From the sequence record OL615013: a stretch of DNA of 64,000 bases; one strand, given 5' to 3'. Positions 1 through 64,000 of this stretch are shown here, one piece after another (the first letter of the stretch is position 1; every line of letters begins with the position of its first letter). The notes below the pieces were generated by a model. The model was not told the DNA's origin. It saw only the letters and a program-made list of their open reading frames with translations, and ran no database searches. The position numbers and the translations under genes were made by a program. Origin of the DNA: Shigella phage ChubbyThor.

Positions 1-356
1 TCTTGGTCGGTCAACAACTTGATGGCGACATTGGCATAGCACTTGCGATTCTTACAACCTTCGCGATCACCAACTGTCTTCACCTTGTTCTGAAAGGCTC
101 CCATGTTGGCCGCCTTGAGACCGTAGCGCATTGACACTACATCTTCACCAGCACGGCTCTCTCGCCAAGATATGGCAGCCAGGGTGTAACCAAGATCTTG
201 TGTCTTGCCTATGTGATAGGCAGTTGCCAGCGTATTAAGTTGTTGCTCGGAGAAATCATAAACACATTGACTTGTATTTTGGGAAGCGTGCACATTCCCG
301 CTGGCAATGGTAAAGGTCACGGACAAGGCCATGGCCTTCAACGTTGTCATCGTCAT
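1..356 (-). CDS. partial CDS (N-terminal 118 codons; 3' end lies beyond the left window edge): secreted protein with signal peptide, weak lytic-transglycosylase-like motif
   Basis: ATG at 354-356 on minus strand preceded by AAGGAA SD; frame open to position 1; N-terminus MTMTTLKAMALSVTFTIASGNVHA is signal-peptide-like; AISWRES motif resembles SLT catalytic E-S; not in ORF track because truncated. Confidence 0.45.
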   Translation of the reverse strand, partial: MTMTTLKAMALSVTFTIASGNVHASQNTSQCVYDFSEQQLNTLATAYHIGKTQDLGYTLAAISWRESRAGEDVVSMRYGLKAANMGAFQNKVKTVGDREGCKNRKCYANVAIKLLTDQ

Positions 357-436
357 GATGGCGTTCCTTATGTGGATTGTCGACTTGCAGCTCGCTTGAG
401 CCTCCTGACAGGGGTTAAAAGATAAAGGGCACGTGG

Positions 437-443
437 TATTTAG
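437..443 (-). promoter_or_regulatory. CTAAATA late-promoter-like motif, inside a 9-bp hairpin, upstream of left-edge gene
   Basis: plus-strand tatttag at 437-443 within AAAGGGCAC...GTGCCCTTT (424-451). Confidence 0.35.
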
Positions 444-455
444 TGCCCTTTGGCC

Positions 456-734
456 TCATTCATAGATGAGGTGGTAGGATTCTTCGATGCACTCCAGCCA
501 GCCGTAGACGAACTGTAGAGGGTCATCCCAGTCACACGCCTTGCCGATCGTGAACTGACCGTCTAGACAATCCCCGCGCTCGTAGAAGTTCACGGTGCCA
601 TCAATCGTGATAACGTTTCCAGTCTGCATCACTGTTTTGACACCAACCGCAACCTTGTGGTGTTTATGTTTCGCATTCCAGGTATCAGCAGCAATCTGGC
701 CTGCCGAAAACAGTTCAACGTTGTCTTCTTTCAT
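456..734 (-). CDS. hypothetical protein (92 aa)
   Basis: ORF track; compact spacing with neighbours. Confidence 0.4.
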   Translation of the reverse strand: MKEDNVELFSAGQIAADTWNAKHKHHKVAVGVKTVMQTGNVITIDGTVNFYERGDCLDGQFTIGKACDWDDPLQFVYGWLECIEESYHLIYE

Positions 735-1044
735 ACGTTTGTCTCAGGTGTTCAGTAAAGGATTTACCCAGCTTGCGGAATAGTTTAATACGACCAATGA
801 CTTTGACGTAAACATCTCCGTGGCAGGGGCGTGGCTTACACCAGCACCCCAATACCTTCCCGTCAAGCTCAAGGAGTTCATCCTCGGTGATATCCCCTTC
901 AATCAGGCGCACATACAGGTCTTCTTCAAACAGTTCGATGCAGACGCCTCGTCCATGGTCTTTGACCTCGAACGGGTTCCCCCATTTACCAGGCCGACCA
1001 ATGTAGACGTCATATGGCTCCTTCTTGAAGTGGACGACTTTCAT
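715..1044 (-). CDS. DUF4326-like phage protein
   Basis: Start moved to internal ATG (MKVVHFKKEPYDVYIGRPGKWGNPF...GCWCKPRPCHGD), pattern recalled as DUF4326; ATGA overlap with upstream small ORF. Confidence 0.5.
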   Translation of the reverse strand: MKVVHFKKEPYDVYIGRPGKWGNPFEVKDHGRGVCIELFEEDLYVRLIEGDITEDELLELDGKVLGCWCKPRPCHGDVYVKVIGRIKLFRKLGKSFTEHLRQTYERRQR

Positions 1045-1214
1045 TTGAAGATCTCTACAGCGAACCCAATCGCGAAGTAGAGGGCGGCCACGCCGATAAG
1101 AGAGCAGCACACCATCTCCCTGACTTTGGACTCCCTGCTCATCTCGTATACCCCCAGTAACGCGTCAAAGAACATGAAGACACTAATGGCCAACAACAGA
1201 TGATCCCAGTTCAT
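1041..1214 (-). CDS. small hydrophobic membrane protein (57 aa, two predicted TM segments)
   Basis: Not in ORF track (short); ATG at 1212-1214 overlaps stop of 1211..1525 ORF (ATGA) and its own TGA overlaps ATG of DUF4326 gene; translation MNWDHLLLAISVFMFFDALLGVYEMSRESKVREMVCCSLIGVAALYFAIGFAVEIFK. Confidence 0.45.
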   Translation of the reverse strand: MNWDHLLLAISVFMFFDALLGVYEMSRESKVREMVCCSLIGVAALYFAIGFAVEIFK

Positions 1215-1525
1215 GACATATCCTCATGGTTAGACAGACTGATCAAGAAGGACAGATTCCGGTCATGTATGAGGTCAATGGCCTTGCGGCTGCCCACGGC
1301 ATCACATGTCCAACAACTGTAATTCCCCGCGATCTTCAATGCTAATCTGACGACATGGCGTCTCATATTGTACTGAGCCAACTGATATCGGGCACGTGTC
1401 TTCTTGCGCCAGCACTGATTCTCAGCAATGTATTTGTAGAGAATCATCAACCGGACGGCTTTGTACAGGCGCTTTTCAGCGCCCTTGGATTTCTTTGAAA
1501 CACGGATCAGACTACCCATGATCAA
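1211..1525 (-). CDS. hypothetical basic protein (104 aa)
   Basis: ORF track; start overlaps end of gp46 ORF. Confidence 0.4.
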   Translation of the reverse strand: MIMGSLIRVSKKSKGAEKRLYKAVRLMILYKYIAENQCWRKKTRARYQLAQYNMRRHVVRLALKIAGNYSCWTCDAVGSRKAIDLIHDRNLSFLISLSNHEDMS

Positions 1526-3858
1526 TCCTTCTTGATAACTTCGGTCAGGCCGTTGCGCAGGCCATAGCGGATGTTGTGAGGGAAGTACTCTTGGAACTCC
1601 TGCTCACGCTGACTGATGACAAACAGGTTGTTCCCGCCGAACTTATGCTTCAGCATCTCAACCGATTCCTGCACCCCGCGCTCGCTCATGTTCTCAAGGA
1701 TTTCGTCCAGGACAAACAGGTTACATTGCACCGATGCCTTGAGGTTAGCCACGTCACGCAGAGCTAATGTCACAGCCAGGTTCAGGCGGCTGCGCTGGCC
1801 AGTAGACAGGGAGAAGATGCTCTGTCCCTTGCGGCCTGCTGCGCTCATGGTGATCTCAAAGGTATCGTCAACAACGATGTCCAGGAACATGTTGAGGGCT
1901 TCAAGATACTCGTTGATCTTGCTATTGAGGAATGGCAAGTACAGGGCGATGATACGCGCCTTGGTCTGGTCATCCTTCAGGAAGAATAACAGGTGCTGTA
2001 GATCCTGGAGTTCCTCATCTGCATCTTCACGTAGTTCATACAGAGCCTCCAGTTCACCTTCCAACGCAGCGATAGAGTTCTCCAGGTCGGCGGTAGGCGT
2101 CGGCTGTACAGCCAATTTACGCTCCAGATCGGCAATGGACGCCACGAGAGGAGCACGACGGGCTTTCAGCTCGGCGATCTTATCATCGACGGCTTTAATC
2201 CCGCTGACGGCATTCTCTCGCGTCTGTTGCAGCGACGCAGTGATATCTTCAAAACGAACGTTCAGCGCCTTGCGGATGTCAAGAATCTTCTGTTGGCATT
2301 CACGGTTCAGCGAATTACACTCAATCGTGGCCGCTTCATGGAAGCCCTGAATGTCACGGTGCAGCTGCTTGATGTTGTCAACGATTTCGTCGGCCTGCTT
2401 GCGCATTGCATCCAGTTCGGCATCCAACACAGCAATGTCAGCAACCAGCTTGTCGTCCTGAGCCTTGTGACCATCAATCAGGGTTGTGACATCGGCAGTG
2501 ACCTTATCCAGCTGATCCAACTTCGCCTGCAGTTCCTGTATCTGAGGGCTGTACTCGCTCTCAATGCGCGCTTTGGTATCGTCGGACACCAGCTGGGTGC
2601 ATGTTGGGCAAGTCCCCATATCGTGGAAGCGCTTGATGGCCGCTTGATGACCATCCATTTCTGTTTGGAAACGGATACGGAAGTTCTCACCCTGTTGGCG
2701 GCGCTGGATAGCAGCGTTCAGGGTGTCCAGGTTGGCGTTGCGTTCGGTGAGCAGGGTGTTCTTGCTTTCGGCCACTGTAAAGGCACGGTCACGCAAGACC
2801 TGAAGATCATGCTCCGCAGTAGACACTTCGATGCGCTCATAATCATCGGCCTTTTCCTGAGCGGCATCCTTCACCGCCTGGATCTTGGCTTCAAAGTCTT
2901 TCTTGACAGCCTCGATCTCCACCATGGATTCGTCATGAAGGCGGCTTTCCACCGTCTTCATTTCCTGAGTGGCTTCGAATTCCACGGCAGTGAGACGGGT
3001 TCGTTCTTCATTCTGGGCAGCGATGTCTGCATCCAGGGAATTCAGGGCTTCCTGTTGCTGTACAAGGATATCGGCCGACTGCTGTTGGATAAGGGCATTG
3101 GATTGCTCTATCTGCTGCAGCTGCGTCTTCTTGTTGGTGTGGTCAACAACCTTCAACGCACATTCATTCGCGATCGTGTCCAGCTTTTCGTTCGCTTTCT
3201 TGATGGATGCCTTGACATCTTCGTTCATCAGGCTGAAGAAGCCCAAGTCCCAGATAGTCTCCACCATGGCGCGGCGGTCGGCTGTGTACATCTCCGTGAA
3301 CGGAATGAACTTCTCTTTGCCCAGCACCAGAGAGTTCTCAAACATCTTCTGGTCCACGCCGATGAGGTTCACGATGTACTTGTTCATGTCGGCTTTGGCT
3401 GCTTCGTTATCGATCTGCAACCACTTGCCGTCCACCATCTGGTAGACTTCAACAAAGTCAGGTTTAATGCCACGGCGAACCTTCCATTCGCTACCACGGC
3501 AGGCAAACTCCACCTCACCCACACATTCCTTGCGGCTCTGTGAGTTTACCAGGCCTGCCTTCTTCTCCTTCTTGCTGTACGTGTCGTTGTACAGTACGAA
3601 GAATAGCAACCACACCAGCATCGTGGATTTACCCGCGCCGTTATCGTCAGACGTGACGAGGGTAGCCGGGTTGCGCTGGTAATCAATCTCCATGAACTGA
3701 TTACCGATGGAGCGGAAGTTCTTTGCGCGGCCTTTGCGGAAGGTCAGTTTGTGCGTAATGTTGTCACGCACTTCAAATGGGACTTCGACCTCAACCGGAG
3801 TGTCGGCTTCCTTCAAAAGATTGCCAAATTTGGCCAGGATATCTGTGCTCTGAGTCAT
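1522..3858 (-). CDS. 46: recombination endonuclease subunit, SbcC/Rad50-like ATPase (T4 gp46-like)
   Basis: Walker A GAGKSTML near N-terminus, long coiled-coil middle with CPTC zinc-hook-like motif, C-terminal ABC signature region; adjacent to Mre11-like gene as in T4 46-47. Confidence 0.85.
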   Translation of the reverse strand: MTQSTDILAKFGNLLKEADTPVEVEVPFEVRDNITHKLTFRKGRAKNFRSIGNQFMEIDYQRNPATLVTSDDNGAGKSTMLVWLLFFVLYNDTYSKKEKKAGLVNSQSRKECVGEVEFACRGSEWKVRRGIKPDFVEVYQMVDGKWLQIDNEAAKADMNKYIVNLIGVDQKMFENSLVLGKEKFIPFTEMYTADRRAMVETIWDLGFFSLMNEDVKASIKKANEKLDTIANECALKVVDHTNKKTQLQQIEQSNALIQQQSADILVQQQEALNSLDADIAAQNEERTRLTAVEFEATQEMKTVESRLHDESMVEIEAVKKDFEAKIQAVKDAAQEKADDYERIEVSTAEHDLQVLRDRAFTVAESKNTLLTERNANLDTLNAAIQRRQQGENFRIRFQTEMDGHQAAIKRFHDMGTCPTCTQLVSDDTKARIESEYSPQIQELQAKLDQLDKVTADVTTLIDGHKAQDDKLVADIAVLDAELDAMRKQADEIVDNIKQLHRDIQGFHEAATIECNSLNRECQQKILDIRKALNVRFEDITASLQQTRENAVSGIKAVDDKIAELKARRAPLVASIADLERKLAVQPTPTADLENSIAALEGELEALYELREDADEELQDLQHLLFFLKDDQTKARIIALYLPFLNSKINEYLEALNMFLDIVVDDTFEITMSAAGRKGQSIFSLSTGQRSRLNLAVTLALRDVANLKASVQCNLFVLDEILENMSERGVQESVEMLKHKFGGNNLFVISQREQEFQEYFPHNIRYGLRNGLTEVIKKD

Positions 3859-3859
3859 G

Positions 3860-4975
3860 TTATGCGTCCAGTTTGTTCAGGCGTTGTTGGGCAGCATTGT
3901 AGAAGTGCTCTGCCAGTTTACAGACGTTGTCAGGGCGCTGGATGTTGTTCCCGGCGCGGATATCCTTCTTCAGGACTTCCACTGCATCGGTTGCCACCAT
4001 CTCTTCGGTGACCTCAACCTTCTCAGCCGCCACGGTGATAGTCCGGTCGATGAAGTTGTAGTCAATGCACTTGCAGCGCTTCATGGCATCACAGAACTTT
4101 TCATAATGCTTAGCATTGTCGCGGTTCTGTACGATAACCTTAACGATCTGTCCTTCAATACCCAAGCCTGTGTTCAGCCATTCCGGGTCGATCCAGTTAC
4201 CCTCATCGTCTGAGGACAACTTGGTGTAGTCATACTCCACATAGCGGAACAACGTCTGGTGCTCGCTGTTGGGGATGAATACCTCGCCGCCGCGCATATC
4301 GTCTACATAGAAACCACGGTTGGTGCCGTCTTTGTAGTCTTCCCAGTTCAGGTGATACGGAGTCCCAATATATTGAATGTTACCTTCCATCGAACGGGTA
4401 TGGAAATGTCCCGTGTCGACCCTGGTAAACTTGGAAAGCAGAGCAACGTCGATCTGACCGTGATCACAAGTAGAAGACTGGTACATTTTGAACCCTGCCA
4501 GCTCCAGATGCGCAAAACAGTACTCGGCGTCTGTATCTTGTATCGCTTTAATAGACGCATCATAGTTCTCCTTGTTGATCCAAGGCAGCAGCAGAGTCTT
4601 GACACCCTCGATCATCACTTCGGTCGGTTCGCTGTAGTAGCAGTACACATCTGGGTCGAGTTCGTTCAGGTAGGATGGCCAGTTGATGCGGTTGGACTCT
4701 TCCAGGGTGATGTCGTGGTTGCCAACAATGCCATTCCACTTGATGTCAGCCGCTTTCAGCGCTGGAGTTAATTCATCCTTCAGCCAGTCTTTGTCGCGCC
4801 CGTACATGAATTTTCGGACGTCAAACGTGTCACCCAATTGCCAGACCTCATGGATGTCCGAGTCGACAAGCTCGGGGATGAAATAGTTGATGAGGTAGTT
4901 CTTGATGAAGTCGCGAACGTAACGGGAACCATTACGGCTCCCGATATGCAGATCGCCTATTTTAGCAATCGCCAT
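3860..4975 (-). CDS. 47: recombination endonuclease subunit, SbcD/Mre11-like nuclease (T4 gp47-like)
   Basis: Calcineurin-like phosphoesterase motifs GDLHIG, GDTFD, GNHD; directly downstream of gp46-like gene. Confidence 0.85.
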   Translation of the reverse strand: MAIAKIGDLHIGSRNGSRYVRDFIKNYLINYFIPELVDSDIHEVWQLGDTFDVRKFMYGRDKDWLKDELTPALKAADIKWNGIVGNHDITLEESNRINWPSYLNELDPDVYCYYSEPTEVMIEGVKTLLLPWINKENYDASIKAIQDTDAEYCFAHLELAGFKMYQSSTCDHGQIDVALLSKFTRVDTGHFHTRSMEGNIQYIGTPYHLNWEDYKDGTNRGFYVDDMRGGEVFIPNSEHQTLFRYVEYDYTKLSSDDEGNWIDPEWLNTGLGIEGQIVKVIVQNRDNAKHYEKFCDAMKRCKCIDYNFIDRTITVAAEKVEVTEEMVATDAVEVLKKDIRAGNNIQRPDNVCKLAEHFYNAAQQRLNKLDA

Positions 4976-5703
4976 TATTCTGTTTCTCCTTCGGTTTCGT
5001 CCAAATCGAATTGGGTTTTGCCAAAGTCCTGATCTGAATTGTCTTCGGCCTGCGCTGTTACCGTATTCTTAGCCTGCGCCATGTATTGAAGTATGCCTTT
5101 CGCAATCTTTTTATTCGATTCTGCGAGACGAGCCGCCTCCACCTTCTCTCGCTCCTTCTGCCTTTGAGCGTCCTTTTTGTTCTCAAAGTTACCGATACGT
5201 TCACGGAAGTCCATGCCAATCCCTGTCGCGTCAACAAAGATCTCTTGTTGGAAGTCGGGATCGTCTGCCAGGCCTGCGAACCCACCCGCCTCTTCAAATG
5301 AGCGCAATTTGATGTACGTGTGTTCTTCTTCGATGTTCAGTTTACGAGCAAATGAGCGATCCGCACACATGGTCACCCAAGAGAAGAAGTTGATCTTCCC
5401 TTTCTTTCCAATGTGGTCGACGTCAAAGGTGTGGAGGTAACGCAGGATGTTGACGATTGCTTCAGAGACCATGTCTTCACGGAAGGGATAGTCGCGATAG
5501 TTGTAGCGGGTGCTCATCTTGGTGATGATGCGCTGGACCTGTAGAGCAACATAGTTGGGGATCTTTGGAAGCCTGGTGCCTTCAGCCAGAGCCTTCTTAC
5601 GAGCAGGGATCCAATCACGAAGGATACTGATGACACGCTCGTTATCTTCGTCCGTGAAATATTTGACGACATTCTCGCCACGATCAACATAATTCATACC
5701 CAT
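4975..5703 (-). CDS. 55: late-transcription sigma factor (T4 gp55-like) with C-terminal extension
   Basis: Recalled similarity to T4 gp55 (ILRDWI, YNYRDYPFREDMVSEAIVNILRYLHTFD, FFSWVTMCADRSFARKLNIEEE); T4-like 47-55 synteny. Confidence 0.75.
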   Translation of the reverse strand: MGMNYVDRGENVVKYFTDEDNERVISILRDWIPARKKALAEGTRLPKIPNYVALQVQRIITKMSTRYNYRDYPFREDMVSEAIVNILRYLHTFDVDHIGKKGKINFFSWVTMCADRSFARKLNIEEEHTYIKLRSFEEAGGFAGLADDPDFQQEIFVDATGIGMDFRERIGNFENKKDAQRQKEREKVEAARLAESNKKIAKGILQYMAQAKNTVTAQAEDNSDQDFGKTQFDLDETEGETE

Positions 5704-5714
5704 TGTGGGAACCC

Positions 5715-6242
5715 TCAGATACCGATAAATTCATCAAAAGATCCAACAACCTTCTTCACTGAGATCTTGTCATTCTCAATCAGGAAGTTGCTGTCGTTTT
5801 TGGCTGCTGTGGCCCAGTCATCGGCAAGTTCGTTACCTTCGTGCCCCGCATGACCCTTAACCCATTTTAGTTCAACTTCACAAATTGAACAAACGAGATC
5901 ATAGATTCTGAACAGATCTTTGATGAGTTCAACGTTCTTGTCTGGGAAGCCCTGATACTCCCACTTCGCTCGCCATTCGGTGACGCTCTTGATGGTGTAT
6001 TGACTGTCAGACCAAATTGTTGCCTTTGGTATTCTGCGCTCACCCTTTCCTGAGAATGCCCACAGCAGCTTCAATGCGTTGGTCACACCCAACAACTCGG
6101 CGATGTTGTTGGTGGACGGGGGAGGTAGGTGACCGAAGAACACCTTCCATTGCATACCCGATATTGGCCTGATGACAAATGCCCATCCTGCGGCCTGGTT
6201 GGTCTTCGGGTTAGAACCCCCGTCAGAATAAATTTCTATCAT
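5715..6242 (-). CDS. ribonuclease HI (RnhA-type)
   Basis: SDGGS near N-terminus and GHAGHEGNELAD motif; start moved from track position to ATG at 6240-6242 (MIEIYSDGG...). Confidence 0.75.
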   Translation of the reverse strand: MIEIYSDGGSNPKTNQAAGWAFVIRPISGMQWKVFFGHLPPPSTNNIAELLGVTNALKLLWAFSGKGERRIPKATIWSDSQYTIKSVTEWRAKWEYQGFPDKNVELIKDLFRIYDLVCSICEVELKWVKGHAGHEGNELADDWATAAKNDSNFLIENDKISVKKVVGSFDEFIGI

Positions 6243-6244
6243 GA

Positions 6245-6252
6245 TATAAATA
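6245..6252 (+). promoter_or_regulatory. exact T4-type late-promoter octamer TATAAATA, about 36 nt upstream of the plus-strand gene at 6288
   Basis: tataaata read directly at 6245-6252 in the divergent intergenic region. Confidence 0.3.
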
Positions 6253-6287
6253 TCCCAAACTGGTTTTATAGAAAGAGGAATGAAACT

Positions 6288-7055
6288 ATGGCACCCCGCG
6301 CATATCGTTTCAGTCTCACCGCCCCGCAGATTGAGCAATTGCTCCTTTCTATCAATGATGCTATCAAGTCAGAAGATATCATCTATGATTATGCTGCAGG
6401 TGGGACTGTTGGGCAAGTCGCAGCAGCGTCTGCCGTCAAGAACATGTGGTTGAAGCTCAACGAGATGGTAACAGGCCAAGGCCTCAAAGATGCCATCAAC
6501 GCTGCAGAAGACAGCAACGTGTTCACCGACTATTATAAGTCTTTACTGGATCGCGAAGGCTGGAAATTTATTGGGTCTCCGGCAGATGAACTTGAGCGAG
6601 GCGACATCGACACCGCGAACTTCACGGGTGGTGAGGTCATTCTACTTCAGAAGAACGCTTCAGGCAACCCCGAATTCCAATACTGGAAGCGTACCCCGGT
6701 TGCTGGGGGTGATCCGACCTTCGCCTGGGCTTCGGTCTATGAAGGGAACTCCAACGACTCCAGCATCGAAATCCCGGTGATTGGCACCAGCGTCCTCAAA
6801 GACATTCCCAAGGCTCTCTTCCATATGGTGGAGTTCCGGGTTCATGTCTATGATGAAACGCTGGGGCACTGGCAAGATACAGATGGCAAGGTGGGGTATC
6901 GTGGCGAGGATCTGTTCTACAGCACGTATAACCATGTGCAGACCAAACCGCTCGCCACCATTGACTTCAGTCAAGACACAGATAGCATGACAGTCTCTGT
7001 GACTTCCCTGGAGCCGAATGTCAAATGCCATCTGTCGTTTATCGCTGGTTACTAA
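6288..7055 (+). CDS. hypothetical protein (255 aa), plus-strand gene
   Basis: ATG at 6288 with AGAGGA SD 8 nt upstream; divergent from RNase H gene; track ORF 6129..7055 trimmed to this ATG. Confidence 0.55.
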   Translation: MAPRAYRFSLTAPQIEQLLLSINDAIKSEDIIYDYAAGGTVGQVAAASAVKNMWLKLNEMVTGQGLKDAINAAEDSNVFTDYYKSLLDREGWKFIGSPADELERGDIDTANFTGGEVILLQKNASGNPEFQYWKRTPVAGGDPTFAWASVYEGNSNDSSIEIPVIGTSVLKDIPKALFHMVEFRVHVYDETLGHWQDTDGKVGYRGEDLFYSTYNHVQTKPLATIDFSQDTDSMTVSVTSLEPNVKCHLSFIAGY

Positions 7056-8770
7056 ACCTCAAACACGGCATCAGTAAACCAAGCGGGGAAGAACTCTGGG
7101 TTGCGCATCATCAGTGATTCAAAAGAAGAATCAAGGATGTATGTCGCAGCCCAGTCATTCACGCCCCTGACCGAACGCCCGCACATCTGAACGATACGCA
7201 GTACCGCCATCCTGAAGTACGCCGATGGGTCTACACTGTTGACGTGAGCCACCAGAGGATCACCAAGGTAATCGTATGGAACCTTGATCAAGATCTGAAA
7301 TCGGCTGTAATCGCCTTTGAAGTCATACCCCTCTTCCATAGCCGGACTGGCGATGACACAAGGCGTCTTCGTCCGGAACGCGTGTTCCATGATGTCCATC
7401 AGAGCCTTACGAGTACGAGGAACGTGAATCATATTCCGGTACTTGCTAAACTTCTGTAGAGCCAGGGCGCGGTCATAGCTGACGGTGTGGATGATACCAG
7501 ACTGACCGGGGTGGAATGCGATGATCTCGTCCACGTATTCAGCCAGCTTCTTCATCTCATAGTCACCCATGTTGGACGACATCTTCATGACGGGCATGTA
7601 GTTGACTTTGCGGTTCTCAATCGGGATAGGGTTGCCGATCTGAATCTTGTGGTACTCACCATCACGGATACCCAGTGACCGAGCGTACGAGTCAATCCCA
7701 CAAATGGTCGCCGACATGTGAACATGATAGTCACCCTTGCGGAACAGGCCGAACTGAGACACATCAGAGGCAATGACAGGCTTGAACTGGATCATGCCCT
7801 TGTCCTTCTCCTGCACGATGAAGGTGCTGGCGTTGGTCTGCCCCATGATACCACAGTAGTCACTGAGGTTGTGAAGGGTGTCAATGATGTCAGACAACTT
7901 CATCACCTGGGCTTCAGTCAGGCGCTCGTCCTCTACCAGTTCCTCAAGGGTTTCTAAGAGGGCTTCAACCTTGTCATGCAGGTCGTCAAAGATCGCATGC
8001 ATCTCACCTGTCAGTGAGTACAGCTTACCCAACTCGTAATTCTCTGTGCGTCTGACGATATCCGTGATGATCTCCACGATAGGCACCCCCTCGGGGATTG
8101 TCAGCAACCCCCTTACAGCATTTATGCTGTATTCCATGATCGTGTGCTCTAGGAGCGTAGAGGGCATTTTATGGCACTCGTCAAGGATCAGCATATCGGC
8201 GCGGTTTTCCGGCTTCATACAGATCGTCGTGCACATCTCCACCATCATGGCGGCGTTGGTGCAGCGCAGAGAAGAGATGTCCGTCCAAAGACGACGAGCC
8301 TGAACATATGGGCAACGATTTTTATTACAGTGGCCATCTCGGCATGCCATACGGCACTGGATAGCGTTGTAATACAGGTCAGGACTGATATGACAACGAT
8401 AGTTCTTCTTGCCCTTCAGGATGTCTATCGCCACGGCTTTCTCCGCCGCATACTGATCTTGTAACCCTTTGGTCGGCGTCGTGATAGACGTGCGGAACTG
8501 ACCATACGGATTGCGCTCAAGAACCAGATGGCGAAGCACGTTATGGATGGTAGTGCCAATGAGGGATTTGCCCACACCAGTCGGAGCCTCGATGATCACG
8601 TGTTTGAATTTCTTATTCACAAGGGCATCAACGGCTTCAACGATGCACTCCATCTGGCCGGGGTTGGCGGTGTCGTATGGGAAGGACTCAGTGGCAAGAG
8701 ACTTGATGCGGTCTATGCTAACTGGTCCGACGCCATCAAGCGCCTTGGTATATTGGTTGAATGCTGTCAC
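7052..8770 (-). CDS. DinG/XPD-like superfamily-2 DNA helicase with Fe-S cluster
   Basis: Walker A APTGVGKS, DECH box, four-cysteine cluster CRMACRDGHCNKNRCPY between them. Confidence 0.7.
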   Translation of the reverse strand: MTAFNQYTKALDGVGPVSIDRIKSLATESFPYDTANPGQMECIVEAVDALVNKKFKHVIIEAPTGVGKSLIGTTIHNVLRHLVLERNPYGQFRTSITTPTKGLQDQYAAEKAVAIDILKGKKNYRCHISPDLYYNAIQCRMACRDGHCNKNRCPYVQARRLWTDISSLRCTNAAMMVEMCTTICMKPENRADMLILDECHKMPSTLLEHTIMEYSINAVRGLLTIPEGVPIVEIITDIVRRTENYELGKLYSLTGEMHAIFDDLHDKVEALLETLEELVEDERLTEAQVMKLSDIIDTLHNLSDYCGIMGQTNASTFIVQEKDKGMIQFKPVIASDVSQFGLFRKGDYHVHMSATICGIDSYARSLGIRDGEYHKIQIGNPIPIENRKVNYMPVMKMSSNMGDYEMKKLAEYVDEIIAFHPGQSGIIHTVSYDRALALQKFSKYRNMIHVPRTRKALMDIMEHAFRTKTPCVIASPAMEEGYDFKGDYSRFQILIKVPYDYLGDPLVAHVNSVDPSAYFRMAVLRIVQMCGRSVRGVNDWAATYILDSSFESLMMRNPEFFPAWFTDAVFEV

Positions 8771-8824
8771 TTTCTTCCTCCTATGGGATTCGCCTTTAGT
8801 TTAACCGATTCCCAGGAACGAAAA

Positions 8825-8847
8825 AGCCGGAGTACAATGCTCCGGCT
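8825..8847 (-). terminator. intrinsic terminator hairpin downstream of HU-like gene (works on either strand)
   Basis: AGCCGGAG / CTCCGGCT 8-bp stem with 7-nt loop, flanked by A5 upstream and TTCTCTTTT downstream. Confidence 0.6.
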
Positions 8848-8899
8848 TTCTCTTTTGTCACGCCCCCGCGTTGCAGAGGCCGGACCGAACCAGGTTGAA

Positions 8900-9178
8900 T
8901 TACTTGCCGTTGGCAGCGTTCTTCAGACCTTCGCCCACTTTAAATTTCACAACGTTTTTCGCTTCGATCTGAATGGTCTGACCGTTCAGAGGGTTACGAC
9001 CTTCACGAGCTTCCTGGTGCTTCACTTCGAACGCGCCGAAGCCGACCAGCTGTACAGATGCGCCTGCAGCAACTGCAGTTTTAACGCCGTCGATAAAGGA
9101 TGCCACTACTTTCTCCGCTTCGCCTTTGGTGATGTTCTGGGTCGAAGCAATGTGGGCAACAAATTCAGTACGATTCAT
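8900..9178 (-). CDS. HU/IHF-family DNA-binding protein
   Basis: Full-length HU-like sequence MNRTEFVAHIA...GFGAFEV...GRNPLNGQTIQIEAKNVVKFKVG. Confidence 0.85.
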   Translation of the reverse strand: MNRTEFVAHIASTQNITKGEAEKVVASFIDGVKTAVAAGASVQLVGFGAFEVKHQEAREGRNPLNGQTIQIEAKNVVKFKVGEGLKNAANGK

Positions 9179-9268
9179 CTGGATTTCTCCGTTGGGTTAA
9201 TGTTTACTTTCATGTTCACTACAAGAGGACTACAGTTTAACTAACAAATTTTATTGAATAAAGCGGAA

Positions 9269-9553
9269 TTATTGGGTGTTTCCTTTGGAGATGAATGATT
9301 CCATGTCTTCCCGAGAAATAATCGTTTCCACACGATCTTCATCGATCAACATTTCGTTCAGAAGGTCATAGCCCAGGACTTTCACACCACGCACGCCCCA
9401 AGACTTTTCCCTCAGCTCTGACTCAATACTGAGAACTCTCTGAACCGTCAGGCCACCAGAAGAGAATGGGACCGGAAAGAAAGCAGAACACACTTGGGCG
9501 CACCCATTTACACTGTAACGAACCAGCAAGACATCACACCATACGCCAGCCAT
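9269..9553 (-). CDS. hypothetical protein (94 aa)
   Basis: ORF track; tightly packed with downstream gene. Confidence 0.4.
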   Translation of the reverse strand: MAGVWCDVLLVRYSVNGCAQVCSAFFPVPFSSGGLTVQRVLSIESELREKSWGVRGVKVLGYDLLNEMLIDEDRVETIISREDMESFISKGNTQ

Positions 9554-9554
9554 G

Positions 9555-10238
9555 TTACACCTCCACCGCGTGAGACTTCAGGAGTTCATCAATCGCTTTC
9601 TGACCCATGTAGGAGAATGGGGTGCGCTGGTAGAATGCCCACAGAACCAACTGAACTACAGCGCGGGAACGGGTTTCGGCTCGCATCACCAGGTCGCTGA
9701 AATGAGGAGACTCAGCCGTCCATTGGATCTCTTCGCCCAGGTCTTGATTACAGGTCACAGAGATGCGGAACTTGTTGCACAGATTGTCGACTTCTTTGTA
9801 CGCATCGGTAGACACCCGAAGTTGGTCTGCATGCGCCCATGGTGTCGTGACGATTCTTTCTCCCATCACTTTATCAGAGATAAACCAATCAATGGATTCA
9901 ACAAACTTGCCGAAATGGTCGATGCGATAAATGCAGTCTCCCCCTTCCATAGAACGCATGGCATGATAGCGAGCGTCGATTTCGTTGTTGTGCATCGCGT
10001 TGAAGTCGATGAACACGCGACGCGCCAACACAACATCTTCCGGCTCCAGAGGGATGTATTCCCCTTCGTTGCTAGACCTCCGGATGTTCGGATAATGTAG
10101 AATGCCGCTTAAATGCCCAGTGCAATATACATAACGAGGTCCAACACCCCCGACACGAGCATGAGCGACATAGGATGGTTCTGTGAATCGCAAGTGGCCT
10201 TGATCGGCACCGACGATAATAGAATAAAGGTTTTCCAT
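9555..10238 (-). CDS. hypothetical protein (227 aa)
   Basis: ORF track; ATG at 10236-10238 preceded by conserved leader ...GAGAACTATATC. Confidence 0.5.
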   Translation of the reverse strand: MENLYSIIVGADQGHLRFTEPSYVAHARVGGVGPRYVYCTGHLSGILHYPNIRRSSNEGEYIPLEPEDVVLARRVFIDFNAMHNNEIDARYHAMRSMEGGDCIYRIDHFGKFVESIDWFISDKVMGERIVTTPWAHADQLRVSTDAYKEVDNLCNKFRISVTCNQDLGEEIQWTAESPHFSDLVMRAETRSRAVVQLVLWAFYQRTPFSYMGQKAIDELLKSHAVEV

Positions 10239-10295
10239 GATATAGTTCTCTCAAATGAAAGGGCGACCTTATGATAAGCCGCCCTGGATTATTGA

Positions 10296-11204
10296 TTATT
10301 GGAAATCGCCGACATACATGTTCAGCTTGTCATCCCAGTTCAGAACGATGCGGATCGTTCCGGAATCTTCAGGGAATGACAGCTTAGAGCACATGGCGCG
10401 ATTGACATAAGTCCCGCTCTGGTTGACGTTGTAGTCCTTGCCTTGCATAATACCGAAGCGCTTGAAGTCGCGAGTGACCATCATGTTCAACGTGGTCCAC
10501 GGAATGATGTCACGCAAGGCTTTACACAGGATGATCTTGCCATCCGACCTGAACGACACAAACAGCTCGTTGGCGATACGACGGCGAGCAGGCGGCTCGA
10601 GTTCGCGCAGGGAGATAAATTCAGAGGGATCGTCCAATGCACCCAGGGTGATCATGTCTTCGCGAACTTTATTGACAATTTCAGTTACTGCTGACACGAC
10701 TTCAACTGCCGGATTCGTCTTAAATGGCTCAACAGTCGTGGACATCTTGGATACAGACATCCCGTTGCCGTTGCGCTTCTCTGCATATTGCTCGACGGAC
10801 TTGTCGCTCACCGGAGGCAGTTTGGTGGCAGGAGTTATGACCGGGCTTGCATCTGGTTTCGCCTTTGGGGTACTCCGAGCCGCACGCAGCTTTTCCTGGG
10901 CTTCCAGAATGCGCTCTTGACGAGAAAGTGGAGCCTTTGGGGTGATCTTCGTACTGAAATCTGAAACGCCGACCCAATCACCCTGGTCATTACGCTTGGC
11001 GACCAGAGTCAGTTTGTGGATGATGCCCTGAAGTTTGCTCTCACGCAAGTTGTCGGCATACCAGAACTTCGCGCCCATCTCGAACTTCTCGGCGAAGATC
11101 ACGCGAGCGTCTTCGTGTACCAACATAACTTTGGCTGTGTTGGGGGCAAAAGCCTTATTCTTTTCGATAATCGCCGCAGCGATTGATTTGGTCAGGAGCA
11201 TCAC
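10296..11204 (-). CDS. hypothetical protein (302 aa) with Pro/Lys-rich linker
   Basis: ORF track; long ORF, no recognised motif. Confidence 0.5.
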   Translation of the reverse strand: MMLLTKSIAAAIIEKNKAFAPNTAKVMLVHEDARVIFAEKFEMGAKFWYADNLRESKLQGIIHKLTLVAKRNDQGDWVGVSDFSTKITPKAPLSRQERILEAQEKLRAARSTPKAKPDASPVITPATKLPPVSDKSVEQYAEKRNGNGMSVSKMSTTVEPFKTNPAVEVVSAVTEIVNKVREDMITLGALDDPSEFISLRELEPPARRRIANELFVSFRSDGKIILCKALRDIIPWTTLNMMVTRDFKRFGIMQGKDYNVNQSGTYVNRAMCSKLSFPEDSGTIRIVLNWDDKLNMYVGDFQ

Positions 11205-11252
11205 AGTGTATTCCTTCAGTTCACAATGTAGGGCTAAATTTTAACCCGAAAC

Positions 11253-11570
11253 TTATTTTTGAAATCCGACAAAGTCCTGGGCAATCCCCCGACAATACAT
11301 CAAGTCTTTCTTCGTTTGTGGGCTGTTTTCGGCCGCAGACATCATCATTGGTAGGTCCAGCGCATTCTCTATCTGATCAACACTGAACAGATCAAGGCGC
11401 TTCAGCTCTCCCTCGAAGTCAGACAGGAGGATAGATGTATCTTTGTCGTCCGGATGGAATTGCTGGTACGTCTCCATCCAGGCGGCGCAGGTATTCAGTT
11501 TAGACGGTGGTGTGGCGTTTACACACCCGGCCATCAGTAACAGCAGGAGTAGGATTTTACCTTTCATCAC
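11253..11570 (-). CDS. predicted lipoprotein (105 aa)
   Basis: N-terminus MMKGKILLLLLLMAGCVNA: hydrophobic signal with lipobox-like MAGC. Confidence 0.5.
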   Translation of the reverse strand: MMKGKILLLLLLMAGCVNATPPSKLNTCAAWMETYQQFHPDDKDTSILLSDFEGELKRLDLFSVDQIENALDLPMMMSAAENSPQTKKDLMYCRGIAQDFVGFQK

Positions 11571-12253
11571 TCGTTCTCCTTCATCATATTGTCGCAGTCA
11601 ACACGAGTCTGCTGGAGTTCGCGCGACATGCGAGGATCATCAAGGTTCACGCTCAGATTCGTGGCCAAGTCTTTCAGACCGTTCTGAACACGATCCTCAA
11701 AATAATGGTCGTTCTCAACCAGCCAGGCTCTGAGGCCAAGAGCGCGAGTACGCCATTCCTTCTTCAGGACGCGATCAGAGGTCTGCGTAGCGCTGTATTC
11801 GAATACTTTGATGCACTGATTGCCATCGTTGATGAGGTTCAGGTGACGGCGGCCTATCTGCACACCCTTCTGTAATGCCGGAGAAGGGAGAGAACGGCAC
11901 TGTCTGACTGTCATGCGGCCTTGGGTGCCCATTCGACCAGTCATGATAAGATCGCCAGCCTCCATGCCGCCTCGGTTAAATTCGTCGTCATTGAGGTAGC
12001 CCTTGAGGTTATAGGCTCCCTGTTTGTATCGGTTGAACTCAATCCCGGCGTTAACAACAGCAGTGGAGACGTTGCCTGTGTTCCAGAGTTCAGCAAAGTT
12101 CTCTATGGAACCAGACTTGTCGATGGCGACTGCCTGGGAGAACCCAGCACAGTAGGAAAGATCAGACCACAGTTTGTCACCTGTGGAGTTCAGCTTGGCG
12201 GCGGCGGGTAATGCCAGACCAGCCAGCACGACCCCGAGGATTAAACGTTTCAT
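11567..12253 (-). CDS. secreted/periplasmic protein (228 aa)
   Basis: Start moved to ATG at 12251-12253 with AAGGAGA SD; N-terminus MKRLILGVVLAGLALPAAA signal peptide. Confidence 0.55.
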   Translation of the reverse strand: MKRLILGVVLAGLALPAAAKLNSTGDKLWSDLSYCAGFSQAVAIDKSGSIENFAELWNTGNVSTAVVNAGIEFNRYKQGAYNLKGYLNDDEFNRGGMEAGDLIMTGRMGTQGRMTVRQCRSLPSPALQKGVQIGRRHLNLINDGNQCIKVFEYSATQTSDRVLKKEWRTRALGLRAWLVENDHYFEDRVQNGLKDLATNLSVNLDDPRMSRELQQTRVDCDNMMKENE

Positions 12254-12338
12254 GGTGATTCTCCTTATTTCATTGGATGAAATGATAGGCGGCTCACCAT
12301 GTTGAGTAAAGGGTTTCAATAAACTATCGTATTCAGAA

Positions 12339-13169
12339 TCATTGGAATTCAACTCCATACCTTTCAAGCCATTTATCACAAGTTAAAGGATCCCAACCAT
12401 TATCTAACCTTCGAATAATCGGATTCACTTTAGCCCAGATCCCAGAAGAATTGGAACCGAATACTTCTTTAATGGCTTCTCCCTTGGTCTTACCTTTCAA
12501 TATATGGTAATGTATGTGGGCTGCCCAACACCACCAATTATCCCTATCCGGAGTCCATCTTGGCTTCTCCCAAGGCATTTGCTCTCTGGAGGTTCTGGTA
12601 AAAGCCTCAACACGTTTCCTTTCTTGGTCCGATGTCAATTTATTGGTTAGGCTCTTTCCATAACAGTGATGGTGCTCTCCTCTCTTGACACCTGCATTTC
12701 TCTTCGCAAAGAATTGTTTCAGTTCAGGGTCTTCCTTGCGCTTGTCTTCATAGAATTTCAGCAGTGAATCTGAAGTTGCATCTTTGGCTGCCTGAGACTT
12801 CTTTTTACCATACATCGGGTTGTTAGCCCCTCTGTTCTCTTCGGACAATCTCGCGGCGTATTTCTTACGCATTTTGGCGAAGAGATGTGAATTAACTCTG
12901 TGGCCATTCCTTCTCAGGATCATCAGCGCCTTTACCATACACGTATCCGGCAGCGCCAGAGCGAGACACACGTGAGCAATATAGTGGACGCGGTGTGGTA
13001 ATTTGATTAAATTGTTCTTATCTTTCTTGAATTGAGGAAATAGGGCGGCTGGAAGGATGTGGTGAAATTCTCCTTCCCCGTTGTAATCTGAATAGGCTGA
13101 AAGCAATTTCACATATTTGCCTACAAAGTGCGGTTTGCCACCTATTGTTAAAAGATATTCTCTTTTCAT
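12339..13169 (-). CDS. HNH-type homing endonuclease-like protein
   Basis: N-terminal EFHHILP...NNLIKLPHRVHYIAH (HNH pattern); NPMYGKK DNA-binding repeat like those in the GIY-YIG endonuclease at 32793. Confidence 0.6.
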   Translation of the reverse strand: MKREYLLTIGGKPHFVGKYVKLLSAYSDYNGEGEFHHILPAALFPQFKKDKNNLIKLPHRVHYIAHVCLALALPDTCMVKALMILRRNGHRVNSHLFAKMRKKYAARLSEENRGANNPMYGKKKSQAAKDATSDSLLKFYEDKRKEDPELKQFFAKRNAGVKRGEHHHCYGKSLTNKLTSDQERKRVEAFTRTSREQMPWEKPRWTPDRDNWWCWAAHIHYHILKGKTKGEAIKEVFGSNSSGIWAKVNPIIRRLDNGWDPLTCDKWLERYGVEFQ

Positions 13170-13618
13170 TTGTAGTGACTATCACTGACCGTCCGGTACT
13201 TCACACCCTTGAACTGCTTGGCGACCTTGACGAACTCCATCGCTGGCATGCCCACTTTGTAGACCTTGATGCGCTGGCGGTCATCCATGTTCAGGGCGGC
13301 GACATAGCGGTGTGAGCCGTCGACCACATAGTTATCAGAAGACACCCAAACCCGACCCATGGGCTTCTTGTTTCTGATGTTCTTCATGATCTTCCAGACC
13401 TTCATCTTGTTGATTTCGTTCTGGGTGAGACGGAGCGATTTGATAGGAACCTGACCAGCGTCGATGGTGATGCCAAGTTCCTCCAAGTAGTCATGGAACG
13501 CCTGCTGCTTGTCATCGTCGATCTGTGGCATAGAAGAACGAGAAAGCCCGAGGTTTCCAACAGGAATCCTCAGGCCGTTGATAATGTTCAACCAGTCTAT
13601 GAAGGAAGACATGAACAT
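13166..13618 (-). CDS. ParB-like nuclease domain protein
   Basis: VWVSSDNYVVDGSHRYVAA resembles ParB N-terminal motif; track start is GTG, moved to ATG at 13618 with GAGGTG SD. Confidence 0.55.
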   Translation of the reverse strand: MFMSSFIDWLNIINGLRIPVGNLGLSRSSMPQIDDDKQQAFHDYLEELGITIDAGQVPIKSLRLTQNEINKMKVWKIMKNIRNKKPMGRVWVSSDNYVVDGSHRYVAALNMDDRQRIKVYKVGMPAMEFVKVAKQFKGVKYRTVSDSHYK

Positions 13619-13761
13619 GAGATTCACCTCGGGATATGGATTATCCCTTAGTTAGGCGTGAAAAGTCTTACACAGGACGGCTCCGAGATATTCACACAAC
13701 AAAACGATCACGACGCCCAATGAACACCCAATAAGCCAACCCCAAAATTCAATACTCACCA

Positions 13762-14049
13762 TCACACCTCGTCTTCTTCAGGTCCACCATCAATCAGGAT
13801 ACGAGCGGTGTCGAAACCTTCCCCGCCTGTGTTCAACAGCTTGGTCAGATCATCAAGGGTATCGACAGGACCAAGATCAGCCTTGCGCAGAATGAACTCG
13901 AGAAGGCCGTAGAGCGCTGTTTTGTACCGTTCACCGTCGATATCGTTTTTGACTTTCATTAAGTCAATAATCGCGTCTGTCTCCCTGAAACCTGTTTCAA
14001 CTTCACTGCGCACCATAGAGAATAGAGCGAGTTCTTCGTCCCTTTTCAT
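13762..14049 (-). CDS. hypothetical acidic protein (95 aa)
   Basis: ORF track. Confidence 0.4.
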   Translation of the reverse strand: MKRDEELALFSMVRSEVETGFRETDAIIDLMKVKNDIDGERYKTALYGLLEFILRKADLGPVDTLDDLTKLLNTGGEGFDTARILIDGGPEEDEV

Positions 14050-14420
14050 AACGTACCCCCAACAGAGATCATGAACTCTTCTTCAATGGTCGTGACAGGG
14101 CGGCGGTTGCGGGTTTCGATCATGAAGCCCCAGCCGCCGTCGGCGACGTTGCCAAAGGTCTTGACGCCAAAGGTCTTCTTCCCGTTGGAGCAGGCATAGA
14201 AGTCCAAGATGAACGGACTGCCCTGATTGTCGATCCCACGGTTTACACCATCCGCTACACAGCGCTCAATCATCTTCCCGTTCTTATACAGAACGAGGTC
14301 TTGACCATATGCCTTGAAAGCATAAACGCCGTTGGTAGACACTCCGGTGATGACAGGAGGAGCGGAAACAGCAGAGAAGGAAGCGCCCAGCAGGGCAACG
14401 GCGAGGATTAACTTTTTCAT
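14046..14420 (-). CDS. secreted protein (124 aa)
   Basis: Start moved to ATG at 14418-14420; N-terminus MKKLILAVALLGASFSAVSA signal peptide. Confidence 0.55.
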   Translation of the reverse strand: MKKLILAVALLGASFSAVSAPPVITGVSTNGVYAFKAYGQDLVLYKNGKMIERCVADGVNRGIDNQGSPFILDFYACSNGKKTFGVKTFGNVADGGWGFMIETRNRRPVTTIEEEFMISVGGTL

Positions 14421-14444
14421 GATATAGTCTCTTGGTTTCAAATG

Positions 14445-14466
14445 GGCGGGGTAATCATACCCCGCC
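14445..14466 (-). terminator. GC-rich hairpin (repeat copy 1), terminator-like
   Basis: GGCGGGGTA / TACCCCGCC 9-bp stem, loop ATCA; same 20-mer recurs at about 15006. Confidence 0.5.
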
Positions 14467-14472
14467 GTGGGT

Positions 14473-14979
14473 TTATAGGGTAACAAGTGATACGGTAAAA
14501 ACCATCGTCCCGTCTGTTGCCATTTTTCTTGAAACTGGTATGACGCGAGGCTGGCAGAATATCCATTCTTTCTCCATGGACGCCAAGTCCAGCATATCCA
14601 TTTCTGATTCATCGCCTTTGTTCACAAATTTTTCTAGAGAACCATAGACATTAAGCCCCTCCGGGAGTCCGTTTCGATGTTTGTAACAAATGCGGGCAAC
14701 AGCTTTGGTTCCGTACGATTTAGAAAATTGTTTGGCCACATGCTTCAGTTCACTGAAGCTAAGACAAGAATCCCATGTCTGGAACATGTCGCCTCGTTCA
14801 AACAACATCTCTAAACGCGCAACGTCCTCCTTAGGCAGCCCGCGATAAAGTGTGGTCGTCTGTGGCTCGCGTAATTCTTGCACCAGATCACGGACGGCAG
14901 GGGAAACAGTACCGGGGCGCATGATGTGGGACTTATCATGGGCGAGGTAAAATAAATCTTGAATTTGTTGATCGGTCAT
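14473..14979 (-). CDS. hypothetical protein (168 aa)
   Basis: Track start is TTG; moved to ATG at 14977-14979 preceded by ...GCAGGAACTATATC. Confidence 0.5.
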   Translation of the reverse strand: MTDQQIQDLFYLAHDKSHIMRPGTVSPAVRDLVQELREPQTTTLYRGLPKEDVARLEMLFERGDMFQTWDSCLSFSELKHVAKQFSKSYGTKAVARICYKHRNGLPEGLNVYGSLEKFVNKGDESEMDMLDLASMEKEWIFCQPRVIPVSRKMATDGTMVFTVSLVTL

Positions 14980-15005
14980 GATATAGTTCCTGCATTTCAA
15001 ATAGA

Positions 15006-15023
15006 CGGGGTAATCATACCCCG
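15006..15023 (-). terminator. GC-rich hairpin (repeat copy 2), terminator-like
   Basis: CGGGGTA / TACCCCG stem, loop ATCA; near-identical to 14447..14466. Confidence 0.45.
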
Positions 15024-15038
15024 CCCAAAGTTATAGAA

Positions 15039-15278
15039 TTAACTGATGTGCTTCAGAAGAGCGAAGAGGATCGCGGCCTTGGCTTTCACCTTGCCGACGA
15101 CGCCTGTCTCAACATCGACTTCTTCAGCAACCCACTCTTTGCCCTTCTTGCTGATGATAACGTCACGGCGCTGGGCATATACCTCTTTGGTCGCATACAC
15201 ACGACGGAACCCTTTAGCGCGGAGCAAGCCCCAATTGCGATCAATCTCTACTGAAGTTTCGACCATTTTGTTCTTCAT
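15039..15278 (-). CDS. hypothetical basic protein (79 aa)
   Basis: ORF track; ATG at 15276-15278. Confidence 0.4.
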   Translation of the reverse strand: MKNKMVETSVEIDRNWGLLRAKGFRRVYATKEVYAQRRDVIISKKGKEWVAEEVDVETGVVGKVKAKAAILFALLKHIS

Positions 15279-15401
15279 GATATAATCTTACCTTTCAACC
15301 TGGTGAACCCCATCGTTCGCCAGTTATTGAATAATAGGATATTCCTTAGAGGAAGTAAACCCCTAAAAGTAAAAATCCCCAACAAACGTTGGGGACTTCT
15401 G

Positions 15402-15728
15402 TTATTTGCGCAGGGCAACCACGAGTTCAGCGAGTTCGCCCATGGTAGGGTCATCGCCTTTACTACCCAGCCAGCCGTCGTCGATTTCGACCTGAAACTC
15501 TTCTTCGAGGTCCATTACAATTTCGATAGCGTCCAGTTCGTCGCCGCCGAGATCCTTCTTGGTGCGGAGACCAGCCAGCTTGTCCAGGGCATCGTTGATT
15601 ACCACTTCGGCATCGACGATCCCTTTGATGCTACTCTTGTCCTCATCACTGACTTCCAGATTCAGATTGTCAGTGGCGTACTGAGCCAGATGACGCATGA
15701 CTTCAACATATGTTGGTTTACTGCTCAT
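15402..15728 (-). CDS. acyl-carrier-protein-like protein with Ser-to-Glu at the phosphopantetheine site
   Basis: KKDLGGDELDAIEIVMDLEEEFQVEI matches the ACP core LGADSLDTVELVMALEEEFG, with E where the modified Ser normally sits. Confidence 0.55.
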   Translation of the reverse strand: MSSKPTYVEVMRHLAQYATDNLNLEVSDEDKSSIKGIVDAEVVINDALDKLAGLRTKKDLGGDELDAIEIVMDLEEEFQVEIDDGWLGSKGDDPTMGELAELVVALRK

Positions 15729-15747
15729 GCTACTTCTCCCAAAGAAA

Positions 15748-15763
15748 GGCGGGTTGCCCCGCC
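15748..15763 (-). terminator. intrinsic terminator after the vWA gene
   Basis: GGCGGG / CCCGCC stem, loop TTGC; minus-strand RNA continues UUUCUUUGGGAGAAG then ATG of the ACP-like gene. Confidence 0.55.
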
Positions 15764-15770
15764 CGTTGGA

Positions 15771-17972
15771 TTAGATTTTGATCTCTTTCTCTGCCAGTTC
15801 GGCAGTGACCTTGTACTTCACGCCATCCACTTCAACTTCCATGGTTGACTCTTCCAGGTCGAGGTCGGTGAACCAGCCGTGGCCAGCAACGATACCATAC
15901 ACCACTTTAGACAGCGTCTTGTTCAAGGCGCGGACTTCAGTGATGGCCGCCTTGGCAGCAGCGTCGATCCAGTTTTCGATCAGCTGTTTCTGTACGGCTT
16001 CAGGCACGGCAGTGATCGCAGGAGACTTCACGAATGCTTCGTATTCCTTCAGAGCATTGGCGATGAACAAGTCACCCGCATTGAGTTTCTTGTTCTCGGC
16101 AATCTTCTTCTGTACTGCCGCGATGCTAGGCAGAGAAGACGCTCCAGCGATCTTAACGTTCAGCTCACGGCTCATGTAGACATCCGTGGAGTCCTTCAGT
16201 TCGGTCTTCGGTGAGAAGCCGTAATCGCGGATGCCGTAGGAGGACAGGAACTCTGCCGCCTCAGCGCCGTACTGTACTGCCAGGCCTTTGGCGTTACCTT
16301 TGCCAACCAGTTCATCACGGAAGAACTTCAGCACCTTCTGCTTGCCTTTCAGGGCTTCCAGACGGACATTATCCGCAAAGAACTGAGCAGCACTGATGTT
16401 CTTGACCATGGCGCGGTTGACCAGCGGTACGCTTTCCAGGTTCAGGACAAACACTTCCGGACCACCGAACACATGGACGCCCATCTGGCACAGATTGGTT
16501 ACAACTTCAACATCAGCCCTGAACGGCAGAGTCTTCACGTTGATGATGCCGTCTTTGACGATGGTGTAGTTGCGCCACTGGAAAGTATCCAGTTCTTCAG
16601 GCAGACCGAACTTCTTCTGCACGAACTCCGGAATCGCCACAGTGCCGTGCTGGACAGTGCGTACACTGATATTAGGGCGTTCGGAGTTATAGACCAAATC
16701 GCTGATTGGCACAACACCCAGATCGTTGTTAGGTTCGAACGTCGGGTTCCACTCTTCGTGCTCGGCCAGCTTGAGAGCCAGGGCTTTGCGCTCTTCTTTG
16801 GACTCGGCGTTCGCGATCTGTTCTGCCAGCTTGTCTTCGGTATCGTCCAGTTTCTGAGCCGTACCGCGACCGATGCTCTTGTAGGAGAACATAGGATGTT
16901 TGGTAGCAACACACACGCCAGCTTCAGCCAGATACGTCAGCACGTCAACGACGGTCGTCGCATCTTCAGCTGGAACCAGGTCATAATCAATACCGTCAAC
17001 GCCGCGCAGCTGGTCATCAACGATGGCCTGGGTCAGATCAACTTTGATGTTGGAGTAGTCCTGCTTGGTGAAGCAGTTGCTGTACTGTTTGATGAAGCGA
17101 ACGTCACCCGTTTTCTTCAGGGCAGCCCACACCAGGTCTGCGTCCATGATGTGTACGCCGTAGAACGCCAGCACGTATGCCGCCTGGATGTCCGCCAGCG
17201 CATCAAGCTGGTCGATCATGTTAGGATTGACGACCCACAGCTTCGTGACGCTCTCAGGGATGCTCACGTGGCCGATAGGATGGTCTTCATCCGGCTGTAC
17301 CGCCAGCACAGTTGCTACGCCGTTTTCAACGTAGATGGCATGATCATACAGCAACGGAACATCAACAACCACTTTCGGCACCGAGGACTTCAGTACGTTT
17401 TCCAGCTCGGTCTGATATTCGGTCTGGCCTTCGGCGAACACGTGAGTCGCGCCGGAACGTTCAGACATCAGAGCCAGCAGTTCGCGGTTACAGTACCAGC
17501 CGTATTCGATGAATGTGACGTTGTCGAAAGCGGAAGGAAGTTTTTCGGCGGTCTCCAGGATCTCATTGGAGCGCCAGCAGTTGTCATAACCATCGGTCAT
17601 GAACGCCAGGTTGTTGACGTAGCCGGGTTTCTTCAGGTCACGCGCAGTATCCATCGCCAGTTTCAATGGTTCAACAAAACCAGTACAGCCGGATGGTTGT
17701 AGGAAGCGGTCGATCAGTTTGTTCAGCTCGCTCAGGTCAGATGCTGCACTAACCTGACGGCCAGCGAACACAGTACCAAAGTCGCCACGGGATGAGAAAT
17801 ACAGAACACTCACAGTATCTTCCGGTTTCACCAGAGAAGGCAGGTTCTCCTTCAGATGCTTACGGACTTCAGGGAGCGCACGGTACATCGAATAAGAGAT
17901 GTCCACAACGATTACATGGTTGGACGGGGCAGCAGTCGCAACCGCATTCTTAAATTCTAATGATTCAATCAT
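15771..17972 (-). CDS. von Willebrand factor A (vWA) domain protein with about 500-aa uncharacterised C-terminal region
   Basis: Track start is TTG; moved to ATG at 17970-17972 (MIESLEF...); MIDAS-like HVIVVDISYSM in N-terminal domain. Confidence 0.6.
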   Translation of the reverse strand: MIESLEFKNAVATAAPSNHVIVVDISYSMYRALPEVRKHLKENLPSLVKPEDTVSVLYFSSRGDFGTVFAGRQVSAASDLSELNKLIDRFLQPSGCTGFVEPLKLAMDTARDLKKPGYVNNLAFMTDGYDNCWRSNEILETAEKLPSAFDNVTFIEYGWYCNRELLALMSERSGATHVFAEGQTEYQTELENVLKSSVPKVVVDVPLLYDHAIYVENGVATVLAVQPDEDHPIGHVSIPESVTKLWVVNPNMIDQLDALADIQAAYVLAFYGVHIMDADLVWAALKKTGDVRFIKQYSNCFTKQDYSNIKVDLTQAIVDDQLRGVDGIDYDLVPAEDATTVVDVLTYLAEAGVCVATKHPMFSYKSIGRGTAQKLDDTEDKLAEQIANAESKEERKALALKLAEHEEWNPTFEPNNDLGVVPISDLVYNSERPNISVRTVQHGTVAIPEFVQKKFGLPEELDTFQWRNYTIVKDGIINVKTLPFRADVEVVTNLCQMGVHVFGGPEVFVLNLESVPLVNRAMVKNISAAQFFADNVRLEALKGKQKVLKFFRDELVGKGNAKGLAVQYGAEAAEFLSSYGIRDYGFSPKTELKDSTDVYMSRELNVKIAGASSLPSIAAVQKKIAENKKLNAGDLFIANALKEYEAFVKSPAITAVPEAVQKQLIENWIDAAAKAAITEVRALNKTLSKVVYGIVAGHGWFTDLDLEESTMEVEVDGVKYKVTAELAEKEIKI

Positions 17973-18135
17973 CGTTATTGCCTTCTTCAGGGTTGTCTTC
18001 GGCCTCACCTTCCGGCTTGACCAGCATATGTTCAAGGAAATCGCGATTGAGTTCAATCTGACTCATCAGCGTTTCCGATGGGCTAAAGCGGCGGTCGAGG
18101 TTGTCGACGCCCGCACGTTCAAATGGTTTGGCCAT
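17965..18135 (-). CDS. small acidic protein (56 aa)
   Basis: ATG at 18133-18135 next to stop of upstream ORF; 8-nt overlap with vWA start. Confidence 0.35.
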   Translation of the reverse strand: MAKPFERAGVDNLDRRFSPSETLMSQIELNRDFLEHMLVKPEGEAEDNPEEGNNDD

Positions 18136-18136
18136 A

Positions 18137-18496
18137 TCAGCCGCCCTTGACTTCAGTAACGCCAGGGATCGACCGCAGGGCTTGGCGAACATCGGCGACC
18201 TTGTCCTTCTCCACAGTCACCACAATGAACGAGAAGTTCCTTTGTTTACGCCATTTCTTGAAGTGTGAGACAAGCTGTACTTCGTTTTCTTCTGCGCCGC
18301 TTCCCCCTTCTACAGGGACGTAAACGACACCAGATTCAATAACTACATCGGCGTCATCGGGGATATCTGCGTCTACATCTTCGCGATATTCACCATTGAC
18401 TTTGATGCAATGATCGTCGTGCCAAGCGCCGTTCACCCAATATTCATCATCGTGGTAGTACGCATTGAACTCGACACCTTTCATCTTCACAGACAT
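18137..18496 (-). CDS. hypothetical protein (119 aa)
   Basis: ORF track; ATG at 18494-18496. Confidence 0.45.
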   Translation of the reverse strand: MSVKMKGVEFNAYYHDDEYWVNGAWHDDHCIKVNGEYREDVDADIPDDADVVIESGVVYVPVEGGSGAEENEVQLVSHFKKWRKQRNFSFIVVTVEKDKVADVRQALRSIPGVTEVKGG

Positions 18497-18538
18497 CAGG
18501 ATTCCCTCGAAACAGGGGAGTTGCCTCCCCTTCGGTTA

Positions 18539-20203
18539 TCAGATTTGTGATGCCAGTTCTACTACGAGAGGAGCGGCACGGACACGCGCATCTTCCAGAG
18601 TTTGAGTGTTGAAGAACTTGCCGTCACGATACACCAGCTGGTGCTGGTTGTCGGCGTCTTGCACCTGATCAAAGGTGATACCGTCAACCAACACTAGTTT
18701 ACCCTGAGAGTCTTTAATGACTTTAAGGAAACCACGCGCAGACTTTTTAGTCCCGCCTTTGTCGGTCTTCGGCTCTTTGAAGATCTCACGGAATTCGCCG
18801 TTCACCTTACCAGCCGTTGCTTTCACCGCCGTGCCAGTACTGTCACGGGTGTTCATCTGGTAGGTGTAGGAACCGATACCGAACACCACGTTGATGGAAG
18901 CGAAGTTCCGGCCAGCCAGACGACTAAAGATCTGGTCTTCACGTGCCAGGGTGATGGAGTCACCGTAGATCAGACCGATGTGTTCGTCCAACAGGAAGTG
19001 GCCAGTTTCAGTTTGAGTACCGCCAAAGATCTCCCACAGGCGCTGGATAGAGCCGACTGCTTCAGAACGGCTGATGATATTACGGTCGTCTGCCATCAGA
19101 GAGTTGATCGTGCCTTCGCCTGTGATCAGGTGATAGGTGTTCGTCTCTTCGATGTGAATGACTTCAGTGCTGCTAGACACGCCGCTGATGTTCAGCGTGG
19201 CGCGGTCTTTGAACCCCTCAATGCGGTAGCCGCCGACGATATGAACTGGGTCGCCCGAGTCAGGGCGGATCACGACTTTACCGTTACGCGCCATGATAAT
19301 GTCTTTCAGGCGAGGGAGATAGTCGTCGATGACCTGCCAGTAATCCCACGCATCAGACACGATGCTGACGATGCCATCAGGATACACGTCCTGCACCAGG
19401 CGGCGGAAGGTTTCGAATTCGCCATCCTTCGTACCCATACACATCACGGCGTGTTCGGTAGCCGCAACAGAACCAGCAACGACATAGTCTTCGTCGATGT
19501 CTGCGCCATAATACTCTTCTACGAAGTCCAGGGCAGGGTTGGTATCGGTGCCTTTGAAGAACACCAGATGACCGGAACCGGAAGACGCCGCGTCATGCCA
19601 TCCACTCATGCCACGGAAGGAGAAGTCGTGGCCTTGGTAGTCGATGAACCAATGGTCCGGCGACACGCCTGTAGCGAGGGCAGCTTTCACCATCAGTGCC
19701 TTGTAATGCAGGGCGATGGTGGCGTTCGTCATCGGCTTCCAGATCTCAGAGCTGAACACAGTCTCCAGATAGTTGGTCAGCCAGTAGAACTCCGGCAGGG
19801 TGTTGAACATCACATACACCGGAACGCCATATGGGCACATGGTGCCTTCAGGCAGAGCACGGACTTCGATAGGCAGGTAGCCGAGGTCATGCAGGGCTTC
19901 AATATGCTCTGTGCCGACGCGGCCTGGACCCAGGACTTTGTTCATGCGACGGGCATACTTCTTCAACACCTTGGCCTTTGGGCGCTGGAAGAATGCTTCG
20001 TCAAACAGTTCGTGGAACCAGGTCATGAAGCCCTGGATGCCCCAGACCACCACGCCGTTCTTCGGCAGGTGAGAGTTGAACAGTTTGTTGGAGCGCGGAG
20101 TTCCGTTGGAGAACACCAGCTCGCTGCCTTCAGGGAACTGATAGATGTGCCCTGATTTGTAGAAGTCGATTGCATGGATTGGGTCTAAGTGGCGCATGCT
20201 CAT
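18539..20203 (-). CDS. nicotinamide phosphoribosyltransferase family protein (NadV/Namat-like)
   Basis: NAMPT-like motifs DFSFRGMSG, VSDAWD, RPDSGDP, GLIYGDSIT; 4-nt overlap with upstream PRPP-synthetase-like gene. Confidence 0.8.
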   Translation of the reverse strand: MSMRHLDPIHAIDFYKSGHIYQFPEGSELVFSNGTPRSNKLFNSHLPKNGVVVWGIQGFMTWFHELFDEAFFQRPKAKVLKKYARRMNKVLGPGRVGTEHIEALHDLGYLPIEVRALPEGTMCPYGVPVYVMFNTLPEFYWLTNYLETVFSSEIWKPMTNATIALHYKALMVKAALATGVSPDHWFIDYQGHDFSFRGMSGWHDAASSGSGHLVFFKGTDTNPALDFVEEYYGADIDEDYVVAGSVAATEHAVMCMGTKDGEFETFRRLVQDVYPDGIVSIVSDAWDYWQVIDDYLPRLKDIIMARNGKVVIRPDSGDPVHIVGGYRIEGFKDRATLNISGVSSSTEVIHIEETNTYHLITGEGTINSLMADDRNIISRSEAVGSIQRLWEIFGGTQTETGHFLLDEHIGLIYGDSITLAREDQIFSRLAGRNFASINVVFGIGSYTYQMNTRDSTGTAVKATAGKVNGEFREIFKEPKTDKGGTKKSARGFLKVIKDSQGKLVLVDGITFDQVQDADNQHQLVYRDGKFFNTQTLEDARVRAAPLVVELASQI

Positions 20204-21054
20204 TTTACACGTCCTGTATTTTCAGTTTTGAAAGGAAGACCGTCGGCGGTGATATTCTCCCACCAGACAGTGTCGGCATACACAGCATCGTAAATCCCGT
20301 CGAAAACAGAGAGACCTTTGCTGAAGATGCCATGGGTAACGAAGAGCGTCATGTGTTTGGGCTTGTGCTTCTGAAGCTCTTTGCCTAACTCAACGAACGT
20401 GCGCCCACCGTCGCAGATATCATCAACCACAACCAGATAGCGGTCTTTGATCAGTTCAGGGTTTGTAATGCTCACCCCAATGATCTCACCAGTCTTGGTG
20501 TCACGGTTCTTGTGTCCGTAGACAACAGGAACACCATCCAGAGACAGGCTGAGGGCTTCGGTCTTCTTCGCCGCGCCACCGTCAGGGGCTACCAACACAG
20601 CATTGTTCCCACGGATGAACCAGCCCAGATACTGACGCACGATGTAATCTTGCGGGACAACATGGACGTTGTTGATCAGAGAAGTCACAACATGGCTGTG
20701 AGGGTCTTTGATCGCCACGCGGTCAAAGTTCATGCTATTGATGAACTCAGCCGCCCACTTCACAGACAGAGGCTCGCCGAAGTCGCAATGGCGGTCCTGG
20801 CGAGCATACGGGAAGTAAGGGATATACGCATGGAATGTCGTCAGACGATCCACGTTGCCCAGGCCACGCACGGCGTTTACCAGAAGCGCCAGCTCAATGA
20901 AGTCGGCTGATGATTTGATGTGAGCATCAATCACCACGTTCTGGACGTGACCGACAGGGATGCCAGCCTTTTGGATCTTGATATGTTCCTCACCACCTGG
21001 GAAGGTGAAGTGCTTGTAGAACACATCTTGGTCGTTCAATTTCAAACGAAACAT
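20200..21054 (-). CDS. ribose-phosphate pyrophosphokinase family protein (Prs/Adps-like)
   Basis: PRPP-binding motif VVVDDICDGGRTF and VLVAPDGGAAKK; size typical for Prs family. Confidence 0.8.
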   Translation of the reverse strand: MFRLKLNDQDVFYKHFTFPGGEEHIKIQKAGIPVGHVQNVVIDAHIKSSADFIELALLVNAVRGLGNVDRLTTFHAYIPYFPYARQDRHCDFGEPLSVKWAAEFINSMNFDRVAIKDPHSHVVTSLINNVHVVPQDYIVRQYLGWFIRGNNAVLVAPDGGAAKKTEALSLSLDGVPVVYGHKNRDTKTGEIIGVSITNPELIKDRYLVVVDDICDGGRTFVELGKELQKHKPKHMTLFVTHGIFSKGLSVFDGIYDAVYADTVWWENITADGLPFKTENTGRVK

Positions 21055-21164
21055 AATGTAGCCTCATGGTGTATTGTACAGCCGTATTATACTGTGATGC
21101 ACAAATTGAAACACCCAGCAAATATACTGGGCGTCATTGATATTGAAGGAGTTTGATAATTCAG

Positions 21165-21959
21165 TTATTTGTAGGAATCGACGATGGCCTTGAACAGCGC
21201 GTCCTTCTGGTCGGTTGGGATATAATCCGCCGGAGCCAGCAAGAGCCGCCTGATGTCTTCACAGCAGCCTTTCTGCTCTTCGGCGCTCATCTTATCCCAA
21301 GTGGTGGCATTAAAGTAGATCCCACCCTTGTAAGCCGCCGTGCAAGTCTTGGCCAGGCGAACAACGAGTTCTGAATACAGTTCATCAGGCCGCATGTGTG
21401 AACGCAAATATGTTTCCACTCTGGCCTGGACTTTGCTGTTGTGTTGGTCATTGTGAAGTTCGTTGTCGGTATGAATAAATTCAGCACCGAATCCGCGACT
21501 TGGGTCTCGTGGATGATGGAACACGAAAGACTGGCTATGACCTTTCAAGAATTCCATCCCAGCCATATGATTTATCTTCCCCCTTTCGGAGATGTACTGC
21601 AAGATATCTATCTTCGCATCGGCGGTGGCCGCCTCCAACATCTGCTTCTCCACGACGGCGCGGTAGGCTTCCAGTTCCCACAACTGGGAGAAAGTCTTGT
21701 CATAGGCCAGCTTCTTACCCAACTCTTCATCAAAGTTGGCAGGGTCGATGGAAGTAGAGCTATTCTTGCCCCAGACGACAAAGCCGTTGTCCATCTTGAA
21801 ATGGCAGGTGATGACACGATGACCGCCGACTTCACGGTCTTCATAGATGACTTCAGCAATGTGGGACTTCAGGAGGTCTGGAGACAGCTTCAGACCTTCG
21901 CGAACAGATTTACCCTTCAGCTCAACACCTTTGGGTTCATTACGATTGATGGTTGCCAT
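21165..21959 (-). CDS. hypothetical protein (264 aa)
   Basis: Track start is TTG; moved to ATG at 21957-21959 (MATINRNEPKG...). Confidence 0.45.
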   Translation of the reverse strand: MATINRNEPKGVELKGKSVREGLKLSPDLLKSHIAEVIYEDREVGGHRVITCHFKMDNGFVVWGKNSSTSIDPANFDEELGKKLAYDKTFSQLWELEAYRAVVEKQMLEAATADAKIDILQYISERGKINHMAGMEFLKGHSQSFVFHHPRDPSRGFGAEFIHTDNELHNDQHNSKVQARVETYLRSHMRPDELYSELVVRLAKTCTAAYKGGIYFNATTWDKMSAEEQKGCCEDIRRLLLAPADYIPTDQKDALFKAIVDSYK

Positions 21960-22341
21960 TCTGTGTTTCCCGTAATTGGTTGCATACAACAACTACTTTA
22001 CGGCACATGTCGATATCGAACAAGCCGATATGGCAATCACGCTTCTTGATCCCCAGCTTATGCGCCAGCCAACTGTAAGCGTCGCTCCTGCTCCTCTCTC
22101 CGCTTTTCCACAATGGGTCAAACGATCTATGGGCTTTTCGCTTCTCGGCACGGAGAGCGGCATTCGCCATCCTTCCCAGAGGTTGTCTGCCGTCGCCATG
22201 GGCATGGCAACCGACACGAGCGTCACATGGAGTGCATACCCAGAACTTCAGATTGCGGAGGTCAGGGCGATGAGGGTGGAGGACGTCACCACCGACGAAT
22301 TCGGCTGGGTGGCCGCAGTAATCACAGATGACAGGTTTCAT
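21940..22341 (-). CDS. zinc-ribbon phage protein
   Basis: CDYCGHPAEF...FWVCTPCDARVGCH four-Cys/His pattern; start moved to ATG at 22339-22341 just after terminator hairpin. Confidence 0.5.
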   Translation of the reverse strand: MKPVICDYCGHPAEFVGGDVLHPHRPDLRNLKFWVCTPCDARVGCHAHGDGRQPLGRMANAALRAEKRKAHRSFDPLWKSGERSRSDAYSWLAHKLGIKKRDCHIGLFDIDMCRKVVVVCNQLRETQNGNHQS

Positions 22342-22358
22342 ATTCTTTGTCCAAAAGA

Positions 22359-22379
22359 AACCCCGCACATGGCGGGGTT
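22359..22379 (-). terminator. intrinsic terminator
   Basis: AACCCCGC / GCGGGGTT 8-bp stem, loop ACATG; minus-strand RNA continues UCUUUUGG. Confidence 0.65.
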
Positions 22380-22401
22380 GCTCAGGCCGAGGCCAACAGG
22401 G

Positions 22402-22773
22402 TTATTTCAGCAGCGCTTCCAGTTCTTCAACAGATTTGCCTTCCAGCTCCTGCTGTTTCTTACGCTGGATCAGCTCCAGGATAACCTGGTTGTTCGCCTT
22501 ACGCTCTGCCGCGTCTTTGCTGTCGTCACGCTCTTTCAGCTTAACGCCGATGATGTGCTTGACAACGTCGAAGCGCAGCTGCAGTTCGGAGTCAACGTTG
22601 CTTTTGGTGCCGATGAAATCTTCTTCATCGGTTTCCGCTGCCTTCACCTGACGGCTCAGACCTTTGGCCATTTCGTTCAGGGCGGTCAGGCTAAGGTCCC
22701 AGACCTGCTCAACAGACAGCAGACCTTTGTTGGATTCGAAGCGCAGTTTCAGACGGGTTGCTTTATCAAACAT
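22402..22773 (-). CDS. hypothetical protein (123 aa)
   Basis: ORF track; ATG at 22771-22773. Confidence 0.45.
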   Translation of the reverse strand: MFDKATRLKLRFESNKGLLSVEQVWDLSLTALNEMAKGLSRQVKAAETDEEDFIGTKSNVDSELQLRFDVVKHIIGVKLKERDDSKDAAERKANNQVILELIQRKKQQELEGKSVEELEALLK

Positions 22774-22817
22774 TTTACTATCCTCAATGATGAATGGGTT
22801 ACAATTTCAAATCAGGT

Positions 22818-24836
22818 TTAGAACACAACTTTCACAGTGCGGTTGAACGAGCCGCTCACCTTCACGAACACGTGGTTGCGTTGGGTGGTAGAGAAGCCCA
22901 GACCGGACAGCTGCTCAGTGCTTGGCTGTACTTTAATCTTACCACCTAACATTTCAAAAACCTTGCGGTGTTTATCAAGTTCCGGCTTCAGATATTCGTT
23001 GTAGAAGCCACGGGTGCCGACAGGGTTAGCACAACCTTCCAGGATGAAGAACACGTGCTTGTTGCCCGTCTGCTCGCCGTCCCAATGGTTTGGTGAGTTC
23101 AGAACCAGCTGTACCTTCTGGAAGACGGAGGTCTTGATGCCCCAGATTTCCTGAGAGCGAGCGTCGTCTTTCAGGGTAGAACTGATGTCGACCACCTGAC
23201 CAGCGCGTACCTGAACCACAACAGCCAACGTGCGGTCTTTGTTTCCCAGACCAGGATGCGAGAAGCGCTTGGTCTGGCCTTTGTATTCAACTTCGATTTC
23301 GAAGCCCACATCGCAGGTTTCGCGCTTGCTGTAGTTGGTGACATAGAACTCATAGTTCCCGTCACGCAGCTTGCATTCATCGCTGAAGAAGATGTTCTCC
23401 ACCGGACGGCGGTTCGGGTCAATACCGTCCATACCGTTCATGTCGATGTCCAGGGTTGCACCAGTTGCCGAACGACGGTTGTTGAAATACACGTGGTTGT
23501 GAAGAGGATCGTTCAGGCTCAGATCCAGGTCGTCGTTGTTATGCCAAGCCAGCGACACACGGAGGAAGCTGTCGACGTTGCCGCCTGCGGTCTTCACGCG
23601 CTCTTTGATGGAGTCGGCCACTTCACCGTTGTATGACCAGCTGAAGCCGTTGTTCCACTTGAACAGGTTAGGAGCACCTGCCGTAGCCGGAGCGATCAGG
23701 GACATCAGGTTGCCAGTGTGAGAGTTTTCAACCAGCACTTCCAGGGAATGCGCCTTTGGCAACACGTTGGTCAGGAAGTCGTCGATGGTGATCTCTTCAA
23801 CCTTGTCCAGGGACTTGGTCGGAGTCTTCACTTCAGACGCCAGCTGAGCAAACGGGTCCATCTTCTTCTGCGCTGCCAGGTCGGCGAACAGAACGTTGTT
23901 GATGGTCAGATCGTCATACACGGCATAACGGCGACCCAGTGAATCGGTCAGACCCAGCGCTTCGACTTCTTTCTGCGCGTTTTCAATCATGGACTTCGTG
24001 ACCAGCGCGGTTGGGCGCTTGTAGTTCGTCGGAGCGACTTTGGCTTCAAAGGACTTCACGGCGGTTTCCAGATCCCGACCTTCATTGAGGTCTACCAACA
24101 GAGAGCCAATCACGGTATTGCGGATGCCGTGAGGGGTGTGTCCGTTTGCACGGTAGCCAGTACGCCAAGCCCACAGAGCGCGTTTCTCTTCTGCAGTTTG
24201 TTCGTACAGGGTCTTGCTCGTCACGAACGCCTGTACTGCTGCTTTGTGCTCTTCACCACGATACAGAGAATTCTGATCAATCAGTTCCAGAACGATTTCG
24301 GCCGATTCCAGAGACAGTTCACGCAGGCCGCGCTCAAACACTTCAATCGCCTGGCGGATTTCACCCTTCTTAGAAGCGATGACATCAGCCCGCAGAACAT
24401 AGCTGGGCAGCAGGTCGGTGTGGAAGTGGTTGTAGGTGCGGACATTACCGTCTTTCATTTCGTGATTCGACTCAACACCGACTTTCTTGGTATCGTTGAA
24501 GTACACGTCGACGATTGCGTGTTGCTTGACATACGCAGACAGCGCCGCGGCGACAACGTCGTATTCGTTACCCAGCTGAATGTTATCCCAGATAGAGATC
24601 ACGTTCAGGTCGGCGTCGATGGTCACCACACCGCCGATGTTACGGATGAATTGTTTACAGCAGGTGCAGTCGTGCTCGGTGCGCTCACGGTAGAGCGGGT
24701 TGGTGCCAGCAGGGAAAGAAGACAGATACAGATCCCACAGAGCATCTTTATCGATGTTGGTCATGAACAGACCAGTTGCTGACATGGCCAGCACATTATT
24801 GTTTACAGCTACTGCGAAGGGCTTAAATTCTGACAT
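22818..24836 (-). CDS. large hypothetical protein (672 aa)
   Basis: Long ORF with ATG start; no polymerase or other motif recognised. Confidence 0.6.
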   Translation of the reverse strand: MSEFKPFAVAVNNNVLAMSATGLFMTNIDKDALWDLYLSSFPAGTNPLYRERTEHDCTCCKQFIRNIGGVVTIDADLNVISIWDNIQLGNEYDVVAAALSAYVKQHAIVDVYFNDTKKVGVESNHEMKDGNVRTYNHFHTDLLPSYVLRADVIASKKGEIRQAIEVFERGLRELSLESAEIVLELIDQNSLYRGEEHKAAVQAFVTSKTLYEQTAEEKRALWAWRTGYRANGHTPHGIRNTVIGSLLVDLNEGRDLETAVKSFEAKVAPTNYKRPTALVTKSMIENAQKEVEALGLTDSLGRRYAVYDDLTINNVLFADLAAQKKMDPFAQLASEVKTPTKSLDKVEEITIDDFLTNVLPKAHSLEVLVENSHTGNLMSLIAPATAGAPNLFKWNNGFSWSYNGEVADSIKERVKTAGGNVDSFLRVSLAWHNNDDLDLSLNDPLHNHVYFNNRRSATGATLDIDMNGMDGIDPNRRPVENIFFSDECKLRDGNYEFYVTNYSKRETCDVGFEIEVEYKGQTKRFSHPGLGNKDRTLAVVVQVRAGQVVDISSTLKDDARSQEIWGIKTSVFQKVQLVLNSPNHWDGEQTGNKHVFFILEGCANPVGTRGFYNEYLKPELDKHRKVFEMLGGKIKVQPSTEQLSGLGFSTTQRNHVFVKVSGSFNRTVKVVF

Positions 24837-24951
24837 GATGTAGTCTTCCTGTTTCAGTTCAAATGTGCGCCCCGTTTGCCAGGGCGCTTCGTTTAAGTGA
24901 GGTCAATAATACGTTGAAAAAAGTTATTGAAGAATGAAGTAAAGGGAATCT

Positions 24952-26175
24952 TTATTCAGGTTTCTTCAAACGGTCCAGCAAATTGACGGAACCACGTTTG
25001 AGCACGACTTCATCACAGCGCTTTTTGTATTCCCCACCGCCGTCATAGCTGACCTTGCCCCGAGGTTTTTCACCGCGCCCAACCGCCTCAACACAGCGAG
25101 TGTACTTGCTCAGTTCACAGAACATGTTCTCCAGCTGCATGACGTTCATGCATTGGTCTACAGGCTCTTCGGCCGACCAGAATTGCTCGCGAACATACCC
25201 ATATTGGGAGTATACCGCGTCCTGATTATCCCGTAGCCAGAATATGCATTCTTCGTGAGTCATGCCGTCCTTGTTCAGGAACAGCAGATCAATACCTGCG
25301 CGACAGCCCGGTCCGGCGATCGTGAAGTGATTCTCGCTGAACGGATAACCAGGCATGTACGTGAAATCAACCCAGATCTGATAGGCCAGGAATGGACCAA
25401 GCCCTTCAATGTCGTCGTACATGCGCTGGTATACTTCCAGAGGAGTATCAAGACGCAGCAGGTCATGGAAGTAATTTGGGTGCTTGTTGACGAATGCCTT
25501 CAGGGAACGGATAACACGCATCGGCATGTATGGTTCCCATCCCTCGATGGTATATTCACCAGGATTCTCTTCGACCAGCTTCTTGGCGACCTTGTAGTCC
25601 ATCTCGTCCACAATACCCTGGCCAACGCGATACACTTTCACCATCATCCCACCGAAGCGCTGCTCCTTGTGGTTGACAACCAGCTCAGGGAAAGCCAGGC
25701 ATTGCTTCAGGCCGCCTGTGTTGAAGGCATTGGTGAACACCTTGCCGCCGTCGGCCTCGAACTTCTGAAGTCGTTCGCGGGTTGCGTCAAGGTTGATCTT
25801 GGCGAAGTCTTTGATCGTCATCGCGCCGCCGATAGCCTGGATCGGATCCCAGAGGTTGAACATGCGGAACAGAACGCAGTTGAACATCTTGTCTGCCATG
25901 CCCAGAGCATCGTTCTTGACGATGTTATTGATCAGGTTGAGAGACTGCCTGTCGTGCTCTCTCCGGACGTTACAGAACTTGACCTGCCGTAGTATAGGAT
26001 TATTGGTCCAAGGGGCAGGAAGACGCTGGACGTCCTTCTTGACGTGGATCTTATAGCGCTCGCTCATCCATTCGTAAGACAGGCGGGTATGGGTCGGACT
26101 GAGAACCGGTTTGGCCGACTTTATCTTTTCTTCACGGACACCGCAGTACGGGACGTCCAGGGCTTTATCTTTCAT
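24952..26175 (-). CDS. hypothetical protein (407 aa)
   Basis: Long ORF with ATG start; no motif recognised. Confidence 0.6.
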   Translation of the reverse strand: MKDKALDVPYCGVREEKIKSAKPVLSPTHTRLSYEWMSERYKIHVKKDVQRLPAPWTNNPILRQVKFCNVRREHDRQSLNLINNIVKNDALGMADKMFNCVLFRMFNLWDPIQAIGGAMTIKDFAKINLDATRERLQKFEADGGKVFTNAFNTGGLKQCLAFPELVVNHKEQRFGGMMVKVYRVGQGIVDEMDYKVAKKLVEENPGEYTIEGWEPYMPMRVIRSLKAFVNKHPNYFHDLLRLDTPLEVYQRMYDDIEGLGPFLAYQIWVDFTYMPGYPFSENHFTIAGPGCRAGIDLLFLNKDGMTHEECIFWLRDNQDAVYSQYGYVREQFWSAEEPVDQCMNVMQLENMFCELSKYTRCVEAVGRGEKPRGKVSYDGGGEYKKRCDEVVLKRGSVNLLDRLKKPE

Positions 26176-26199
26176 GGTATCCTCTTAGAATACGAAAAA

Positions 26200-26220
26200 C
26201 AGAGGCCATTATAGCCTCTG
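26200..26220 (-). terminator. intrinsic terminator
   Basis: CAGAGGC / GCCTCTG stem, loop CATTATA; minus-strand RNA continues UUUUUCG. Confidence 0.55.
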
Positions 26221-26244
26221 TTGTTTAGTGAATAACTGTATATC

Positions 26245-27126
26245 TTAATCGATACGGGTCAGCTGGGTGATAGATGATTGCACTGGGCTGGCCACATAGA
26301 TACGGACGTTGGCTTTCCATTCACCCCAGATCAACGGCAGAGTTGGGAAGTTGTCTTCATTGAAAACAAACACGGGAATATAACTCTCGACTGTTTCACC
26401 AGAGAACGCCTGGAAGCCCATCTTGGCGTACCCCATAATCTCGTCAACAAAGTCGAACGGAGCGAAGGCAACACCAGCGTGTTCGTTGCATCCGAGTCGA
26501 CCTGGGGTAGCCGTGCCCGTCAGAATGATTTCGGTTATCTGGCGCTTAGGCTCGGTGGTCAACATATCAGAGAAGTCCGGCTCTTTGAATGCTGCCATGT
26601 TCTTCAGGAACTTGCCAGCCGGGTACTCTTTGCCGTCGACGGTGATGGTGTCTACCACTTTGATGCACGCCTGGGGGAATTCCCCTTCGATGCGTAGACT
26701 TTCGCGTGGGAAGCCTTTGTTGTAGTAGTAATCCAGTGCAGGCACAACTTCACCTTCATTACGAATGAACTTGCTCATGTTGGAAGCATAAACGCGCTGT
26801 AGGCACTCATCGCCGTCGAAACCAGCAATGTGAGCCACGCCGTCATTGACGGTGGTGATATCACCCTGGGCGTCCATGATCTTTTTCATGGCATTGATAC
26901 GAGCTTCCGGATCAGCATAAACCGGGTTATCGCTCGGCTTGGGGGTGACAGACAGAGTCAATGCCACGTCATGGTCAAAGAATGCCGCTTCCATCAGTTC
27001 GCGGGTTTCTTCCAGCACCAGTTTCGCCTGATTGCGGATCTTACCAAAGTCGGGCGATGTGACGTCGCCCTTTGCATTACCGAAAGCCAGATTCAGATTC
27101 ACGTTCTTAGAAAATGTAGTTGTCAT
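26245..27126 (-). CDS. hypothetical protein (293 aa)
   Basis: ORF track; N-terminal LVLEETRELMEAAF is faintly MazG-like; unconfirmed. Confidence 0.55.
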   Translation of the reverse strand: MTTTFSKNVNLNLAFGNAKGDVTSPDFGKIRNQAKLVLEETRELMEAAFFDHDVALTLSVTPKPSDNPVYADPEARINAMKKIMDAQGDITTVNDGVAHIAGFDGDECLQRVYASNMSKFIRNEGEVVPALDYYYNKGFPRESLRIEGEFPQACIKVVDTITVDGKEYPAGKFLKNMAAFKEPDFSDMLTTEPKRQITEIILTGTATPGRLGCNEHAGVAFAPFDFVDEIMGYAKMGFQAFSGETVESYIPVFVFNEDNFPTLPLIWGEWKANVRIYVASPVQSSITQLTRID

Positions 27127-27142
27127 GATTTAGCGACTCCAG

Positions 27143-27607
27143 TTATTCGCTTTTGGCCTTTGTAGGCCGGATAATGTATTTTGGAACCAGCTTCCATTCA
27201 GGAACCTGATCGTGTTTAACCACTTTAATGCGTGACATATCGGCGGCTTCGGTGACCTGCTCGGGATGAATGACCTTCACCATGTTCCACTGCTCAAGCA
27301 GCTTGATGATGCGGTTCATCCTCAGGACATCTTCGCGGTTAAACCCGTTGTAATGCCCGTCCAGCATAAACAGATGCTTGAAGTGGACGATATAATACTT
27401 GCCATACTTATGAAGAATATGACAAGTCTGATACAGAGTATTCGGCTCTTGGCGCGTGTTTACCCCAATTCGGCTCAGTGTTTCCTTGATCCCCAGGAAT
27501 ATTCCTGGCCGATCTTGGTTCAATTGAACTTCAACCATACAATCAACGATGCTGGCCTCATCGTTGACGGCTGAAATGTTCAATATGTCTAGCGTATTGC
27601 GCGCCAT
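27143..27607 (-). CDS. regA: translational repressor RegA
   Basis: Recalled similarity to T4 RegA (LYQTCHILHKYGKYYIVHFKHLFMLDG ... EWKLVPKYIIRP); sits after gp62 as in T4. Confidence 0.85.
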   Translation of the reverse strand: MARNTLDILNISAVNDEASIVDCMVEVQLNQDRPGIFLGIKETLSRIGVNTRQEPNTLYQTCHILHKYGKYYIVHFKHLFMLDGHYNGFNREDVLRMNRIIKLLEQWNMVKVIHPEQVTEAADMSRIKVVKHDQVPEWKLVPKYIIRPTKAKSE

Positions 27608-27636
27608 GACTCATTCCCCTTTTACAATAGTTTGAA

Positions 27637-28059
27637 CTACTTAGCCTTGCGCGGTTTCGCTTTGGCGTTCAGCTCAGTACGTCCCATCTTCTCGCGTATC
27701 TCGGCCAGGACTTCCTTCGGCAAGAAACGGACGTACTCGGATGCCTTCTCCATGCTGATGTAGAAGTACTCGGAGAGTAACTTCACGTCAGGATCAATCG
27801 GACCTTTCTTAGACCATTTGTCGTAGCGTTTCCGCGCCGGAATGGTGTGAAAGGCATATGACCATTGCATCCATGGAGTGACAGCATGCAGCTTGTTCAT
27901 CTGCTGTGCAGTCACCAGAGTGTCTTTGCTCTGAGCTAAACCACGCCGCGTCATAAACGGGTCGAATCCTTTCAACACTTCTGGGTCATCAGACTGCAGA
28001 AGGTTTTCTTTGCTGCTGTTCAGAGCAGCCAGGTAATCGAACAATCCAGGGGCGGCCAT
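27637..28059 (-). CDS. 62: clamp loader small subunit (T4 gp62-like)
   Basis: IPARKRYDKWSK resembles T4 gp62 VPRGKRYGKWAK; position between gp44 and regA. Confidence 0.75.
   Translation of the reverse strand: MAAPGLFDYLAALNSSKENLLQSDDPEVLKGFDPFMTRRGLAQSKDTLVTAQQMNKLHAVTPWMQWSYAFHTIPARKRYDKWSKKGPIDPDVKLLSEYFYISMEKASEYVRFLPKEVLAEIREKMGRTELNAKAKPRKAK
27639..27645 (-). promoter_or_regulatory. CTAAGTA variant motif upstream of regA
   Basis: minus-sense GGCTAAGTAGTTCAAAC about 32 nt upstream of ATG 27607, overlapping the gp62 stop. Confidence 0.25.
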
Positions 28060-28063
28060 AGTA

Positions 28064-29053
28064 TCACTTCCACTTGATGTTGAGCATGACGTTTGTCAGG
28101 AAAAACACAGCATGCAGCCAGACATCGCCGACCTGACGGTGTTCAATCTGAGACTGACCACATACGCATACCAGATCAGGGATAGACTCATTCTGAACCA
28201 GCATCGGCTTCTCTTTATCCTGTGGTACACAGAACTGGAAGAAGCGGGAATAGAAGTCTTCGGTGATGTAGTTCTGGTTGTCAGTCACCCACTGCTTCAT
28301 GCCAGCCCAGTCATTGGCTTTCAACATAGCAACCAGCGTACCGAGGTCAGCCGCTTTCAATACAGCCAGAGCGCGTTCGTCGATCTTGCCATAGGTGGTG
28401 ACGTTGTCCTGTAGGGCACCCATGATGCGGCGGTTGTCAGGGAAGTTGCGCTTGACGATGGCGGCCAACACCTGAGGAACGAACTCAACACCTTCGGCGC
28501 GAAGGATTTCAACGCAACGGAGGCAGAACTTGTTCTGAACTTCCAGTGCTTCCTGCTCGTTCCAGATAAAGTCGATCTCACGGCAACGGGAGCGCAGAGG
28601 TTCGTTGACACGCTGCTTGGCGTTGGTGGTCAGAATGAACGAGCAGTTCTTGGAGACCTTCTCTACGATACCCTTCAGAGACTCCTGCGCCGCCATAGAC
28701 AGGCGCTCCACTTCGTCGAGGATAACGACTTTGCGACCACCGAAGACACTCACGCCAGTAGAGTACTGAATCACGCGATCACGGATAACATCAATGCTGT
28801 TGTCCAGGGATGCGTTGATCAACAGAGGTTGCTTACAGCCGATTTCGTTACACACGGCCAGAGCAGAGGTGGTCTTGCCAGTACCAGGTCCAGGGGAGTA
28901 GAACAGCATCGAAGGGATGTTGCCGTTGCCACTTGTGATATAACCGTGGATTTTAGCGCGGACGTCCTGGGGGATGATGATCTCATCCAGGTTGTCTGGA
29001 CGATATTTGTTTTCCCATGCGTACTGGTCGGAAACGATAGTGATATTAGACAT
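28064..29053 (-). CDS. 44: clamp loader large subunit, AAA+ ATPase (T4 gp44-like)
   Basis: Walker A SPGPGTGKTT, Walker B VVILDEVER; start moved to ATG at 29051-29053 (MSNITIV...). Confidence 0.85.
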   Translation of the reverse strand: MSNITIVSDQYAWENKYRPDNLDEIIIPQDVRAKIHGYITSGNGNIPSMLFYSPGPGTGKTTSALAVCNEIGCKQPLLINASLDNSIDVIRDRVIQYSTGVSVFGGRKVVILDEVERLSMAAQESLKGIVEKVSKNCSFILTTNAKQRVNEPLRSRCREIDFIWNEQEALEVQNKFCLRCVEILRAEGVEFVPQVLAAIVKRNFPDNRRIMGALQDNVTTYGKIDERALAVLKAADLGTLVAMLKANDWAGMKQWVTDNQNYITEDFYSRFFQFCVPQDKEKPMLVQNESIPDLVCVCGQSQIEHRQVGDVWLHAVFFLTNVMLNIKWK

Positions 29054-29084
29054 TTCAGCCTCTTGTAGAAGAATCATTTCAAAC

Positions 29085-29103
29085 GGGCGGGAAAGCCCCG
29101 CCC
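29085..29103 (-). terminator. hairpin between gp45 and gp44 (terminator/attenuator-like)
   Basis: GGGCGGG / CCCGCCC stem with 5-nt loop, followed on minus-strand RNA by GUUUGAAAUG and the gp44 SD. Confidence 0.45.
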
Positions 29104-29132
29104 ACACATTATAGCATCAGGCTGGAGATTGA

Positions 29133-29801
29133 TTACTCAATCTGTGCGCCGACGAAGTAATTGATCGTCGCATCGGAGGACTGGAAGTTCACCATCTGCA
29201 GTTCGGCACAGGCGCGCAGAGTGTAGTTGCCTTCGATCATCTTCAGGTTGGCAACGTCCAGCGGCATTACGAAGTCCGGCAACGCGGTTTCACCCAGCTC
29301 AACAGTGTAGTTGTTGGAGTTATCCAGGGTAGTGGTGGTCGCAACCAGACGAGTTTTGCCGCCCTGAGCAACCAGACGCACTGTCTTGTGACCGAGGGTA
29401 GAACAGGCGCGGGTCAGTTCTTTCATCTTCTCTGGAGTGATGATCGCTTCAAAGTCGACAGACGGCAGTTCAATGGTGTCAGCCGGAACGACAGTGAGTT
29501 CTTTAGCAGAACGCCAGAATTGCAGCTGAGAGCTTTCGCCTTTCAACAGGATGTAGTCCTGATGGAATTCGGCTTTACCGCCTTTGAAGGAAGGCAGGCG
29601 CTGGATGGCCAGAAGTTTGGTCAGGTCCAGGATAGGGAACTCAAACGGGAAGTCTTCTTCGATCTGTGCCACGGCGATAACAGTAGACGAATCGTTGATG
29701 CTGCGCAGCATCTTACCCGGTGTCAGAACGATAGATGGGTTGATGGTCTCAAAGTTGGCCAGCAACTGGAGTGTACGTTCGGAGAGAGTGATCTCTTGCA
29801 T
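29133..29801 (-). CDS. 45: sliding clamp, DNA polymerase processivity factor (T4 gp45-like)
   Basis: Size and position upstream of gp44/gp62 as in T4; recalled gp45-like sequence. Confidence 0.75.
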   Translation of the reverse strand: MQEITLSERTLQLLANFETINPSIVLTPGKMLRSINDSSTVIAVAQIEEDFPFEFPILDLTKLLAIQRLPSFKGGKAEFHQDYILLKGESSQLQFWRSAKELTVVPADTIELPSVDFEAIITPEKMKELTRACSTLGHKTVRLVAQGGKTRLVATTTTLDNSNNYTVELGETALPDFVMPLDVANLKMIEGNYTLRACAELQMVNFQSSDATINYFVGAQIE

Positions 29802-29991
29802 TTATGTATCCTCAAAATATAGTGGGGTTCAAGTCATGTTTGACGCAATCTAGTATCGCTGTGTTGTGCTTATAGAACAAGTGGCAAATTGCGCTACGCG
29901 TTATTAATAAATGCCTTCGGCATTTATGGACTTTATTAAAGATAATAACCTTTATTAATCCTATTCGCTTCGCTCATAAAACAAATACTCG

Positions 29992-30021
29992 TTGTTCGTT
30001 AACACTCACAACTCGTATAAT
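29992..30021 (+). promoter_or_regulatory. sigma70-like promoter candidate (TTGTTC-N18-TATAAT)
   Basis: Read directly in AT-rich intergenic region between gp45 and the plus-strand gene. Confidence 0.3.
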
Positions 30022-30078
30022 ACCACGCCATTTGTTCAACAGGAAAGCAATTTTTATTCAACAGCAAAATTAATTTAT

Positions 30079-30107
30079 TTGGTCTAAACATGCACGCGAA
30101 ATAATAT
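30079..30107 (+). promoter_or_regulatory. sigma70-like promoter candidate (TTGGTC-N17-TAATAT), about 35 nt upstream of ATG 30142
   Basis: Read directly in AT-rich intergenic region. Confidence 0.35.
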
Positions 30108-30141
30108 GTATGTCATGTTAACCAACACACGAGAGTAATAT

Positions 30142-30519
30142 ATGAAACAGTTCGTAGGATTATATGCGGTCGGATGCAGTAAGCCAGACGCCATCCTCAC
30201 CGCAGGGCAATTTGTCACAGGCACCCCAGTTTATCTGGCGCAGCTGGCGTCAGACAAGAACTTACCATCGGAGCCGCGATTTGTCCCTCTGGGTTTGATG
30301 ACAGGCCTGAAAGTTGGTCTGTATGTCGGTGTGGTGACGTTTGAAAACGGCGTCGAAGCGAAAGTTCTGCCATTCAAATTGGGCAGCGAACAAATGCTGA
30401 AGGATACGATCAGTGAACACCTGAACACACAATGTCTGGCTTCTCTGGACAAATTGTTCGGCGCAGTATCTGATGAAGGCGAGGCCACCCCCGCCTATGT
30501 GAATCAAGATCAGTCGTGA
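30142..30519 (+). CDS. hypothetical protein (125 aa), plus-strand gene
   Basis: ATG with GAGAG SD; protein-like sequence; converges on uvsW with 10-nt overlap. Confidence 0.5.
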   Translation: MKQFVGLYAVGCSKPDAILTAGQFVTGTPVYLAQLASDKNLPSEPRFVPLGLMTGLKVGLYVGVVTFENGVEAKVLPFKLGSEQMLKDTISEHLNTQCLASLDKLFGAVSDEGEATPAYVNQDQS

Positions 30520-32018
30520 TTACCCAGCGCCACCTTCATGAACTCCACAGGGTGGCGCTCTGTCAGGTAGAACTTGTAACGCTCATGAGAGTGCCTGATA
30601 GCGTGGTTCGTGCTGGCGTTGTACGACACATCATCCACTAAGTCCCATATCCACGCGACGTCCTTGGAGGAGTGCTGACGCATCAGACGACCCAATGTCT
30701 GTATGACGCGGATATATGACTTGCTCGGGTGCGCCAGTACAAGGTGGTGTAGCTTCTTGATTGACACACCCTGTTGCATTGTCCCGTATGAAGCCAACAA
30801 CGTGATATCCTCTCCATCCTCCATCGCTTTCTGTATGCGGCGGCGGTCTTCGATCTTCACTTCCCCGTTGATGACAAACACGTTGGGCTTGACTGCGCTC
30901 AGCATATCGTACACAACCATCATGTGGGCGTCAATACGCTCGAACATGATGGCCACGTTCCCTTTCAGATTCAGTGCCATCTTGGCGATCAGTTCGTTGC
31001 GGGACTGGTGTGTAATAAGGTATTCTATTTCCTTGGTATAATCCCCGTCCAGACCAACAGCATCCGCCGGAGTGTGCTTCAACTGAATCATCTTCACTTT
31101 GATGTCAGTGGCGTACCCGAGATTGATAAGGTCGCGAGCCGTGATGATCTTATGGTACGCCCCGAAGTGAGCCACCACCTGAAGCCCGGCAACTTTGGTG
31201 TTCGACAGCGTACCTGTAACCCCCAGGCGCTGGTCGGCGTAGATGCAGTTGTTGAGGATGTAGGACAGTTTCTCAGACTTGGAGGTATGCACTTCATCCA
31301 CCACGATGTCGCCGAACTGGTGGAACCATTCTTTCGGCTGGTCTTGAATGCCCTGCCATGTACTGATGACGATTGGTTTGCTGATTTCCTTTGTCGCGCC
31401 CTCAAAGATCAACTGAGTGTTGGCAACGGGCTTCCAATCGCTGCCGTGTGCGTACTCTTCAAAGTTGTCGTACAGCTGAGTGACCAGGTGAATCGACGGC
31501 ACCACGATAAGCGTCTTCAGAGGACTTTCGAGAGCTTCTCTGCGCTGCCTGTAGTACCGCGCCATGACATACAGAATAAAGGACTTACCAGCACTCGTAG
31601 CCAGTTCACAGACGCATCTGGTTTGACGCATAGCCTTGGCGATGGTGTCGTACTGATAGTCGCGGGTCTCAGCATCGATGTATTCGTGATTTTCGGTGCG
31701 GATCTTTGGATGGAGACTGTCGATGAAGTCATGGATTTCTTGATCTGGGATGTCCTGAATGTACTTCAGAGCCGGATCCAGTTCAATGGTGTATTTGTTG
31801 TTCTTGCAGAACTTGAACACCTCAAACAGTAGGCCGATATCAATCAGACCGGATGACTTGGTGAACAAGCGAACAACCCCGTCCCATTTAGAGAAGGGGT
31901 TGGGAACGAAGTTCGGGTCTTCGAATTTGAAGTAGTCATTCAGCTCTTCCCTGATAGAAAGATCTGCGATGCAACGCATGCGGACTTCGTTAACCTTAAC
32001 AATCTGAATGTCTGCCAT
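30510..32018 (-). CDS. uvsW: UvsW-like SF2 DNA helicase
   Basis: Walker A LATSAGKS, VVDEVH box, KEWFHQFG, LHHLVLAH, TLGRLMRQHSSK, WDLVDD recalled as T4 UvsW-like; start moved to ATG at 32016-32018 with GGGAGA SD. Confidence 0.85.
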   Translation of the reverse strand: MADIQIVKVNEVRMRCIADLSIREELNDYFKFEDPNFVPNPFSKWDGVVRLFTKSSGLIDIGLLFEVFKFCKNNKYTIELDPALKYIQDIPDQEIHDFIDSLHPKIRTENHEYIDAETRDYQYDTIAKAMRQTRCVCELATSAGKSFILYVMARYYRQRREALESPLKTLIVVPSIHLVTQLYDNFEEYAHGSDWKPVANTQLIFEGATKEISKPIVISTWQGIQDQPKEWFHQFGDIVVDEVHTSKSEKLSYILNNCIYADQRLGVTGTLSNTKVAGLQVVAHFGAYHKIITARDLINLGYATDIKVKMIQLKHTPADAVGLDGDYTKEIEYLITHQSRNELIAKMALNLKGNVAIMFERIDAHMMVVYDMLSAVKPNVFVINGEVKIEDRRRIQKAMEDGEDITLLASYGTMQQGVSIKKLHHLVLAHPSKSYIRVIQTLGRLMRQHSSKDVAWIWDLVDDVSYNASTNHAIRHSHERYKFYLTERHPVEFMKVALGNHD

Positions 32019-32043
32019 ACAAAATCTCCCAAGGAATATGGGG

Positions 32044-32050
32044 TATTTAG
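32044..32050 (-). promoter_or_regulatory. CTAAATA late-promoter-like motif upstream of uvsW
   Basis: minus-sense CGCTAAATACCCCATATT about 26 nt upstream of ATG 32018. Confidence 0.4.
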
Positions 32051-32793
32051 CGATCCGGCCAGACTCCGTTCTGTTCTTTATCCATGCGATGGTACAGACG
32101 AACACGCTCAAACATCTTTGTCAGGATGTCATCGCGGTTGAACTCTATGATGGTTGGCGTCAACGATGACTCGTTGGCAATCACATTGATGAGGCGGGTG
32201 ATCTTGACACCGAACATCTGCTGGAACATAACAGAGTACAAGCACAGCTGGATACTGTAGTCCTCGATCATTCCCCGCGTCTTCATGGTGTTCGATGTCT
32301 TGAAGTCGATGATAGCAGGCTTACCCTCATAAACCCCGATAAGGTCCACTCGACCTGCGAGACCAAGCACCTCGCTATATAACGGGATCTCCTGAGCATA
32401 GATCTTTGTCATCTTGTTCAGATAGGGGAACAGCTGCTTGAACATGAACATGTATTCGCCAGCCGCTTCCAACACTTCTTTCATTGGGCGGTTCTTCAAA
32501 TACAGTTCACATGCAAGGTGCAGCTTCTCCCCTCGGTCAGCGCAACGCATGGTCTCAAGGTCGGCGGCCTCTGCACCCAGCTTCTCCCTCCAAGCCTCAA
32601 GCCATTCATGATCACCAGTACGCCCCAGCATCGTCGTGACAGACGTCAGCTTGACACCAGTTGGTGACACATAATGACGACCGTTCTCCGTCGTCACACA
32701 CTCCAGTTCCTTATGAGGAAGTTCGTACTGCTGGAATGTGTAATGACGATTTTCGAAGTCGTTCAGCTTGCGCAGGGCTTGGAGAGATGCCAT
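32047..32793 (-). CDS. PD-(D/E)xK nuclease (RecB/Cas4-like exonuclease family)
   Basis: GRVDLIGV...IIDFKTS (D...D/E.K) and QLCLYS (QxxxY) motifs. Confidence 0.6.
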   Translation of the reverse strand: MASLQALRKLNDFENRHYTFQQYELPHKELECVTTENGRHYVSPTGVKLTSVTTMLGRTGDHEWLEAWREKLGAEAADLETMRCADRGEKLHLACELYLKNRPMKEVLEAAGEYMFMFKQLFPYLNKMTKIYAQEIPLYSEVLGLAGRVDLIGVYEGKPAIIDFKTSNTMKTRGMIEDYSIQLCLYSVMFQQMFGVKITRLINVIANESSLTPTIIEFNRDDILTKMFERVRLYHRMDKEQNGVWPDR

Positions 32794-33515
32794 TATGTAT
32801 AATCCTTGACAAAGTTATTCCATGCTTCGTCCTCATAAGGATTCCAGCCGGATTTGAATTTGTTAACCATGGCTTGAGACACTCCGATTTTTATACCCAA
32901 TCCTTTATGAATTCTGTAATATCCATGCCCCGCTTTCCAACATTCGAAAGCACTGTCTGCGAATTTCCATTGTTCTCTAGAACCGTATTTTATAGTGGAT
33001 GGGTTATCCCAAGGATGACATCCTTTCATGGGAGATGATTTGCCAAACCAATAGTTCCTTTCACCACCGTTCATTCCTGGGAAACGTTTCCCAAACATTG
33101 GGTGTTCTTTACCCTTTCTTCCTTTCAGGGGACCAGGTTTCCCATAACCGTGATGAAGTTCGCCTCTCTTCCCAAACATGGGGTTCTTTTCGGCGGGGAG
33201 GCTGGTCGTCAACCATATGTCTTTGTCGTTATCTTGAAAATGCCGATTCAAAAGACCTGGTGTTCCCCACAAAGCCTTTATCCTTTCTTGTTCGACTCTG
33301 TATGCTTCTCCCACAGTAGAAAATACTTCTAAATGGTCAACAGAGAAATATTCATCCCCAAACTCTTTTATCATTCTTTGAACGATTTTAGAAGACGTGA
33401 AATATGTGACCCAAAATTCCTTTGGATCACATTTCTTGGCAGTACGAGAACCGATGTATACTTTACCATCTTTGGTGACGACACGGTATACATATGGGAT
33501 TCTATCATGCACCAT
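32793..33515 (-). CDS. GIY-YIG homing endonuclease (Seg-like) with NUMOD-like repeats
   Basis: N-terminal YVYRVVTKDGKVYIGSR; three NPMFGK-type repeats; start moved to ATG at 33515 with GGAGAAAG SD. Confidence 0.75.
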   Translation of the reverse strand: MVHDRIPYVYRVVTKDGKVYIGSRTAKKCDPKEFWVTYFTSSKIVQRMIKEFGDEYFSVDHLEVFSTVGEAYRVEQERIKALWGTPGLLNRHFQDNDKDIWLTTSLPAEKNPMFGKRGELHHGYGKPGPLKGRKGKEHPMFGKRFPGMNGGERNYWFGKSSPMKGCHPWDNPSTIKYGSREQWKFADSAFECWKAGHGYYRIHKGLGIKIGVSQAMVNKFKSGWNPYEDEAWNNFVKDYT

Positions 33516-33957
33516 CGAGGTACTTTCTCCAATCAATCGCATTCTTCACTTCGTATCCCAGCTTGTTCAGGCGATCCAAACAAGTCTCGATGAACTTGAC
33601 TTTTGCTTTTTGTTCTTGTAACAGAACAGACAGTTCTACATAGTCATCGTCGGCTTTGACCCATGTGTCCAGGTCAGACTTCAGGGGGCGAACCTTCAGG
33701 GGGCGCTCTGCGTAGATGTTCGGGGGTAACTCCCCTGCATAGTAGCGGCGCAGATAGAGATCGATCTGGCGGAAGCGCCCGTTGAGGAATTCAAGATAAC
33801 GCCCCTCACGCAGATAATGCCGTTGTACGGCCATCCAAGAGCGCCCGATTTTCAGTGAGATCTGGTCAAGGTTCATGTCTTCTGGGTCCACTGTAATCAG
33901 CGGCTCCAGTTCGTTCATGATGTCCTCGGTTGCCATTGTCTGTAGTTGTTCTTTCAT
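33505..33957 (-). CDS. uvsY: UvsY-like recombination mediator
   Basis: Recalled resemblance to T4 UvsY (LYLRRYYAGE vs ARLDYYSGRG; C-terminal CLDRLNKLGYEVKNAIDWRKY); same 150-aa size class; downstream of uvsW region. Confidence 0.55.
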   Translation of the reverse strand: MKEQLQTMATEDIMNELEPLITVDPEDMNLDQISLKIGRSWMAVQRHYLREGRYLEFLNGRFRQIDLYLRRYYAGELPPNIYAERPLKVRPLKSDLDTWVKADDDYVELSVLLQEQKAKVKFIETCLDRLNKLGYEVKNAIDWRKYLDGA

Positions 33958-33999
33958 AAAATATCCCAGCTTGTCAATGTCATAGAATTATACCGTATT

Positions 34000-34500
34000 T
34001 CATGGATTAGAATCAATCACCTTCCCACCAGATAGTGGGACCAGCTGCTGGAACTTGAACGTCACTGTCGTCACCAGCTGAGGTACAGCCGCATCCACAT
34101 CCACCAGTACGTTGTCCAGAGCAGTCGGACGGGCTTCCTCCAGCACGAGAGTGAGGCCAATCGGTCGGTTGAGGTTATCCAGTAATTCAATGGTAATGTC
34201 CTTGGAGACAGCCAAATCCTTGCCGACGTTGCTGGTGATCCATTGGTGGATCTGTAACCATGATTTCCAGTCCTCGTCTATAACGAAAGTAAATACGACG
34301 GGATCATAGGTTAAACGTTCTGAAGGGATAGAAACCAGTACGTCGCCAGGAGACGGACCATCGATACCTTCAGAGTACACTCCTGGTATACTGAAGTCGT
34401 GGATGTTACGGGTTAGGAGTACAAGGTCTCCGATAGTCAGACGCCACTTATCGGACGCCGCGAAATTAGGGTTTTCGTTCTTGAATTGTACGTCGGACAT
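34000..34500 (-). CDS. hypothetical protein (166 aa)
   Basis: ORF track; ATG start; no motif recognised. Confidence 0.5.
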   Translation of the reverse strand: MSDVQFKNENPNFAASDKWRLTIGDLVLLTRNIHDFSIPGVYSEGIDGPSPGDVLVSIPSERLTYDPVVFTFVIDEDWKSWLQIHQWITSNVGKDLAVSKDITIELLDNLNRPIGLTLVLEEARPTALDNVLVDVDAAVPQLVTTVTFKFQQLVPLSGGKVIDSNP

Positions 34501-34538
34501 AATAGCACCTTTTGCTGTGGAGATATTTTGTGACCCTG

Positions 34539-35180
34539 ATGCGCGGGATCAGTAGATTGTTGTTGGCATGCGCGATGCTCTTACTTACGAGCTGTCGCAT
34601 CTTTGTCACGCCAATAATTTCTGTTTCCGAACTCTGGAACCCAGAAGTACGCACCGTACCTGTGACGTTGTCGGCCAGTGTTCCTACTTGTAACAAGGGT
34701 ATGCTGGACATCATCGTGCAAGAGTTCCAGACCTTCCAGAAGCTCGTACCTTTAGGTTGCTTCGAGGAGAACACGAGCACCCTCAAGCCTTACTGGAAGA
34801 CCACGATTCCCCTCCTGCGGCGTGGCGATGAAGGGAAGATTCCATACCTATCAGCAAGTATTTATTACTCTCAGAACAACAGCATCATCATCACTTTTAA
34901 TCCATCATTCTACGCCAAGCTGAAGCAACACATGGTTGGGCGACTGAGTGAAACATCGGATATAATCGTGACGTTCAAAATCATGAATGACTCAGATAAA
35001 CCAGTACGAATCGCAACTCAGGGTGTGTTTGTCAACAACGATGCTGTTGGGAATGAGATGAACATCTTCGAAGTGAAGCCAGAGGGGACGATCTGGATCA
35101 GGCTGAGCAACGTCGGGGTGAACTCCCTACTGTTGGATGGCATCGAACCAGTGGGAGTTCTTCCGGCTCGGGAGCGCTGA
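34539..35180 (+). CDS. predicted lipoprotein (213 aa), plus-strand gene
   Basis: Track start is TTG; first ATG at 34539 gives MRGISRLLLACAMLLLTSC with lipobox LTSC; converges on 35182..35910. Confidence 0.45.
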   Translation: MRGISRLLLACAMLLLTSCRIFVTPIISVSELWNPEVRTVPVTLSASVPTCNKGMLDIIVQEFQTFQKLVPLGCFEENTSTLKPYWKTTIPLLRRGDEGKIPYLSASIYYSQNNSIIITFNPSFYAKLKQHMVGRLSETSDIIVTFKIMNDSDKPVRIATQGVFVNNDAVGNEMNIFEVKPEGTIWIRLSNVGVNSLLLDGIEPVGVLPARER

Positions 35181-35181
35181 A

Positions 35182-35910
35182 TTACTTCAGCGCGCTCTTC
35201 AGATTATCAGAACCGATGTTGTTGATAACGCCACCAGCGCACAGGTCTTTAGCCCACTCAGACAGTACATTGGCGAACGAGAAGTTCAGACACTTGCTGA
35301 CCATGTCTTGGATGTGGGCTAACTCTGAGGCAATACCATTGGCGATATCCTGACCGATTTGCGCCACCTGAGCAATAGCATCGTTGATATATCCGGTAAC
35401 TTCGGCGGCCAGCGCCTGGATCTTTGCCAGGCCAGCGCTCACACCCTGCGCAACTAACTCAGCCAGTTCGGCCATCTTGGCGGTAACAGTGCTGAGAGCG
35501 CCCTCCATGGCCCCGATCCACTGGTGCCCAAGAGTCTGTATGACGCCGAAGGCATTATTGATCAGATCACAGTTGGTCGGCTCGCGCTCGATTGACTTCA
35601 GGCCAGATTTGTACGACACGGAAGTCCCGATGCGGGAATACGCTTCGTTCACAGTCTGATCACCATAGTTGTTCAGCGTGGTGAGGCTGGTGTCGGCAGA
35701 GGTGAACATCGTGTTCGTTTCATTGAGTTTGGCTGTGGTTAGACCGCCTGCCGTCAGAGCGCCCTGGATTTGCGTATTTCCGGTGTTTGCCAGTGCAGCT
35801 GTAGTCGCCTTGCCGCTGGTGATTAAACCCTGAGACGTGCTGCTGAGGGACGGGAGAGGATTGTTAAATGCGTTGCCCTGCTCAAGGGCGTCATAGATCT
35901 GTGCGTTCAT
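35182..35910 (-). CDS. hypothetical protein (242 aa), Ala/Gly/Thr-rich N-terminal half
   Basis: ATG at 35908-35910 (MNAQIYDAL...), immediately after a perfect hairpin carrying the CTAAATA motif. Confidence 0.55.
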   Translation of the reverse strand: MNAQIYDALEQGNAFNNPLPSLSSTSQGLITSGKATTAALANTGNTQIQGALTAGGLTTAKLNETNTMFTSADTSLTTLNNYGDQTVNEAYSRIGTSVSYKSGLKSIEREPTNCDLINNAFGVIQTLGHQWIGAMEGALSTVTAKMAELAELVAQGVSAGLAKIQALAAEVTGYINDAIAQVAQIGQDIANGIASELAHIQDMVSKCLNFSFANVLSEWAKDLCAGGVINNIGSDNLKSALK

Positions 35911-35913
35911 AGA

Positions 35914-35942
35914 AAATACCCCCATGGATGATGGGGGTATTT
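35914..35942 (-). terminator. perfect 12-bp hairpin directly upstream of a start codon
   Basis: AAATACCCCCAT / ATGGGGGTATTT arms with 5-nt loop; minus-strand RNA continues UCU then AUG. Confidence 0.5.
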
Positions 35943-35944
35943 AG
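35938..35944 (-). promoter_or_regulatory. CTAAATA late-promoter-like motif upstream of 35182..35910
   Basis: minus-sense CCTAAATACCCCC, part of hairpin, about 28 nt upstream of ATG. Confidence 0.4.
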
Positions 35945-35948
35945 GTGA

Positions 35949-36116
35949 TCATGGCAGTTTGTAAACGAAGTTGGACCAGAACTTCCGAGCGAACTTCTTG
36001 GCATAGACCTTCCAGTCGGCGTATTCGCCTTCCTTCAGGTCATTGTAGGTCTCGAACCCTACTGCTCCCAGGAAGTACGCCGTGAAGATATAGCAGAACA
36101 GATTGACGACAAACAT
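35949..36116 (-). CDS. small hydrophobic protein (55 aa)
   Basis: Not in ORF track; ATG at 36114-36116 with GGAG SD about 9 nt upstream; translation MFVVNLFCYIFTAYFLGAVGFETYNDLKEGEYADWKVYAKKFARKFWSNFVYKLP. Confidence 0.4.
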   Translation of the reverse strand: MFVVNLFCYIFTAYFLGAVGFETYNDLKEGEYADWKVYAKKFARKFWSNFVYKLP

Positions 36117-36157
36117 GATGTATCTCCGCTGTGTGAACTCAAATTATTTATGGTATG

Positions 36158-36580
36158 TTACAAAAGGCGCTTGGTCTTCGGCTTGCCCATCAGTGTGATG
36201 TCCACAGGGAGGCCAGCTTTCTTGCAACGGTTGATCATGTCCAGGGTGCCAGTGGACGAGCCGTCCCACATCGCAATCGGATACACTTCCAGCTTGGTCT
36301 GCCTGACGAGATCCAATGCCTTGTCTAACATGTCCTGATTGCGTTTGTTGCCCATCCCTTTCCCATACTTTTCATAATAGCTCGGAGGGATTGGCATAGG
36401 AGTGATATGAACATAATTGATTTCAGCCCAATCACGGCAAATCGTGTCGACACCCGTGGCCTCACCCTCGATCAACGTATAGACTTCATGAGGATCGAGG
36501 AGTTCGTCCAGCTTGGCGAATACCTTATCCCGCTCGGTGATTGAGCGGGAACCTGTAACGAGTACGATATATTTCTTCAT
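36158..36580 (-). CDS. SLOG/DUF2493-like Rossmann-fold protein
   Basis: MKKYIVLVTGSR...GEATGVD...YGKGMGNKRNQDML...AMWDGSSTGTLDMI pattern; track start is GTG, moved to ATG at 36578-36580. Confidence 0.5.
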   Translation of the reverse strand: MKKYIVLVTGSRSITERDKVFAKLDELLDPHEVYTLIEGEATGVDTICRDWAEINYVHITPMPIPPSYYEKYGKGMGNKRNQDMLDKALDLVRQTKLEVYPIAMWDGSSTGTLDMINRCKKAGLPVDITLMGKPKTKRLL

Positions 36581-36585
36581 GGAAC

Positions 36586-36906
36586 TCACAGCGCCCCAAG
36601 ATTGCCGATGACATACAGGGAGCACAGAGGAGTGCCTGACGAACGGGGTTCGATTGTCATCCCGCTCAGGCGGATCAGTTCCAGTAAGCCGTCAGTGGTT
36701 TGATACGCGCGTGTCGAACCGTTCGGGCGATAAAGCTCCAGCTCGGTTCTTCCTTCCTTTAATGCATTACGGATACGAGCGAACACACTGTGGTCGCCGA
36801 ACTTCTGTTTCAGAAGGTCCAGCTTGGTGACCAGTCGACGACGCGATTTGCGCGCACGAGGGTTCTCTTTTACGACCGCTTCTAAAATTGGGATGCTGTT
36901 AGCCAT
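36586..36906 (-). CDS. hypothetical protein (106 aa)
   Basis: ORF track; ATG start. Confidence 0.4.
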   Translation of the reverse strand: MANSIPILEAVVKENPRARKSRRRLVTKLDLLKQKFGDHSVFARIRNALKEGRTELELYRPNGSTRAYQTTDGLLELIRLSGMTIEPRSSGTPLCSLYVIGNLGAL

Positions 36907-36965
36907 GATAAAGTCCTCTATTTGTAGGGGATAGGGTATGCGGTTAACATACCCCGTTCAAAGGT

Positions 36966-37247
36966 TTAGAACAAATGCTCGCCTTCCACATGGTATGCTA
37001 ACACGCCGTCAGAACATTCAAAATACATGTTATCATATTCCCACAGAGCGGTGATTTCTTCACCCTGGCAAACTACCGAAAACTTCGGCTGGCTGGCCTT
37101 AACTGGAAATTTTTCAGGGGAAGAGATTGGGGTGAATTTGGCATTTCTGACGGCCATACCAACAAATTGCTGCAATGTTACTTTGTAACGAGAGTGGGTG
37201 ATAGTACCAGCATTCAGGGCTTCGATCAATTGCGCTTTAGTTGTCAT
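36966..37247 (-). CDS. hypothetical protein (93 aa)
   Basis: ATG preceded by conserved leader AAGGAACTATATC. Confidence 0.45.
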   Translation of the reverse strand: MTTKAQLIEALNAGTITHSRYKVTLQQFVGMAVRNAKFTPISSPEKFPVKASQPKFSVVCQGEEITALWEYDNMYFECSDGVLAYHVEGEHLF

Positions 37248-37350
37248 GATATAGTTCCTTCATTTCAGAGTCAGTGTTGTGCTGCTTATGGAATGAAGTA
37301 TACGGGGTTTATTGAAGAAGTAAACCCCGTTTATTGAATAAATTTAAAAT

Positions 37351-37587
37351 TTATTTGAAGCGATCAGGAAGGGCGTCGTGAACCTCGGCGCTCAGCACCA
37401 GAAACTTACCATCCGTTGTTGGGAAGCAATAGTCTTTATTGATGTGACGCAAGTGTTCAGCTACAGCTGCCACGCAGTCATCTGTCACGTCGGTCTTCTC
37501 ACCAACCCACATGCTGGTTTTGGTGTTCAACCTGCCCTGGAATATAGTACCAGTCAGAGGGCTTGCGCCGATCTTTTTGATAATCAT
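37351..37587 (-). CDS. hypothetical protein (78 aa)
   Basis: ORF track. Confidence 0.4.
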   Translation of the reverse strand: MIIKKIGASPLTGTIFQGRLNTKTSMWVGEKTDVTDDCVAAVAEHLRHINKDYCFPTTDGKFLVLSAEVHDALPDRFK

Positions 37588-37595
37588 GTTTGACC

Positions 37596-38036
37596 TCAGT
37601 TAATACGGAACAGATGTGGATAACCACCAGGATGACCCTGACCCGTAACGAACACGTCGAACTTCGAACCCTTGATCAGGCCAGGCAGATTGCCAGAGTC
37701 CAGCAGTTCGCGGATCTGATCCATCGCCAGCATCCAGTTCTTAGCAGGTTCAGCTTCAGCCTCTCCACGATTGAGGACGAGTTCACCTTCAGAATAATAC
37801 TTCCCGCTGTCTTTCATGTAGTACAGCTTGATATGGATATACTGAGGGGATGGGACCAAACGCCAGCCGTCATCAATCAGATCCTGGCGATCATTATCCA
37901 GGGACTGGTAATCGATCTCACCAGACGCCAGACCATAGCTGCGCATGTAGCGGAACTTCTCAACACGGTCTTTCACGTCAGAGATGAAGAACTCCTTCGT
38001 GGCAGGACTGATGAAAATGTATTTCTCTTTTGACAT
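37596..38036 (-). CDS. hypothetical protein (146 aa)
   Basis: ATG preceded by conserved leader AAGGATCTATATC. Confidence 0.45.
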   Translation of the reverse strand: MSKEKYIFISPATKEFFISDVKDRVEKFRYMRSYGLASGEIDYQSLDNDRQDLIDDGWRLVPSPQYIHIKLYYMKDSGKYYSEGELVLNRGEAEAEPAKNWMLAMDQIRELLDSGNLPGLIKGSKFDVFVTGQGHPGGYPHLFRIN

Positions 38037-38048
38037 GATATAGATCCT

Positions 38049-38276
38049 TCAGTTCAAAATGGGATGTTCGTCGATATCGGACTGCGTTGCAATCTCCCAG
38101 CGGACGATGTTCTCGGTTGTGATGAAATCACGGTTCAGGTGAGAGGCTGGCACATACACCATCGTGTCGACCATGAAGTAACGCTGCTCGTTGTTCCAGG
38201 AGTCAACGTAAGCCTCAATGAGGCATACTTCGATCACTTCGCCTTTCGGCTTCTTCACAGTCTTTTTCAGGTACAT
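38049..38276 (-). CDS. hypothetical protein (75 aa)
   Basis: Track start is TTG; moved to ATG at 38274-38276 with GAGGG SD. Confidence 0.4.
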   Translation of the reverse strand: MYLKKTVKKPKGEVIEVCLIEAYVDSWNNEQRYFMVDTMVYVPASHLNRDFITTENIVRWEIATQSDIDEHPILN

Positions 38277-38339
38277 GACACAGCCCTCGGATAGTAGACG
38301 GGGCAATAATACCTCTCGCCCCGTTATTGAAATGATCTT

Positions 38340-39812
38340 TTAGTTCAAGGTATATTTGATCAGACCACAATTCCAAATCCTGACCAGCCCGGCTTCGGTT
38401 GCTAACTGGCTTTCTGTTTTGCCTTCTATGTCATAACCCATCCTAGCAAATGAATCTTTTCTGAAACCGAACTTGTGCTCACGCATAAATGTACCAGGCT
38501 TGTGATATTTGTAATCCGGCTTCTGTACTTCCTCTTCTATGAACCCGTGGGATAGGTAAATGTTCGACAGCCTGCTTACGACACACCTGTCGCCAAAAGA
38601 ATAGATTGGGACACCAACAAATTTCCTTCTGAAGTGCGATAGAAGTTTACTGAACGCCCCGTGGCAATCATTAGAGGCAAATCTGACTAATTCCAGGCCA
38701 TCTTTCCTTTTGGTAAACAACATCACAGCCTGTATCACACCAGCCTTATCAATTAGCGATAAGTGGTGGGTGGACGACACGGAACCTTGTATATGATGGG
38801 CGTCTAGAAACTCCCTCACACCGTTTATATTACCCCAAACAACTTTATGTTGGCGAGCGTATGAGACAGGCGTTTTAATGCCGAGTTTTGCCTTCAGAAG
38901 AGATTTGACCACATCCTGTTTCTCAGCCCATTCGTCTTCCCAAATATGGATCAACTGGATACCCTGAGATTCACACATTTCAGTCTTTTCTAGATGATAC
39001 CGTTTTTCTTTAAAAACTTCTGAATGCCAGTACAACCCATTGAATTCTATTGCAAGTTTGTGTTCCGGGCAGTAGATATCCAATTGTTTGCCTGACAATA
39101 TACTGTAATCAGAAACCTTGTTCACAACTCCTATTGAGGTGAGGAACTCGGATATTTCTTTTTCATAAGAAGATTTCTTATTCCTGACAGAACCATTGTT
39201 AAACAATGCACGTTTCAATATGATCGAGTTTTTCATGGGATTGTCAACACCATAACGTTCTTGTAATGTTATCAACGCCTTCTTCCTCACACCAGGTAGT
39301 TGTAGTGTAGAGCAGCTCCCATATTTGGATATATTTGAAGCCTCTATAGCTTTCCGACCAACCCCGCCTTTACACATAGAAATCTGATAACATTCTTCGG
39401 AACAATATGTTCTGTAATCTTTGTCATTGATGTAAAAGTTGGTTTCTTTGGAACACACAGGGCACATTTTCACGGTTCTATTGTGTAACCATGCTGTGAC
39501 TTTACAGGCCAGATCTTGTAGGGTGTTATGGGCGTTGGCAAATATCAACAGGTCCAATCTGATGTGCTTCATTAACAAATTAGATTTGCATTTCTGAATA
39601 TCCAATTTGTTGTTCTTAGTGAACATGTGTTTATGGAAAAATTGACGATAAGATTCTTCATCCGAAAGGCACGTCGCATCAGCAACAAATTCCGGTGATA
39701 GATTTTTCAATGTGTTGCTAGAAAACGTTTTACAACCATCTGAACAAAATTTCTTATCTTTCCTGGATGCTTTGAACTGTTCATGACAGACACTACAGAT
39801 TACCTGATACAT
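38340..39812 (-). CDS. putative freestanding endonuclease: N-terminal zinc ribbons plus Vsr/DUF559-like PD-(D/E)xK domain
   Basis: CxxC pairs (CSVCHE...CSDGC, CPVCSKE...CSEEC); LDIYCPEHKLAIEFNGLYWHSE matches Vsr/DUF559 core; AT-rich by eye; inserted beside gp23. Confidence 0.45.
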   Translation of the reverse strand: MYQVICSVCHEQFKASRKDKKFCSDGCKTFSSNTLKNLSPEFVADATCLSDEESYRQFFHKHMFTKNNKLDIQKCKSNLLMKHIRLDLLIFANAHNTLQDLACKVTAWLHNRTVKMCPVCSKETNFYINDKDYRTYCSEECYQISMCKGGVGRKAIEASNISKYGSCSTLQLPGVRKKALITLQERYGVDNPMKNSIILKRALFNNGSVRNKKSSYEKEISEFLTSIGVVNKVSDYSILSGKQLDIYCPEHKLAIEFNGLYWHSEVFKEKRYHLEKTEMCESQGIQLIHIWEDEWAEKQDVVKSLLKAKLGIKTPVSYARQHKVVWGNINGVREFLDAHHIQGSVSSTHHLSLIDKAGVIQAVMLFTKRKDGLELVRFASNDCHGAFSKLLSHFRRKFVGVPIYSFGDRCVVSRLSNIYLSHGFIEEEVQKPDYKYHKPGTFMREHKFGFRKDSFARMGYDIEGKTESQLATEAGLVRIWNCGLIKYTLN

Positions 39813-39867
39813 AATTGTTCTCCTTCGTATGGTATCTAGTATAACCTGTTTGGTATTATGAACAAAT

Positions 39868-39890
39868 AAAACCCCGCCGAAGCGGGGTTT
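39868..39890 (-). terminator. intrinsic terminator downstream of major capsid gene
   Basis: CCCCGC / GCGGGG stem with CGAA tetraloop, A/T extension; minus-strand RNA continues UUUUAUUUGUU. Confidence 0.65.
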
Positions 39891-39918
39891 GTTAGGACGT
39901 AAGCCATTGTTTTAATTA

Positions 39919-41250
39919 TTAAAACAGGCCTTTTATTAACCCTTTACGGAAGTAAGGGTTGCTGTCCTGGGCGATACCATCCGCAGTCACATAGACCTGT
40001 GGATCCTGGTTCTCTGGGATCTGAACGAATGGGTTAGCACAAATCCCGTAGCGGGTCTTGAACGCCATACGTGGGCTGAAGGTGGTTTCACCCTGGGTGC
40101 GGTACATTTCCAGCGGCACATACGGCGCGAAGAAGATACCAGCATCCAGCGCGGTCGCGCCTTTGTATGCCAGGGTGATGTACTCTGCTACTGCATACGG
40201 GTCGATGTAGACACGCATACCGTTAGACAGAACACCAGCGAAGGTCTGGCCAGTTGGGTCGATCGCCAGCTTGGTGTTTTCCTGCAGCGCCGGAGCGTAA
40301 TCCAGCATGCCGGACATTGCCAGAGCGGATGCTACGTTCGGAGAACACAGAACACGGTTGCCTTTACCACGACGGGTGTCAACACCGATGCCGTTCGCTT
40401 CAACTTCCAGCATGAAAGTCATGTACTTCCATTTTTCCAGCGCCCAACGACCGGAGATGTCAGTGGAGATGTCTACAACGCCGTTTGCGCCGAATTTTTT
40501 GAAGCGTACTGCGCTGAAGTTCATGGTACGGATGAACTCACGGTTCATTTCCGCCTGAATTTCAGTTACCATCACGTCGGACAGGATGCTGTCAACGTCT
40601 TCGCCGTGGATCGCCATCATGTCCTGGCGCAGTTCATGGCTGTAGTCAGCGTACAGGCCACGAGACTTCGCAGTCACGGTTGCTTTCTGAACGGTGATAC
40701 CAACACGCGCCCATGGGTTGGTGGTGGTGCCCAGCAGTTCAGCGTCGGTGGTCGGCATGCCTTTACCGATGGTGGTCACGCCAGCGCCGGAACCTTCGAT
40801 CTCGGCCTGAGTAAAGCCAGATGGATCGCCAGCCTGTACAGTACCGTCACCAGAGTAGCCGGAATCAGCTTCCTGCATGAACAGTTCTTTACGGGACTGT
40901 TGGGTGTTGGATGAGTCGCCGACGCCCTGGCGAGCACGCAGAGCAAAGATCTGACCGTCAGGACCAGACAGCGGCTGTACGCCGAAGAAGTCCATCGCGA
41001 TGTTGATCGGAGCCAGACGTTTTGCCATGTCGATCAGGACTGGCTGCCATTTGCCCACAGAGTTGTTCACAGAACCAGGAGCGTCAGATTCGCCCAGGTT
41101 TTTGGCGTTCCACTCAGCCTGGTTTTGCAGCAGGCGGACAGCAACGTTTTCGGCAGACAGCGGCTGAATCTGTTTGGACTCTTCGGAGAGTACTGGCAGC
41201 CACTCTTTGCGCATTTCTTCGGTAACAAGTTTCTTAGCCATGGTGGTCAT
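39919..41250 (-). CDS. 23: major capsid protein (T4 gp23-like)
   Basis: Recalled similarity to T4 gp23 (GVQPLSGPDGQIFALRA, AFKTRYGICANPF, C-terminal YFRKGLIKG); T4 late-gene order. Confidence 0.85.
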   Translation of the reverse strand: MTTMAKKLVTEEMRKEWLPVLSEESKQIQPLSAENVAVRLLQNQAEWNAKNLGESDAPGSVNNSVGKWQPVLIDMAKRLAPINIAMDFFGVQPLSGPDGQIFALRARQGVGDSSNTQQSRKELFMQEADSGYSGDGTVQAGDPSGFTQAEIEGSGAGVTTIGKGMPTTDAELLGTTTNPWARVGITVQKATVTAKSRGLYADYSHELRQDMMAIHGEDVDSILSDVMVTEIQAEMNREFIRTMNFSAVRFKKFGANGVVDISTDISGRWALEKWKYMTFMLEVEANGIGVDTRRGKGNRVLCSPNVASALAMSGMLDYAPALQENTKLAIDPTGQTFAGVLSNGMRVYIDPYAVAEYITLAYKGATALDAGIFFAPYVPLEMYRTQGETTFSPRMAFKTRYGICANPFVQIPENQDPQVYVTADGIAQDSNPYFRKGLIKGLF

Positions 41251-41281
41251 TCCTTACATTGATATTCAGTTAAGTTGAAAT

Positions 41282-41288
41282 TACTTAG
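41282..41288 (-). promoter_or_regulatory. CTAAGTA variant motif upstream of gp23
   Basis: minus-sense ACTACTAAGTAATTTCAAC about 32 nt upstream of ATG 41250. Confidence 0.3.
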
Positions 41289-41300
41289 TAGTTCAAAATC

Positions 41301-41320
41301 AAGCCCCCTTTCGAGGGCTG
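41301..41320 (-). terminator. hairpin between gp22 and gp23
   Basis: AGCCC / GGGCU-type stem; minus-strand RNA continues UGAUUUUGAAC. Confidence 0.4.
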
Positions 41321-41332
41321 TGGCTGCTAAAA

Positions 41333-42190
41333 TTAGCCGTTGATGCCGTACTTCGCACGATATGCTTCACGCTGACGACGAATAGATTCTTTCAGCTCTT
41401 TGTCTGTTTCATCTTCATCGTCTTTGTCGTCATCGCCTTCTTTCTTAGACTTTTTGCCTTCGTCGACTTTGTCTTTGTCGCCTTTGTTGTCGTCGTCACC
41501 GTCTTTGCCGCCGACTTTGTCCTGGAAGTCATCGTCATCGCCTTCTTTCTTCGCGGACTTACCTTCTACCAGGTTGCGGAAGGTGTGTACGCGGGAAGCG
41601 AATTCGCTTTCGGTGGTGAACTGCACCGCTTCCAGCAGATTGACAACCGTTGCTTTCTTGGTGTCGACCATGCCTTCACAGATACGGGCGATCACAGAGT
41701 CGCGCAGAGTCGCATTCGCGGCTTCTTTGATTTGACGGTTTTCGCTTTCAGCAGCCGCAGCGCGTTGTTCTGCTTCTGTCAGGCGGGCAGTCAGCGCAGC
41801 GATCTGGCCGTTTTCGTCAGTCGCAAAGTTGATACCAGCTTCTTTCAGAACGCCAGTCAGGCCAGTCAGCAGGTTTTCAGCTGCTTCACGCTTGATCTGA
41901 GCATCGATTGCAGGAGCGTTGGTGTTAGCCCACTCTTCTACAACAGCGTTCAGGAAGCTGTCAACTTTGGTTGCGATCTCCATCAAGTGAGACTCTTTCA
42001 GCTGAGCAATTTCAGACTGATGAGCTTCAACCAGACGCAGGCGCTCGACGTTGGCAGCGTTTTCGGTTTCTTGAATAGCGGTCAGGCGAGCGGCTTCTAC
42101 TTTAGATTCCAGCAGACCAGACACTTTATCCAGGAAGTCGGTGCTGAGGCCGTTAACGCCCTCAAACAGTTTTTGCAATTCAGGTTTCAT
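41333..42190 (-). CDS. 22: prohead core scaffold protein (T4 gp22-like)
   Basis: Coiled-coil, highly acidic KD/E-rich C-terminus; position between gp21 and gp23. Confidence 0.7.
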   Translation of the reverse strand: MKPELQKLFEGVNGLSTDFLDKVSGLLESKVEAARLTAIQETENAANVERLRLVEAHQSEIAQLKESHLMEIATKVDSFLNAVVEEWANTNAPAIDAQIKREAAENLLTGLTGVLKEAGINFATDENGQIAALTARLTEAEQRAAAAESENRQIKEAANATLRDSVIARICEGMVDTKKATVVNLLEAVQFTTESEFASRVHTFRNLVEGKSAKKEGDDDDFQDKVGGKDGDDDNKGDKDKVDEGKKSKKEGDDDKDDEDETDKELKESIRRQREAYRAKYGING

Positions 42191-42217
42191 GATTATTTCC
42201 TTCTGAACGATTTTCAG

Positions 42218-42224
42218 TATTTAG
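42218..42224 (-). promoter_or_regulatory. CTAAATA late-promoter-like motif upstream of gp22
   Basis: minus-sense CACTAAATACTG about 28 nt upstream of ATG 42190. Confidence 0.4.
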
Positions 42225-42235
42225 TGAGGCTGAAT

Positions 42236-42904
42236 TCAGCCCAGATGTCTCAATGCGATATCGAGGCGGCGCAGGAAGTCGTCTTCGAACTGAATATTGG
42301 TTTTCACCAATGAATCGACCACTTGCCCTTTGATGTCTTTAGGAACCCAAATCCCCGAAGATTCATCAAGCTGCCATTCAACAGATTCGCTCACAGCCTT
42401 TACATAACAAACTTGTCCAGAAGGACGGTCGACTGCATCAACAGCAGTGAGCATAAAGCCAGGTTGAACGTCGTCATAACCGTTCACCGACTTGGTCTCA
42501 CCAAGGCCACGTGTAGACACGGCCAAGTTGAAGTCTGCTTCAGCCAGAGCACGAATGATCTGGCCTTTTGGTGTATTTAGCACACGCGCTCGACCGATTG
42601 CGTTTGTACCCTCCCAACGGAGGCTCTCGGTCTTCAGCGCAGCTTCAGCAATATCTGGGAAAGGGTAGTCGGGATGTTTGAGTTCACCGATTGCGCGACG
42701 ATCCTGAACATACTCTTTGTCATATGCTTCGACAGCTGGTATGCCCACTTTCTGGAGATCGTAGTTGCGTCCATTACGGTTCACCTGATTACACATCACG
42801 AATGGACCTTCGATGTACATGGCTTTGCCGCCAGTAGCCGTGGCCGCCTCACCAATTTGGAGGTCTTTCCCTATCGCCGTGATCTCACGCAACAGTTTCA
42901 TCAT
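42236..42904 (-). CDS. 21: prohead core protease (T4 gp21-like)
   Basis: Size and position between gp68 and gp22; recalled gp21-like sequence. Confidence 0.7.
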   Translation of the reverse strand: MMKLLREITAIGKDLQIGEAATATGGKAMYIEGPFVMCNQVNRNGRNYDLQKVGIPAVEAYDKEYVQDRRAIGELKHPDYPFPDIAEAALKTESLRWEGTNAIGRARVLNTPKGQIIRALAEADFNLAVSTRGLGETKSVNGYDDVQPGFMLTAVDAVDRPSGQVCYVKAVSESVEWQLDESSGIWVPKDIKGQVVDSLVKTNIQFEDDFLRRLDIALRHLG

Positions 42905-42911
42905 TCGCTCC

Positions 42912-43217
42912 TTAACTCAGTCCCATCATTTTGCGGAACTTCATCGCTTTCTTCTTACGACGCTCAATCTTGCGACTGTAGCCCATACCCATGCGTTTCT
43001 TGGCTCGGATTGCCTTGCGGTTGCCCAGTTTGCGGGTACGGCGCTCACTGGCGACCATAACCTCACAACGAGAACCATCCGCAGACAGTTTGAAACCAGG
43101 AGCGCACTGCAGGCGACGGCGGCGTTTACCTTTTGCATTCACCTTGTCAATGACTTTCTGCTCGTCCATGCGGGAAGCCAGGAAATCAGCGAATGTTGCA
43201 ACTTCTTCGATTTCCAT
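42912..43217 (-). CDS. 68: prohead core protein (T4 gp68-like), highly basic
   Basis: Position between gp67 and gp21; Arg/Lys-rich. Confidence 0.55.
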   Translation of the reverse strand: MEIEEVATFADFLASRMDEQKVIDKVNAKGKRRRRLQCAPGFKLSADGSRCEVMVASERRTRKLGNRKAIRAKKRMGMGYSRKIERRKKKAMKFRKMMGLS

Positions 43218-43227
43218 GATGCTCTCC

Positions 43228-43395
43228 TTATTCGTCTTGCGCAGGAGACATGTCTTGACTCAGAGAGTTCATGACATATGCGGTGCCCTGTTGAACGAGT
43301 TCCTGGGCGCGAGCAGACAGTTCAGTTTGACATTCAGCAACAGCAGCATCGGTGTCACCAGCGATGATTGCTTTTACCAGATCGATAGCGGCCAT
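43228..43395 (-). CDS. 67: prohead core protein (T4 gp67-like)
   Basis: Small protein between portal and gp68; track start is GTG, moved to ATG at 43393-43395 with AGAGGA SD. Confidence 0.5.
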   Translation of the reverse strand: MAAIDLVKAIIAGDTDAAVAECQTELSARAQELVQQGTAYVMNSLSQDMSPAQDE

Positions 43396-43432
43396 GTTCA
43401 TATCCTCTAAATGTTTTCTATACTTAGTCGAA

Positions 43433-45124
43433 TTATTCTTCACCACCAGGAGGGTTAGTCGCTGGGATGACGTTAGGTCTGAATTTCAGTGGGCTGACTT
43501 CACCGCCGCCGAAGCCGCCTGATTCATCTGCCTGCACTTCAGGATATTTGCCTTCTTTCTTCTCTTGCGCGATCTTCTCTTGCTGATCTTTGATGTCTTC
43601 GTCAGACATACGCAGCAGATTGCGCTGAGCAAAATCGATAGAGAACAGGGTGCCAATGTACGGTTCGATCTGACCAAGAGCAGACATGCGTTGCGCCAGG
43701 ATTTCGTTTTCCTGCTGCTCACGAATGAAGCTGTCAGATGTAAATTCGAACTTGACAAACGGCTTGATCTTTTCGTTCCAATCAGTCTGGTCAGTGATGT
43801 TCTTCAGGATCAGCTGACGACGAAGAAGTTCAAGGAAGAATCCTGAATAACGACGACGCAGGCCTGAACAGAATTTGTTGAAGCGCAGTTCTTCCTGGGT
43901 GATTTCAGCAAGATTGGAACCACCGATGTTGATGGAACCTTCCTCTTGGAGGCGGCTCTTAGGGATCATCAGAGCCTCGTAGAGCTTCTCGCGGAAGTAT
44001 ACCACATGATCCATTTGACCCAGTTGATCGCCGCCACCTACGTTGGATATCTCCGTTGCGTTCTGCCCTTCGCGGCGCGGCAACCAGTAGTCTTCAGCGA
44101 TACCCATCAGATGGGTATTGCCTGCCACTTTACCAGTGGTGCGATCATACGCCAGACGGTTCTTGAATTTACCCATCATCGCCTGCATATACTCTTCCGC
44201 AGACTTCTTACCCAGAGTACCCACGTCGAGATAGAACGCTCGCTTCTCTGGAGCACGCGTGATGGCGTAGATGACCGTCGCATCCTCAGTTGTAACGAGG
44301 TTGTTCAGGGGACGGATAGCAGGGTTCAGAAAGCCTGGGATGACCCCATTGGCCAACGGATCTTCACCACTGTCGATGTAGACAACGCTTTCTTCGTCAA
44401 ACACCAGTTCCTGCTGCGACGGCTGGAAGTTCTGAGACGTGCCCGATTGCCCAGTAAACTGATTGCGGTTGTAGTTCGGGTTGTAGTAATATTGAAGTTT
44501 GACTTCTCCAATTACCTCGATACCGTCGCGAACTTCTTTCTTCACGATGTATACAGGGCGGATGCAGCGAGAATCCAGCATCACCAGTTTGGCAATACCA
44601 CCTTTCTTGTTCTTTGGATCAACGACAACATGGTAAGCCTGACGACCTTCTACATACCAACGACGGATCTTTTGATATGCGGTGTTGTTGAAGTCCATGA
44701 GTTCAAGAACTTCCTTGAAGGCATCATTGATCTTTTCTTTGATGGAGTCGTCGATGCCTTCAACCTTTTCCAGATTGATTGTGACGGGAGTCTCATCCTC
44801 TTCACAGGTGACGACGTCGTTCACGATAATATCGACAGCCTTACGGATCTCAGGTTGCTGAGCCATAGACTGATATTCTTCGACGACTTGTTTGACGCTG
44901 AGTAGTTCACTCTCAACGCCTACGAAATTGAATGTGTTGGCACCGCCCTGCAAGATGATAGAACCATCCTGAGCATCGTCCAGCGCAACAACAGCCGCTT
45001 TTGAAAGCAACTTCTCTTCTTGGTTCGTTACCAGTTTGTCGGTGTCTACCGGGGCTTCAATCTTCCCGCCAGTACCGAACAGACCGAAGAACCCGTTACC
45101 GAATGCACCATTACCGAATGCCAT
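43433..45124 (-). CDS. 20: portal vertex protein (T4 gp20-like)
   Basis: 563 aa, position between gp19 and gp67 as in T4. Confidence 0.75.
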   Translation of the reverse strand: MAFGNGAFGNGFFGLFGTGGKIEAPVDTDKLVTNQEEKLLSKAAVVALDDAQDGSIILQGGANTFNFVGVESELLSVKQVVEEYQSMAQQPEIRKAVDIIVNDVVTCEEDETPVTINLEKVEGIDDSIKEKINDAFKEVLELMDFNNTAYQKIRRWYVEGRQAYHVVVDPKNKKGGIAKLVMLDSRCIRPVYIVKKEVRDGIEVIGEVKLQYYYNPNYNRNQFTGQSGTSQNFQPSQQELVFDEESVVYIDSGEDPLANGVIPGFLNPAIRPLNNLVTTEDATVIYAITRAPEKRAFYLDVGTLGKKSAEEYMQAMMGKFKNRLAYDRTTGKVAGNTHLMGIAEDYWLPRREGQNATEISNVGGGDQLGQMDHVVYFREKLYEALMIPKSRLQEEGSINIGGSNLAEITQEELRFNKFCSGLRRRYSGFFLELLRRQLILKNITDQTDWNEKIKPFVKFEFTSDSFIREQQENEILAQRMSALGQIEPYIGTLFSIDFAQRNLLRMSDEDIKDQQEKIAQEKKEGKYPEVQADESGGFGGGEVSPLKFRPNVIPATNPPGGEE

Positions 45125-45148
45125 GATTAAGTCCTCAACATTTTCTTG

Positions 45149-45155
45149 TAATTAG
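45149..45155 (-). promoter_or_regulatory. CTAATTA variant motif upstream of gp20
   Basis: minus-sense CACTAATTACAAG about 25 nt upstream of ATG 45124. Confidence 0.3.
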
Positions 45156-45158
45156 TGA

Positions 45159-45177
45159 GGGGGAATAAGATTCCCCC
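45159..45177 (-). terminator. stem-loop between gp19 and gp20
   Basis: GGGGGAAT / ATTCCCCC 8-bp stem, 3-nt loop; no clear U-tract. Confidence 0.4.
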
Positions 45178-45190
45178 AGCACTGAGGACA

Positions 45191-45724
45191 TTACAGAGAC
45201 TTATCAGAAATGGCCTGGAAGTAACGCAGATCGACAGTGAACTGAGTATATGAGTCCATTGCAGACATATCCAGTTCCAGCTGGCCGAGGTTCTGAGGCC
45301 AACCCCCCTGCAGAGTCCAGGTCTTAGTGACGTTGTCGTTCGCATCCAGTAACTCCATGATCACGTCACGGAAATAGTCATCTGGATTCGCCGCCGCACG
45401 GTTGCTGTTGCTTCCGTTAATGTACTGCTGCCAAACTTCAAAGGCGTTGTAAGCAGAGTTGTTCACGACGTTGATGAACGTAATAGGAAGCGCTTCGAAG
45501 CGGCGATCACCAGGGAATGGAAGTTCACGACCACCCCAAGGCACAAGGATCTCACCCAGCTGGCCAGTAGGAGTGTTGGTTGTTACTGCCAACAGAGACA
45601 CGTCGCGAATGGTATCCGCGCCAGCTACGAATGCTGGGAAGTTGACGGTCACACGCCAGCGGTGCTGACGTTGTACGCCGCCCCCACGTGACATGGCCGC
45701 GCGAAATTCATTAACTGTAGCCAT
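45191..45724 (-). CDS. 19: tail tube protein (T4 gp19-like)
   Basis: 177 aa, position between sheath and portal as in T4. Confidence 0.7.
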   Translation of the reverse strand: MATVNEFRAAMSRGGGVQRQHRWRVTVNFPAFVAGADTIRDVSLLAVTTNTPTGQLGEILVPWGGRELPFPGDRRFEALPITFINVVNNSAYNAFEVWQQYINGSNSNRAAANPDDYFRDVIMELLDANDNVTKTWTLQGGWPQNLGQLELDMSAMDSYTQFTVDLRYFQAISDKSL

Positions 45725-45744
45725 TATAGATTCTCCAAAAAGAG

Positions 45745-46452
45745 TTACACAATTCTAATTAGCTGCCAACCCGTCGTGTTCAAACGCTCTGCGGTCGCAG
45801 TTTTCCTATGATACACAGACGGCGGTGGAACTGGAATACCCTTGTCGATGTAATCATACAATGCTGAATATTTAAGTCCCAACCTCTCCACGTATTCACG
45901 ACAATTCCCGTGGATTTCGTGTTCTTCGCCGGATGGAGATACCAATTTGAATCGCTTGGCGTTTCCGTTTTGTTCTCCAACGCGTTTCCCCTTCCAGTAG
46001 CCCGACATACACTTCTTGTATTCGTCTGGCCTGGGCTTTCCTTTCAGACAATGTATGATATCTCCAGATTCCCATCTGGGGTCATCTAACTCTACCGCGC
46101 CCAACCTTTGACCAGAAATCGAATCAATCGCTCCGGCCTTTCCTCTTGTTGTCTGCCCGTCACCGCCCCAAGTCTTGTTGTACCCCCGCTGGGTGGACAT
46201 GTGGGTTCCGTGTTGCTTTATAAGAATGATTTCCAATTCTTTTAGATCTTCCACGGAATAGGTCTGGGCTAACACTTGAACAGAAAAGGACTCTTCTCCG
46301 TACTTTCTTATTGCTTGGTGAATAAAGTAATCAGATCCCTTCTGAGCACTATTGCAGTGCTCCCACCACCTTTGCATAGGGTCTCTCGTCGTTATCCCGA
46401 TATAGGCTTTCTGATTGACGAGATTTGTAATTTTGTAAACACTTCCGATCAT
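45745..46452 (-). CDS. GIY-YIG homing endonuclease inserted between tail sheath and tail tube genes
   Basis: N-terminal SVYKITNLVNQKAYIGITT with downstream RWWEH; C-terminal basic region. Confidence 0.8.
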   Translation of the reverse strand: MIGSVYKITNLVNQKAYIGITTRDPMQRWWEHCNSAQKGSDYFIHQAIRKYGEESFSVQVLAQTYSVEDLKELEIILIKQHGTHMSTQRGYNKTWGGDGQTTRGKAGAIDSISGQRLGAVELDDPRWESGDIIHCLKGKPRPDEYKKCMSGYWKGKRVGEQNGNAKRFKLVSPSGEEHEIHGNCREYVERLGLKYSALYDYIDKGIPVPPPSVYHRKTATAERLNTTGWQLIRIV

Positions 46453-46506
46453 TTCGATGTTCTCTCAGTAAAATCGTTCTATTGTGACCCGCAAGAGACC
46501 ATTGAA

Positions 46507-46526
46507 ATGCCCTCCGAAGAGGGCAT
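46507..46526 (-). terminator. hairpin downstream of tail sheath gene
   Basis: ATGCCCTC / GAGGGCAT 8-bp stem with CGAA tetraloop. Confidence 0.5.
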
Positions 46527-46537
46527 GAGGGGTAAAA

Positions 46538-48433
46538 TCAAGAAGCGGCTACGATGCCACCACCGCTTTCGACTTCGCTGAATTCCATGTCTGGTCGAAC
46601 GGCGGCGAAATCAAGATAAATCCAATTTATACTGTATTCTGGTTTCAGCCAGATACCCGCAACCATCTGGTTCGCAGCGATGATGTCGGCGGTGTTGTTG
46701 TCGGCGTCGCACTTCACCTGACCATCGTAGATCGCACCCATGTTGGCCAGCTGGCGGATATACGGGCGTACAGCGTTGCTGAACAGGCTACGAGTGAATT
46801 CATCGTTGTTCTCACCAAGGTAGTATTTGGCGATTGCTGCGATGTTCTGCTCGGCCATGATGAACAGGCCACGAACGTTGATGCGGTCAAACGCAGACGG
46901 GCGAGTCAGACCAGTCTTGTCGCCGTACAGCACGATGCCTTCGTTGGAGAAGGTGACGATGCTGTTGATCTGGTTGCGATACAGCACAGCACGCTCATCA
47001 GAAGACGCAGACCACGCCATGCGGTTATAGTTGTTGTATTTGCCACGGTTGTGGAACGCAGGGGATTTGTAGATGCCCGCGATCTCAATGCTACGTGCCC
47101 AAACACCCGCCGTACCACCACAAGCAGGGATCCAGCGCATCTTGTCGTTGTACTTGTCGTACACATACGCCCAGTTGTCGTCCATGAAGAAGTAGGAAGA
47201 GTCACGTACCAGACTTTCACGCCAGGCCACAACATCTTCCATCTCACGACCACGGTTGCCGACCACAACGTCACGCAGAGGAGACACGAAGGACACAGTG
47301 TCTTTGCGCTCGGTGGAGAGATCAATCAGCGTCTGTTGCTCAATGAGTTCTTCACAGAATGCAAACACAGGCTTGGCGTCATACGCTTCGGCATTGTTCA
47401 GGGCTTCAATGGCCGCCACACGGTTGCCAGTGTAATCGTCTACACCACCTTCGAGTTCAGTGACGCCAGCAGCCAGGGTAGTGGCGAAGGTGTACACCCA
47501 ATTTGAGGTGTCGTTGATCACGTCTTTGAAGTACGCATTGGAGCCATCGGATTTCTTAGAACCCTGAGTGGCCTGCATCAGTTCATATTTTTCGATAATA
47601 GAACCGGAAGCACCAACAGTGGTGGTCACTGCAGTCGCAGTCAGACCGTTCGCATCAGGCACGATAGCAGTCACAGCCTGAGGACCGATTGCTTTGTGAG
47701 TGACGGTGACGGTGTTGGACTTCACGACAACAGAAGAATACACGTCAGTCAGAGCCGTCAACGCAGTGCCGATTTTGGTCGCCAGGGTGGCCGGGGTGTC
47801 AGTGTCAGTGTACGCCACGTCTTCGCCAGCAACAGAGATTGAGCCTGCACCAGTAGTCGTACCGGATACAGAGATACGATCAACCTGACCAACAGCGCCA
47901 GAAGAATCTGTGATGCGACCGACTTTGTCAACGATGACGATGTGGTATTCGCCAGCCTGTGGAGCATAGGCGAAGTTGTTACGGAATTCCCAAGTCGGGA
48001 ATCCAGCAGCATCACACACGTTGATCGCAACGTCGTTACCCAGGGAGCCAGCATAGCGGCCTGTCCAGGTAATAGACGCAGATGGGGACGCGGTTTCGAA
48101 GTCCAGTTTGTTACGGATAAGGATTGCAGTCTGACCTTTGGTTACAGCGTTACGTGCCGCCGGACCGACCACACGGGTCACCCATGCAACAGAGCTGTAA
48201 GACAGGAAGTCAGCAATCACCAGGAAGTCGGTGGCAGTTGCATCGTTTGGCTTGAAGAATTTCTTCACCAGACCAGTTTCACCACCAGTGACCAACACAG
48301 GGAGTTCTGCTTCACCCCATTGGAATTTACCGACGGTCGCACCCTGAACAACAACGGATGGAGACGTCTGAAGCGTGGCATCACGCTCAGTCCACTGTAC
48401 GGACGGCGCAACGCTGAAGCTTTGAGTTGCCAT
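46538..48433 (-). CDS. 18: tail sheath protein (T4 gp18-like)
   Basis: N-terminal GKFQWGEAE matches T4 gp18 GKFQWGPA; start moved to ATG at 48431-48433 (MATQSFS...). Confidence 0.85.
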   Translation of the reverse strand: MATQSFSVAPSVQWTERDATLQTSPSVVVQGATVGKFQWGEAELPVLVTGGETGLVKKFFKPNDATATDFLVIADFLSYSSVAWVTRVVGPAARNAVTKGQTAILIRNKLDFETASPSASITWTGRYAGSLGNDVAINVCDAAGFPTWEFRNNFAYAPQAGEYHIVIVDKVGRITDSSGAVGQVDRISVSGTTTGAGSISVAGEDVAYTDTDTPATLATKIGTALTALTDVYSSVVVKSNTVTVTHKAIGPQAVTAIVPDANGLTATAVTTTVGASGSIIEKYELMQATQGSKKSDGSNAYFKDVINDTSNWVYTFATTLAAGVTELEGGVDDYTGNRVAAIEALNNAEAYDAKPVFAFCEELIEQQTLIDLSTERKDTVSFVSPLRDVVVGNRGREMEDVVAWRESLVRDSSYFFMDDNWAYVYDKYNDKMRWIPACGGTAGVWARSIEIAGIYKSPAFHNRGKYNNYNRMAWSASSDERAVLYRNQINSIVTFSNEGIVLYGDKTGLTRPSAFDRINVRGLFIMAEQNIAAIAKYYLGENNDEFTRSLFSNAVRPYIRQLANMGAIYDGQVKCDADNNTADIIAANQMVAGIWLKPEYSINWIYLDFAAVRPDMEFSEVESGGGIVAAS

Positions 48434-48475
48434 AATCTTATTCCTTCTCGGTAGAGTTTCGCTCAATTTGAAAGT

Positions 48476-48482
48476 TATTTAG
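48476..48482 (-). promoter_or_regulatory. CTAAATA late-promoter-like motif upstream of gp18
   Basis: minus-sense CACTAAATAACTTTCAAATTGAG about 43 nt upstream of ATG 48433. Confidence 0.4.
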
Positions 48483-48485
48483 TGA

Positions 48486-50705
48486 TCACCGTCTCAGCCA
48501 TTCTTCCATGGACATGCCAGAGCGTTCGTCATACACCTGAACTCCACCAAACCCTGGGATACTCTCTATAGAGTGAGGATCTGGTGTTGAAAGCACACCC
48601 CCGAAAGGTAACATCTGAGATTCTTCCATCGCAGATAATCTTCCTCTCATGTCCACAGAGATACTTGAGTTTGTGAGATCACTAAACCATTCTTGTTTCA
48701 CCGCCCATGCATAGAGCACGAGAGGCATCACACAGTCATCATGACAACCATCATCGGCTTCATACCTTGTCCCAGTCCATACGAATGTACTGAGTTCATC
48801 TATCGTGTCTTGGTCATCAACCACCAGCATCTCACGTTCGATAAGCGCCTTGAGGTTAGCACAACCATTCGAACGCACTTTCTTGTTCGTGTTGATGCCA
48901 GGCTCAGGGCGGCGGCCACCAATTCGTTTGCCAGTACCCTTCGCATCTGTGGTAGTGAAGATGATCTCCGGGTATTCAATTTCCTGATATAGAATTGTGA
49001 TCACCTGGCCACCCACGTCGTTGTTGGTTTCAACCAACATCGGACACGTGCCATACTTCTCGCCCATGTCGGCGATAGTGTATGCATACATCATTGGAGG
49101 TATCGTGTTGTTCCGATACTTGGCTGCAATCTTGTGAGGATAGTCTGTGATATCCAAGATGGTCAGAACAGAGTAATCCCCCTCCACACCTTTGCCTGTA
49201 TCGGCGATACCCATGTAGATGCGCTTCGGATCGTAATCGTGGTAGATCTTGGTGAACTCGTTCGGCTCCTGATAGAGTTTCGAGGTCATCTTGTCTAGAC
49301 ACTTGGCAGGTATCAGTGATCCTACAGAACCACGGAACTTGATACCGAATTCCTGATCGAAACGTGCATCGCCCAGCTTCGCCCTCTGTTTGGATTCCCA
49401 GTTCGGATCCTTGGTGTATGTTGGAACACGATACCATGGAACCTCTGTGAGTTTGAAGTCGTTGTATTGAGGATGCTCTGGGTTCGCCTTGGTGACGATG
49501 TCGTAGAACAACCCGCGCTGACCTTTCGGCGTACTGGTCAGGATACAACGTGATGTCTCTGCAGATGCAATCGCTGGGAATGTGGACTCCCAGAATTCAA
49601 AGTCATTTTCGATGAACGCCACTTCGTCTACATACAGAAGCGATACAGATCGACCACGGATGGAGTCAGAGGATGTCGCATAAGCATAGATCTTCGACCC
49701 GTTTTCGAATTCAATCAACGTGGAGCCGAACTTCTCACAACCCTGTTGGAGGAAGAATGGCAAATCCTGGTATGCCTTGCGGATACGGTCTAGGATTTCA
49801 ATCGCCTGCTTCTCTTTGTTCGCCAGTACCGCGATCTCTTTGTCAGAGTGGAACATCGCATACCAGAGCAGGAACGCTGCTACGACTGTCGTGTTGTGGC
49901 TGAGGAAGCCGTTGGTGTAGTAGCGCTGATCACTAGATTTCACCTGCAGGTCAAACATGTGATGCATCTCACCAGTCTGCCATACCTCAACGACTTCTTC
50001 TAGACCTTCTTCGGTCATTAGCCGTGAACCAGCAACCAGATCTTTAGCAAACACTTCCTTCATGTTCTGATTGAAGAACATGTGATCATCGGCCACGTTG
50101 ATACGACGACCACTGGAAGTGATGACAACGTACTCTTGGTACAGCTTAGTCTTGTGCGCGGCGATGACAGGCACCCAGCCTTTGTCACAGCGAACAAAAT
50201 AACGCTTGCCGAAGCGGCTGTCTACGAACTTATCGTGTTTGCCAAAGGCATTCAGTGGCTCGGCGTGATTTGGTCCCTCGAAGCGGCTGTGAAGCTCCTC
50301 GATGGTGACTTTAAACTCTTCTTGGCTGAACGTATCGTAAACCTCGACGATGCTGTCACCCTTCACACACTTACCAGACTGACGCGCCTGAACCACGGCG
50401 TTGAAGCGGTGATCCTGGAAGTCATGGAACAGCTGCTTCTGATAATCATGCATATCGAAGAGGATGAAGCCCTTATCGATGGTCGTGATCTTGTAGTAGT
50501 TGGCGGCGAAGTAATGAGCGTCCATCGCGCACTCAACGAACTCCGATTCTTGATCGTCGGTCAACATCAACTCTACACGAGGAGCACGCACAGACGGCTT
50601 GCGCATGAACGTCTGGTCCATACGCAATCTGACATCATCAATCTTGAATCCCGTCTTTATCGGGGCATATTCAATATCACGCTTCTGATACGCCATCGTC
50701 TTCAC
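48486..50705 (-). CDS. 17: terminase large subunit (T4 gp17-like) interrupted by a mini-intein
   Basis: ARQSGK then 159-aa insert then TTVVAAFLLWY, versus T4 Walker A SRQLGKTTVVAIFLAHF; C-terminal nuclease region present. Confidence 0.85.
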   Translation of the reverse strand: MKTMAYQKRDIEYAPIKTGFKIDDVRLRMDQTFMRKPSVRAPRVELMLTDDQESEFVECAMDAHYFAANYYKITTIDKGFILFDMHDYQKQLFHDFQDHRFNAVVQARQSGKCVKGDSIVEVYDTFSQEEFKVTIEELHSRFEGPNHAEPLNAFGKHDKFVDSRFGKRYFVRCDKGWVPVIAAHKTKLYQEYVVITSSGRRINVADDHMFFNQNMKEVFAKDLVAGSRLMTEEGLEEVVEVWQTGEMHHMFDLQVKSSDQRYYTNGFLSHNTTVVAAFLLWYAMFHSDKEIAVLANKEKQAIEILDRIRKAYQDLPFFLQQGCEKFGSTLIEFENGSKIYAYATSSDSIRGRSVSLLYVDEVAFIENDFEFWESTFPAIASAETSRCILTSTPKGQRGLFYDIVTKANPEHPQYNDFKLTEVPWYRVPTYTKDPNWESKQRAKLGDARFDQEFGIKFRGSVGSLIPAKCLDKMTSKLYQEPNEFTKIYHDYDPKRIYMGIADTGKGVEGDYSVLTILDITDYPHKIAAKYRNNTIPPMMYAYTIADMGEKYGTCPMLVETNNDVGGQVITILYQEIEYPEIIFTTTDAKGTGKRIGGRRPEPGINTNKKVRSNGCANLKALIEREMLVVDDQDTIDELSTFVWTGTRYEADDGCHDDCVMPLVLYAWAVKQEWFSDLTNSSISVDMRGRLSAMEESQMLPFGGVLSTPDPHSIESIPGFGGVQVYDERSGMSMEEWLRR
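49893..50369 (-). mobile_element. mini-intein (about 159 aa, no homing-endonuclease domain) in the terminase Walker A P-loop
   Basis: Insert starts with Cys (codon 50367-50369) right after ARQSGK, ends MFDLQVKSSDQRYYTNGFLSHN (block F/G-like, terminal His-Asn, codons ending 49893), followed by Thr +1. Confidence 0.75.
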
Positions 50706-51378
50706 CTTCTTCCTTCGGCTCTGCCTGAACTTCGATTACATCTTCTTCGGGATCAGGTCCTTTGGACGCAGCTTTCGCTGCAGTACGTTCTTCAGCACGT
50801 TTACGGGCGTCTTCGATGGTCTTCAGTAGATCACGGGAAGACCTGGCCTGTTTGCCGACGTTGACCGTGGTTGTACCATCAGGGGACGTGGTGACCTCGA
50901 CAGTTGTTTCGTCCCCAGGAGGTGGCTCTTTGTCGCCTGTAACAGCCTTGATGGTCTTCTGGTTCTCCATCAGGTCTTTGTTCAGACCGCGCATGAGTTC
51001 GCCCAACTCTTTGAAGACTGTGAACGCGCGGGGTGCTTCAGTCGTCGTCGCGAGTTTGGCCGCCTGCCCCATCATGAACATCGTGGCTTCCTGCATGGCA
51101 TAAGTCGTGTCACGGATGCGTTTGTAGTCGGTGGTGGCGTCCGTGTCTTCGAAGTCTGGAACCTTAGATTCCTTGGACTTCAGCTCTTCTGGGTCCAGAG
51201 AAGGAGGGAACACCACAGGCTCATACCCTGCAGGCTTTTCACCCAACCATTCGCCTGTATCCGGATCATAATCTTTTCCAGCCACAGGCGAGGTCTTCTC
51301 CATGACTTCTTGAGCGACCTCATCCCGCGCTTGGATAGCACCGAGGGTGGACAATAGGCGTTCTGACATAGCACTCAT
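50677..51378 (-). CDS. 16: terminase small subunit (T4 gp16-like)
   Basis: AMQEATMFMMGQAAKLATTTEAP resembles T4 gp16 core; overlaps gp17 start; track start is TTG, moved to ATG at 51376-51378. Confidence 0.65.
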   Translation of the reverse strand: MSAMSERLLSTLGAIQARDEVAQEVMEKTSPVAGKDYDPDTGEWLGEKPAGYEPVVFPPSLDPEELKSKESKVPDFEDTDATTDYKRIRDTTYAMQEATMFMMGQAAKLATTTEAPRAFTVFKELGELMRGLNKDLMENQKTIKAVTGDKEPPPGDETTVEVTTSPDGTTTVNVGKQARSSRDLLKTIEDARKRAEERTAAKAASKGPDPEEDVIEVQAEPKEEGEDDGVSEA

Positions 51379-51380
51379 AA

Positions 51381-52076
51381 TCAATCTCCAGGATGATGTA
51401 CACCGTCTTTGTCAACACGGAACCACTCTGGTAGTTCCGTCCACGGCGTTTTCAAATCATTAGACATTTCGATAATTATCTCTTTGATCCCGTTAGGATC
51501 CCCGCCACCACCATTGTCCACCCAATAGTCGTACCCATAGATGAAGCCGCTCAGCTGGAACATGAAGGAGCAGTCGACGTGTGGTGAATCAGAAGCATCC
51601 CCTTCCCAGTTATCGGACATCTGGTGGTTAATCAGTTGGATCTTGATCTTCTGGTCTTGCTGTAGTGTATCGTTGTCCTTGATGCCACAGTCTAGAGAGG
51701 GGGTGAATACCGAATAAACCTGCTCTAGCACCTGTAACATCTCAACCAATTTCTTGGTTCGGATATTGTACTCAAAATCGATAATCAGGGGAATTCGCTG
51801 CTTCGCCCCGGCTGTTGGCGTCGATTGTCGATTGTGGTACGTCTTCGTCACCTGTTTGTTGATTTCAAACTGACCAAAAGAGAAGGTCGCAAATGGGAGC
51901 ATGTTGGATGGCACGTTCCTGTTGAGGTCATTGCGTCTCCCGATGGCCATGTGTAATGGGACTTCCATAAGGCCACGCTCTGTGTTCACCTTCAGATCAG
52001 ACATAATGGTGGCAAACAGATTGATGTATTTCATCAATGAATCATGGTAGAAGTAATTTTCAAATGGTCTGGCCAT
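51381..52076 (-). CDS. 15: tail sheath stabiliser/completion protein (T4 gp15-like)
   Basis: N-terminal NYFYHDSLMKYINLFA resembles T4 gp15 start; position as in T4. Confidence 0.65.
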   Translation of the reverse strand: MARPFENYFYHDSLMKYINLFATIMSDLKVNTERGLMEVPLHMAIGRRNDLNRNVPSNMLPFATFSFGQFEINKQVTKTYHNRQSTPTAGAKQRIPLIIDFEYNIRTKKLVEMLQVLEQVYSVFTPSLDCGIKDNDTLQQDQKIKIQLINHQMSDNWEGDASDSPHVDCSFMFQLSGFIYGYDYWVDNGGGGDPNGIKEIIIEMSNDLKTPWTELPEWFRVDKDGVHHPGD

Positions 52077-52078
52077 GA

Positions 52079-52729
52079 TTATTCTCCAAAGTCGATCTTC
52101 ATCTTGTCCACTGCAAGCCCCTTCTCAAGCACATCCGCCAAAGCATTGTCGGTCTGCAGAGAAGAATCCTTGTACACGTCCGGTTCGTTCTCTTCGTCCA
52201 AGATGGACAGACGTTTGTCGATATCGTCGATCTCCGGAACGCCTGTATCGAAGTTTTCGTTGCCGTACTGGAACAACGTGCACGGCAGAGAGAACGTATA
52301 CCATTTGCCAAATTGCATGAAGTCTTCATCGTTGTTCGGGTTGTTGACCTTGAAGATCTTGTTCGCCAGGGGCAGGTAGATCAGGTCACCTTCCTGAGGT
52401 TGTTGTTCAATCCCAACACCGTTGCCTATCACCTCAGCAAAGCGGCGGCGCGAGATAGAGAACGTCACCTCATCCTGTAGATTAATACCCCCGAACTTCT
52501 CCCACATCTGGGTGTTGAAGCCCTGGTAATCCTGCATGTAAACTTCGATGTCGAACGCTTGGTCGAATCGATGGTTTGCATCGTTGGTGACTGGGAATTT
52601 TTCAACGATGGAACGTGGTATATACTTGACGTCTATCCCACGCAACTGAATCATTTCTTGCACCAAATCTTCAATCAGCTTCTGTGTGCCTTGGTGATTG
52701 GTGGCGTTGAAATATTTTGAAGTGGCCAT
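52079..52729 (-). CDS. 14: neck protein (T4 gp14-like)
   Basis: Position between gp13 and gp15; assignment by synteny only. Confidence 0.55.
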   Translation of the reverse strand: MATSKYFNATNHQGTQKLIEDLVQEMIQLRGIDVKYIPRSIVEKFPVTNDANHRFDQAFDIEVYMQDYQGFNTQMWEKFGGINLQDEVTFSISRRRFAEVIGNGVGIEQQPQEGDLIYLPLANKIFKVNNPNNDEDFMQFGKWYTFSLPCTLFQYGNENFDTGVPEIDDIDKRLSILDEENEPDVYKDSSLQTDNALADVLEKGLAVDKMKIDFGE

Positions 52730-52752
52730 ATCGATACCCTCAATTTTGAAGG

Positions 52753-52759
52753 TATTTAG
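52753..52759 (-). promoter_or_regulatory. CTAAATA late-promoter-like motif upstream of gp14
   Basis: minus-sense CGACTAAATACC about 24 nt upstream of ATG 52729. Confidence 0.4.
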
Positions 52760-52788
52760 TCGAAGTTTATTCTTTTGAGGAATAACTC

Positions 52789-53001
52789 ATGCAAGTGGAA
52801 GACATCAAAGAAGTTCGCAGCGGTCGTCGCGTCCGAATCATCTGTGTGGATGCCAAGATTGGAGGCGGTGATTACGACATCGTCGGTCTGGTGAAGGAAG
52901 TGGATGGCACAGACTTCATTGAGTGGTGGAACTCCAAAGACAAGACCGAAGACGGCCTGCTGCGTGGTAGTGGCAACGGAAACCTGGATTTGAAAATCTA
53001 A
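52789..53001 (+). CDS. small hypothetical protein (70 aa), plus-strand gene inside the late block
   Basis: ATG with GAGGAA SD 6 nt upstream, followed by terminator hairpin at about 53005. Confidence 0.5.
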   Translation: MQVEDIKEVRSGRRVRIICVDAKIGGGDYDIVGLVKEVDGTDFIEWWNSKDKTEDGLLRGSGNGNLDLKI

Positions 53002-53004
53002 AAG

Positions 53005-53026
53005 AAGGGCGGGGGAACCCGCCTTT
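53005..53026. terminator. bidirectional terminator between convergent genes
   Basis: GGGCGGG / CCCGCC stem, loop GGAA, U-rich flanks on both strands. Confidence 0.55.
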
Positions 53027-53028
53027 CC

Positions 53029-53781
53029 TTATCCCATATAGAAGTCAATCGGGTATTGCTGGCCAGTACGAAGTTCTTCCTCTAAACGCTCGATCTCCGC
53101 TTCAGCCTCGCTGAACATAGTATCACCATCCAGCTCAATACCGCCAGGGAGACGGATGCCTCTTGCCTTCTTCAGCACCTCTGCCCAACGGCGTTTTACC
53201 AGAGCTGTTGCATACGCCTTCAGCCACATGTCATTCCATGCTTCTTCGTTCCCTTCTACCTCGGGGTCAATGTTCTGATAACACTTGAACGCCAAAGCCT
53301 CGTCCTTTGTCAGGGCGAATTGAGGGTAGAGTTTGCGCTGGAATTTCTTGTACACGAAGGTGCGCTTCACGTTCAGCACACTGGTGATGTCGGACAGGCG
53401 CTGCTGCATTGAGACATAATCGATCAGGCGGATAGACACCAGCGCTGACTTCGGCACCAACATAGCCTGCGCCATTTGCCACTGAGGGGTTGCCCAGTTA
53501 CCGATAGATTCAATTGGTGGTCCTGGAATGACTTCGGTGACGTCGTCGATATCTTTCGGGAATTCGATGTAGCCCTTCGTGATAGTGTCGTCATCAACGA
53601 CATGGACGAAGAACGCATCCTGGCTACCGTCGCGGTGATACTCCCAGAATTTCTGTAGAGCGTCATCGACAGCGTCGGACACCTGTGATGGGTCGAGGTT
53701 GATCTGAATTACGGGTGCCCCCAATTTCTTGAGGATGTAATTCATAAACCCCTTGCGGTCTCTGATAGAATTAACGGCCAT
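53029..53781 (-). CDS. 13: neck protein (T4 gp13-like)
   Basis: N-terminal ILKKLGAPVIQINLDPSQV resembles T4 gp13 ILRRLGAPIINVELTPDQI; track start is GTG, moved to ATG at 53779-53781. Confidence 0.7.
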   Translation of the reverse strand: MAVNSIRDRKGFMNYILKKLGAPVIQINLDPSQVSDAVDDALQKFWEYHRDGSQDAFFVHVVDDDTITKGYIEFPKDIDDVTEVIPGPPIESIGNWATPQWQMAQAMLVPKSALVSIRLIDYVSMQQRLSDITSVLNVKRTFVYKKFQRKLYPQFALTKDEALAFKCYQNIDPEVEGNEEAWNDMWLKAYATALVKRRWAEVLKKARGIRLPGGIELDGDTMFSEAEAEIERLEEELRTGQQYPIDFYMG

Positions 53782-54109
53782 TGACGTTCCCCTTACCACT
53801 CTGGAGATCAGATACCGTAATCCGCAGAGTTCGCACGTCGTCGGACAGACTGCTGCTATTGAGTTTTAATTCAGCAACGTTCTGCTTGACGTAGTTGACG
53901 TCTGTGTTCAATACAGCGATCTTCTCACTCATATCGTTGACTTTGACAAGGATCTGGTCAACCTTGTTAGAATCCCGCTCAACCACATCAAGACGGTTTT
54001 CGAACTTACCCATCATCCAAACAACCGAGCCAACAGAGACTATCGCCGCCGTCAGCACCCCGGTGAGGATCGCTTTCACATCGATCACAGTGTTAGTTTG
54101 AGTTGTCAT
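53771..54109 (-). CDS. small membrane-anchored coiled-coil protein (112 aa)
   Basis: Start moved to ATG at 54107-54109 with CAGGAGG SD; N-terminal TM VLTAAIVSVGSVVWMMG then heptad-like region. Confidence 0.45.
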   Translation of the reverse strand: MTTQTNTVIDVKAILTGVLTAAIVSVGSVVWMMGKFENRLDVVERDSNKVDQILVKVNDMSEKIAVLNTDVNYVKQNVAELKLNSSSLSDDVRTLRITVSDLQSGKGNVNGR

Positions 54110-54341
54110 CTTGGCCTCCTGACGGGAGTTCAATCCCGAGGTGTTCCGCCATGAGTTGTACCGTCGCTGTCAGTTGATCGATTTGCGCTGCCTGCGCTGC
54201 AATAGTTCTGTCCTTTTCTTCCTGATTACGACGGGCGTTCAGAGCCGCTAAACCAGCAGCGCTGTCTGTGCAGATGATAGCCCCAGGGCAAGAGCTACTT
54301 CTCATCATCGATGCATGCCCCTGTACTTTTACACCACGCAT
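54093..54341 (-). CDS. small coiled-coil protein (82 aa)
   Basis: ATG at 54339-54341 with AGAGGA SD; 17-nt overlap with downstream gene. Confidence 0.4.
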   Translation of the reverse strand: MRGVKVQGHASMMRSSSCPGAIICTDSAAGLAALNARRNQEEKDRTIAAQAAQIDQLTATVQLMAEHLGIELPSGGQDDNSN

Positions 54342-54360
54342 GATAATATCCTCTGTTAAT

Positions 54361-54378
54361 GGCGGGGTTGCCCCCGCC
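54361..54378 (-). terminator. GC-rich hairpin after the large structural gene
   Basis: GGCGGGG / CCCCGCC stem, loop TTGC; no strong U-tract. Confidence 0.4.
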
Positions 54379-54391
54379 TTGGTAATACTAC

Positions 54392-57300
54392 TTATGCCAG
54401 AGCAATCAAACGGAAATCTTTGAATGATGGCGGCGCTGTACGGTTGCCTCTCACCAGCAGGCGGATCTTCAGGCCAACGAAAGGATTGGTGCTGTCCACA
54501 GTCTTGTCATATTCGTATTCAAAGAATGTAGAACCATCGTTGACCAGAGGGGATGTTGGAGTCACGGTTTCCCATGCGACATCATCCATCTCCTGACCAG
54601 CGCGGAGCAGTTTCACCTGTACAGTCATTGAAGACTGAGAAGGCAGCATCGCACCGAAGTATTGCTTCAGGGTGGTGCAAGGGTTATCGAAGCCGATATC
54701 CTTGGTCACATAACTGAACACGTCTTCAAACGGATCCACCCCGTAGGTGTTGAAGATGACAGTGAAATCATCTCCATCGATCATCGGAGCCGTGTACACG
54801 TTGCTTTCGTTACGCGTCATTGTCGCCCGCACCTGGAAGTCACCCACTTGGCGATAGATGCCTTCCGTCGGCAGAGACACGTCCGTATCGGATTCGAACT
54901 CAGCCCAATCAGAGAATGAGTTGGAGGTCGCATCGCGGTAACGGTATTCCAGTTTCAATACAGATCCTTCCAGGGCTGAATTGGTGACGCTTGCGTAGAA
55001 CATGTCTACCAAGTAGTTGCCCAGGAAAGAAGCCTCTTCACCACCAATCTGCCCGTCGGAGTCGGCGTTGGAACTCAGAACAAATTTGAACGTCGTGAAC
55101 GTCGCGTCTGTCACAGTGTGTTGGGCGTTCAGTTGCTCAGGAGTGAAACCACAACCACCCGTCAGACCAGACAGGGTAACACTTTCACCCGCAGTCAGGC
55201 CATGCCCCGGCGCGTACACTGTAACAGTTGAAGAACCGTTGACACATTTCACGGTGTTCAGACCCAGAGGGCGGATCTTCGGACCGACTTTAGCATCGAA
55301 GGTCACGATGTTTGAACCAGCGGAGAAGTTACAGCGATACACACGGAACTTCATATCGGCAGTCTGGTTTGGAGTCCAAGTCGTGCCGTTGGAAGACGTG
55401 AAGAACACGCCAGTGTACGGCTGCTTGGCGATGTACTCGTTGGTCAGCAAGTTCTTTTTGCCCATCTCTGCGATGTATGCGTTGTAGTCCTGAGTGTTGG
55501 CCAGGAGCACGATCGCGAACTCAGTCTGCGCCTGCAGATACACAGGATAATCAAACTTGAACATCGTTGGTACAGAAGAGTCTGTGGAGACGGAAACTTC
55601 TGATGGGTTCAAAGTCTTACGAGTGACCACAGTCGTCGCAGGCAGGCCATTACTCATCTCACGGATTTCCAGAGTAATCGGGATATCACGGGACTTGGTG
55701 GAGAAGAAGACTTCAATCCCTTCGATGTACTCACCACCAATATTGGTAGCAACCATGAAGGATTGAGCAATCGGGTCTTTCCACTTCGCAACTTCAACCG
55801 TCTCCGTTTTGTTTTCGGTGGACTTGGTCGCAGTGTAACCCAGGACGCGAGTGTTGACATAGGTCTTTTGAATGCCCTGTTTCTTACCGAAGGATTTGTG
55901 AACCGCTTCAGCATTGGTCAGGGTATCATCAGCAGACTTGCTGTCCACAGGGCTGTCAGTCAGACGGAAGACGTTGTCGCCCGTGTTGAACTTAACAGTC
56001 TCGTTCTGAGGCACTGCGAACACGCCTTTGATATTACCGTTGGCATCAGTGTTCAGCGCGCCACCCAGTACGCCACCACTTGGAGTACAGTACGCGCTCA
56101 CATCACGCCCTGAGAAGAACGGATATACACGAGTGAACGGACGCAGGCCTGTGGCTTCGAAGTTGATGTTCGTTTTGCGCATGTATGGAATAACCTGCGT
56201 TTCAACGATCTGCTCGCCAGTCAGGGTAGTCGTCGTCTTGTCGGTGTACGTGTACGTGGTGACGTCACGGGTAGACACAGTCGTGCGGTAGCGGTAGCCC
56301 CACCATACGCCGCCTGCGCCATGTGGTTCCCACACACGCTCAGACACAGACACAGTACGCCATGTGCCATACACAGAACCTTCTTTGATCGCGCCGCGTG
56401 TGTTGATCGTTTCGTTGATCACACGTGGAGCAACATAGTAGTTCTCGAACCAGTAGTCGGTGGTCGGGTTCAGCTTCAGGAAACCTTCCCAGTTGAATAC
56501 CGCATATGGGTTCACGTTGATGGTCGTGGTCGCATAATCCTGGCGCACAGAGATCTCACGGGTGTAGTTGCATACAACCATGCCATCCTGAACGTTGTTC
56601 CAGCCTACTGGCGTCAGGTCAACCGCATTCTGCTGAACGAACGGGCGTAGGCGACCATTGTCAGTATCGATTGAACCTACCCAGTCAGCAGACAAATCGT
56701 CGATCAGACGGAAGTCTTTGAACGGGTCGGCAGCGATACCGTTTTTGAAGCGCGGGTTGCCAGTGATCGGGTCGAACACCTGCTGAGTCATAGCTGAAGA
56801 TTCCAGCTGTGACAGTGAGGTGTAGTATTCAACATTGGAGATACGGGTCTCCAGTTTACCGATATCACGCATCGTGTAACGACGGTTGTCGATGGTACGA
56901 ATCTGAATATCGTCGATGTTGGCCGTGTAAGGCGGGATCATCAGTTCGTACAGACGCATGCCGTTGTCTGGGATCGCAGGCGAAGCCAGGTTGTTGGAAC
57001 TCACACCACGCGCCACATTGAACACGCCGTTGTCGGCCAGATACACAGCATCAATACGAGGCAGGTAGTACTCCGCATCGAGGACGATAGCAGTGTTCGG
57101 GCGAACCATATCAGTGTCGGAAGCGCCGCTGGTGATCTTAGGACGGAAGTCCAGGCAGTCTGCCAGGCCATACACAGTACCAGAACTGGACGAAACATAG
57201 TTCGGAATGTCTGGGTAATCGATGGAAGAATAGGAATCCGCTGTGAAGAAATCACCAGAGCTGTGAGCGAAATACTGATACACCACCGTGAACGTCCCTG

Positions 57301-59230
57301 AAATGGCTCCAGTGCCCGATAACAGGTTAGAACGATAGTATGCAGCATCACGCTGGCCGCCGTCCAGAGTGAAGTTAGAGGTGACGTCAGCGCCACTTGC
57401 ATTCTTCACGCTGACCAGCTTGTAGCCGTCGTGGTTGTTCAGCTGTACGCTGGCCGCCGAAGTGAACGTCACAGTCTCGGTGACTTCGGTAACAGTCTTG
57501 GTCTTGATCGTCGCTGTGGTGCGGACCATCAGTGCCAACAGGTTGATAGACTGGTTGGCGTACCCCGCACCCAGGGAAATCTGCAGTGCTGAACCGACCG
57601 GAGTACCAGTCAGGGACAGTCCCGAAGAGATATCAAACTGAGCTGCAGTGCCGTCTGCCTTCGCCGCTGAGTACAAAGAGAATTCAGGGCTGAAGCTGTA
57701 ACCCAGAGGAGCAGAGATAGAGCCTGCGCCTGCCGCGTTCAACGTGATCTTGTTTGACCGCAGGACGGTGTAGTTGATGTCGATGGTCCCCGTAGGAGCC
57801 AGCGTCTTCACACCAAATACAGGCAGAGGGAAGATCAGGTCAATTGCTGAACTCTGGCTGAACTGATTAGACTCCAGTTCGCAAGAGAACATTGTTGTAC
57901 CGCTTTCTTCGTATGCAACTTTGGTGACAGTACCCATGTCCCCAGTGACAACGAGGTCGCGCATATACAGACGGAATTCCGCTCCAGAACGTTCTGCTGA
58001 AATCAGGAGGGCAGTGGCCTGGACAGCGCTGGATGCGTTCAGGAACTTGTAACGGATTGTGCGAGAGACAACCGGAACCCCTTTGGAGTTCTTGGACACC
58101 AGATAGTTGCCAGTCGCAACAGCCACAGGGTTGTTGTTCAGGGTATCGGTGTCACGGGCTTTATCAATAGTGACCAGCTCTTCGCCGAGGTTTTCGATAC
58201 GACGGCCACGAACGTAGGAGATCCCTGGCTTCATGACCGCCACGAATTTGCTTGCGTCACCACCTTCGGCAGGAGTATAAACGCCACCGTTGTTGTTCTG
58301 TTTCAGATGTTCACGCAGGTCGATCTGATGAGTGGAGACGTTGTAATCCCCGTTGGTCTCATAAGTGCGCTGCGCCATACTGTCTTCGAGGATGTTGTAG
58401 GTGGACTGGGTCACCATGGACTGAATGCGCCCATCTTTGACTTTCGCCAGCTCTACGAAGTCCGCCACTTCTTCATCATAACCGAAGCGTGACAACACCA
58501 GGTCCACGCGGAAACGGTGCGCGCCAGGGGCTTTGGAGTTTGGCGTTCCCTGAGCATTGGAGAATAGGCTTTCATCTTCTACTTCAGTGACGATGGTCTC
58601 TGTTACTTTGAAGCCCACCCGGTGTGAAGTAGAGTTGGAAGCGTTGTCGACGATCAGAGTTGCTGGCTCAACGTCCAGGAACATACCGCGGACGAAGTAA
58701 ACGCCTTTGGTCATACGAGCAACGATAGAGCCACCCACAGTCGCAGCAATACCATAACCGATACGAATGAAGTTATCGTTCACATCGTAGGTGTTGAAGT
58801 ACAGGTTGTCGCCGACGCCAAAGCCGTCAGATGAACCACTTTCAGTCATCTCGAGGATAGCGTACATCGTATCCGGTTCTGAAACATAGCGCTCCAGGGA
58901 CAGCACACGCGCCTTGGCGTTGTTGTCTTTGCCCAGGACGTACAGTTCTGCAATGTTCTCCAGGTCGGTGAACTCGGTGCCGCCAGCCAGAGTGAATTTC
59001 ATAGACACGGCTGTATTGGTGATTGTCAGGCCACCGGGGATAACCATCGAACCGTCTTTGAACAGATGGTTCCCGAGTTTCTCCAGCTGATCCTGGAAGA
59101 TGGTCTGCATCTGGTTCAGTTCACGGGTCTGAACTTTGATAGGAGCCGGACGAAACAGGATGCGTGAAAAACGCTTCTCTGGATTCCAATCATCCCAGTA
59201 TGGGCGGCGGTTGAGGTTCATTTCTTGCAT
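54392..59230 (-). CDS. very large virion structural protein (about 1612 aa), likely tail/baseplate or fibre component
   Basis: Single long ORF in late block; start moved to ATG at 59228-59230 (MQEMNLNRRPYWDD...); Thr/Ser/Asn/Gly-rich beta-type composition. Confidence 0.6.
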   Translation of the reverse strand: MQEMNLNRRPYWDDWNPEKRFSRILFRPAPIKVQTRELNQMQTIFQDQLEKLGNHLFKDGSMVIPGGLTITNTAVSMKFTLAGGTEFTDLENIAELYVLGKDNNAKARVLSLERYVSEPDTMYAILEMTESGSSDGFGVGDNLYFNTYDVNDNFIRIGYGIAATVGGSIVARMTKGVYFVRGMFLDVEPATLIVDNASNSTSHRVGFKVTETIVTEVEDESLFSNAQGTPNSKAPGAHRFRVDLVLSRFGYDEEVADFVELAKVKDGRIQSMVTQSTYNILEDSMAQRTYETNGDYNVSTHQIDLREHLKQNNNGGVYTPAEGGDASKFVAVMKPGISYVRGRRIENLGEELVTIDKARDTDTLNNNPVAVATGNYLVSKNSKGVPVVSRTIRYKFLNASSAVQATALLISAERSGAEFRLYMRDLVVTGDMGTVTKVAYEESGTTMFSCELESNQFSQSSAIDLIFPLPVFGVKTLAPTGTIDINYTVLRSNKITLNAAGAGSISAPLGYSFSPEFSLYSAAKADGTAAQFDISSGLSLTGTPVGSALQISLGAGYANQSINLLALMVRTTATIKTKTVTEVTETVTFTSAASVQLNNHDGYKLVSVKNASGADVTSNFTLDGGQRDAAYYRSNLLSGTGAISGTFTVVYQYFAHSSGDFFTADSYSSIDYPDIPNYVSSSSGTVYGLADCLDFRPKITSGASDTDMVRPNTAIVLDAEYYLPRIDAVYLADNGVFNVARGVSSNNLASPAIPDNGMRLYELMIPPYTANIDDIQIRTIDNRRYTMRDIGKLETRISNVEYYTSLSQLESSAMTQQVFDPITGNPRFKNGIAADPFKDFRLIDDLSADWVGSIDTDNGRLRPFVQQNAVDLTPVGWNNVQDGMVVCNYTREISVRQDYATTTINVNPYAVFNWEGFLKLNPTTDYWFENYYVAPRVINETINTRGAIKEGSVYGTWRTVSVSERVWEPHGAGGVWWGYRYRTTVSTRDVTTYTYTDKTTTTLTGEQIVETQVIPYMRKTNINFEATGLRPFTRVYPFFSGRDVSAYCTPSGGVLGGALNTDANGNIKGVFAVPQNETVKFNTGDNVFRLTDSPVDSKSADDTLTNAEAVHKSFGKKQGIQKTYVNTRVLGYTATKSTENKTETVEVAKWKDPIAQSFMVATNIGGEYIEGIEVFFSTKSRDIPITLEIREMSNGLPATTVVTRKTLNPSEVSVSTDSSVPTMFKFDYPVYLQAQTEFAIVLLANTQDYNAYIAEMGKKNLLTNEYIAKQPYTGVFFTSSNGTTWTPNQTADMKFRVYRCNFSAGSNIVTFDAKVGPKIRPLGLNTVKCVNGSSTVTVYAPGHGLTAGESVTLSGLTGGCGFTPEQLNAQHTVTDATFTTFKFVLSSNADSDGQIGGEEASFLGNYLVDMFYASVTNSALEGSVLKLEYRYRDATSNSFSDWAEFESDTDVSLPTEGIYRQVGDFQVRATMTRNESNVYTAPMIDGDDFTVIFNTYGVDPFEDVFSYVTKDIGFDNPCTTLKQYFGAMLPSQSSMTVQVKLLRAGQEMDDVAWETVTPTSPLVNDGSTFFEYEYDKTVDSTNPFVGLKIRLLVRGNRTAPPSFKDFRLIALA

Positions 59231-59264
59231 TTTGATGCTCCATCGATAGGTGCCATTATAGAGA

Positions 59265-59271
59265 TATTTAG
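59265..59271 (-). promoter_or_regulatory. CTAAATA late-promoter-like motif upstream of the large structural gene
   Basis: minus-sense TACTAAATATC about 35 nt upstream of ATG 59230. Confidence 0.4.
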
Positions 59272-59300
59272 TATACAGCCAACCGAGGAATAGAAAGAAA

Positions 59301-59322
59301 AAGCCCCTCATCTGAGGGGCTT
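59301..59322 (-). terminator. intrinsic terminator after tailspike-like gene
   Basis: AAGCCCCTCA / TGAGGGGCTT inverted repeat; minus-strand RNA continues UUUCUUUCUAUU. Confidence 0.65.
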
Positions 59323-59328
59323 TGTCTA

Positions 59329-61113
59329 TCAAGCGGAAGCATTCCATTGGCCAGCATTGATCACCCATGTGCTCGTTACTTTTGAATACACCATTTTCAC
59401 GAGATTCATTTTCGTGGTGGCGGTGTTAGCGCCAGTCACATCAACAGGGACACCCGCTATGCTCAATGAAGCAATGTTTGAACCTCTCAGTAAAAACGTC
59501 AGCTCCATACCATCATATGGCGTACCAGTAAATGCGATGTTGGAACCAGAAGAAACGTTTCTTCGATAGCACCCATAACCGCTGTTTATGTCGACAGAGT
59601 CAGTTGTGAGCTGTAATGGCAATTTTCCACGACTTAGTTTACATGCCGTTACAACGCCGAGATCATCAATGCCTCGACTTGCACCCCAACGTGCGATGTT
59701 GACTATGTGGCCAGTCACACCAGCGTCTTGCGCACCACCAATGTCGAAGAAACCTCCAGCCCTTGTACCCCATATCGGCTCATCAATCAAGCTGTTGGTG
59801 GAGCCAGTTACACTATAACCATGTGCGAGGGTTCCTTGGCTTGGAGAAGAGTGTGTACAATCTCGGAATGTAGCATCTTGAGAACCACTGATGCGGACAT
59901 CAGAGATACTATTGTTCTCGTAATACATTCCATATACCTTTGTTCCCTTGGCCTGATCCAAGAAACCATACTTCGTGGTATTCTGGCTGAACCCGTTAAC
60001 AAAACAGACTGCTTCTGTGGGGAATGTTGTGGTGTAATCCCAAGAGGTCCCGCCGTCGGTGGAGTGTCTTACGATAATACCATAATCTGGCATATCCACT
60101 TCTGGTGCACCGGAATAACCGTCAAATCCTGTTATCACAATAGCATTGGCACCGTTCTGTACTATTAACCGACTAGAACCAGCCCCGCCGCCGATAACCT
60201 CGCAACCGTCTATTTTCAAACCGTAGCACAAAGTCCCTATCTCTATCCCGACATTATTAATGGCCGTCCCCATGTCTACCCACATCATATCCAGATGTCC
60301 ATGGTTCCTCCAATATTTGGCTCTGAAAGCGACGCAACCCGTTTTACCATTCAATGATATTCTGATATTGTGTAATTTGCAGTTTCTCACTGCATTGCCA
60401 CCAGAACGGGAAGGGTCAATCGTGAGAACACCGACATTATTTCCACCAGCCAAGAATAATGCACCGGAATGTGCATAAATTTCAGAGTTAGGATAAAACG
60501 CCAACGCCTGGCCAGTTACCGTATAGTTGCCAGGAAGAAACTGGAATGTCCCACCCTGGGATAATTTAGTTTGTATAAGAGACTGAGACATCGAAGGGTC
60601 GATGACAGTTAGACGATAAAACCCAGAGTATAACTCATCTCTCAATGCATCTGGATCCAATTTCACCCAGTTAGAACTTGACAACCCACCAGTATTGGCA
60701 ATGGTGCTCCCAGCATTTACAGATTTGGGTAAAGTACCACCCCAACGGTAAAGGCTTGTACCATCAGAAACGACTTCATTTCTAACACGTATCGTGAACC
60801 CCGAATCGAAGTTTTCGACCAAAGTTACAAATTCCTTCCGAAGCACTGCAAGAACCCCCAGGTCTACAGTGCCCGTATTGTGTACGAGAATGCCGTCTGT
60901 CAGGCTGGTGATGGTAGCGCCAGCGGGCAGGTTGGAAGGCAGTGCATAGGAGCGCTGAGTGACCTTATCGTAGATCACCTTGTAACCAGTCAGGGTGGAT
61001 CCTGGTTTAGCATAGAGAACCTCAGACTTCTTGCACCCAAACTTACGAGCAATGGAGTCTTTGTTTGTCTCCTTAGAGACAGAGCCTTTCGGCTGTGAAA
61101 ATTGCGGATTCAT
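59329..61113 (-). CDS. tailspike-like protein with right-handed beta-helix region (putative depolymerase)
   Basis: Repetitive G/N/V/I-rich segments (NAVRNCKLHNIRISLNGKTGCVAF ... GIEIGTLCYGLKIDGCEVIGGGAG) typical of pectate-lyase-fold tailspikes. Confidence 0.6.
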   Translation of the reverse strand: MNPQFSQPKGSVSKETNKDSIARKFGCKKSEVLYAKPGSTLTGYKVIYDKVTQRSYALPSNLPAGATITSLTDGILVHNTGTVDLGVLAVLRKEFVTLVENFDSGFTIRVRNEVVSDGTSLYRWGGTLPKSVNAGSTIANTGGLSSSNWVKLDPDALRDELYSGFYRLTVIDPSMSQSLIQTKLSQGGTFQFLPGNYTVTGQALAFYPNSEIYAHSGALFLAGGNNVGVLTIDPSRSGGNAVRNCKLHNIRISLNGKTGCVAFRAKYWRNHGHLDMMWVDMGTAINNVGIEIGTLCYGLKIDGCEVIGGGAGSSRLIVQNGANAIVITGFDGYSGAPEVDMPDYGIIVRHSTDGGTSWDYTTTFPTEAVCFVNGFSQNTTKYGFLDQAKGTKVYGMYYENNSISDVRISGSQDATFRDCTHSSPSQGTLAHGYSVTGSTNSLIDEPIWGTRAGGFFDIGGAQDAGVTGHIVNIARWGASRGIDDLGVVTACKLSRGKLPLQLTTDSVDINSGYGCYRRNVSSGSNIAFTGTPYDGMELTFLLRGSNIASLSIAGVPVDVTGANTATTKMNLVKMVYSKVTSTWVINAGQWNASA

Positions 61114-61143
61114 GTGAATCTCCTGTTGTTATTCTCAATGGAA

Positions 61144-61161
61144 AAGCCCCCGAAGGGGCTT
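61144..61161 (-). terminator. terminator hairpin between the two tailspike-like genes
   Basis: AAGCCCC / GGGGCTT stem with CGAA tetraloop. Confidence 0.5.
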
Positions 61162-61164
61162 AGC

Positions 61165-63870
61165 TTAGTTAACGGAATCGAGAGAAGAAATCAATTTCAA
61201 ATTGATCTGTACCTGAGACTCCGCAGTTACAGCAGGAATAGCCAGACCACCAGCATTAAGCCCAAAATTCGCAATAAAGCCAGTAGTTGAAGATCTCACT
61301 ACGTCAAATCCTGTACCGCCTGAGCCGGTGCTTGCAAATTGAGTCTGCTTAGCACCGAAAGCATCACCCGTACCAGCTATTGCTACTTGCCAAATACCAC
61401 GGAATAACGTAGCCGCAATATTAGCTGCCGCAGCGCCAGCAGCACGAGTGATCTTCATGTTGTCGTAGAACCAGACTTCCTGAATTGTAGCAATGTTACG
61501 AGCACCGAAACTAACAACTTGGTTCCCTTCAAAGCTGTAGTTAGTTCGGTTATCAACAACAAAATCACATAACATACAGGTCTGGGTAGACACATTAAGA
61601 TCTAAGGTATTTCCATGTGCAATGAGTGACTTAGGAATACCTTGTACGCGGAAACCCGCAGAACGGTATGTAAGATTCAACGTATTTAATTGCTTGATAC
61701 TGTTAGCCATCAGTTTCACACGTTGACCTCGGTATACCATAGTGTTAGCTGCACCTGCGTTAACAATAATACCTTCGGCATTGTTATTAAGCGTATCGCA
61801 CTTCAGCACTACAGTATTATGGCTAATATCAATATCCTGGAACACAGCATAAGTTGCATCCCCTGCTCCGGTACTGATTGCAACACCATCAAAAGCTCGG
61901 AGTTCGCAATAGTTATTATTGATTTTAACAAAAGGATCTGGGTAAGTAGCCTGGGTTGCTTCACCCCCACCACCAACATCAATGCTCCTTGTATACTTGC
62001 CTCCAATTAACAAACCAGTAGTAAAACTGGCAGGTATGTTACGAGAACGCACATAGTTATTGGAAATGATTAAGTTATAAGGTTCATAGTTCGGTGCCCA
62101 ACCCGACCCACATTTAGCATAAATACCTACAACACCATGTTCTAAACACTGGTTATTGGTAATGATCGCCTGACCGCCACCGTGGAAGTCAATACACTTA
62201 CGGCGACAGTTACGAATCATGTTTTCACTGATGGTTACATTACGAATGCGGCGGTTACGTCCATGCGTGATTCCGTAACCAGGATCGTAACTGGCATTCA
62301 GGGTATCATCACCATTCGGGTGACCAATATCTTCAATGTTATTTCCCAGATAAACTAAGCGATAACCAGACAACACATAAATTCCTGCACTGTAACAGTT
62401 ACGAATGTAACACTTGCTTACCATCACACCATCTGGAACATCAGATTCTGTGGTGTAGTCGGCGCTACCGTAAGCTACGGCTGCATTACGGATACCAATA
62501 CCTACAGCACCATAGTTAAAGCCTGTGATGCGGCAACGATTGATTAAAATGCCACGACAAGCACGCTGAACTTTAATACCACAAGCCCAGCTACCGATGT
62601 AACCATTTAAGAACTCACCCCATTTGTTCTGCCAACCTGCTGCTTGGGATCCATCAGCATTATAATTAGGGAATTGTCCTTGAGTACCGTCATAAGCACC
62701 ACTGGTATAGTTGCTGGTATCAAGCCCATTATTAGGTGCAAGTACCATAGCGCTGTCATACCCGAAACGCTCTTCGCCTTTTTCAGCATAACCAGTAGTA
62801 ACATCGATAGCAGGAAATACACCTGGCCCCTGAATTGCTAACTCTACAGTCACGTTTTCACAAGCAATAAGCGCAAGTGCATCCATACCGTGAGTTTTTA
62901 CAATTAAAGTACCGTTGTAAATTTTGATGTTCTTCTTGCCTACTAAAGCCAAGCAAGGACTAAAGTTGTGAGTACCGTCAGAAAAATCAGGTTCAGATGG
63001 ATATTTAGTAGCCAAGTCTGGATTTTTACTGATCAGGTACGTACCACCATAGAGATTAATATCTCCAGTGGATGCATCAAAATAATTTTGAAGCGCTTTA
63101 GTATCATCAGCCTGACCATCAGCTTTTGCTTTAAAATCTTTAGGGCTTAAGTTCTCATTGCCTTTATCCTGGATAGTACGTGCTACCGTATCCGCACCAG
63201 GGGCTTTGTAGCCAACTAAAGATGAACCTGTAGATTTGGCTAAATCTGCACGAAGGGTGTCATCTACGCTTTCTAAAGCCTCATTAATAGTGTTAAGTTC
63301 TTCCTGTACCGTGTTACCGGAAGTTGTACCAATCAGACTTGCGCCTCCATCGGAAGAGAGCGCCAGGTAATTCTGTTTGATGGACATCTCAGCCACAACC
63401 CAAACACCAGCAGCCGGAGATCCATTCAGGAACGACACCACACCAGTCGTTCTGTTGTAGGTGTAATCAACCCCAGGAACCTGGAACTTCCCGTCAATGT
63501 GCAGAGATTGTACACCATATGTCGTGAAGTCTGGGGTGAATGAGGTCTCGCTGCCAACTGCCTGGAACTTGTAGATGCGAATCCCGTTTTCATAATCTTC
63601 TGGTGACAGGATCTTGTCAAATAGGCAGTAAACGACGTCATCTGCTTCAAGAGATCGACCGAGGTTGACTGTGTTCCCATCGATTTCATAGTTGTCAACA
63701 GGAACCTGGACGCCGCCGTTGATGGTGATGAATCCCGTAACAGGATAGAACGGGAGGGAGATAAACGTCTCTCCACCCGTTGCTGTGTAAGTGTATGGAA
63801 TCTGGTGCGGGGCTGTTACAACCGCTCCAAAGATGCTCTCGACGTTTCTGGTCATTTGAAGATACCCCAT
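61165..63870 (-). CDS. tailspike-like protein with right-handed beta-helix region (putative depolymerase)
   Basis: PbH1-like repeats (IRNCYSAGIYV, ISENMIRNCRRKCIDFHGGGQAIITNNQCLEHGVVGIY, IISNNYVRSRN); 901 aa. Confidence 0.6.
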   Translation of the reverse strand: MGYLQMTRNVESIFGAVVTAPHQIPYTYTATGGETFISLPFYPVTGFITINGGVQVPVDNYEIDGNTVNLGRSLEADDVVYCLFDKILSPEDYENGIRIYKFQAVGSETSFTPDFTTYGVQSLHIDGKFQVPGVDYTYNRTTGVVSFLNGSPAAGVWVVAEMSIKQNYLALSSDGGASLIGTTSGNTVQEELNTINEALESVDDTLRADLAKSTGSSLVGYKAPGADTVARTIQDKGNENLSPKDFKAKADGQADDTKALQNYFDASTGDINLYGGTYLISKNPDLATKYPSEPDFSDGTHNFSPCLALVGKKNIKIYNGTLIVKTHGMDALALIACENVTVELAIQGPGVFPAIDVTTGYAEKGEERFGYDSAMVLAPNNGLDTSNYTSGAYDGTQGQFPNYNADGSQAAGWQNKWGEFLNGYIGSWACGIKVQRACRGILINRCRITGFNYGAVGIGIRNAAVAYGSADYTTESDVPDGVMVSKCYIRNCYSAGIYVLSGYRLVYLGNNIEDIGHPNGDDTLNASYDPGYGITHGRNRRIRNVTISENMIRNCRRKCIDFHGGGQAIITNNQCLEHGVVGIYAKCGSGWAPNYEPYNLIISNNYVRSRNIPASFTTGLLIGGKYTRSIDVGGGGEATQATYPDPFVKINNNYCELRAFDGVAISTGAGDATYAVFQDIDISHNTVVLKCDTLNNNAEGIIVNAGAANTMVYRGQRVKLMANSIKQLNTLNLTYRSAGFRVQGIPKSLIAHGNTLDLNVSTQTCMLCDFVVDNRTNYSFEGNQVVSFGARNIATIQEVWFYDNMKITRAAGAAAANIAATLFRGIWQVAIAGTGDAFGAKQTQFASTGSGGTGFDVVRSSTTGFIANFGLNAGGLAIPAVTAESQVQINLKLISSLDSVN

Positions 63871-63891
63871 AGAGGATTTGCCAATATGGGG

Positions 63892-63898
63892 TATTTAG
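63892..63898 (-). promoter_or_regulatory. CTAAATA late-promoter-like motif upstream of tailspike-like gene
   Basis: minus-sense CACTAAATACCCCATATT about 22 nt upstream of ATG 63870. Confidence 0.4.
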
Positions 63899-63976
63899 TG
63901 ATAATGGATATCAGCCGGAACCGCCACCTTGAGAGAATAGATCTTTCATACCACACCTCAATTTTATTCTAAGAAT

Positions 63977-63996
63977 AAGCCCCCATTTGGGGGCTT
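63977..63996 (-). terminator. terminator hairpin at right window edge
   Basis: AAGCCCCC / GGGGGCTT 8-bp stem, loop ATTT, A/U-rich flank. Confidence 0.5.
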
Positions 63997-64000
63997 AGTT

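What the first reader, a model, noticed from the sequence alone, without database searches (positions are those of the whole stretch)
11253..14420. Cluster of secreted and lipoprotein genes in the early region: candidate superinfection-exclusion or envelope-targeting factors
Three genes encode proteins with clear N-terminal export signals: a lipoprotein with lipobox at 11253..11570, a 228-aa secreted protein at 11567..12253, and a 124-aa secreted protein at 14046..14420. They are interleaved with an HNH endonuclease and a ParB-like nuclease. Periplasmic proteins made early by a lytic phage are typical of exclusion or receptor-masking functions.
Basis: inference. Interest (0 to 1): 0.45.

Follow-up and report, generated by a model that had tools for sequence, protein, structure and literature searches.

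The report
Exported phage envelope proteins, doubtful spanins
Three genes of this Ag3/MK-13-like Ackermannviridae phage do encode exported proteins, but two of them are a conserved periplasmic protein pair that databases call a "spanin" (a lysis protein) on untested grounds, and neither that label nor a role in superinfection exclusion is demonstrated.

Summary
The window is an Agtrevirus-like Ackermannviridae genome (97% identical to Shigella phage MK-13). All three export signals are real and lie at the stated coordinates on the minus strand.

They are not one unit. The 228-aa and 104/105-aa genes form a translationally coupled pair. A sigma70-type promoter sits upstream and is conserved in four genera. 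The pair occurs in about 270-281 Ackermannviridae genomes. The 124-aa gene is accessory, found in 99 genomes.

Databases label the pair i-spanin/"Rz-like spanin". That label traces to one unverified annotation of phage Marshall in Kongari 2018, where the curator wrote "taking his word". The same paper lists ten relatives as spanin-less.

The defining spanin features fail:
- The 228-aa family has a short cleavable signal peptide with a conserved A-x-A site, not a membrane anchor.
- It has no predicted coiled coil.
- The lipobox cysteine of the small protein exists only in this sub-lineage. Most homologues have ordinary signal peptides.
- The small protein folds as a compact helical bundle (pLDDT 86) with no known structural relative, T4 Spackle included.

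Best reading: an early-made, disulfide-bonded periplasmic pair, tethered to the outer membrane in this lineage, whose biochemical target is unknown. A protective or exclusion role is plausible but untested.

The parts
12282..12310 (-). Sigma70-type promoter TTTACT-17 nt-TATCAT directly 5' of the 228-aa gene
   Evidence: Found by the consensus scan. The -35 hexamer is invariant. The -10 keeps TAnnAT and the 17-nt spacing in six phages of four genera. In Klebsiella phage May the spacer sequence has diverged but the hexamers and spacing are kept (alignment A4). An inverted copy of the intergenic motif TTCAATAA lies just upstream.
11567..12253 (-). Large partner: 228-aa precursor of a periplasmic protein. 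Signal peptide is aa 1-19 (nt 12197..12253), with A-x-A|K. Four invariant Cys (35, 119, 147, 220). Databases call it 'i-spanin'.
   Evidence: ORF and RBS. PHROG 4260, unknown function. Alignments A1 and A6. Signal-site statistics. 100% identical to Ag3 orf00133 and present in 270 phage records. An exhaustive HMMER search found only 10 representatives. The AF2 model is poor, pLDDT 38.
11253..11567 (-). Small partner: 104-aa precursor (105 aa if the GTG at 11570 is used). Lipobox LMAG-C15 with +2 Val, and an alternative SPase I site VNA|TP. The mature part is a helical bundle with two invariant Cys. Databases call it 'Rz-like spanin'.
   Evidence: The start overlaps the stop of the 228-aa gene. 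PHROG 3843 at 1.7e-54. Alignments A2 and A5. Lipobox survey. AF2 pLDDT 86, helices 23-37, 42-57, 63-67, 72-79 and 83-102. Present in 281 phage records.
10296..11204 (-). 302-aa gene downstream of the pair. No terminator separates it from the pair, so it is probably co-transcribed. No export signal. Variable among genera.
   Evidence: ORF. PHROG 3828, unknown function. 59% identity in SFP10 and 34% in May. The 48-nt gap holds no terminator-like site.
10260..10285 (-). Terminator-like hairpin ending the presumed transcription unit
   Evidence: Scan. RNA fold -18 kcal/mol, z = -5.3.
12339..13169 (-). Free-standing HNH/NUMOD3 homing endonuclease, inserted between the 153-aa gene and the pair's promoter
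   Evidence: Pfam NUMOD3 and PHROG 655. Absent from MK-13, CECAV_050, phiD3, SFP10 and May. Copies about 69% identical lie immediately upstream of the pair in K5lambda5 and BRM 13314, apparently the same intergenic site.
13166..13627 (-). Not exported.
   Evidence: PHROG 2859, unknown function, at 6.5e-45; ParB-like only at E 2.6e-4. 64-97% identical in all eight compared loci. The phiMAM1 record notes similarity to an 'unknown structural protein' of LIMEstone1.
13652..13762 (-). 36-aa ORF with one hydrophobic helix, its start overlapping the stop of the 95-aa gene
   Evidence: Translation MVSIEFWGWLIGCSLGVVIVLLCEYLGAVLCKTFHA. Found only in MK-13 among the compared loci. A 'membrane protein' is annotated at this position in CECAV_050.
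13762..14049 (-). 95-aa acidic protein without an export signal, overlapping the 124-aa gene by 4 nt
   Evidence: ORF. PHROG 4458, unknown function. Patchy conservation.
14046..14420 (-). 124-aa precursor of a secreted protein with two invariant Cys. Signal peptide is aa 1-19 (nt 14364..14420). Accessory gene.
   Evidence: ORF. PHROG 5474, unknown function. Alignment A3. Present in only 99 phage records, from Aglimvirinae and Taipeivirus. No Pfam, NCBIfam, PADLOC or PDB match.
14447..14464 (-). GC-rich hairpin between the Alt-like gene and the 124-aa gene. An identical copy lies at 15006..15023.
   Evidence: Two exact copies against 0.01 expected. RNA folds of -19 kcal/mol, z about -4.4.

Best explanation
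The finding contains two unrelated units.

Unit 1 (12310..11253, minus strand) is a core Ackermannviridae module.
- A conserved sigma70-type promoter drives two translationally coupled genes. Both products are exported by the Sec pathway into the periplasm and are probably oxidised to disulfide-bonded proteins.
- The large partner loses a 19-residue signal peptide. Its mature form, about 209 aa, is probably soluble.
- The small partner is a compact helical bundle. In this lineage only it has gained a lipobox, so here it is probably lipid-anchored to the inner face of the outer membrane.
- Coupled translation, strict adjacency in every lineage examined and matching distribution suggest the two act together, probably as a complex (inferred).
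- It is not a canonical Rz/Rz1-type spanin, whatever the database labels say.
- My favoured role, at about 35% probability, is a protective or exclusion-type envelope function exerted from early infection. One example would be neutralising a periplasm-active component of incoming or progeny phage, as T4 Spackle does by a different fold.

Unit 2 (14420..14046) is an accessory secreted protein with two conserved Cys and unknown target. It is transcribed with the genes upstream of it.

Shown: export signals, gene coupling, promoter conservation, distribution, the fold of the small partner, and failure of the spanin criteria. Inferred: complex formation, disulfides, outer-membrane tethering, early timing, and function.
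For: Identity and synteny.

Export signals:
- Only three classical signal peptides were found among about 72 genes.
- The -3/-1 positions are conserved while -2 and the hydrophobic core vary, across 20 (large family) and 38 (small family) distinct signal sequences.
- Distant homologues P0079, P0080, P0086, phiMAM1 gp096/gp097, Bue1 gp094/gp093 and two metagenomic contigs all have ordinary A-x-A signal peptides.

Coupling and adjacency:
- TGATG overlap in the window.
- 1- or 4-nt overlaps in phiMAM1, Bue1, L013 and L014.

Promoter and timing:
- Promoter.
- No late-type CTAAATAC motif in 9-18.5 kb, whereas all seven exact copies lie on the coding strand: five within about 30 nt upstream of a called ORF start, one (32043) just inside a called ORF and one (42573) within a called ORF.

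Invariant Cys pairs.

Small partner structure: pLDDT 86, all-alpha.

Core distribution: 281, 270 and 99 records for the small, large and 124-aa proteins. Relative conservation.

Against the spanin label:
- The hydrophobic core of the large partner is 12 residues followed by Pro. Lambda-type Rz has about 20 (sequence shown).
- Kongari Tables S2/S3 give no coiled coil and 35% helix for the Marshall orthologue.
- A canonical lipobox occurs in only 6-8 of 37 full-length clusters. It is lost in P0032, a protein 97% identical to the window's.
- The curator's note reads 'taking his word'.
- Ten related phages are listed as spanin-less in the same paper.
- Later genomes from the same centre (May, Mutine, Mooltan) call the pair 'hypothetical'.
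Against: - No positive evidence for any exclusion or protective activity. There are no PADLOC, Pfam, NCBIfam or PDB sequence hits.
- No homology or fold match to T4 Spackle, although Spackle structures are in the searched PDB set.
- The gp5-like hub lysozyme does not show the same steep divergence as the large partner. It is 60-80% identical in the distant genera, against 27-36% for the large partner.
- The pair is near-universal and strongly conserved, which fits an essential step such as lysis better than a typical accessory exclusion gene.
- These phages have no other recognised spanin, so an outer-membrane role remains attractive.
- Signal-peptide cleavage and lipidation are predicted, not measured. 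SignalP and LipoP could not be run.
- The large partner could not be modelled (pLDDT 38).
Confidence: 0.5

Rival explanations
1. The pair is a real but atypical two-component spanin, as annotated. The 228-aa protein stays in the inner membrane by an uncleaved signal-anchor. The small protein sits in the outer membrane, or binds it. The complex fuses the membranes at lysis.
For: - Gene order and overlap match spanin architecture ('sep' class in Kongari Table S4).
- The small protein has a lipobox in this lineage.
- The pair is core and conserved.
- These phages have no other annotated spanin. The holin and endolysin genes are scattered as in T4, whose spanin genes also lie away from the other lysis genes.
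- Lipobox-like cysteines appear in more than one sub-lineage (AGC, ISSC, GVAC). This hints that the protein acts at a membrane.
Against: - The hydrophobic core is only 8-16 residues. A conserved Pro and an A-x-A site follow it in most members, and every lineage, including those only 27-36% identical, keeps a -3/-1 site.
- No coiled coil.
- Most small-partner homologues have no lipid anchor. In most genera, therefore, neither partner would be membrane-bound.
- The small partner is a compact helical bundle, not an extended linker.
- In phiMAM1 and Bue1 the large partner is only 126 and 165 aa.
- The label rests on an unverified student annotation.
Confidence: 0.17
2. The pair regulates lysis timing from the periplasm. 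It would act as an antiholin or lysis-inhibition sensor like T4 RI, or as a control on the endolysin.
For: - T4 RI is a small exported helical protein.
- The phage encodes rIIA and rIIB homologues and a small holin candidate.
- Early expression and periplasmic location would suit a sensor.
Against: - The annotated holin candidate is only 53-57 aa with two hydrophobic helices, so it has no periplasmic domain to bind.
- No fold or sequence similarity to any solved structure. I assume, but did not verify, that the searched PDB sets include the T4 RI-T complex.
- Lysis inhibition has not been documented for this family in the papers searched.
Confidence: 0.08
3. The large partner is a periplasmic enzyme or host-manipulating factor acting on peptidoglycan, LPS, lipoprotein links or a host periplasmic defence. 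The small helical partner is its inhibitor, chaperone or targeting subunit. This would include a new, anchor-independent way of weakening the outer membrane.
For: - Invariant glycine-rich motifs (SYCAGF, GGMxAGDLIMTG, NDGNQC) and two Cys pairs in the large partner.
- Translational coupling.
- The spanin-less status of the family leaves an unfilled function.
Against: - No match to any enzyme family.
- The large-partner model is unusable.
- An enzyme exported early would need tight control.
Confidence: 0.2

Closest known systems
Two-component spanins (lambda Rz/Rz1; T4 PseT.3/PseT.2)
   Same: Two adjacent, overlapping genes, the upstream one larger. The downstream product carries a lipobox in this phage. 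Both products act in the periplasm. As in T4, the genes lie away from the holin and endolysin genes. This is the label used by PHROGs, RefSeq, UniRef and the GenBank record of phage Marshall.
   Different: The upstream protein has a cleavable signal peptide instead of a type II transmembrane anchor, and no predicted coiled coil. The lipobox is absent from most homologues. The small protein is a compact, confidently folded helical bundle rather than a short proline-rich or beta-alpha-beta linker. There is no sequence similarity to any characterised spanin and no functional test.
T4 Spackle (gp61.3), periplasmic inhibitor of the gp5 tail lysozyme
   Same: A small Sec-exported, all-alpha periplasmic protein with two Cys, one near each end of the mature chain. 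Spackle is an early gene. The phage carries a gp5-like hub lysozyme. Spackle's own signal peptide also holds a lipobox-like LASC before its A-x-A site.
Lipoprotein exclusion factors (T5 Llp, phi80/N15 Cor)
   Same: A small outer-membrane lipoprotein made by a phage, in this lineage.
   Different: No sequence relationship. Not next to a receptor-binding protein gene. The lipid anchor is not conserved in the family. These phages recognise polysaccharides with tailspikes.
T4 RI antiholin
   Same: A small exported helical periplasmic protein of a large lytic myovirus.
   Different: No detectable similarity. No holin with a periplasmic domain is evident in this family.

Membership tests
i-spanin (Rz-like) | N-terminal transmembrane domain retained as a type II inner-membrane anchor | tested here: not met
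   The hydrophobic core is 12 residues followed by Pro and A-x-A|K. Of 20 distinct signal sequences, including homologues only 27-36% identical, 19 have A at -3 and all have A, S or G at -1, while -2 is free. This is a heuristic plus comparative test; SignalP was not available.
i-spanin (Rz-like) | Mostly alpha-helical periplasmic domain with coiled-coil propensity | tested here: not met
   Kongari Tables S2/S3 give 35% helix and zero coiled-coil segments for the 98%-identical Marshall protein. AF2 gives no confident helical rod.
i-spanin / o-spanin pair | Adjacent, overlapping or embedded gene pair with the i-spanin gene upstream | tested here: met
   TGATG overlap in the window. The same arrangement holds in every lineage examined.
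o-spanin (Rz1-like) | Outer-membrane lipoprotein signal: lipobox Cys with no Asp at +2 | tested here: inconclusive
   Met in the window (LMAG-C, +2 Val). A canonical lipobox is present in only 6-8 of 37 full-length homologue clusters. It is replaced by Ser in a protein 97% identical to the window's. It is absent in Limestonevirus, Kuttervirus, Taipeivirus, Miltonvirus and Nezavisimistyvirus members.
Two-component spanin | Functional: disrupts the outer membrane at lysis (complements lambda Rz/Rz1 mutants) | not testable with these tools
   No experimental report was found in the papers searched. The Marshall call is annotation only.
T4 Spackle family | Sequence or fold homology to gp61.3 | tested here: not met
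T4 Spackle family | Binds and inhibits the tail-hub lysozyme domain | not testable with these tools
Known anti-phage or exclusion proteins (PADLOC models; P22 SieB type) | Profile match | tested here: not met
   No PADLOC hit for any of the three proteins. The SieB-type gene annotated in SFP10, May, phiMAM1 and Bue1 is a different gene, and the syntenic Agtrevirus loci MK-13 and CECAV_050 list no such gene.
HNH homing endonuclease (gene 12339..13169) | HNH/NUMOD3 domains and sporadic presence at one intergenic site | tested here: met
   Pfam NUMOD3 and PHROG 655. Absent from the closest relatives, yet present immediately upstream of the pair in K5lambda5 and BRM 13314, apparently the same site.

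The most novel reading that the evidence does not exclude
Ackermannviridae are listed as 'spanin-less'. They may use this anchor-free, or only outer-membrane-tethered, periplasmic pair as a new kind of outer-membrane disruption or envelope-control system. It would work without bridging the two membranes. Alternatively, the pair is a new two-protein superinfection-exclusion system unrelated to Spackle, Imm or Llp.
Probability: 0.2. Interest if true: 0.7.

Novelty: already known. Interest (0 to 1): 0.35.

Why it matters
How Vi01-like phages (Ackermannviridae) breach the outer membrane has been an open point since they were listed as spanin-less in 2018. These phages are widely used in Salmonella, E. 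coli O157, Klebsiella and Dickeya biocontrol.

The only 'spanin' label in their genomes sits on this pair. It is now propagated automatically through PHROGs, RefSeq and UniRef. This analysis shows the label rests on one unverified call and fails the defining tests. Lysis annotation of about 280 genomes should therefore be treated as unknown at this locus.

The pair is a well-defined, small and experimentally tractable target. Simple complementation, fractionation and deletion experiments would decide between a lysis role and an exclusion role.

Tried and rejected
- **Structure of the 228-aa protein.** AF2 with a 14-sequence alignment gave pLDDT 38, which is unusable. No fold search was run on it.
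- **Fold searches with the good 104-aa model.**
  - Foldseek against PDB gave nothing.
  - BFVD returned only the orthologue from Erwinia phage phiEa2809.
- **Sequence and profile searches.**
  - PDB sequences gave nothing, with single sequences or with profiles A5 and A6.
  - Pfam (also at E<=10 on all A6 members), NCBIfam and PADLOC gave nothing.
- **Exhaustive HMMER search with the 228-aa profile.** It returned only 10 representatives, all Ackermannviridae-like.
- **Spackle homology.** Rejected.
- **Co-divergence with the hub lysozyme.** Not seen.
- **T4 late promoter TATAAATA.** Only one copy, at chance level. CTAAATAC replaced it as the candidate late motif.
  - The one-mismatch copy CTGAATAC upstream of the pair overlaps the stop codon of the upstream gene. 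It lies at a chance-level mismatch count, so it was not taken as a late promoter.
- **Literature searches.** Searches for Ackermannviridae transcriptomics or experimental lysis data returned nothing relevant.
- **The 124-aa protein.** A visual resemblance to MliC/PliC motifs was not backed by Pfam and was dropped.


Full report
**What the window is**

The region 10200-15100 is 96.9% identical to Shigella phage MK-13. It is 94-96% identical to Ag3 and other Agtrevirus-type Ackermannviridae. More distant matches occur in 274 phage records from Salmonella, Klebsiella, Escherichia, Dickeya and Serratia hosts.

The genes of the finding are all on the minus strand. They lie between a helicase/HU-like gene block and an acyl-carrier/vWA/NAD-salvage block.

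**Observation check**

The 228-aa ORF (12253..11567) starts at an ATG seven bases after AAGGAG. Its stop overlaps the start of the small ORF (GAGTGATG). The small ORF therefore starts at ATG 11567, or at the GTG one codon upstream at 11570. The 124-aa ORF (14420..14046) overlaps by 4 nt a 95-aa ORF, which in turn overlaps a 36-aa hydrophobic ORF.

The N-termini are:
- MKR-LILGVVLAGLAL-PAAA|K for the 228-aa protein.
- MKGK-ILLLLLLM-AG-C-VNA|TP for the small protein.
- MKK-LILAVALLGASFSAVS|APP for the 124-aa protein.

In a crude gene call of the whole window (72 genes, 94% coverage), a heuristic signal-peptide scan flagged only these three as classical signals.

The comparative test is stronger. 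Across 20 distinct signal sequences of the large family, -3 is Ala in 19, -1 is Ala, Ser or Gly in all, and -2 is free. Across 38 distinct signal sequences of the small family, -1 is Ala in 36.

The HNH gene is a genuine homing endonuclease. 'ParB-like' is a weak call for the 153-aa gene.

The 'cluster', however, is weak as a statistical or functional unit. Two of the three genes are one operon. The third is present in only 99 phage records, against 270-281 for the pair.

**Anatomy of the pair**

*Promoter.* A sigma70-type promoter (TTTACT, 17 nt, TATCAT; 12310..12282) lies in the 85-nt gap upstream. In an alignment of six phages from four genera the -35 hexamer is invariant. The -10 keeps TAnnAT at the same spacing. 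In the most divergent member, Klebsiella phage May, the spacer sequence has changed but the hexamers and spacing are kept.

*Transcript end.* No terminator separates the pair from the following 302-aa gene. A strong hairpin follows that gene.

*Timing.* The motif CTAAATAC occurs seven times exactly, always on the coding strand. Five copies lie within about 30 nt upstream of a called ORF start in or next to the structural part of the window; one (32043) lies just inside a called ORF and one (42573) within a called ORF. None occurs between 9 and 18.5 kb. I take it as the late-promoter-like element, so the pair looks early/middle. This timing is inferred, not measured.

*Adjacency.* The pair is adjacent and overlapping in every lineage examined:
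- MK-13, CECAV_050, phiD3, SFP10 and May.
- phiMAM1 and Bue1.
- Two metagenomic Ackermannviridae-like contigs.

*Large partner.* In phiMAM1 and Bue1 it is only 126 and 165 aa. These versions keep the N-terminal core and the last Cys. Four Cys are invariant in the long form, and C35 and C220 are invariant in all forms. In the small partner, C27 and C92 are invariant. This pattern fits periplasmic disulfide-bonded proteins.

*Conservation.* The large partner is 87-99% identical across Agtrevirus, Limestonevirus, Kuttervirus and Taipeivirus. That is more conserved than HU, ACP or the vWA protein in the same loci. It drops to 27-36% in the deeper branches.

*Structure.* AF2 gives a confident compact helical bundle for the small partner: pLDDT 86 overall and about 95 in the mature part. 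The large partner gives an unusable model.

**The spanin label and where it comes from**

PHROG 3843, which contains the small protein, is named 'Rz-like spanin'. RefSeq copies that name. UniRef names the large protein 'I-spanin'.

Kongari et al. 2018 (PMC6139136) list the Marshall orthologues as a 'separated' two-component spanin. It is a singleton family and the longest of all, with 300 periplasmic residues, no coiled coil and 35% helix. [quoted passage not shown] '.

The same paper lists Vi01, SFP10, SJ2, SJ3, Maynard, CBA120, Phax-I, ECML-4, RC-2014 and phiSboM-AG3 as spanin-less. Later genomes from the same centre (May, Mutine, Mooltan) call both genes hypothetical.

My alignments explain most of the inconsistency. 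The lipobox Cys exists only in the Agtrevirus/Marshall-type sub-lineage, as AGC or VGC. A few isolated clusters carry other lipobox-like forms. A protein 97% identical to the window's has Ser instead. Most homologues, including all the distant ones, have plain A-x-A signal peptides ending just before the conserved mature N-terminus. The exception is phiSboM-AG3 itself: it is the Agtrevirus type and the window's closest relative, so its copy probably carries the lipobox too, and its listing as spanin-less remains unexplained.

**Membership tests**

For an i-spanin, the defining type II membrane anchor is not met. The hydrophobic core is 12 residues, then Pro, then a conserved SPase I site. A lambda-type Rz has a run of about 20 residues (sequence shown). 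Coiled-coil propensity is also not met.

For an o-spanin, the lipobox is met in this phage but is not a property of the family. The compact bundle fold is unlike known o-spanin linkers.

Only gene arrangement is met. In most genera neither partner would be membrane-bound. That excludes the membrane-bridging mechanism for the family and, by homology, makes it unlikely here.

**Exclusion-type analogies**

The family does carry a gp5-like hub lysozyme. That protein's divergence pattern does not mirror the large partner's.

A P22 SieB-type gene is annotated a few genes away in SFP10, May, phiMAM1 and Bue1. It is a different gene, and the syntenic loci of the window's closest relatives (MK-13, CECAV_050) list no such gene. 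PADLOC finds nothing.

**Best explanation and rivals**

The pair is an early-expressed module of two Sec-exported, disulfide-bonded periplasmic proteins that most likely act together. The small partner is additionally lipid-tethered in this lineage, with +2 Val pointing to the outer membrane by the Lol sorting rule (established knowledge). The target is unknown.

My probability estimates are:
- About 35% for a protective or exclusion-type envelope role.
- About 20% for an enzyme/partner or anchor-independent envelope-weakening role.
- About 17% for a genuine atypical spanin.
- About 8% for lysis-timing control.
- The remainder for something not considered.

The 124-aa protein is a separate, accessory secreted protein. 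It has two conserved Cys and no detectable relatives outside Aglimvirinae and Taipeivirus.

**Novelty and value**

The genes, their export signals and a putative function were already recorded in the literature and in databases. The window's proteins are 100% identical to those of known phages. The feature is therefore already known.

The useful result is negative. Interest is moderate to low. It would rise sharply if the pair proved to be the missing outer-membrane step of these 'spanin-less' phages.

Noticed in passing
window 14447-14464 and 15006-15023 (minus strand), flanking gene 14473..15000: Two identical 18-nt GC-rich hairpins (CGGGGTATGATTACCCCG) bracket the Alt-like ADP-ribosyltransferase gene. 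Each folds at about -19 kcal/mol and each is followed by (C/U)AUUUGAAA. In SFP10 and phiD3 the same slot holds denV instead. This looks like cassette exchange between repeated stem-loops, reminiscent of the promoter-early stem-loops of T4-type phages.
   Followed up: partly
window minus strand: 436, 32043, 35937, 42217, 42573, 52752, 63891: CTAAATAC occurs seven times exactly, all on the coding strand. Five copies lie within about 30 nt upstream of a called ORF start; one (32043) lies just inside a called ORF and one (42573) within one. It is a candidate late-promoter element of this family. The T4 late motif TATAAATA occurs only once, at chance level.
   Followed up: partly
window 9251, 15324, 24924, 37309, 37331, 38324 (minus strand); inverted copy at 12315-12322: The motif TTCAATAA, often as TTATTCAATAA, occurs 8 times against 2 expected. 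It is mostly intergenic and lies next to TTTACT -35-like hexamers. It may be an early/middle promoter-associated element or a regulator-binding site.
   Followed up: partly
window 53771..54109 (minus strand): A 112-aa protein with a 22-residue N-terminal transmembrane helix and a heptad-rich C-terminal part (PHROG 3961, unknown function) sits inside the baseplate/tail module. By its features it resembles an i-spanin (type II anchor, T4 PseT.3-sized) more than the 228-aa protein does. No lipoprotein gene lies beside it.
   Followed up: partly
window 34539..35180 (plus strand): A 213-aa ORF on the opposite strand to its neighbours starts MRGISRLLLACAMLLLTS-C, a second lipobox candidate in the window (PHROG 3832, unknown function; by coordinate mapping it probably corresponds to MK-13 gp168). 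Conservation of its lipobox was not examined.
   Followed up: no
window 1041..1214 (minus strand): A 57-aa ORF with two hydrophobic helices probably corresponds, by coordinate mapping, to the gene RefSeq calls 'holin' in MK-13 (gp129). It lies about 10 kb from the pair. The endolysin gene lies outside the window, so lysis genes are scattered as in T4.
   Followed up: partly
window 12339..13169 (minus strand): The HNH/NUMOD3 homing endonuclease is absent from the closest relatives. Copies about 69% identical lie immediately upstream of the pair, apparently in the same intergenic site, in several Klebsiella and Salmonella Ackermannviridae. This suggests a recurrent homing site just upstream of the pair's promoter.
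   Followed up: partly
window upstream regions of 9555..10238, 14046..14420, 14473..15000, 15039..15278, 22818..24836, 36966..37247: Many genes share a stereotyped translation start region, GAGA/GGAA-(A)CTATATC-ATG, often preceded by a hairpin plus CATTTGA(A/G). This looks like a repeated intergenic module.
   Followed up: no
L010 (SFP10) 6352-7669; L011 (May) 6266-6903; L004 (phiMAM1) 4424-4888; L005 (Bue1) 4403-5182 and 6123-6596: In other genera the variable stretch between the pair and the HU-like gene carries a P22 SieB-type 'superinfection exclusion' gene, a LysM-domain gene and/or a lipoprotein gene. A 263-aa Band-7/SPFH-domain protein occupies a nearby slot in metagenomic contig L014 (5237-6028), but none of the annotated lipoprotein genes was scanned for that domain. 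No such genes are listed in the syntenic Agtrevirus loci (MK-13, CECAV_050). The stretch seems to be a hot spot for envelope-related accessory genes.
   Followed up: no

Follow-up and report, generated by a model that had tools for sequence, protein, structure and literature searches.

An acyl-carrier-protein homologue of Ackermannviridae phages with glutamate or aspartate in place of the phosphopantetheine serine

AcpP, the acyl carrier protein (ACP) of Escherichia coli, is among the most connected hub proteins of bacteria, being involved in fatty-acid and lipid A synthesis, MukBEF, SpoT and Fe-S biogenesis. In ACPs the phosphopantetheine arm is attached to the hydroxyl of a conserved serine, and apo-AcpP, which presents the ACP surface without this arm, is convertible to holo-AcpP by AcpS; unmodified apo-ACP is reportedly toxic to E. 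coli. One of the complexes concerned, the SMC complex MukBEF, depends on AcpP for its ATPase, and phages are already known to target it. The MukB ATPase is stimulated equally by apo- and holo-AcpP (PMC8602292), and the phosphate linked to Ser36 touches an arginine of MukB in the MukBEF structure (PMC8669397). Phages also encode small proteins with the ACP fold, and ordinary phage ACPs are found in Caulobacter phage phiCbK, Olleya phage Harreka_1 and many IMG/VR contigs. Among the 68 non-Ackermann IMG/VR loci that we recovered, 62 have kept the serine (57 of the DSLD type and five DSLN), and it has been lost from six, with Glu in four and Ala in two.

Here we report on an ACP-like protein, called the pseudo-ACP below, which is encoded in a 64,000-nucleotide stretch (the window) of the Shigella phage ChubbyThor (OL615013), a member of the Ackermannviridae (Agtrevirus). 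A preliminary description, made from the letters of the window alone, had pointed to an acidic ORF of 108 aa, and this ORF is real: it starts with ATG on the minus strand, and its product contains 26 Asp and Glu versus 11 Lys and Arg, with a pI of 4.18 and a net charge of about -15. The parts of the gene that matter for the comparison are the following, in coordinates of the window.

15402..15728, minus strand: coding sequence of the ACP-like 108-aa protein (pseudo-ACP), taken from the ORF list, with ATG start and corresponding to Ag3 gp126; residues 1-28 are a family-specific extra N-terminal helix and residues 29-107 the ACP domain.
15495..15554, minus strand: residues 59-78, DLGGDELDAIEIVMDLEEEF, the loop and recognition helix II as placed by the alignments.
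15537..15539, minus strand: codon 64, GAA (TTC on the plus strand), encoding Glu64, the first residue of helix II, which corresponds to Ser36 of E. coli AcpP.

The product is 100% identical to gp126 of Shigella phage Ag3, annotated as "acyl carrier protein", and matches over its full length (residues 1-108 on profile positions 1-108, E 6.3e-57) the family phrog_4154, the "acyl carrier protein" PHROG of Ackermannviridae-type phages. A Kuttervirus orthologue has been detected in one virion proteome through a single peptide, which is uninformative (PMC10892097).

The pseudo-ACP proved to be a genuine ACP homologue over the whole domain, with a similarity beyond chance. It belongs to the superfamily according to PF00550 (PP-binding), which it matches with 25.0 bits against a gathering cut-off of 20.8; phmmer against the ACPs of the PDB gave an E-value of 1.4e-5 with gap-free alignments at the modification site (DLGGDELD on DLGADSLD); and an hhalign profile-profile comparison with 25 canonical ACPs covered residues 29-107 at a probability of 99.3% (E 7e-21). 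These results bear out the match to the ACP core that had been read from the string LGGDELDAIEIVMDLEEEF, which represents residues 60-78. PF14573 (PP-binding_2), with 27.3 bits, stayed under its gathering cut-off of 32, and all NCBIfam ACP models fell far under their cut-offs, the best of them (NF002148) scoring 38.4 bits versus 71 and matching residues 53-84 alone. Structure prediction likewise returned an ACP fold. The AF2 model (pLDDT 81, pTM 0.74) has helices at residues 7-21, 28-39, 45-52, 64-78 and 96-106, so that residue 64 opens helix II, and about 48 of its top 50 Foldseek matches in the PDB were ACPs or carrier domains (target-normalised TM-scores of 0.47-0.68, most of them 0.6-0.68, with weak E-values of at least 0.2). 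The top fold matches in BFVD were nearly all phage ACPs, with the ViI orthologue best and the ordinary phage ACPs next.

In addition to homology over the whole domain, the pseudo-ACP shares with E. coli AcpP the same helical bundle and a similar acidity (pI 4.2 versus 4.05). In the loop and helix II, residues 59-84 are identical to AcpP residues 31-56 at 17 of the 26 positions, and the pattern D-x-L-D...E...M..EEEF...I.D, by which partner enzymes recognise AcpP, is retained. The two proteins differ in the 28-residue N-terminal helix, which is extra in the phage protein, and in helix III, whose place is taken there by a longer loop carrying the conserved motif W-x-G...DDPT (G-W-L-G-x-x-G-D-D-P-T). 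Furthermore, in the phmmer comparison with the PDB ACPs the similarity to E. coli AcpP was not above that to Bacillus or mitochondrial ACPs, and the overall resemblance therefore gives no sign of specific host mimicry.

The pseudo-ACP has the shape and surface of an ACP without the capability for ACP chemistry. It lacks the conserved serine that the D-S-L motif places at the N-terminal end of helix II, and Glu64 falls on this invariant phosphopantetheine serine both in pairwise alignments with solved ACPs and in the hhalign profile-profile alignment. The profile alignment, which could have spoken against the replacement of Ser by Glu that had been claimed, placed Glu rather than Ser or Thr at the modification site. 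Across 28 clusters, position 64 is Glu in 26 and Asp in two and is never Ser or Thr, and Glu or Asp is also found there in relatives at 26-48% identity, in Miltonvirus KNP4 and in Erwinia phage Bue1. On these alignments, the phosphopantetheine attachment serine has been permanently lost and the Glu/Asp substitution has become fixed across the phage family; judged by the loci recovered, the Ackermannviridae are the only clade found here with a fixed loss of the serine. Our search of the literature on Ser-less or phage ACPs found no paper noting the lost serine of this family. Because the arm needs the serine hydroxyl, the pseudo-ACP is not convertible to holo-ACP and is unable to carry acyl groups. 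It is thus comparable to apo-AcpP in having an ACP surface without the prosthetic arm, but it is so permanently and bears a fixed negative charge at the site.

That the protein is no functional acyl carrier, as first suggested, is supported by the exclusive use of Glu or Asp throughout the family, in combination with purifying selection on the gene (see below). One might suppose that it is still a carrier, with an unknown enzyme modifying some other residue or acting through the Glu/Asp carboxylate, since the fold has been preserved and a strict Glu/Asp could in principle mark a modification site. We regard this as extremely improbable. Across the divergent family alignment no alternative Ser, Thr, Cys or Lys is conserved, no PPTase was found in these phages, the annotated neighbours include no acyl- or aminoacyl-transfer enzymes, and the best NCBIfam ACP score is 38 bits where 71 are called for. 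In particular, no AcpS homologue turned up in the window, and a tblastn search of all phage records (E <= 0.01) gave none among the Ackermannviridae; neither an acyl-ACP enzyme nor a second ACP was found in the window, and no PPTase, acyl-ACP or lipid-related enzyme is annotated in the inspected parts of Ag3, at 1-50 kb and 67-96 kb.

The same substitution, in the form LG-x-D-[ED]-L-D, was observed in PF00550-positive ACP-like lipoproteins of bacteria (metagenomic P0073, P0101, P0103-P0105, P0108, P0120, P0132 and P0140). These have lipoprotein signal peptides, lack the N-terminal helix of the phage proteins and show no specific relationship to the phage clade, and they appear to be uncharacterised themselves. 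As they are exported and unable to meet AcpP clients, the recurrence of the acidic residue in them suits another reading of position 64, according to which Glu or Asp may simply be a preferred N-terminal residue that stabilises the helix, and not a mimic of the phosphate.

The distribution of conserved positions provides some clues to what the pseudo-ACP does. In the most divergent family alignment, D63, L65, I68, E69 and E75 are invariant and the nearly invariant positions include D66, M72, I82 and D84, while V10 and P94 are the sole nearly invariant positions away from helix II, and the remainder has diverged to ~30% identity. The acidic surface residues of recognition helix II, which are dispensable for folding, are nevertheless the best-conserved part of the protein, a pattern that fits a small, constrained interface. 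The gene itself has dN/dS values of 0.05-0.30 (unsaturated pairs), indicative of purifying selection, by which it is maintained in all Ackermannviridae-type phages examined; in the phages of the most divergent alignment the adjacent von Willebrand factor A-type (vWA) protein is ~72% identical, versus 32-48% for the pseudo-ACP. Without a prosthetic group the pseudo-ACP must act by binding, and it most likely works by binding another protein. We infer that it is a pure protein-binding module operating through the retained acidic face of helix II (D63, D66, E69, E75, E76 and D84).

Binding through charge as such, in which the protein would be a generic polyanion or DNA mimic that blocks a host DNA-binding protein (e.g., a restriction enzyme, RecBCD, HU or an SMC complex), appears very unlikely. 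The pseudo-ACP is certainly small and phage-encoded, lies in a host-takeover region and carries a net charge of about -15 (pI 4.2), and a Gam-like gene adjoins the gene of another Ser-less ACP-like protein (locus L012). However, every ACP is equally acidic, so that charge is uninformative about DNA mimicry, and nothing beyond net charge speaks specifically for it. Conservation is concentrated in one helix instead of forming a DNA-like array of carboxylates, no known family of DNA mimics was matched, and PADLOC and Pfam returned nothing beyond ACP.

Our leading idea, held tentatively and at a probability of roughly 0.35, is that the pseudo-ACP is a decoy of host AcpP, which docks on a client that reads helix II without the acyl arm and uses Glu64 as a stand-in for the phosphate. 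The pseudo-ACP would dock on a host protein whose recognition of AcpP goes through helix II and does not require the acyl arm. The carboxylate fixed at position 64 would replace the negative charge of the Ser-linked phosphate, and in the course of infection the docked protein would then block its partner or lock it in one state. MukB, AcpS, SpoT, IscS and PlsB are the candidate targets. The acidic conservation of helix II and the arm-independent activation of MukB make such mimicry plausible. Against a decoy, all ACPs have the conserved residues of helix II as their consensus, so that these may have been kept for any interface of the ACP type, a phage partner's among them; the loop that replaces helix III differs from AcpP; and the conserved place of the gene, right after that of a vWA protein bearing a MIDAS, points to a phage partner. 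The elements of this neighbouring region are listed below.

15771..17972, minus strand: gene of a 733-aa vWA-domain protein (Pfam VWA, E 5e-6; phrog_2426), a candidate partner.
15737..15764, minus strand: GC-rich hairpin GGGCGGGGCAACCCGCC (stem-loop 15764..15747) followed by TTCTTT, found by the terminator scan between the vWA stop and the pseudo-ACP start.
15733..15740, minus strand: Shine-Dalgarno sequence GGGAGAAG, read from the sequence, with GGAG ending 7 nt before the ATG.
15369..15395, minus strand: hairpin TCCCCAAC-GTTT-GTTGGGGA followed by TTTTT, found by the terminator scan 7 nt past the pseudo-ACP stop codon.

The vWA ORF extends mechanically to a TTG at 18056, and the ATG at 17972 agrees with the annotation of Ag3 and with the homologues. 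Its MIDAS motif is intact (D24-x-S26-x-S28 ... T97 ... D127), these residues being at least 90% conserved or invariant in 46 homologues, and its AF2 model (pLDDT 86.6) found vWA proteins, ArnB, Sec23/24-like proteins and ITIH in Foldseek. The vWA gene lies immediately upstream of the pseudo-ACP gene in the window, in Ag3 and in loci L002, L003, L006, L008 and L091; the gap, with both genes on the same strand, is 39-52 nt in the window, Ag3 and four divergent metagenomic relatives. In Erwinia phage Bue1 the vWA gene is directly upstream of an uncalled ACP-like ORF, and in Miltonvirus it lies ~0.9 kb upstream of the ACP-like gene. In the window the two genes share a reading frame, with one TAA and 14 codons between them, and a fusion by read-through of the stop codon was considered and rejected: judged by gene coordinates, they are in frame in L002 and L003 and not in L006 and L008.

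The terminator and Shine-Dalgarno sequence that had been assigned to the pseudo-ACP gene itself are present at the consensus level, with GGGAG 7 nt before the ATG and a hairpin whose T-run is short. This upstream hairpin is either terminator-like or RNA-stabilising, and its short T-run makes read-through from the vWA gene likely; no sigma-70-like site was found on the minus strand between the two genes. The downstream hairpin was reported by the scan on the plus strand, and its T-run on the minus strand was read directly; it looks like an intrinsic terminator closing a transcription unit of the vWA and pseudo-ACP genes.

Ligands complete the MIDAS metal with a Glu or Asp in integrin I-domains, anthrax-toxin receptors and Rea1/midasin, for example Glu34 of ICAM-1 with alphaL and a Glu of Rsa4/Ytm1 with Rea1. 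The pseudo-ACP resembles such ligands in principle, being a small domain that exposes an invariant Glu/Asp and is encoded beside a vWA protein with an intact MIDAS. The main rival of the AcpP decoy, just as concrete and rather unlikely in our view, is an accessory subunit or ligand of the phage vWA protein, in which Glu64 or the D59/D63/E64/D66 cluster completes the coordination of the MIDAS metal and so regulates or targets the 733-aa protein. The DxSxS...T...D residues conserved in the 46 vWA homologues and the restriction of position 64, at the start of helix II, to the Glu or Asp of MIDAS ligands are in line with it, as are the neighbourhood of the two genes and a transcription unit that seems to end after the ACP-like gene, the sole intergenic terminator-like signal having a weak T-run. 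However, the whole region is syntenic in the Ackermannviridae, which makes adjacency weak evidence, and the two proteins evolve at very different rates, as their identities given above indicate. Moreover, the pairing expected of a ligand and its receptor is not kept: the vWA family occurs in 503 phage records versus 271 for the ACP-like protein, and other phage families have the vWA gene without the ACP-like one. No ACP-like ORF was found within 3-4 kb of the vWA gene in Slopekvirus KP15, Bacillus phage Internexus, Shewanella phage Thanatos-1 and a 135-kb metagenomic phage (L093), from which it follows that the vWA protein does not need the ACP-like protein. In the opposite direction, the Ser-less phage ACP-like proteins of L004 and L012 have no vWA neighbour. 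We rejected a vWA neighbour as a rule covering all Ser-less ACP-like proteins: one bacterial case, L007, has such a gene nearby, of the YfbK type, and L004, L010, L012 and the P0073 contig are without.

The wider neighbourhood suggests other partners within the phage. The pseudo-ACP gene is accompanied by those of the vWA protein, a NARP1-type pair for NAD salvage and an ADP-ribosyltransferase, and the early/middle region in which it sits has many genes for host takeover and anti-defence (the NARP1-type pair, RyR/gp49_66, the Alt/Mod-like ADP-ribosyltransferase and a 5-hmdU DNA kinase). The other Ser-less phage ACP-like proteins (L004, L012) are encoded among genes of nucleotide metabolism, e.g., ThyX, RNR, Gam-like, ThyA and DHFR, and BFVD gave a weak match to an 81-aa protein of the hypermodifying phage PhiW-14 (target-normalised TM-score 0.72, E 2.3). 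These surroundings would suit an adaptor or regulatory subunit of another phage protein, from the NAD-reconstitution, ADP-ribosylation or thymidine-hypermodification modules, with the ACP fold as a small acidic docking domain. We consider this, too, rather unlikely, as no specific partner is indicated and no co-occurrence past general synteny was seen; NARP1 genes are absent beside the ACP-like gene in L006 and Bue1, and the ADP-ribosyltransferase is absent from the corresponding place in Ag3. We set aside the possibility that Glu64 is an ADP-ribosylation site of the nearby Alt/Mod-like enzyme, since Alt/Mod enzymes of the T4 type are specific for Arg and Ag3 lacks the ADP-ribosyltransferase gene at this locus. 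A link to phage-resistance mutations in host acpP was also dropped as anecdotal; it concerns one acpP point mutation in a Klebsiella clone escaping the cocktail cp34+mtp5 (PMC10433977), and mtp5 is a Slopekvirus, a genus with the vWA gene and without the ACP-like gene.

In hundreds of deposited phage genomes this gene goes by the name "acyl carrier protein" and is classed as an auxiliary metabolic gene; many phages of Salmonella, E. coli O157, Shigella, Klebsiella and Dickeya are among them. Chemically the name is wrong, since the protein is unable to hold the prosthetic group. The occurrence of the same Ser-to-acid change in the exported lipoproteins suggests that arm-less binding domains with the ACP fold are a broader, overlooked theme. 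Given the hub role of AcpP, a conserved and selected arm-less ACP is a ready-made probe of the contacts that matter in infection, and the pseudo-ACP may represent a new class of host-takeover or anti-defence protein. In its boldest form, which we regard as distinctly unlikely as a whole, the proposal is that the Ackermannviridae turned an ACP into a permanent, unmodifiable stand-in for AcpP, whose carboxylate imitates the phosphate and which seizes or disables an arm-independent client during infection, of which MukBEF would be the most interesting, with AcpS or SpoT signalling as alternatives. If this is true, it would be the first viral pseudo-ACP serving as a mimic of a host factor.

Window positions 14000-19000 matched 275 phage records by megablast, the closest being Shigella phages MK-13 and Ag3 (95-97% identity) and Salmonella phage SKML-39, each of them in the Ackermannviridae; Ag3 is classified as Agtrevirus. 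The acyl carrier protein (ACP)-like gene, around which all genes are on the minus strand, has the following coordinates.

15402..15728, minus strand: ACP-like gene, ATG start, 108 aa
15537-15539, minus strand: GAA codon of Glu64 (TTC on the plus strand), the position of the phosphopantetheine serine, Ser36 of E. coli AcpP

The product is 100% identical to Ag3 gp126, labelled "acyl carrier protein", and matches phrog_4154 end to end (E 6e-57). It contains 26 acidic and 11 basic residues (pI 4.18; E. coli AcpP, 4.05), and we consider it very unlikely that it acts as a mimic of DNA or another polyanion. The PDB chains matched in phmmer were almost only ACPs (best E 1.4e-5), aligned without gaps over the query stretch DLGGDELDAIEIVMDLEEEF. 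In Pfam, PF00550 passed its cut-off (25.0 bits against 20.8) and PF14573 failed (27.3 against 32); all NCBIfam ACP models were far under their cut-offs, with the match limited to residues 53-84. A profile-profile comparison of 28 family members with 25 Ser-bearing ACPs gave a probability of 99.3% (E 7e-21), aligned residues 29-107 with AcpP 2-77, and placed Glu64 on the invariant Ser. The preliminary description had proposed an ACP-like protein with Ser replaced by Glu, refutable by a profile alignment with Ser or Thr at this site; the alignment has neither, and both the replacement and, on the PF00550 and profile-profile scores, the ACP-like identity stand.

The replacement extends well beyond this phage. 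A search of 5.8 billion proteins recovered 28 clusters, the full-length ones reaching down to 58% identity, and LGGD[ED]LD was present in all 28 (Glu in 26, Asp in two). An exhaustive profile search added full-length relatives at 26-48% identity (P0029-P0034, P0036 and P0048), all with Glu or Asp at the Ser site. Across this divergent set D63, L65, I68, E69 and E75 are invariant, V10, D66, M72, I82, D84 and P94 are nearly so, and position 64 is only Glu or Asp; the Miltonvirus KNP4 version has 89 aa and the motif NFDELD. Among 68 other phage ACPs from IMG/VR, 62 keep Ser, the six exceptions carrying Glu (4) or Ala (2). Judged from these sequences, Glu or Asp at the Ser site is a property of the family, not a mutation. 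Because pairwise dN/dS was 0.05-0.30 in pairs with unsaturated dS, the gene is maintained by selection.

An unannotated ACP-like ORF with the motif FAMDELD was also observed in Erwinia phage vB_EamM-Bue1 (MG973030.1, 6253..6612, plus strand), inside a 440-bp stretch without a called gene immediately after the gene for a von Willebrand factor A (vWA) protein; it appears to be a gene overlooked in the public annotation. Short Ser-less ACP-like genes occur in two other, unrelated phages (L004, 7079..7375, GADELD; L012, 6001..6249, GVDDLD), surrounded by genes of nucleotide metabolism and replication (ThyX; RNR, Gam-like, ThyA, DHFR) and without a vWA gene nearby.

The AlphaFold2 model built on the family alignment (pLDDT 81, pTM 0.74) has helices at 7-21, 28-39, 45-52, 64-78 and 96-106. 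Glu64 is predicted to open the helix equivalent to ACP helix II, the place of Ser36 in AcpP; compared with ACP, the first helix is extra, and segment 79-95 (DDGWLGSKGDDPT) stands in place of helix III. Foldseek against the PDB returned ACPs or carrier domains as about 48 of the top 50 matches, with target-normalised TM-scores of 0.47-0.68 (mostly 0.6-0.68) and weak E-values (at least 0.2); in BFVD the best match was the ViI orthologue (TM 0.81-0.83), with other phage ACPs next.

No second ACP-like ORF or AcpS-like ORF was found in the window, E. coli AcpS as a tblastn query on 50,697 phage records gave nine matches, none of them in Ackermannviridae, and no lipid-related genes are annotated in Ag3 at 1-50 kb and 67-96 kb. 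Taken together, these data establish an ACP homologue that has lost Ser family-wide, is under selection and has no carrier context. Since phosphopantetheine cannot be attached to the protein at the canonical position, ACP chemistry dictates that it is not an acyl carrier, as originally proposed; a non-canonical carrier is extremely improbable.

Two readings of the acidic residue could be considered. Glu or Asp could be functional, as a fixed negative charge where holo-ACP has its phosphate or as a metal or Arg ligand, or it could be structural, a natural replacement at the helix start once Ser is not needed. The first turns of helices favour acidic residues, and the structural reading gains weight from the same change in exported bacterial lipoproteins. 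Many bacterial metagenomic proteins combine LGxD[ED]LD ACP-like domains with lipoprotein signal peptides, and from these signals are taken to be exported, beyond the reach of CoA and PPTases. Nine of them (P0073, P0101, P0103, P0104, P0105, P0108, P0120, P0132 and P0140) are PF00550-positive, with Ser replaced by Glu or Asp and an N-terminal lipobox ending in Cys; loci L007, L010 and L011 group with this set. Its members appear to form a hitherto undescribed family of ACP-fold domains that are exported and lack a prosthetic group. Of the matched domains, 203 have a residue at the Ser position: Ser (127), Glu (50), Asp (19) or others (6). These counts are biased and not frequencies because the search profile favours Glu.

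The neighbourhood is listed in minus-strand transcription order from the 5-hmdU DNA kinase to the ADP-ribosyltransferase, followed by a homing endonuclease ORF.

24952..26175, minus strand: 5-hmdU DNA kinase (PF18723, E 4e-82)
22818..24836, minus strand: 672-aa DUF8224 protein (phrog_1735; DUF8224 in relatives)
between the preceding and following genes, minus strand: DUF3268 zinc-finger protein
21165..21992, minus strand: gp49_66/RyR-type protein (gp49_66 family; RyR domain in the L002, L008 and Bue1 relatives)
20200..21054, minus strand: Prs-like protein
18539..20203, minus strand: NAMPT-like protein
between the NAMPT-like and vWA genes, minus strand: 119-aa protein
15771..17972, minus strand: vWA protein, 733 aa
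between the ACP-like and ADP-ribosyltransferase genes, minus strand: 79-aa protein
14473..15000, minus strand: Alt/Mod-like ADP-ribosyltransferase, 175 aa (C-terminal part of the Alt-type RNA polymerase ADP-ribosylase PHROG)
12339..13169, minus strand: NUMOD3/HNH homing endonuclease ORF (phrog_655), inserted among small early genes

The kinase and adjoining 672-aa protein resemble the module for thymidine hypermodification in Vi1-like phages. The Prs-like and NAMPT-like genes overlap by 4 nt, as arranged in the phage NAD+ reconstitution pathway NARP1 (Namat and Adps), and are a NARP1-type pair. The RyR domain type has recently been tied to breakdown of ADPR-based immune signals (PMC13232231), and the gp49_66 protein and the NARP1-type pair together resemble an anti-defence island, a short way upstream of the vWA and ACP-like genes. 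The ADP-ribosyltransferase gene is present in MK-13 and absent from this place in Ag3; its relative in the metagenomic locus L003 carries PF26816 Mod_ADP_RT.

The 42 nt that separate the vWA stop from the ACP-like ATG contain a GC-rich hairpin whose T-run is short, as well as a GGGAG Shine-Dalgarno sequence. A hairpin then T5 follow the ACP-like stop, and no sigma-70-like site was found between the two genes on the minus strand. Given these signals, with the weak T-run of the first hairpin, co-transcription with partial attenuation is the simplest reading. The vWA stop (TAA) and the ACP-like ATG share a frame, 14 codons apart (15729..15773, minus strand), as in the metagenomic loci L002 and L003; the frame is not kept in L006 and L008, which makes a fusion by programmed read-through improbable.

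The mechanical vWA ORF (15771..18056, minus strand) begins with a TTG, but the true start is probably the ATG at 17972, 28 codons further downstream, a position that agrees with the Ag3 annotation and homologue length (~733 aa). Across 46 homologues, down to 27% identity, the MIDAS motif of the vWA protein (D24xS26xS28, T97, D127) is conserved, and its AF2 model (pLDDT 86.6) matches vWA proteins to which beta-sandwich domains are attached (4fx5, ArnB/Sec23-24-like, ITIH1). The gene lies directly upstream of the ACP-like gene in the window, Ag3, L002, L003, L006, L008 and Bue1, and ~0.9 kb upstream in Miltonvirus. With an intact MIDAS encoded so close, the invariant carboxylate might be the MIDAS ligand of the vWA partner. 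However, the vWA family occurs in 503 phage records and the ACP-like gene in 271; no ACP-like ORF is near vWA in Slopekvirus KP15, Bacillus phage Internexus, Shewanella phage Thanatos-1 or a 135-kb metagenomic phage; the whole region is syntenic in Ackermannviridae regardless; and the two proteins differ greatly in evolutionary rate. We therefore regard this reading as doubtful, and it is also unlikely that another phage protein is the partner.

The ACP-like protein probably works by binding through helix II, because the surface acidic residues D66, E69, E75 and D84 are the most conserved and folding does not require them; the rest has drifted to ~30% identity. We tentatively prefer, at a probability of roughly one in three, a decoy that poses as host AcpP to a client for which the arm is dispensable. 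Published work speaks for the feasibility of such a decoy: apo-AcpP and holo-AcpP stimulate the MukB ATPase equally (PMC8602292), and an Arg is contacted by the phosphate on Ser36 in the MukBEF structure (PMC8669397). In a Klebsiella clone escaping a cocktail of cp34 and Slopekvirus mtp5, the resistance-associated change was a non-synonymous acpP mutation (PMC10433977); this anecdotal case, apparently with no Ackermannviridae phage, hints at a role of host AcpP in infection by phages.

The gene family is already known and widely annotated as acyl carrier protein, and this annotation is wrong. Full-text literature searches turned up no mention of the missing serine and no assigned function; what is new is its recognition as a fixed, selected pseudo-ACP, which is real and conserved, carries the wrong annotation and would be easy to test.

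Follow-up and report, generated by a model that had tools for sequence, protein, structure and literature searches.

The window analysed here is a 64-kb stretch of DNA from an Ackermannviridae phage (Agtrevirus) with 97.5% identity to Shigella phage Ag3; the original prediction had taken the genome to be T4-like, which is correct only in the sense that this ViI-like family is T4-related, not T4 proper. The locus of interest consists of a gene for a 733-aa protein with an N-terminal vWA domain, two small ORFs upstream of it and an ACP-like gene following it (Table 1). The three ORFs of 119, 56 and 733 aa lie on the minus strand where they had been predicted. Genes for NAMPT and PRPP synthetase are located directly upstream, and a fragment of an Alt-like ADP-ribosyltransferase gene downstream. 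The 733-aa protein is counted from an ATG start (MIESLEF); the mechanical ORF is a TTG-extended version of 761 aa.

Table 1. Features of the vWA locus, with positions in the window
Feature	Position	Strand	Remarks
vWA-domain protein, 733 aa	15771..17972	-	ORF list; 81.1 kDa, pI 5.0
56-aa acidic ORF	17965..18135	-	pI 4.3; PHROG 8656
119-aa acidic ORF	18137..18496	-	PHROG 4254
ACP-like gene, 108 aa	15402..15728	-	directly downstream of vWA gene; PHROG 4154
Terminator-like GC hairpin and T-run	15747..15764	-	between vWA gene and ACP-like gene
GC hairpin ggggaggcaactcccc, then tgttt	18515..18530	-	between NAMPT and 119-aa ORF
vWA (Rossmann-like alpha/beta) domain, residues 17-196	17385..17924	-	
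MIDAS motif D24-I-S26-Y-S28	17889..17903	-	translation check
Further MIDAS residues T97, D127	17682-17684, 17592-17594	-	codons checked
Beta-sandwich, residues 197-249, packed behind vWA domain	17226..17384	-	
Helical bundle, residues 250-320, with conserved NCFTKQDYS motif	17013..17225	-	
Family-specific C-terminal module, residues 321-733	15774..17012	-	

The two small ORFs had been described as coupled to the vWA gene. Both junctions are indeed tight: the 119-aa ORF abuts the 56-aa ORF by TGA-T-ATG (...GGC TGA T ATG GCC...), and the stop of the latter overlaps the start of the vWA gene by 8 nt (ATGATTGA; ...AAC GAT GAT TGA, with ATG ATT GAA in the overlapping frame). However, conservation as a companion is limited to the 56-aa ORF. 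It is found in 209 phage records, every one of them with Ackermannviridae-type sequence, and the identical 8-nt overlap and the ...NDD C-terminus recur in four genera, although this conserved end may be forced merely by the overlapping start codon. The 119-aa ORF is missing from Kuttervirus S118 and Taipeivirus May, and its homologues in Karamvirus-like and other T4-related Klebsiella and Enterobacter phages are located at ~43 kb of the genome, unlike the vWA gene, which in related phages is found at ~67-70 kb; it is an accessory, dispensable gene and no conserved partner of the vWA gene. The ORFs upstream of the vWA gene in KP15, a Rhizobium phage and a jumbo-phage contig have neither sequence similarity nor a common PHROG with either small ORF. 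Of the two hairpins that flank the unit, the one preceding the 119-aa ORF fails the T-run rule of the terminator scan, but Klebsiella phage May has annotated terminators at the sites equivalent to both, and this hairpin is a weak terminator or attenuator at the start of the small-ORF/vWA unit.

The ACP-like protein scores 25.0 bits against the Pfam PP-binding model (cut-off 20.8), but Glu replaces the phosphopantetheine serine (DLGGDELD, where DELD aligns with the DSLD of solved ACPs). In four genera the prosthetic-group serine site is occupied by Glu or Asp and the helix-II motif is kept. The gene occurs in 271 records, all with Ackermannviridae-type sequence except for one weak partial match, compared to ~269 Ackermannviridae records with the vWA gene. 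Within this family the 56-aa ORF, the vWA gene and the serine-less ACP-like gene, which always comes last, are thus a fixed trio, and we infer that their products form a complex there.

An AlphaFold2 model of the 733-aa protein (pLDDT 88.5) contains the Rossmann-like alpha/beta fold that defines the vWA superfamily. The proposed N-terminal vWA domain with a DxSxS-type MIDAS (VVDISYSM, residues 22-29) is therefore borne out by structure prediction, and likewise by fold search and by alignment. The MIDAS is complete, DxSxS being followed by the required T and D: in an alignment of 59 homologues, D24, S26 and S28 are kept in at least 90% of the sequences, and T97 and D127 are invariant. Neither a signal peptide nor a transmembrane segment can be discerned, and its six cysteines are scattered and do not form a zinc-finger cluster. 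The model shows the first ~320 residues as a predicted MIDAS-competent vWA domain, beta-sandwich and helical bundle. The long unassigned region behind the vWA domain, also noted originally, stands: scanning 24 members against Pfam, comparing a profile with PDB sequences and searching NCBIfam and PADLOC gave no match over ~480 residues. Its last ~410 residues are shown by the model as a confidently folded, family-specific module that has no known relatives and resembles no solved structure. It is predicted to combine a domain of mixed beta structure with long helical hairpins and, at the end, a beta-hairpin, and it carries the conserved motifs RPNIS, RNYTIVKDGI, GIRDYGFSPK, G..WF and a C-terminal EKEIKI.

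The protein matches PHROG 2426 over its full length (E = 0, 1231.9 bits, residues 1-733 on profile positions 2-736 of 736). This family is labelled "unknown function", and neither PHROGs nor GenBank assigns one. Orthologues from Ackermannviridae and some Straboviridae include Ag3 orf00144/gp127 (99.5% amino-acid identity), LIMEstone1 ORF108, CBA120 orf143, KP15_100 (48.7% to KP15) and RB43 ORF119c. The gene was detected by tblastn in 503 phage records from Ackermannviridae and several T4-related genera. The family comprises at least 1436 clusters at 50% identity, and nearly all of the best 150 of the 1436 cluster representatives are 700-815 aa long with the C-terminal module beginning at about residue 250-310. 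The phages are large T4-related and jumbo phages, and hosts on record include Enterobacterales, Shewanella, Rhizobium and Bacillus. All genomic contexts inspected in detail are phage, and the 185,579 species genomes searched yielded only 11 matches, on lone large contigs of 178-225 kb or on short MAG contigs; the family is large, phage-restricted and of a single architecture. Its annotation as "vWA containing" dates from at least 2012. The surprise originally expressed at finding a vWA gene here was consequently overstated, since the gene belongs to the core set of Ackermannviridae and its presence is to be expected. A full-text literature search found no functional study of the family, and a term search of the 2024 review of Ackermannviridae found neither the vWA nor the ACP-like gene there. 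A link with the nearby thymidine-hypermodification genes (5-hmdU kinase) was also weighed but tentatively dropped, given how common the family is in phage groups well beyond the ViI-like lineage.

To characterize the neighbourhood, ORFs within 8 kb on each side of the gene were collected from 100 loci representing 33 lineages and grouped into families with BLASTP; none of these neighbour families is common to more than five of the 33 lineages. The few recurrent neighbours include family-A DNA polymerase (identified by Pfam) and annotated gyrase subunits, as well as sequences that we take to be primase- and topoisomerase-like; across lineages they look like replication genes. Some lineages have morphogenesis genes nearby, namely gp23 and the prohead protease in L006/L007 and baseplate genes in KP15, and a PAAR protein and a lysozyme are encoded near the vWA gene of a Rhizobium phage. 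The absence of a MoxR partner, stated originally for the vicinity, extends further: no MoxR/AAA+ ATPase was found among the neighbours and larger ORFs of the window or in the Ag3 annotation, which corresponds to approximately the first 50 kb of the window, and none recurs beside the vWA gene in the 100 loci.

Our preferred reading, which we hold tentatively and with somewhat less than even confidence, is that the protein is made during infection and serves on its own, without an AAA+ ATPase, as an adaptor or scaffold that binds proteins in a MIDAS-dependent manner. The fixed architecture, the phage-only distribution, the lack of a conserved neighbour, of an AAA+ partner and of a late promoter, the replication-like character of the few recurrent neighbours and the conserved trio speak for this reading; the mechanism proposed rests on the general behaviour of vWA/MIDAS domains. 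A soluble, acidic, 81-kDa protein would be made within the infected cell, where a partner protein would contribute an Asp, a Glu or a phospho-residue to complete the Mg2+ site of its MIDAS. A second interface, or perhaps an activity not yet recognised, would come from the C-terminal module; the invariant polar residues listed for it in the 59-homologue alignment (Q304, Y364, R432, N434, N468 and D474) could form an enzyme active site instead of an interface. In Ackermannviridae, the protein would be co-expressed with the translationally coupled 56-aa acidic peptide and the serine-less ACP-like protein. Because one architecture is kept across phages of diverse hosts, a host-specific factor is a less likely partner than a conserved component of the phage core or one universal among bacteria.

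Mass spectrometry points to expression of the protein in three phages (LIMEstone1, Sajous1 and Thanatos), and the same data bear on a rather unlikely alternative, namely that it is a low-copy virion-associated protein, either minor structural or ejected with the DNA, whose vWA domain would contact a component of the virion or, on entry, a host target in the envelope or cytoplasm. In purified LIMEstone1 virions, ORF108 (81.06 kDa, "vWa containing protein") was represented by 6 unique peptides with 11% coverage, which is comparable to some baseplate proteins and above the suspected carry-overs with 1 peptide. TH1_124 was detected in the purified-virion sample of Thanatos, but that list also contains a ligase and a polynucleotide kinase, and its authors report contamination with host proteins. 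In CsCl-purified Sajous1 virions the vWA protein gave 1 spectrum, on a par with dUTPase and a clamp-loader subunit, compared to 924 for the capsid protein. The evidence from virions is thus weak and mixed, and does not make the protein a common structural one. The morphogenesis genes near the vWA gene in L006/L007, KP15 and the Rhizobium phage, and the name "minor tail protein" given to a family member in two GenBank records, speak for a place in the virion; the replication-like character of the recurrent neighbours speaks against it. The same is true of the C-terminal module, whose fold matches no solved phage virion structure in the PDB, and of the sequence signals: no late promoter of the T4 type (TATAAATA) or of the published Ag3 consensus was found near or upstream of the gene, and the first 30 residues contain no (L/I)xE motif, which marks T4 capsid-targeting sequences. 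Trace and variable detection of this kind is what would be expected of an assembly factor, and the protein might, although this is unlikely, serve as a morphogenesis co-chaperone for the large T4-type capsid or tail, in the manner of the vWA proteins that pair with MoxR ATPases, except that it would rely on a host ATPase or on none at all, with only traces remaining in virion preparations. vWA proteins have been described as Mg2+-dependent peptide-binding co-chaperones, and MoxR-vWA pairs have been implicated in virion assembly of the archaeal virus ATV and proposed to act likewise in jumbo phages. The restriction of the family to large T4-related and jumbo myoviruses of unrelated hosts would also fit a phage-core client. 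However, no MoxR ATPase is linked to the gene in the 33 lineages, and the N-terminal vWA domain with its own large module is unlike known co-chaperones. Moreover, T4's closest relatives appear to lack the gene (no T4-, T2- or RB69-type phage is among the tblastn matches listed), and it is therefore not needed for T4-type assembly in general.

The ACP-like gene brings in a distinctly unlikely explanation, that the locus is an accessory island of the anti-defence type beside NAD+ salvage genes, where the ACP-like protein would act on host ACP-binding enzymes, or on an ACP-dependent process, as a decoy and the vWA protein as a clamp in host takeover or counter-defence. The retained helix-II motif with Glu or Asp in place of serine, the strict co-occurrence of the two genes in Ackermannviridae and the adjacent NAMPT, PRPP synthetase and Alt-like genes are consistent with this scenario. 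Yet the vWA family extends far beyond phages with ACP-like or NAD genes, NAMPT is absent or truncated beside the vWA gene in S118 and phiD3, PADLOC gave no match and similarity to known anti-defence proteins was not found; conservation over hosts from Bacillus to Rhizobium also argues against a host-specific target. Finally, Ku70/80 proteins begin with a vWA domain and are similar in length to the phage protein, and CobS/CobT pairs are common in tailed viruses, so that the protein was also considered as a phage version of either a DNA-end binder like Ku70/80 or a chelatase subunit of the CobT/ChlD type. This possibility is effectively refuted: the Ku beta-barrel ring and C-terminal arm that follow the vWA domain were not found in the phage protein, and its vWA domain is N-terminal, with no CobT/Mg-chelatase Pfam match and no linked ATPase.

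The existence of the gene and its vWA annotation were already in the databases, and nothing in these results overturns current understanding. The gene is nevertheless a core gene of a phage family much used in biocontrol and therapy work against Salmonella, E. coli O157, Shigella, Klebsiella and Dickeya, and two thirds of its product are structurally and functionally blank despite the size of the family. That the metal-dependent binding site stays intact whether the hosts of the phages are Gram-negative or Gram-positive implies that the protein must contact something important; the identity of the partner would fill a sizeable gap in phage biology and define a vWA architecture that operates without the AAA+ ATPase usually involved. 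Another lead, cheap to test, is the gene for the serine-less ACP-like protein. We regard as a long shot a more ambitious possibility, in which the C-terminal module would have a new fold and, with the ArnB- and Sec23/24-like core, would be the hub of an unrecognised, ATPase-independent phage complex that uses the MIDAS to capture a protein universal in bacteria or belonging to the phage core and that in Ackermannviridae includes the 56-aa peptide and a prosthetic-group-less ACP mimic. If true, this would amount to a new principle of host takeover or assembly in thousands of large T4-related and jumbo phages.

Among known vWA systems, the MoxR-vWA pairs (RavA-ViaA, NorQ-NorD, CbbQ-CbbO, ATV p618-p892 and the jumbo-phage pairs) differ from the phage protein in that the vWA domain of the MoxR partner is C-terminal instead of N-terminal and the remaining sequence is unrelated. 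The core formed by the first ~320 residues of the phage protein is also present, at 12-18% identity, in ITIH heavy chains (ITIH1, 6fpy; ITIH4), which are secreted eukaryotic proteins, and in the uncharacterised actinobacterial vWA protein 4fx5 of Catenulispora; both lack the phage C-terminal module. The Sec23/Sec24 subunits of the COPII inner coat (PDB 1m2v, 2nup and 3eh2) have a trunk and barrel core like that of the phage protein, which differs from them in lacking the zinc finger and in its intact MIDAS; Sec23/24 chains are absent from the top 60 matches of the C-terminal model, so that the helical and gelsolin domains are not common to the two. ArnB of Sulfolobus acidocaldarius (PDB 8s05 and 5a8j; 16% identity) likewise combines a vWA domain with a beta-sandwich, but it is only ~380 aa long, lacks the 410-aa C-terminal module, and is the partner of the FHA/zinc-ribbon protein ArnA, whereas the phage loci of the 33 lineages have no linked ArnA-like partner or kinase. 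The zinc finger and the helical and gelsolin domains of the Sec23/24-ArnB group were not found in the phage protein; what it has in common with this group is the vWA trunk with an adjoining beta-sandwich or barrel.

The 119-aa ORF, the 56-aa acidic ORF and the gene for the 733-aa vWA protein follow one another as the original prediction had described, with the first junction reading ...GGC TGA T ATG GCC... and the stop codon of the 56-aa ORF overlapping the start of the large ORF as ATGATTGA. A mechanical version of the large ORF starts at a TTG 28 codons farther upstream; annotated orthologues all begin at the ATG. The terminator-like hairpin 3' of the vWA gene is clear, a GC hairpin lies 3' of the upstream nicotinamide phosphoribosyltransferase (NAMPT) gene, and Klebsiella phage May has terminators annotated at the positions equivalent to both. 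Hairpins at both ends and tight junctions between the ORFs thus make the three a compact unit. The region, previously described as T4-like, has DNA identities of 97.5% with Shigella phage Ag3 (Ackermannviridae, Agtrevirus) and 95% with Salmonella phage SKML-39; its source is a ViI-like phage whose replication and morphogenesis genes are of the T4 type, and it does not count as T4-like in the strict sense.

Coordinates of the vWA unit and of other features of the window
Feature	Position	Strand	Basis or remark
HNH/NUMOD3 probable homing endonuclease, 276 aa	12339-13169	-	
153-aa ORF, ParB N-terminal-like similarity	13166-13627	-	PHROG 2859; weak ParB-like match
175-aa ORF	14473-15000	-	PHROG of Alt-like RNA-polymerase ADP-ribosyltransferase, E 1.8e-15, C-terminal part only (positions 1265-1425 of 1480)
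ACP-like gene	15402-15728	-	downstream of vWA gene
Terminator-like hairpin and T-run	15747-15764	-	3' of 733-aa ORF
733-aa vWA ORF	15771-17972	-	ORF call; ATG start MIESLEF
56-aa ORF	17965-18135	-	ORF call
119-aa ORF	18137-18496	-	ORF call
NAMPT (554 aa) and ribose-phosphate pyrophosphokinase (284 aa)	18539-21054	-	stop/start overlap
DUF3268 zinc-finger protein	21940-22368		
672-aa protein, unknown function	22818-24836	-	PHROG 1735, no Pfam match
5-hmdU DNA kinase	24952-26175	-	PF18723, E 4e-82
MazG-like pyrophosphatase	26245-27126	-	in likely hypermodification cluster
Vsr/DUF559-type nuclease, probable homing endonuclease, 490 aa	38340-39812	-	
GIY-YIG probable homing endonuclease, 235 aa	45745-46452	-	

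Ag3 orf00144 has 99.5% identity to the large ORF, which matches PHROG 2426 ("unknown function") over its whole length. A tblastn search found the gene in 503 phage records, including all four main Ackermannviridae genera, Slopekvirus (KP15_100), other T4-related enterobacterial phages, Shewanella phage Thanatos, Rhizobium Kleczkowskaviridae and Bacillus Takahashivirus, and a comparative study counts the protein among those conserved across Vi01-like subclusters. Consequently, its presence here, originally regarded as unexpected, is the rule. A profile of the C-terminal module matched 1436 representatives of 50% identity clusters at E <= 1e-3, 904 of them at <= 1e-30. Among the best 150, lengths are nearly always 700-815 aa, with the module starting at residue ~250-310; the architecture of vWA domain plus module is fixed. 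The family is restricted to phages: all genomic contexts inspected in detail were phage (among them a jumbo-phage contig of 452 kb and T4-like contigs that had been binned into MAGs), IMG/VR holds 171 loci, many on 200-510-kb contigs, and a scan of one prokaryotic genome per species (185,579 species) gave only 11 matches, every one on a solitary contig of 178-225 kb or a short MAG contig; these look like phage sequence within assemblies.

A small number of phages have the gene in split or truncated form, or have only the C-terminal module, for example Escherichia phage KWBSE43-6 (locus L028), Serratia phage IME250 (protein P0024, 676 aa) and Bacillus phage SP-15 (BFVD A0A127AX08, 361 aa); separate coding of the two halves is therefore possible. 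Two records, MN871475 (Pseudomonas phage Pa-sanjiao) and OR844942 (Enterococcus phage Efm 3-10), carry Kuttervirus-like sequence at the vWA locus (~83% and ~75% amino-acid identity, respectively) and are probably mislabelled or contaminated entries.

The Pfam vWA domain is matched at residues 20-174 with 25.9 bits, just under the gathering cut-off of 27; homologues score above their own cut-offs. C-terminal to this domain lie a beta-sandwich (residues ~197-249) and then a helical bundle (~250-320), an order that resembles ArnB, ITIH and the Sec23/24 trunk plus barrel. The 733-aa protein has no zinc finger and only six, scattered cysteines. The core is MIDAS-competent and of the ArnB/ITIH/Sec23-24 type. 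Residues 246-733 were modelled separately from 24 sequences (pLDDT 88.6, pTM 0.78). The domain search of the C-terminal region that had been proposed returned no match for its profile against PDB sequences, nothing consistent in a Pfam scan of 24 members, and no match in NCBIfam or PADLOC; Foldseek against viral predicted structures stayed within the family, a few of the matches being split versions or versions that lack the vWA domain. The motifs best conserved in the entire protein lie in this unique module (RNYTIVKDGI, GIRDYGFSPK, RPNIS, NCFTKQDYS and the C-terminal ...EKEIKI), as do the invariant polar residues Q304, Y364, R432, N434, N468 and D474. The module is strongly constrained, whether as an interface or as an active site yet to be recognised.

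The search for partner genes covered ORFs up to 8 kb on either side of the vWA gene at 100 loci in 33 lineages (55% vWA identity), with neighbours clustered by BLASTP. No neighbour family was common to more than 5 of the 33 lineages and none was an AAA+ ATPase. A few recurrent neighbours resemble replication genes, namely a family-A DNA polymerase (Pfam) and an annotated gyrase/topoisomerase II subunit; in our own reading of the sequences, others are primase-like, topoisomerase-like or a possible small nuclease. The original prediction that a MoxR-type ATPase is missing nearby holds for the window, where Pfam scans of the neighbours and larger unassigned ORFs detected none and the Ag3 annotation lists none over about the first 50 kb, and extends to the whole family.

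Both small ORFs are tightly packed upstream of the vWA gene here; conservation as its companion is confined to the 56-aa ORF. The 56-aa ORF (PHROG 8656; 209 records, all with Ackermannviridae-type sequence) is directly upstream of the vWA gene in Agtrevirus, Kuttervirus (S118), Limestonevirus (phiD3) and Taipeivirus (May), and the junction AACGATGATTGAATC and the conserved ...G(N/Q)NDD end are common to all four genera. The 119-aa ORF (PHROG 4254) is missing in S118 and May, and its homologues lie at ~43 kb in Karamvirus-like and other T4-related Klebsiella/Enterobacter phages, whereas the vWA gene in related phages lies at ~67-70 kb; it is an accessory gene packed against the unit by chance. 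The ACP-like gene is always next after the vWA gene in the four genera, and its 271 records (Ackermannviridae-type sequence in all but one weak partial match) tally with ~269 Ackermannviridae-level vWA matches. Thus, the conserved unit of Ackermannviridae consists of the 56-aa peptide, the vWA protein and a serine-less ACP-like protein. In an alignment with solved ACPs the phosphopantetheine-bearing position is Glu (DLGGDELD vs DLGADSLD), and it is Glu or Asp across all four genera; judged from this alignment the protein cannot be a conventional acyl carrier and may be an apo-ACP mimic.

Directly upstream of the unit, NAMPT and the PRPP synthetase form an NAD+ salvage pair. The synthetase is not annotated at the equivalent Ag3 position despite 97.5% identity nearby and is present in May, while NAMPT is missing in S118 and truncated in phiD3, so the block varies among close relatives. 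The 175-aa ORF looks like a stand-alone ART domain near these genes. The segment 22818-27126 (-) is likely a thymidine-hypermodification cluster. The three probable homing endonucleases appear to explain part of the spacing difference between the window and Ag3; the 490-aa nuclease sits in a low-GC stretch (GC 0.416 at 38-40 kb) adjoining an ORF that we take to be the major capsid gene.

We infer, tentatively, that the vWA protein acts on its own as an adaptor or scaffold that binds proteins in a Mg2+/MIDAS-dependent way. It would be made during infection, with a partner protein completing the MIDAS metal site through an acidic or phosphorylated residue and the C-terminal module serving as a second interface. 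The family and its invariant residues are kept in phages whose hosts are Enterobacterales, Shewanella, Rhizobium and Bacillus, and the partner is therefore more likely phage-core or universally bacterial than host-specific. For Ackermannviridae, the obvious candidate subunits would be the 56-aa acidic peptide and the ACP-like protein. A host-takeover or counter-defence module with an ACP mimic would give the serine-less neighbour a role, and we regard it as very unlikely. An assembly co-chaperone would have to act without a dedicated ATPase, and is distinctly unlikely.

A low-copy virion or ejected protein is an unlikely reading. The (L/I)xE motif, which marks capsid-targeting sequences in T4, was not found in the N-terminus of the 733-aa protein. 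Neither a T4-type late promoter nor a match to the published Ag3 late-promoter consensus lies upstream of the unit. Expression of the protein is clear. Mass spectrometry of LIMEstone1 virions detected the orthologue ORF108 (81.06 kDa) by 6 unique peptides (11% coverage), more than the 1 peptide for each protein that its authors deemed unexpected. With Sajous1 (Kuttervirus) purified on CsCl, 1 spectrum each came from the orthologue gp185 and from the ACP-like gp186, vs 924 for the capsid protein. Thanatos TH1_124 was detected in "purified virions", for which the authors state host-protein contamination, and in PEG-precipitated lysate, as were ligase and polynucleotide kinase; Ag3 virion gels were sampled at six bands only. 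On balance, an intracellular role is more likely than stoichiometric virion membership. Ku70/80, considered for its N-terminal vWA domain and size, was absent from both searches, and the 733-aa protein is also acidic (pI 5.0); a Ku-like or CobT-like protein is effectively refuted.

Databases already contain the gene with its vWA annotation; full-text literature searches found no functional study of the family, and a term search of a 2024 Ackermannviridae review found no mention of it. The protein is a sizeable gap, conserved and tractable, in what is known of a phage family with applied uses, and its serine-less ACP neighbour is curious. It belongs to the vWA/MIDAS superfamily and PHROG 2426, but not to the MoxR-vWA, CobT/ChlD, Ku or Sec23/24 families, since defining features of these were sought and not found. 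What sets it apart is a vWA domain that, with no ATPase, is joined to an uncharacterised, structurally unmatched 410-residue module; its N-terminal part works most like ArnB-type and ITIH-type vWA proteins.
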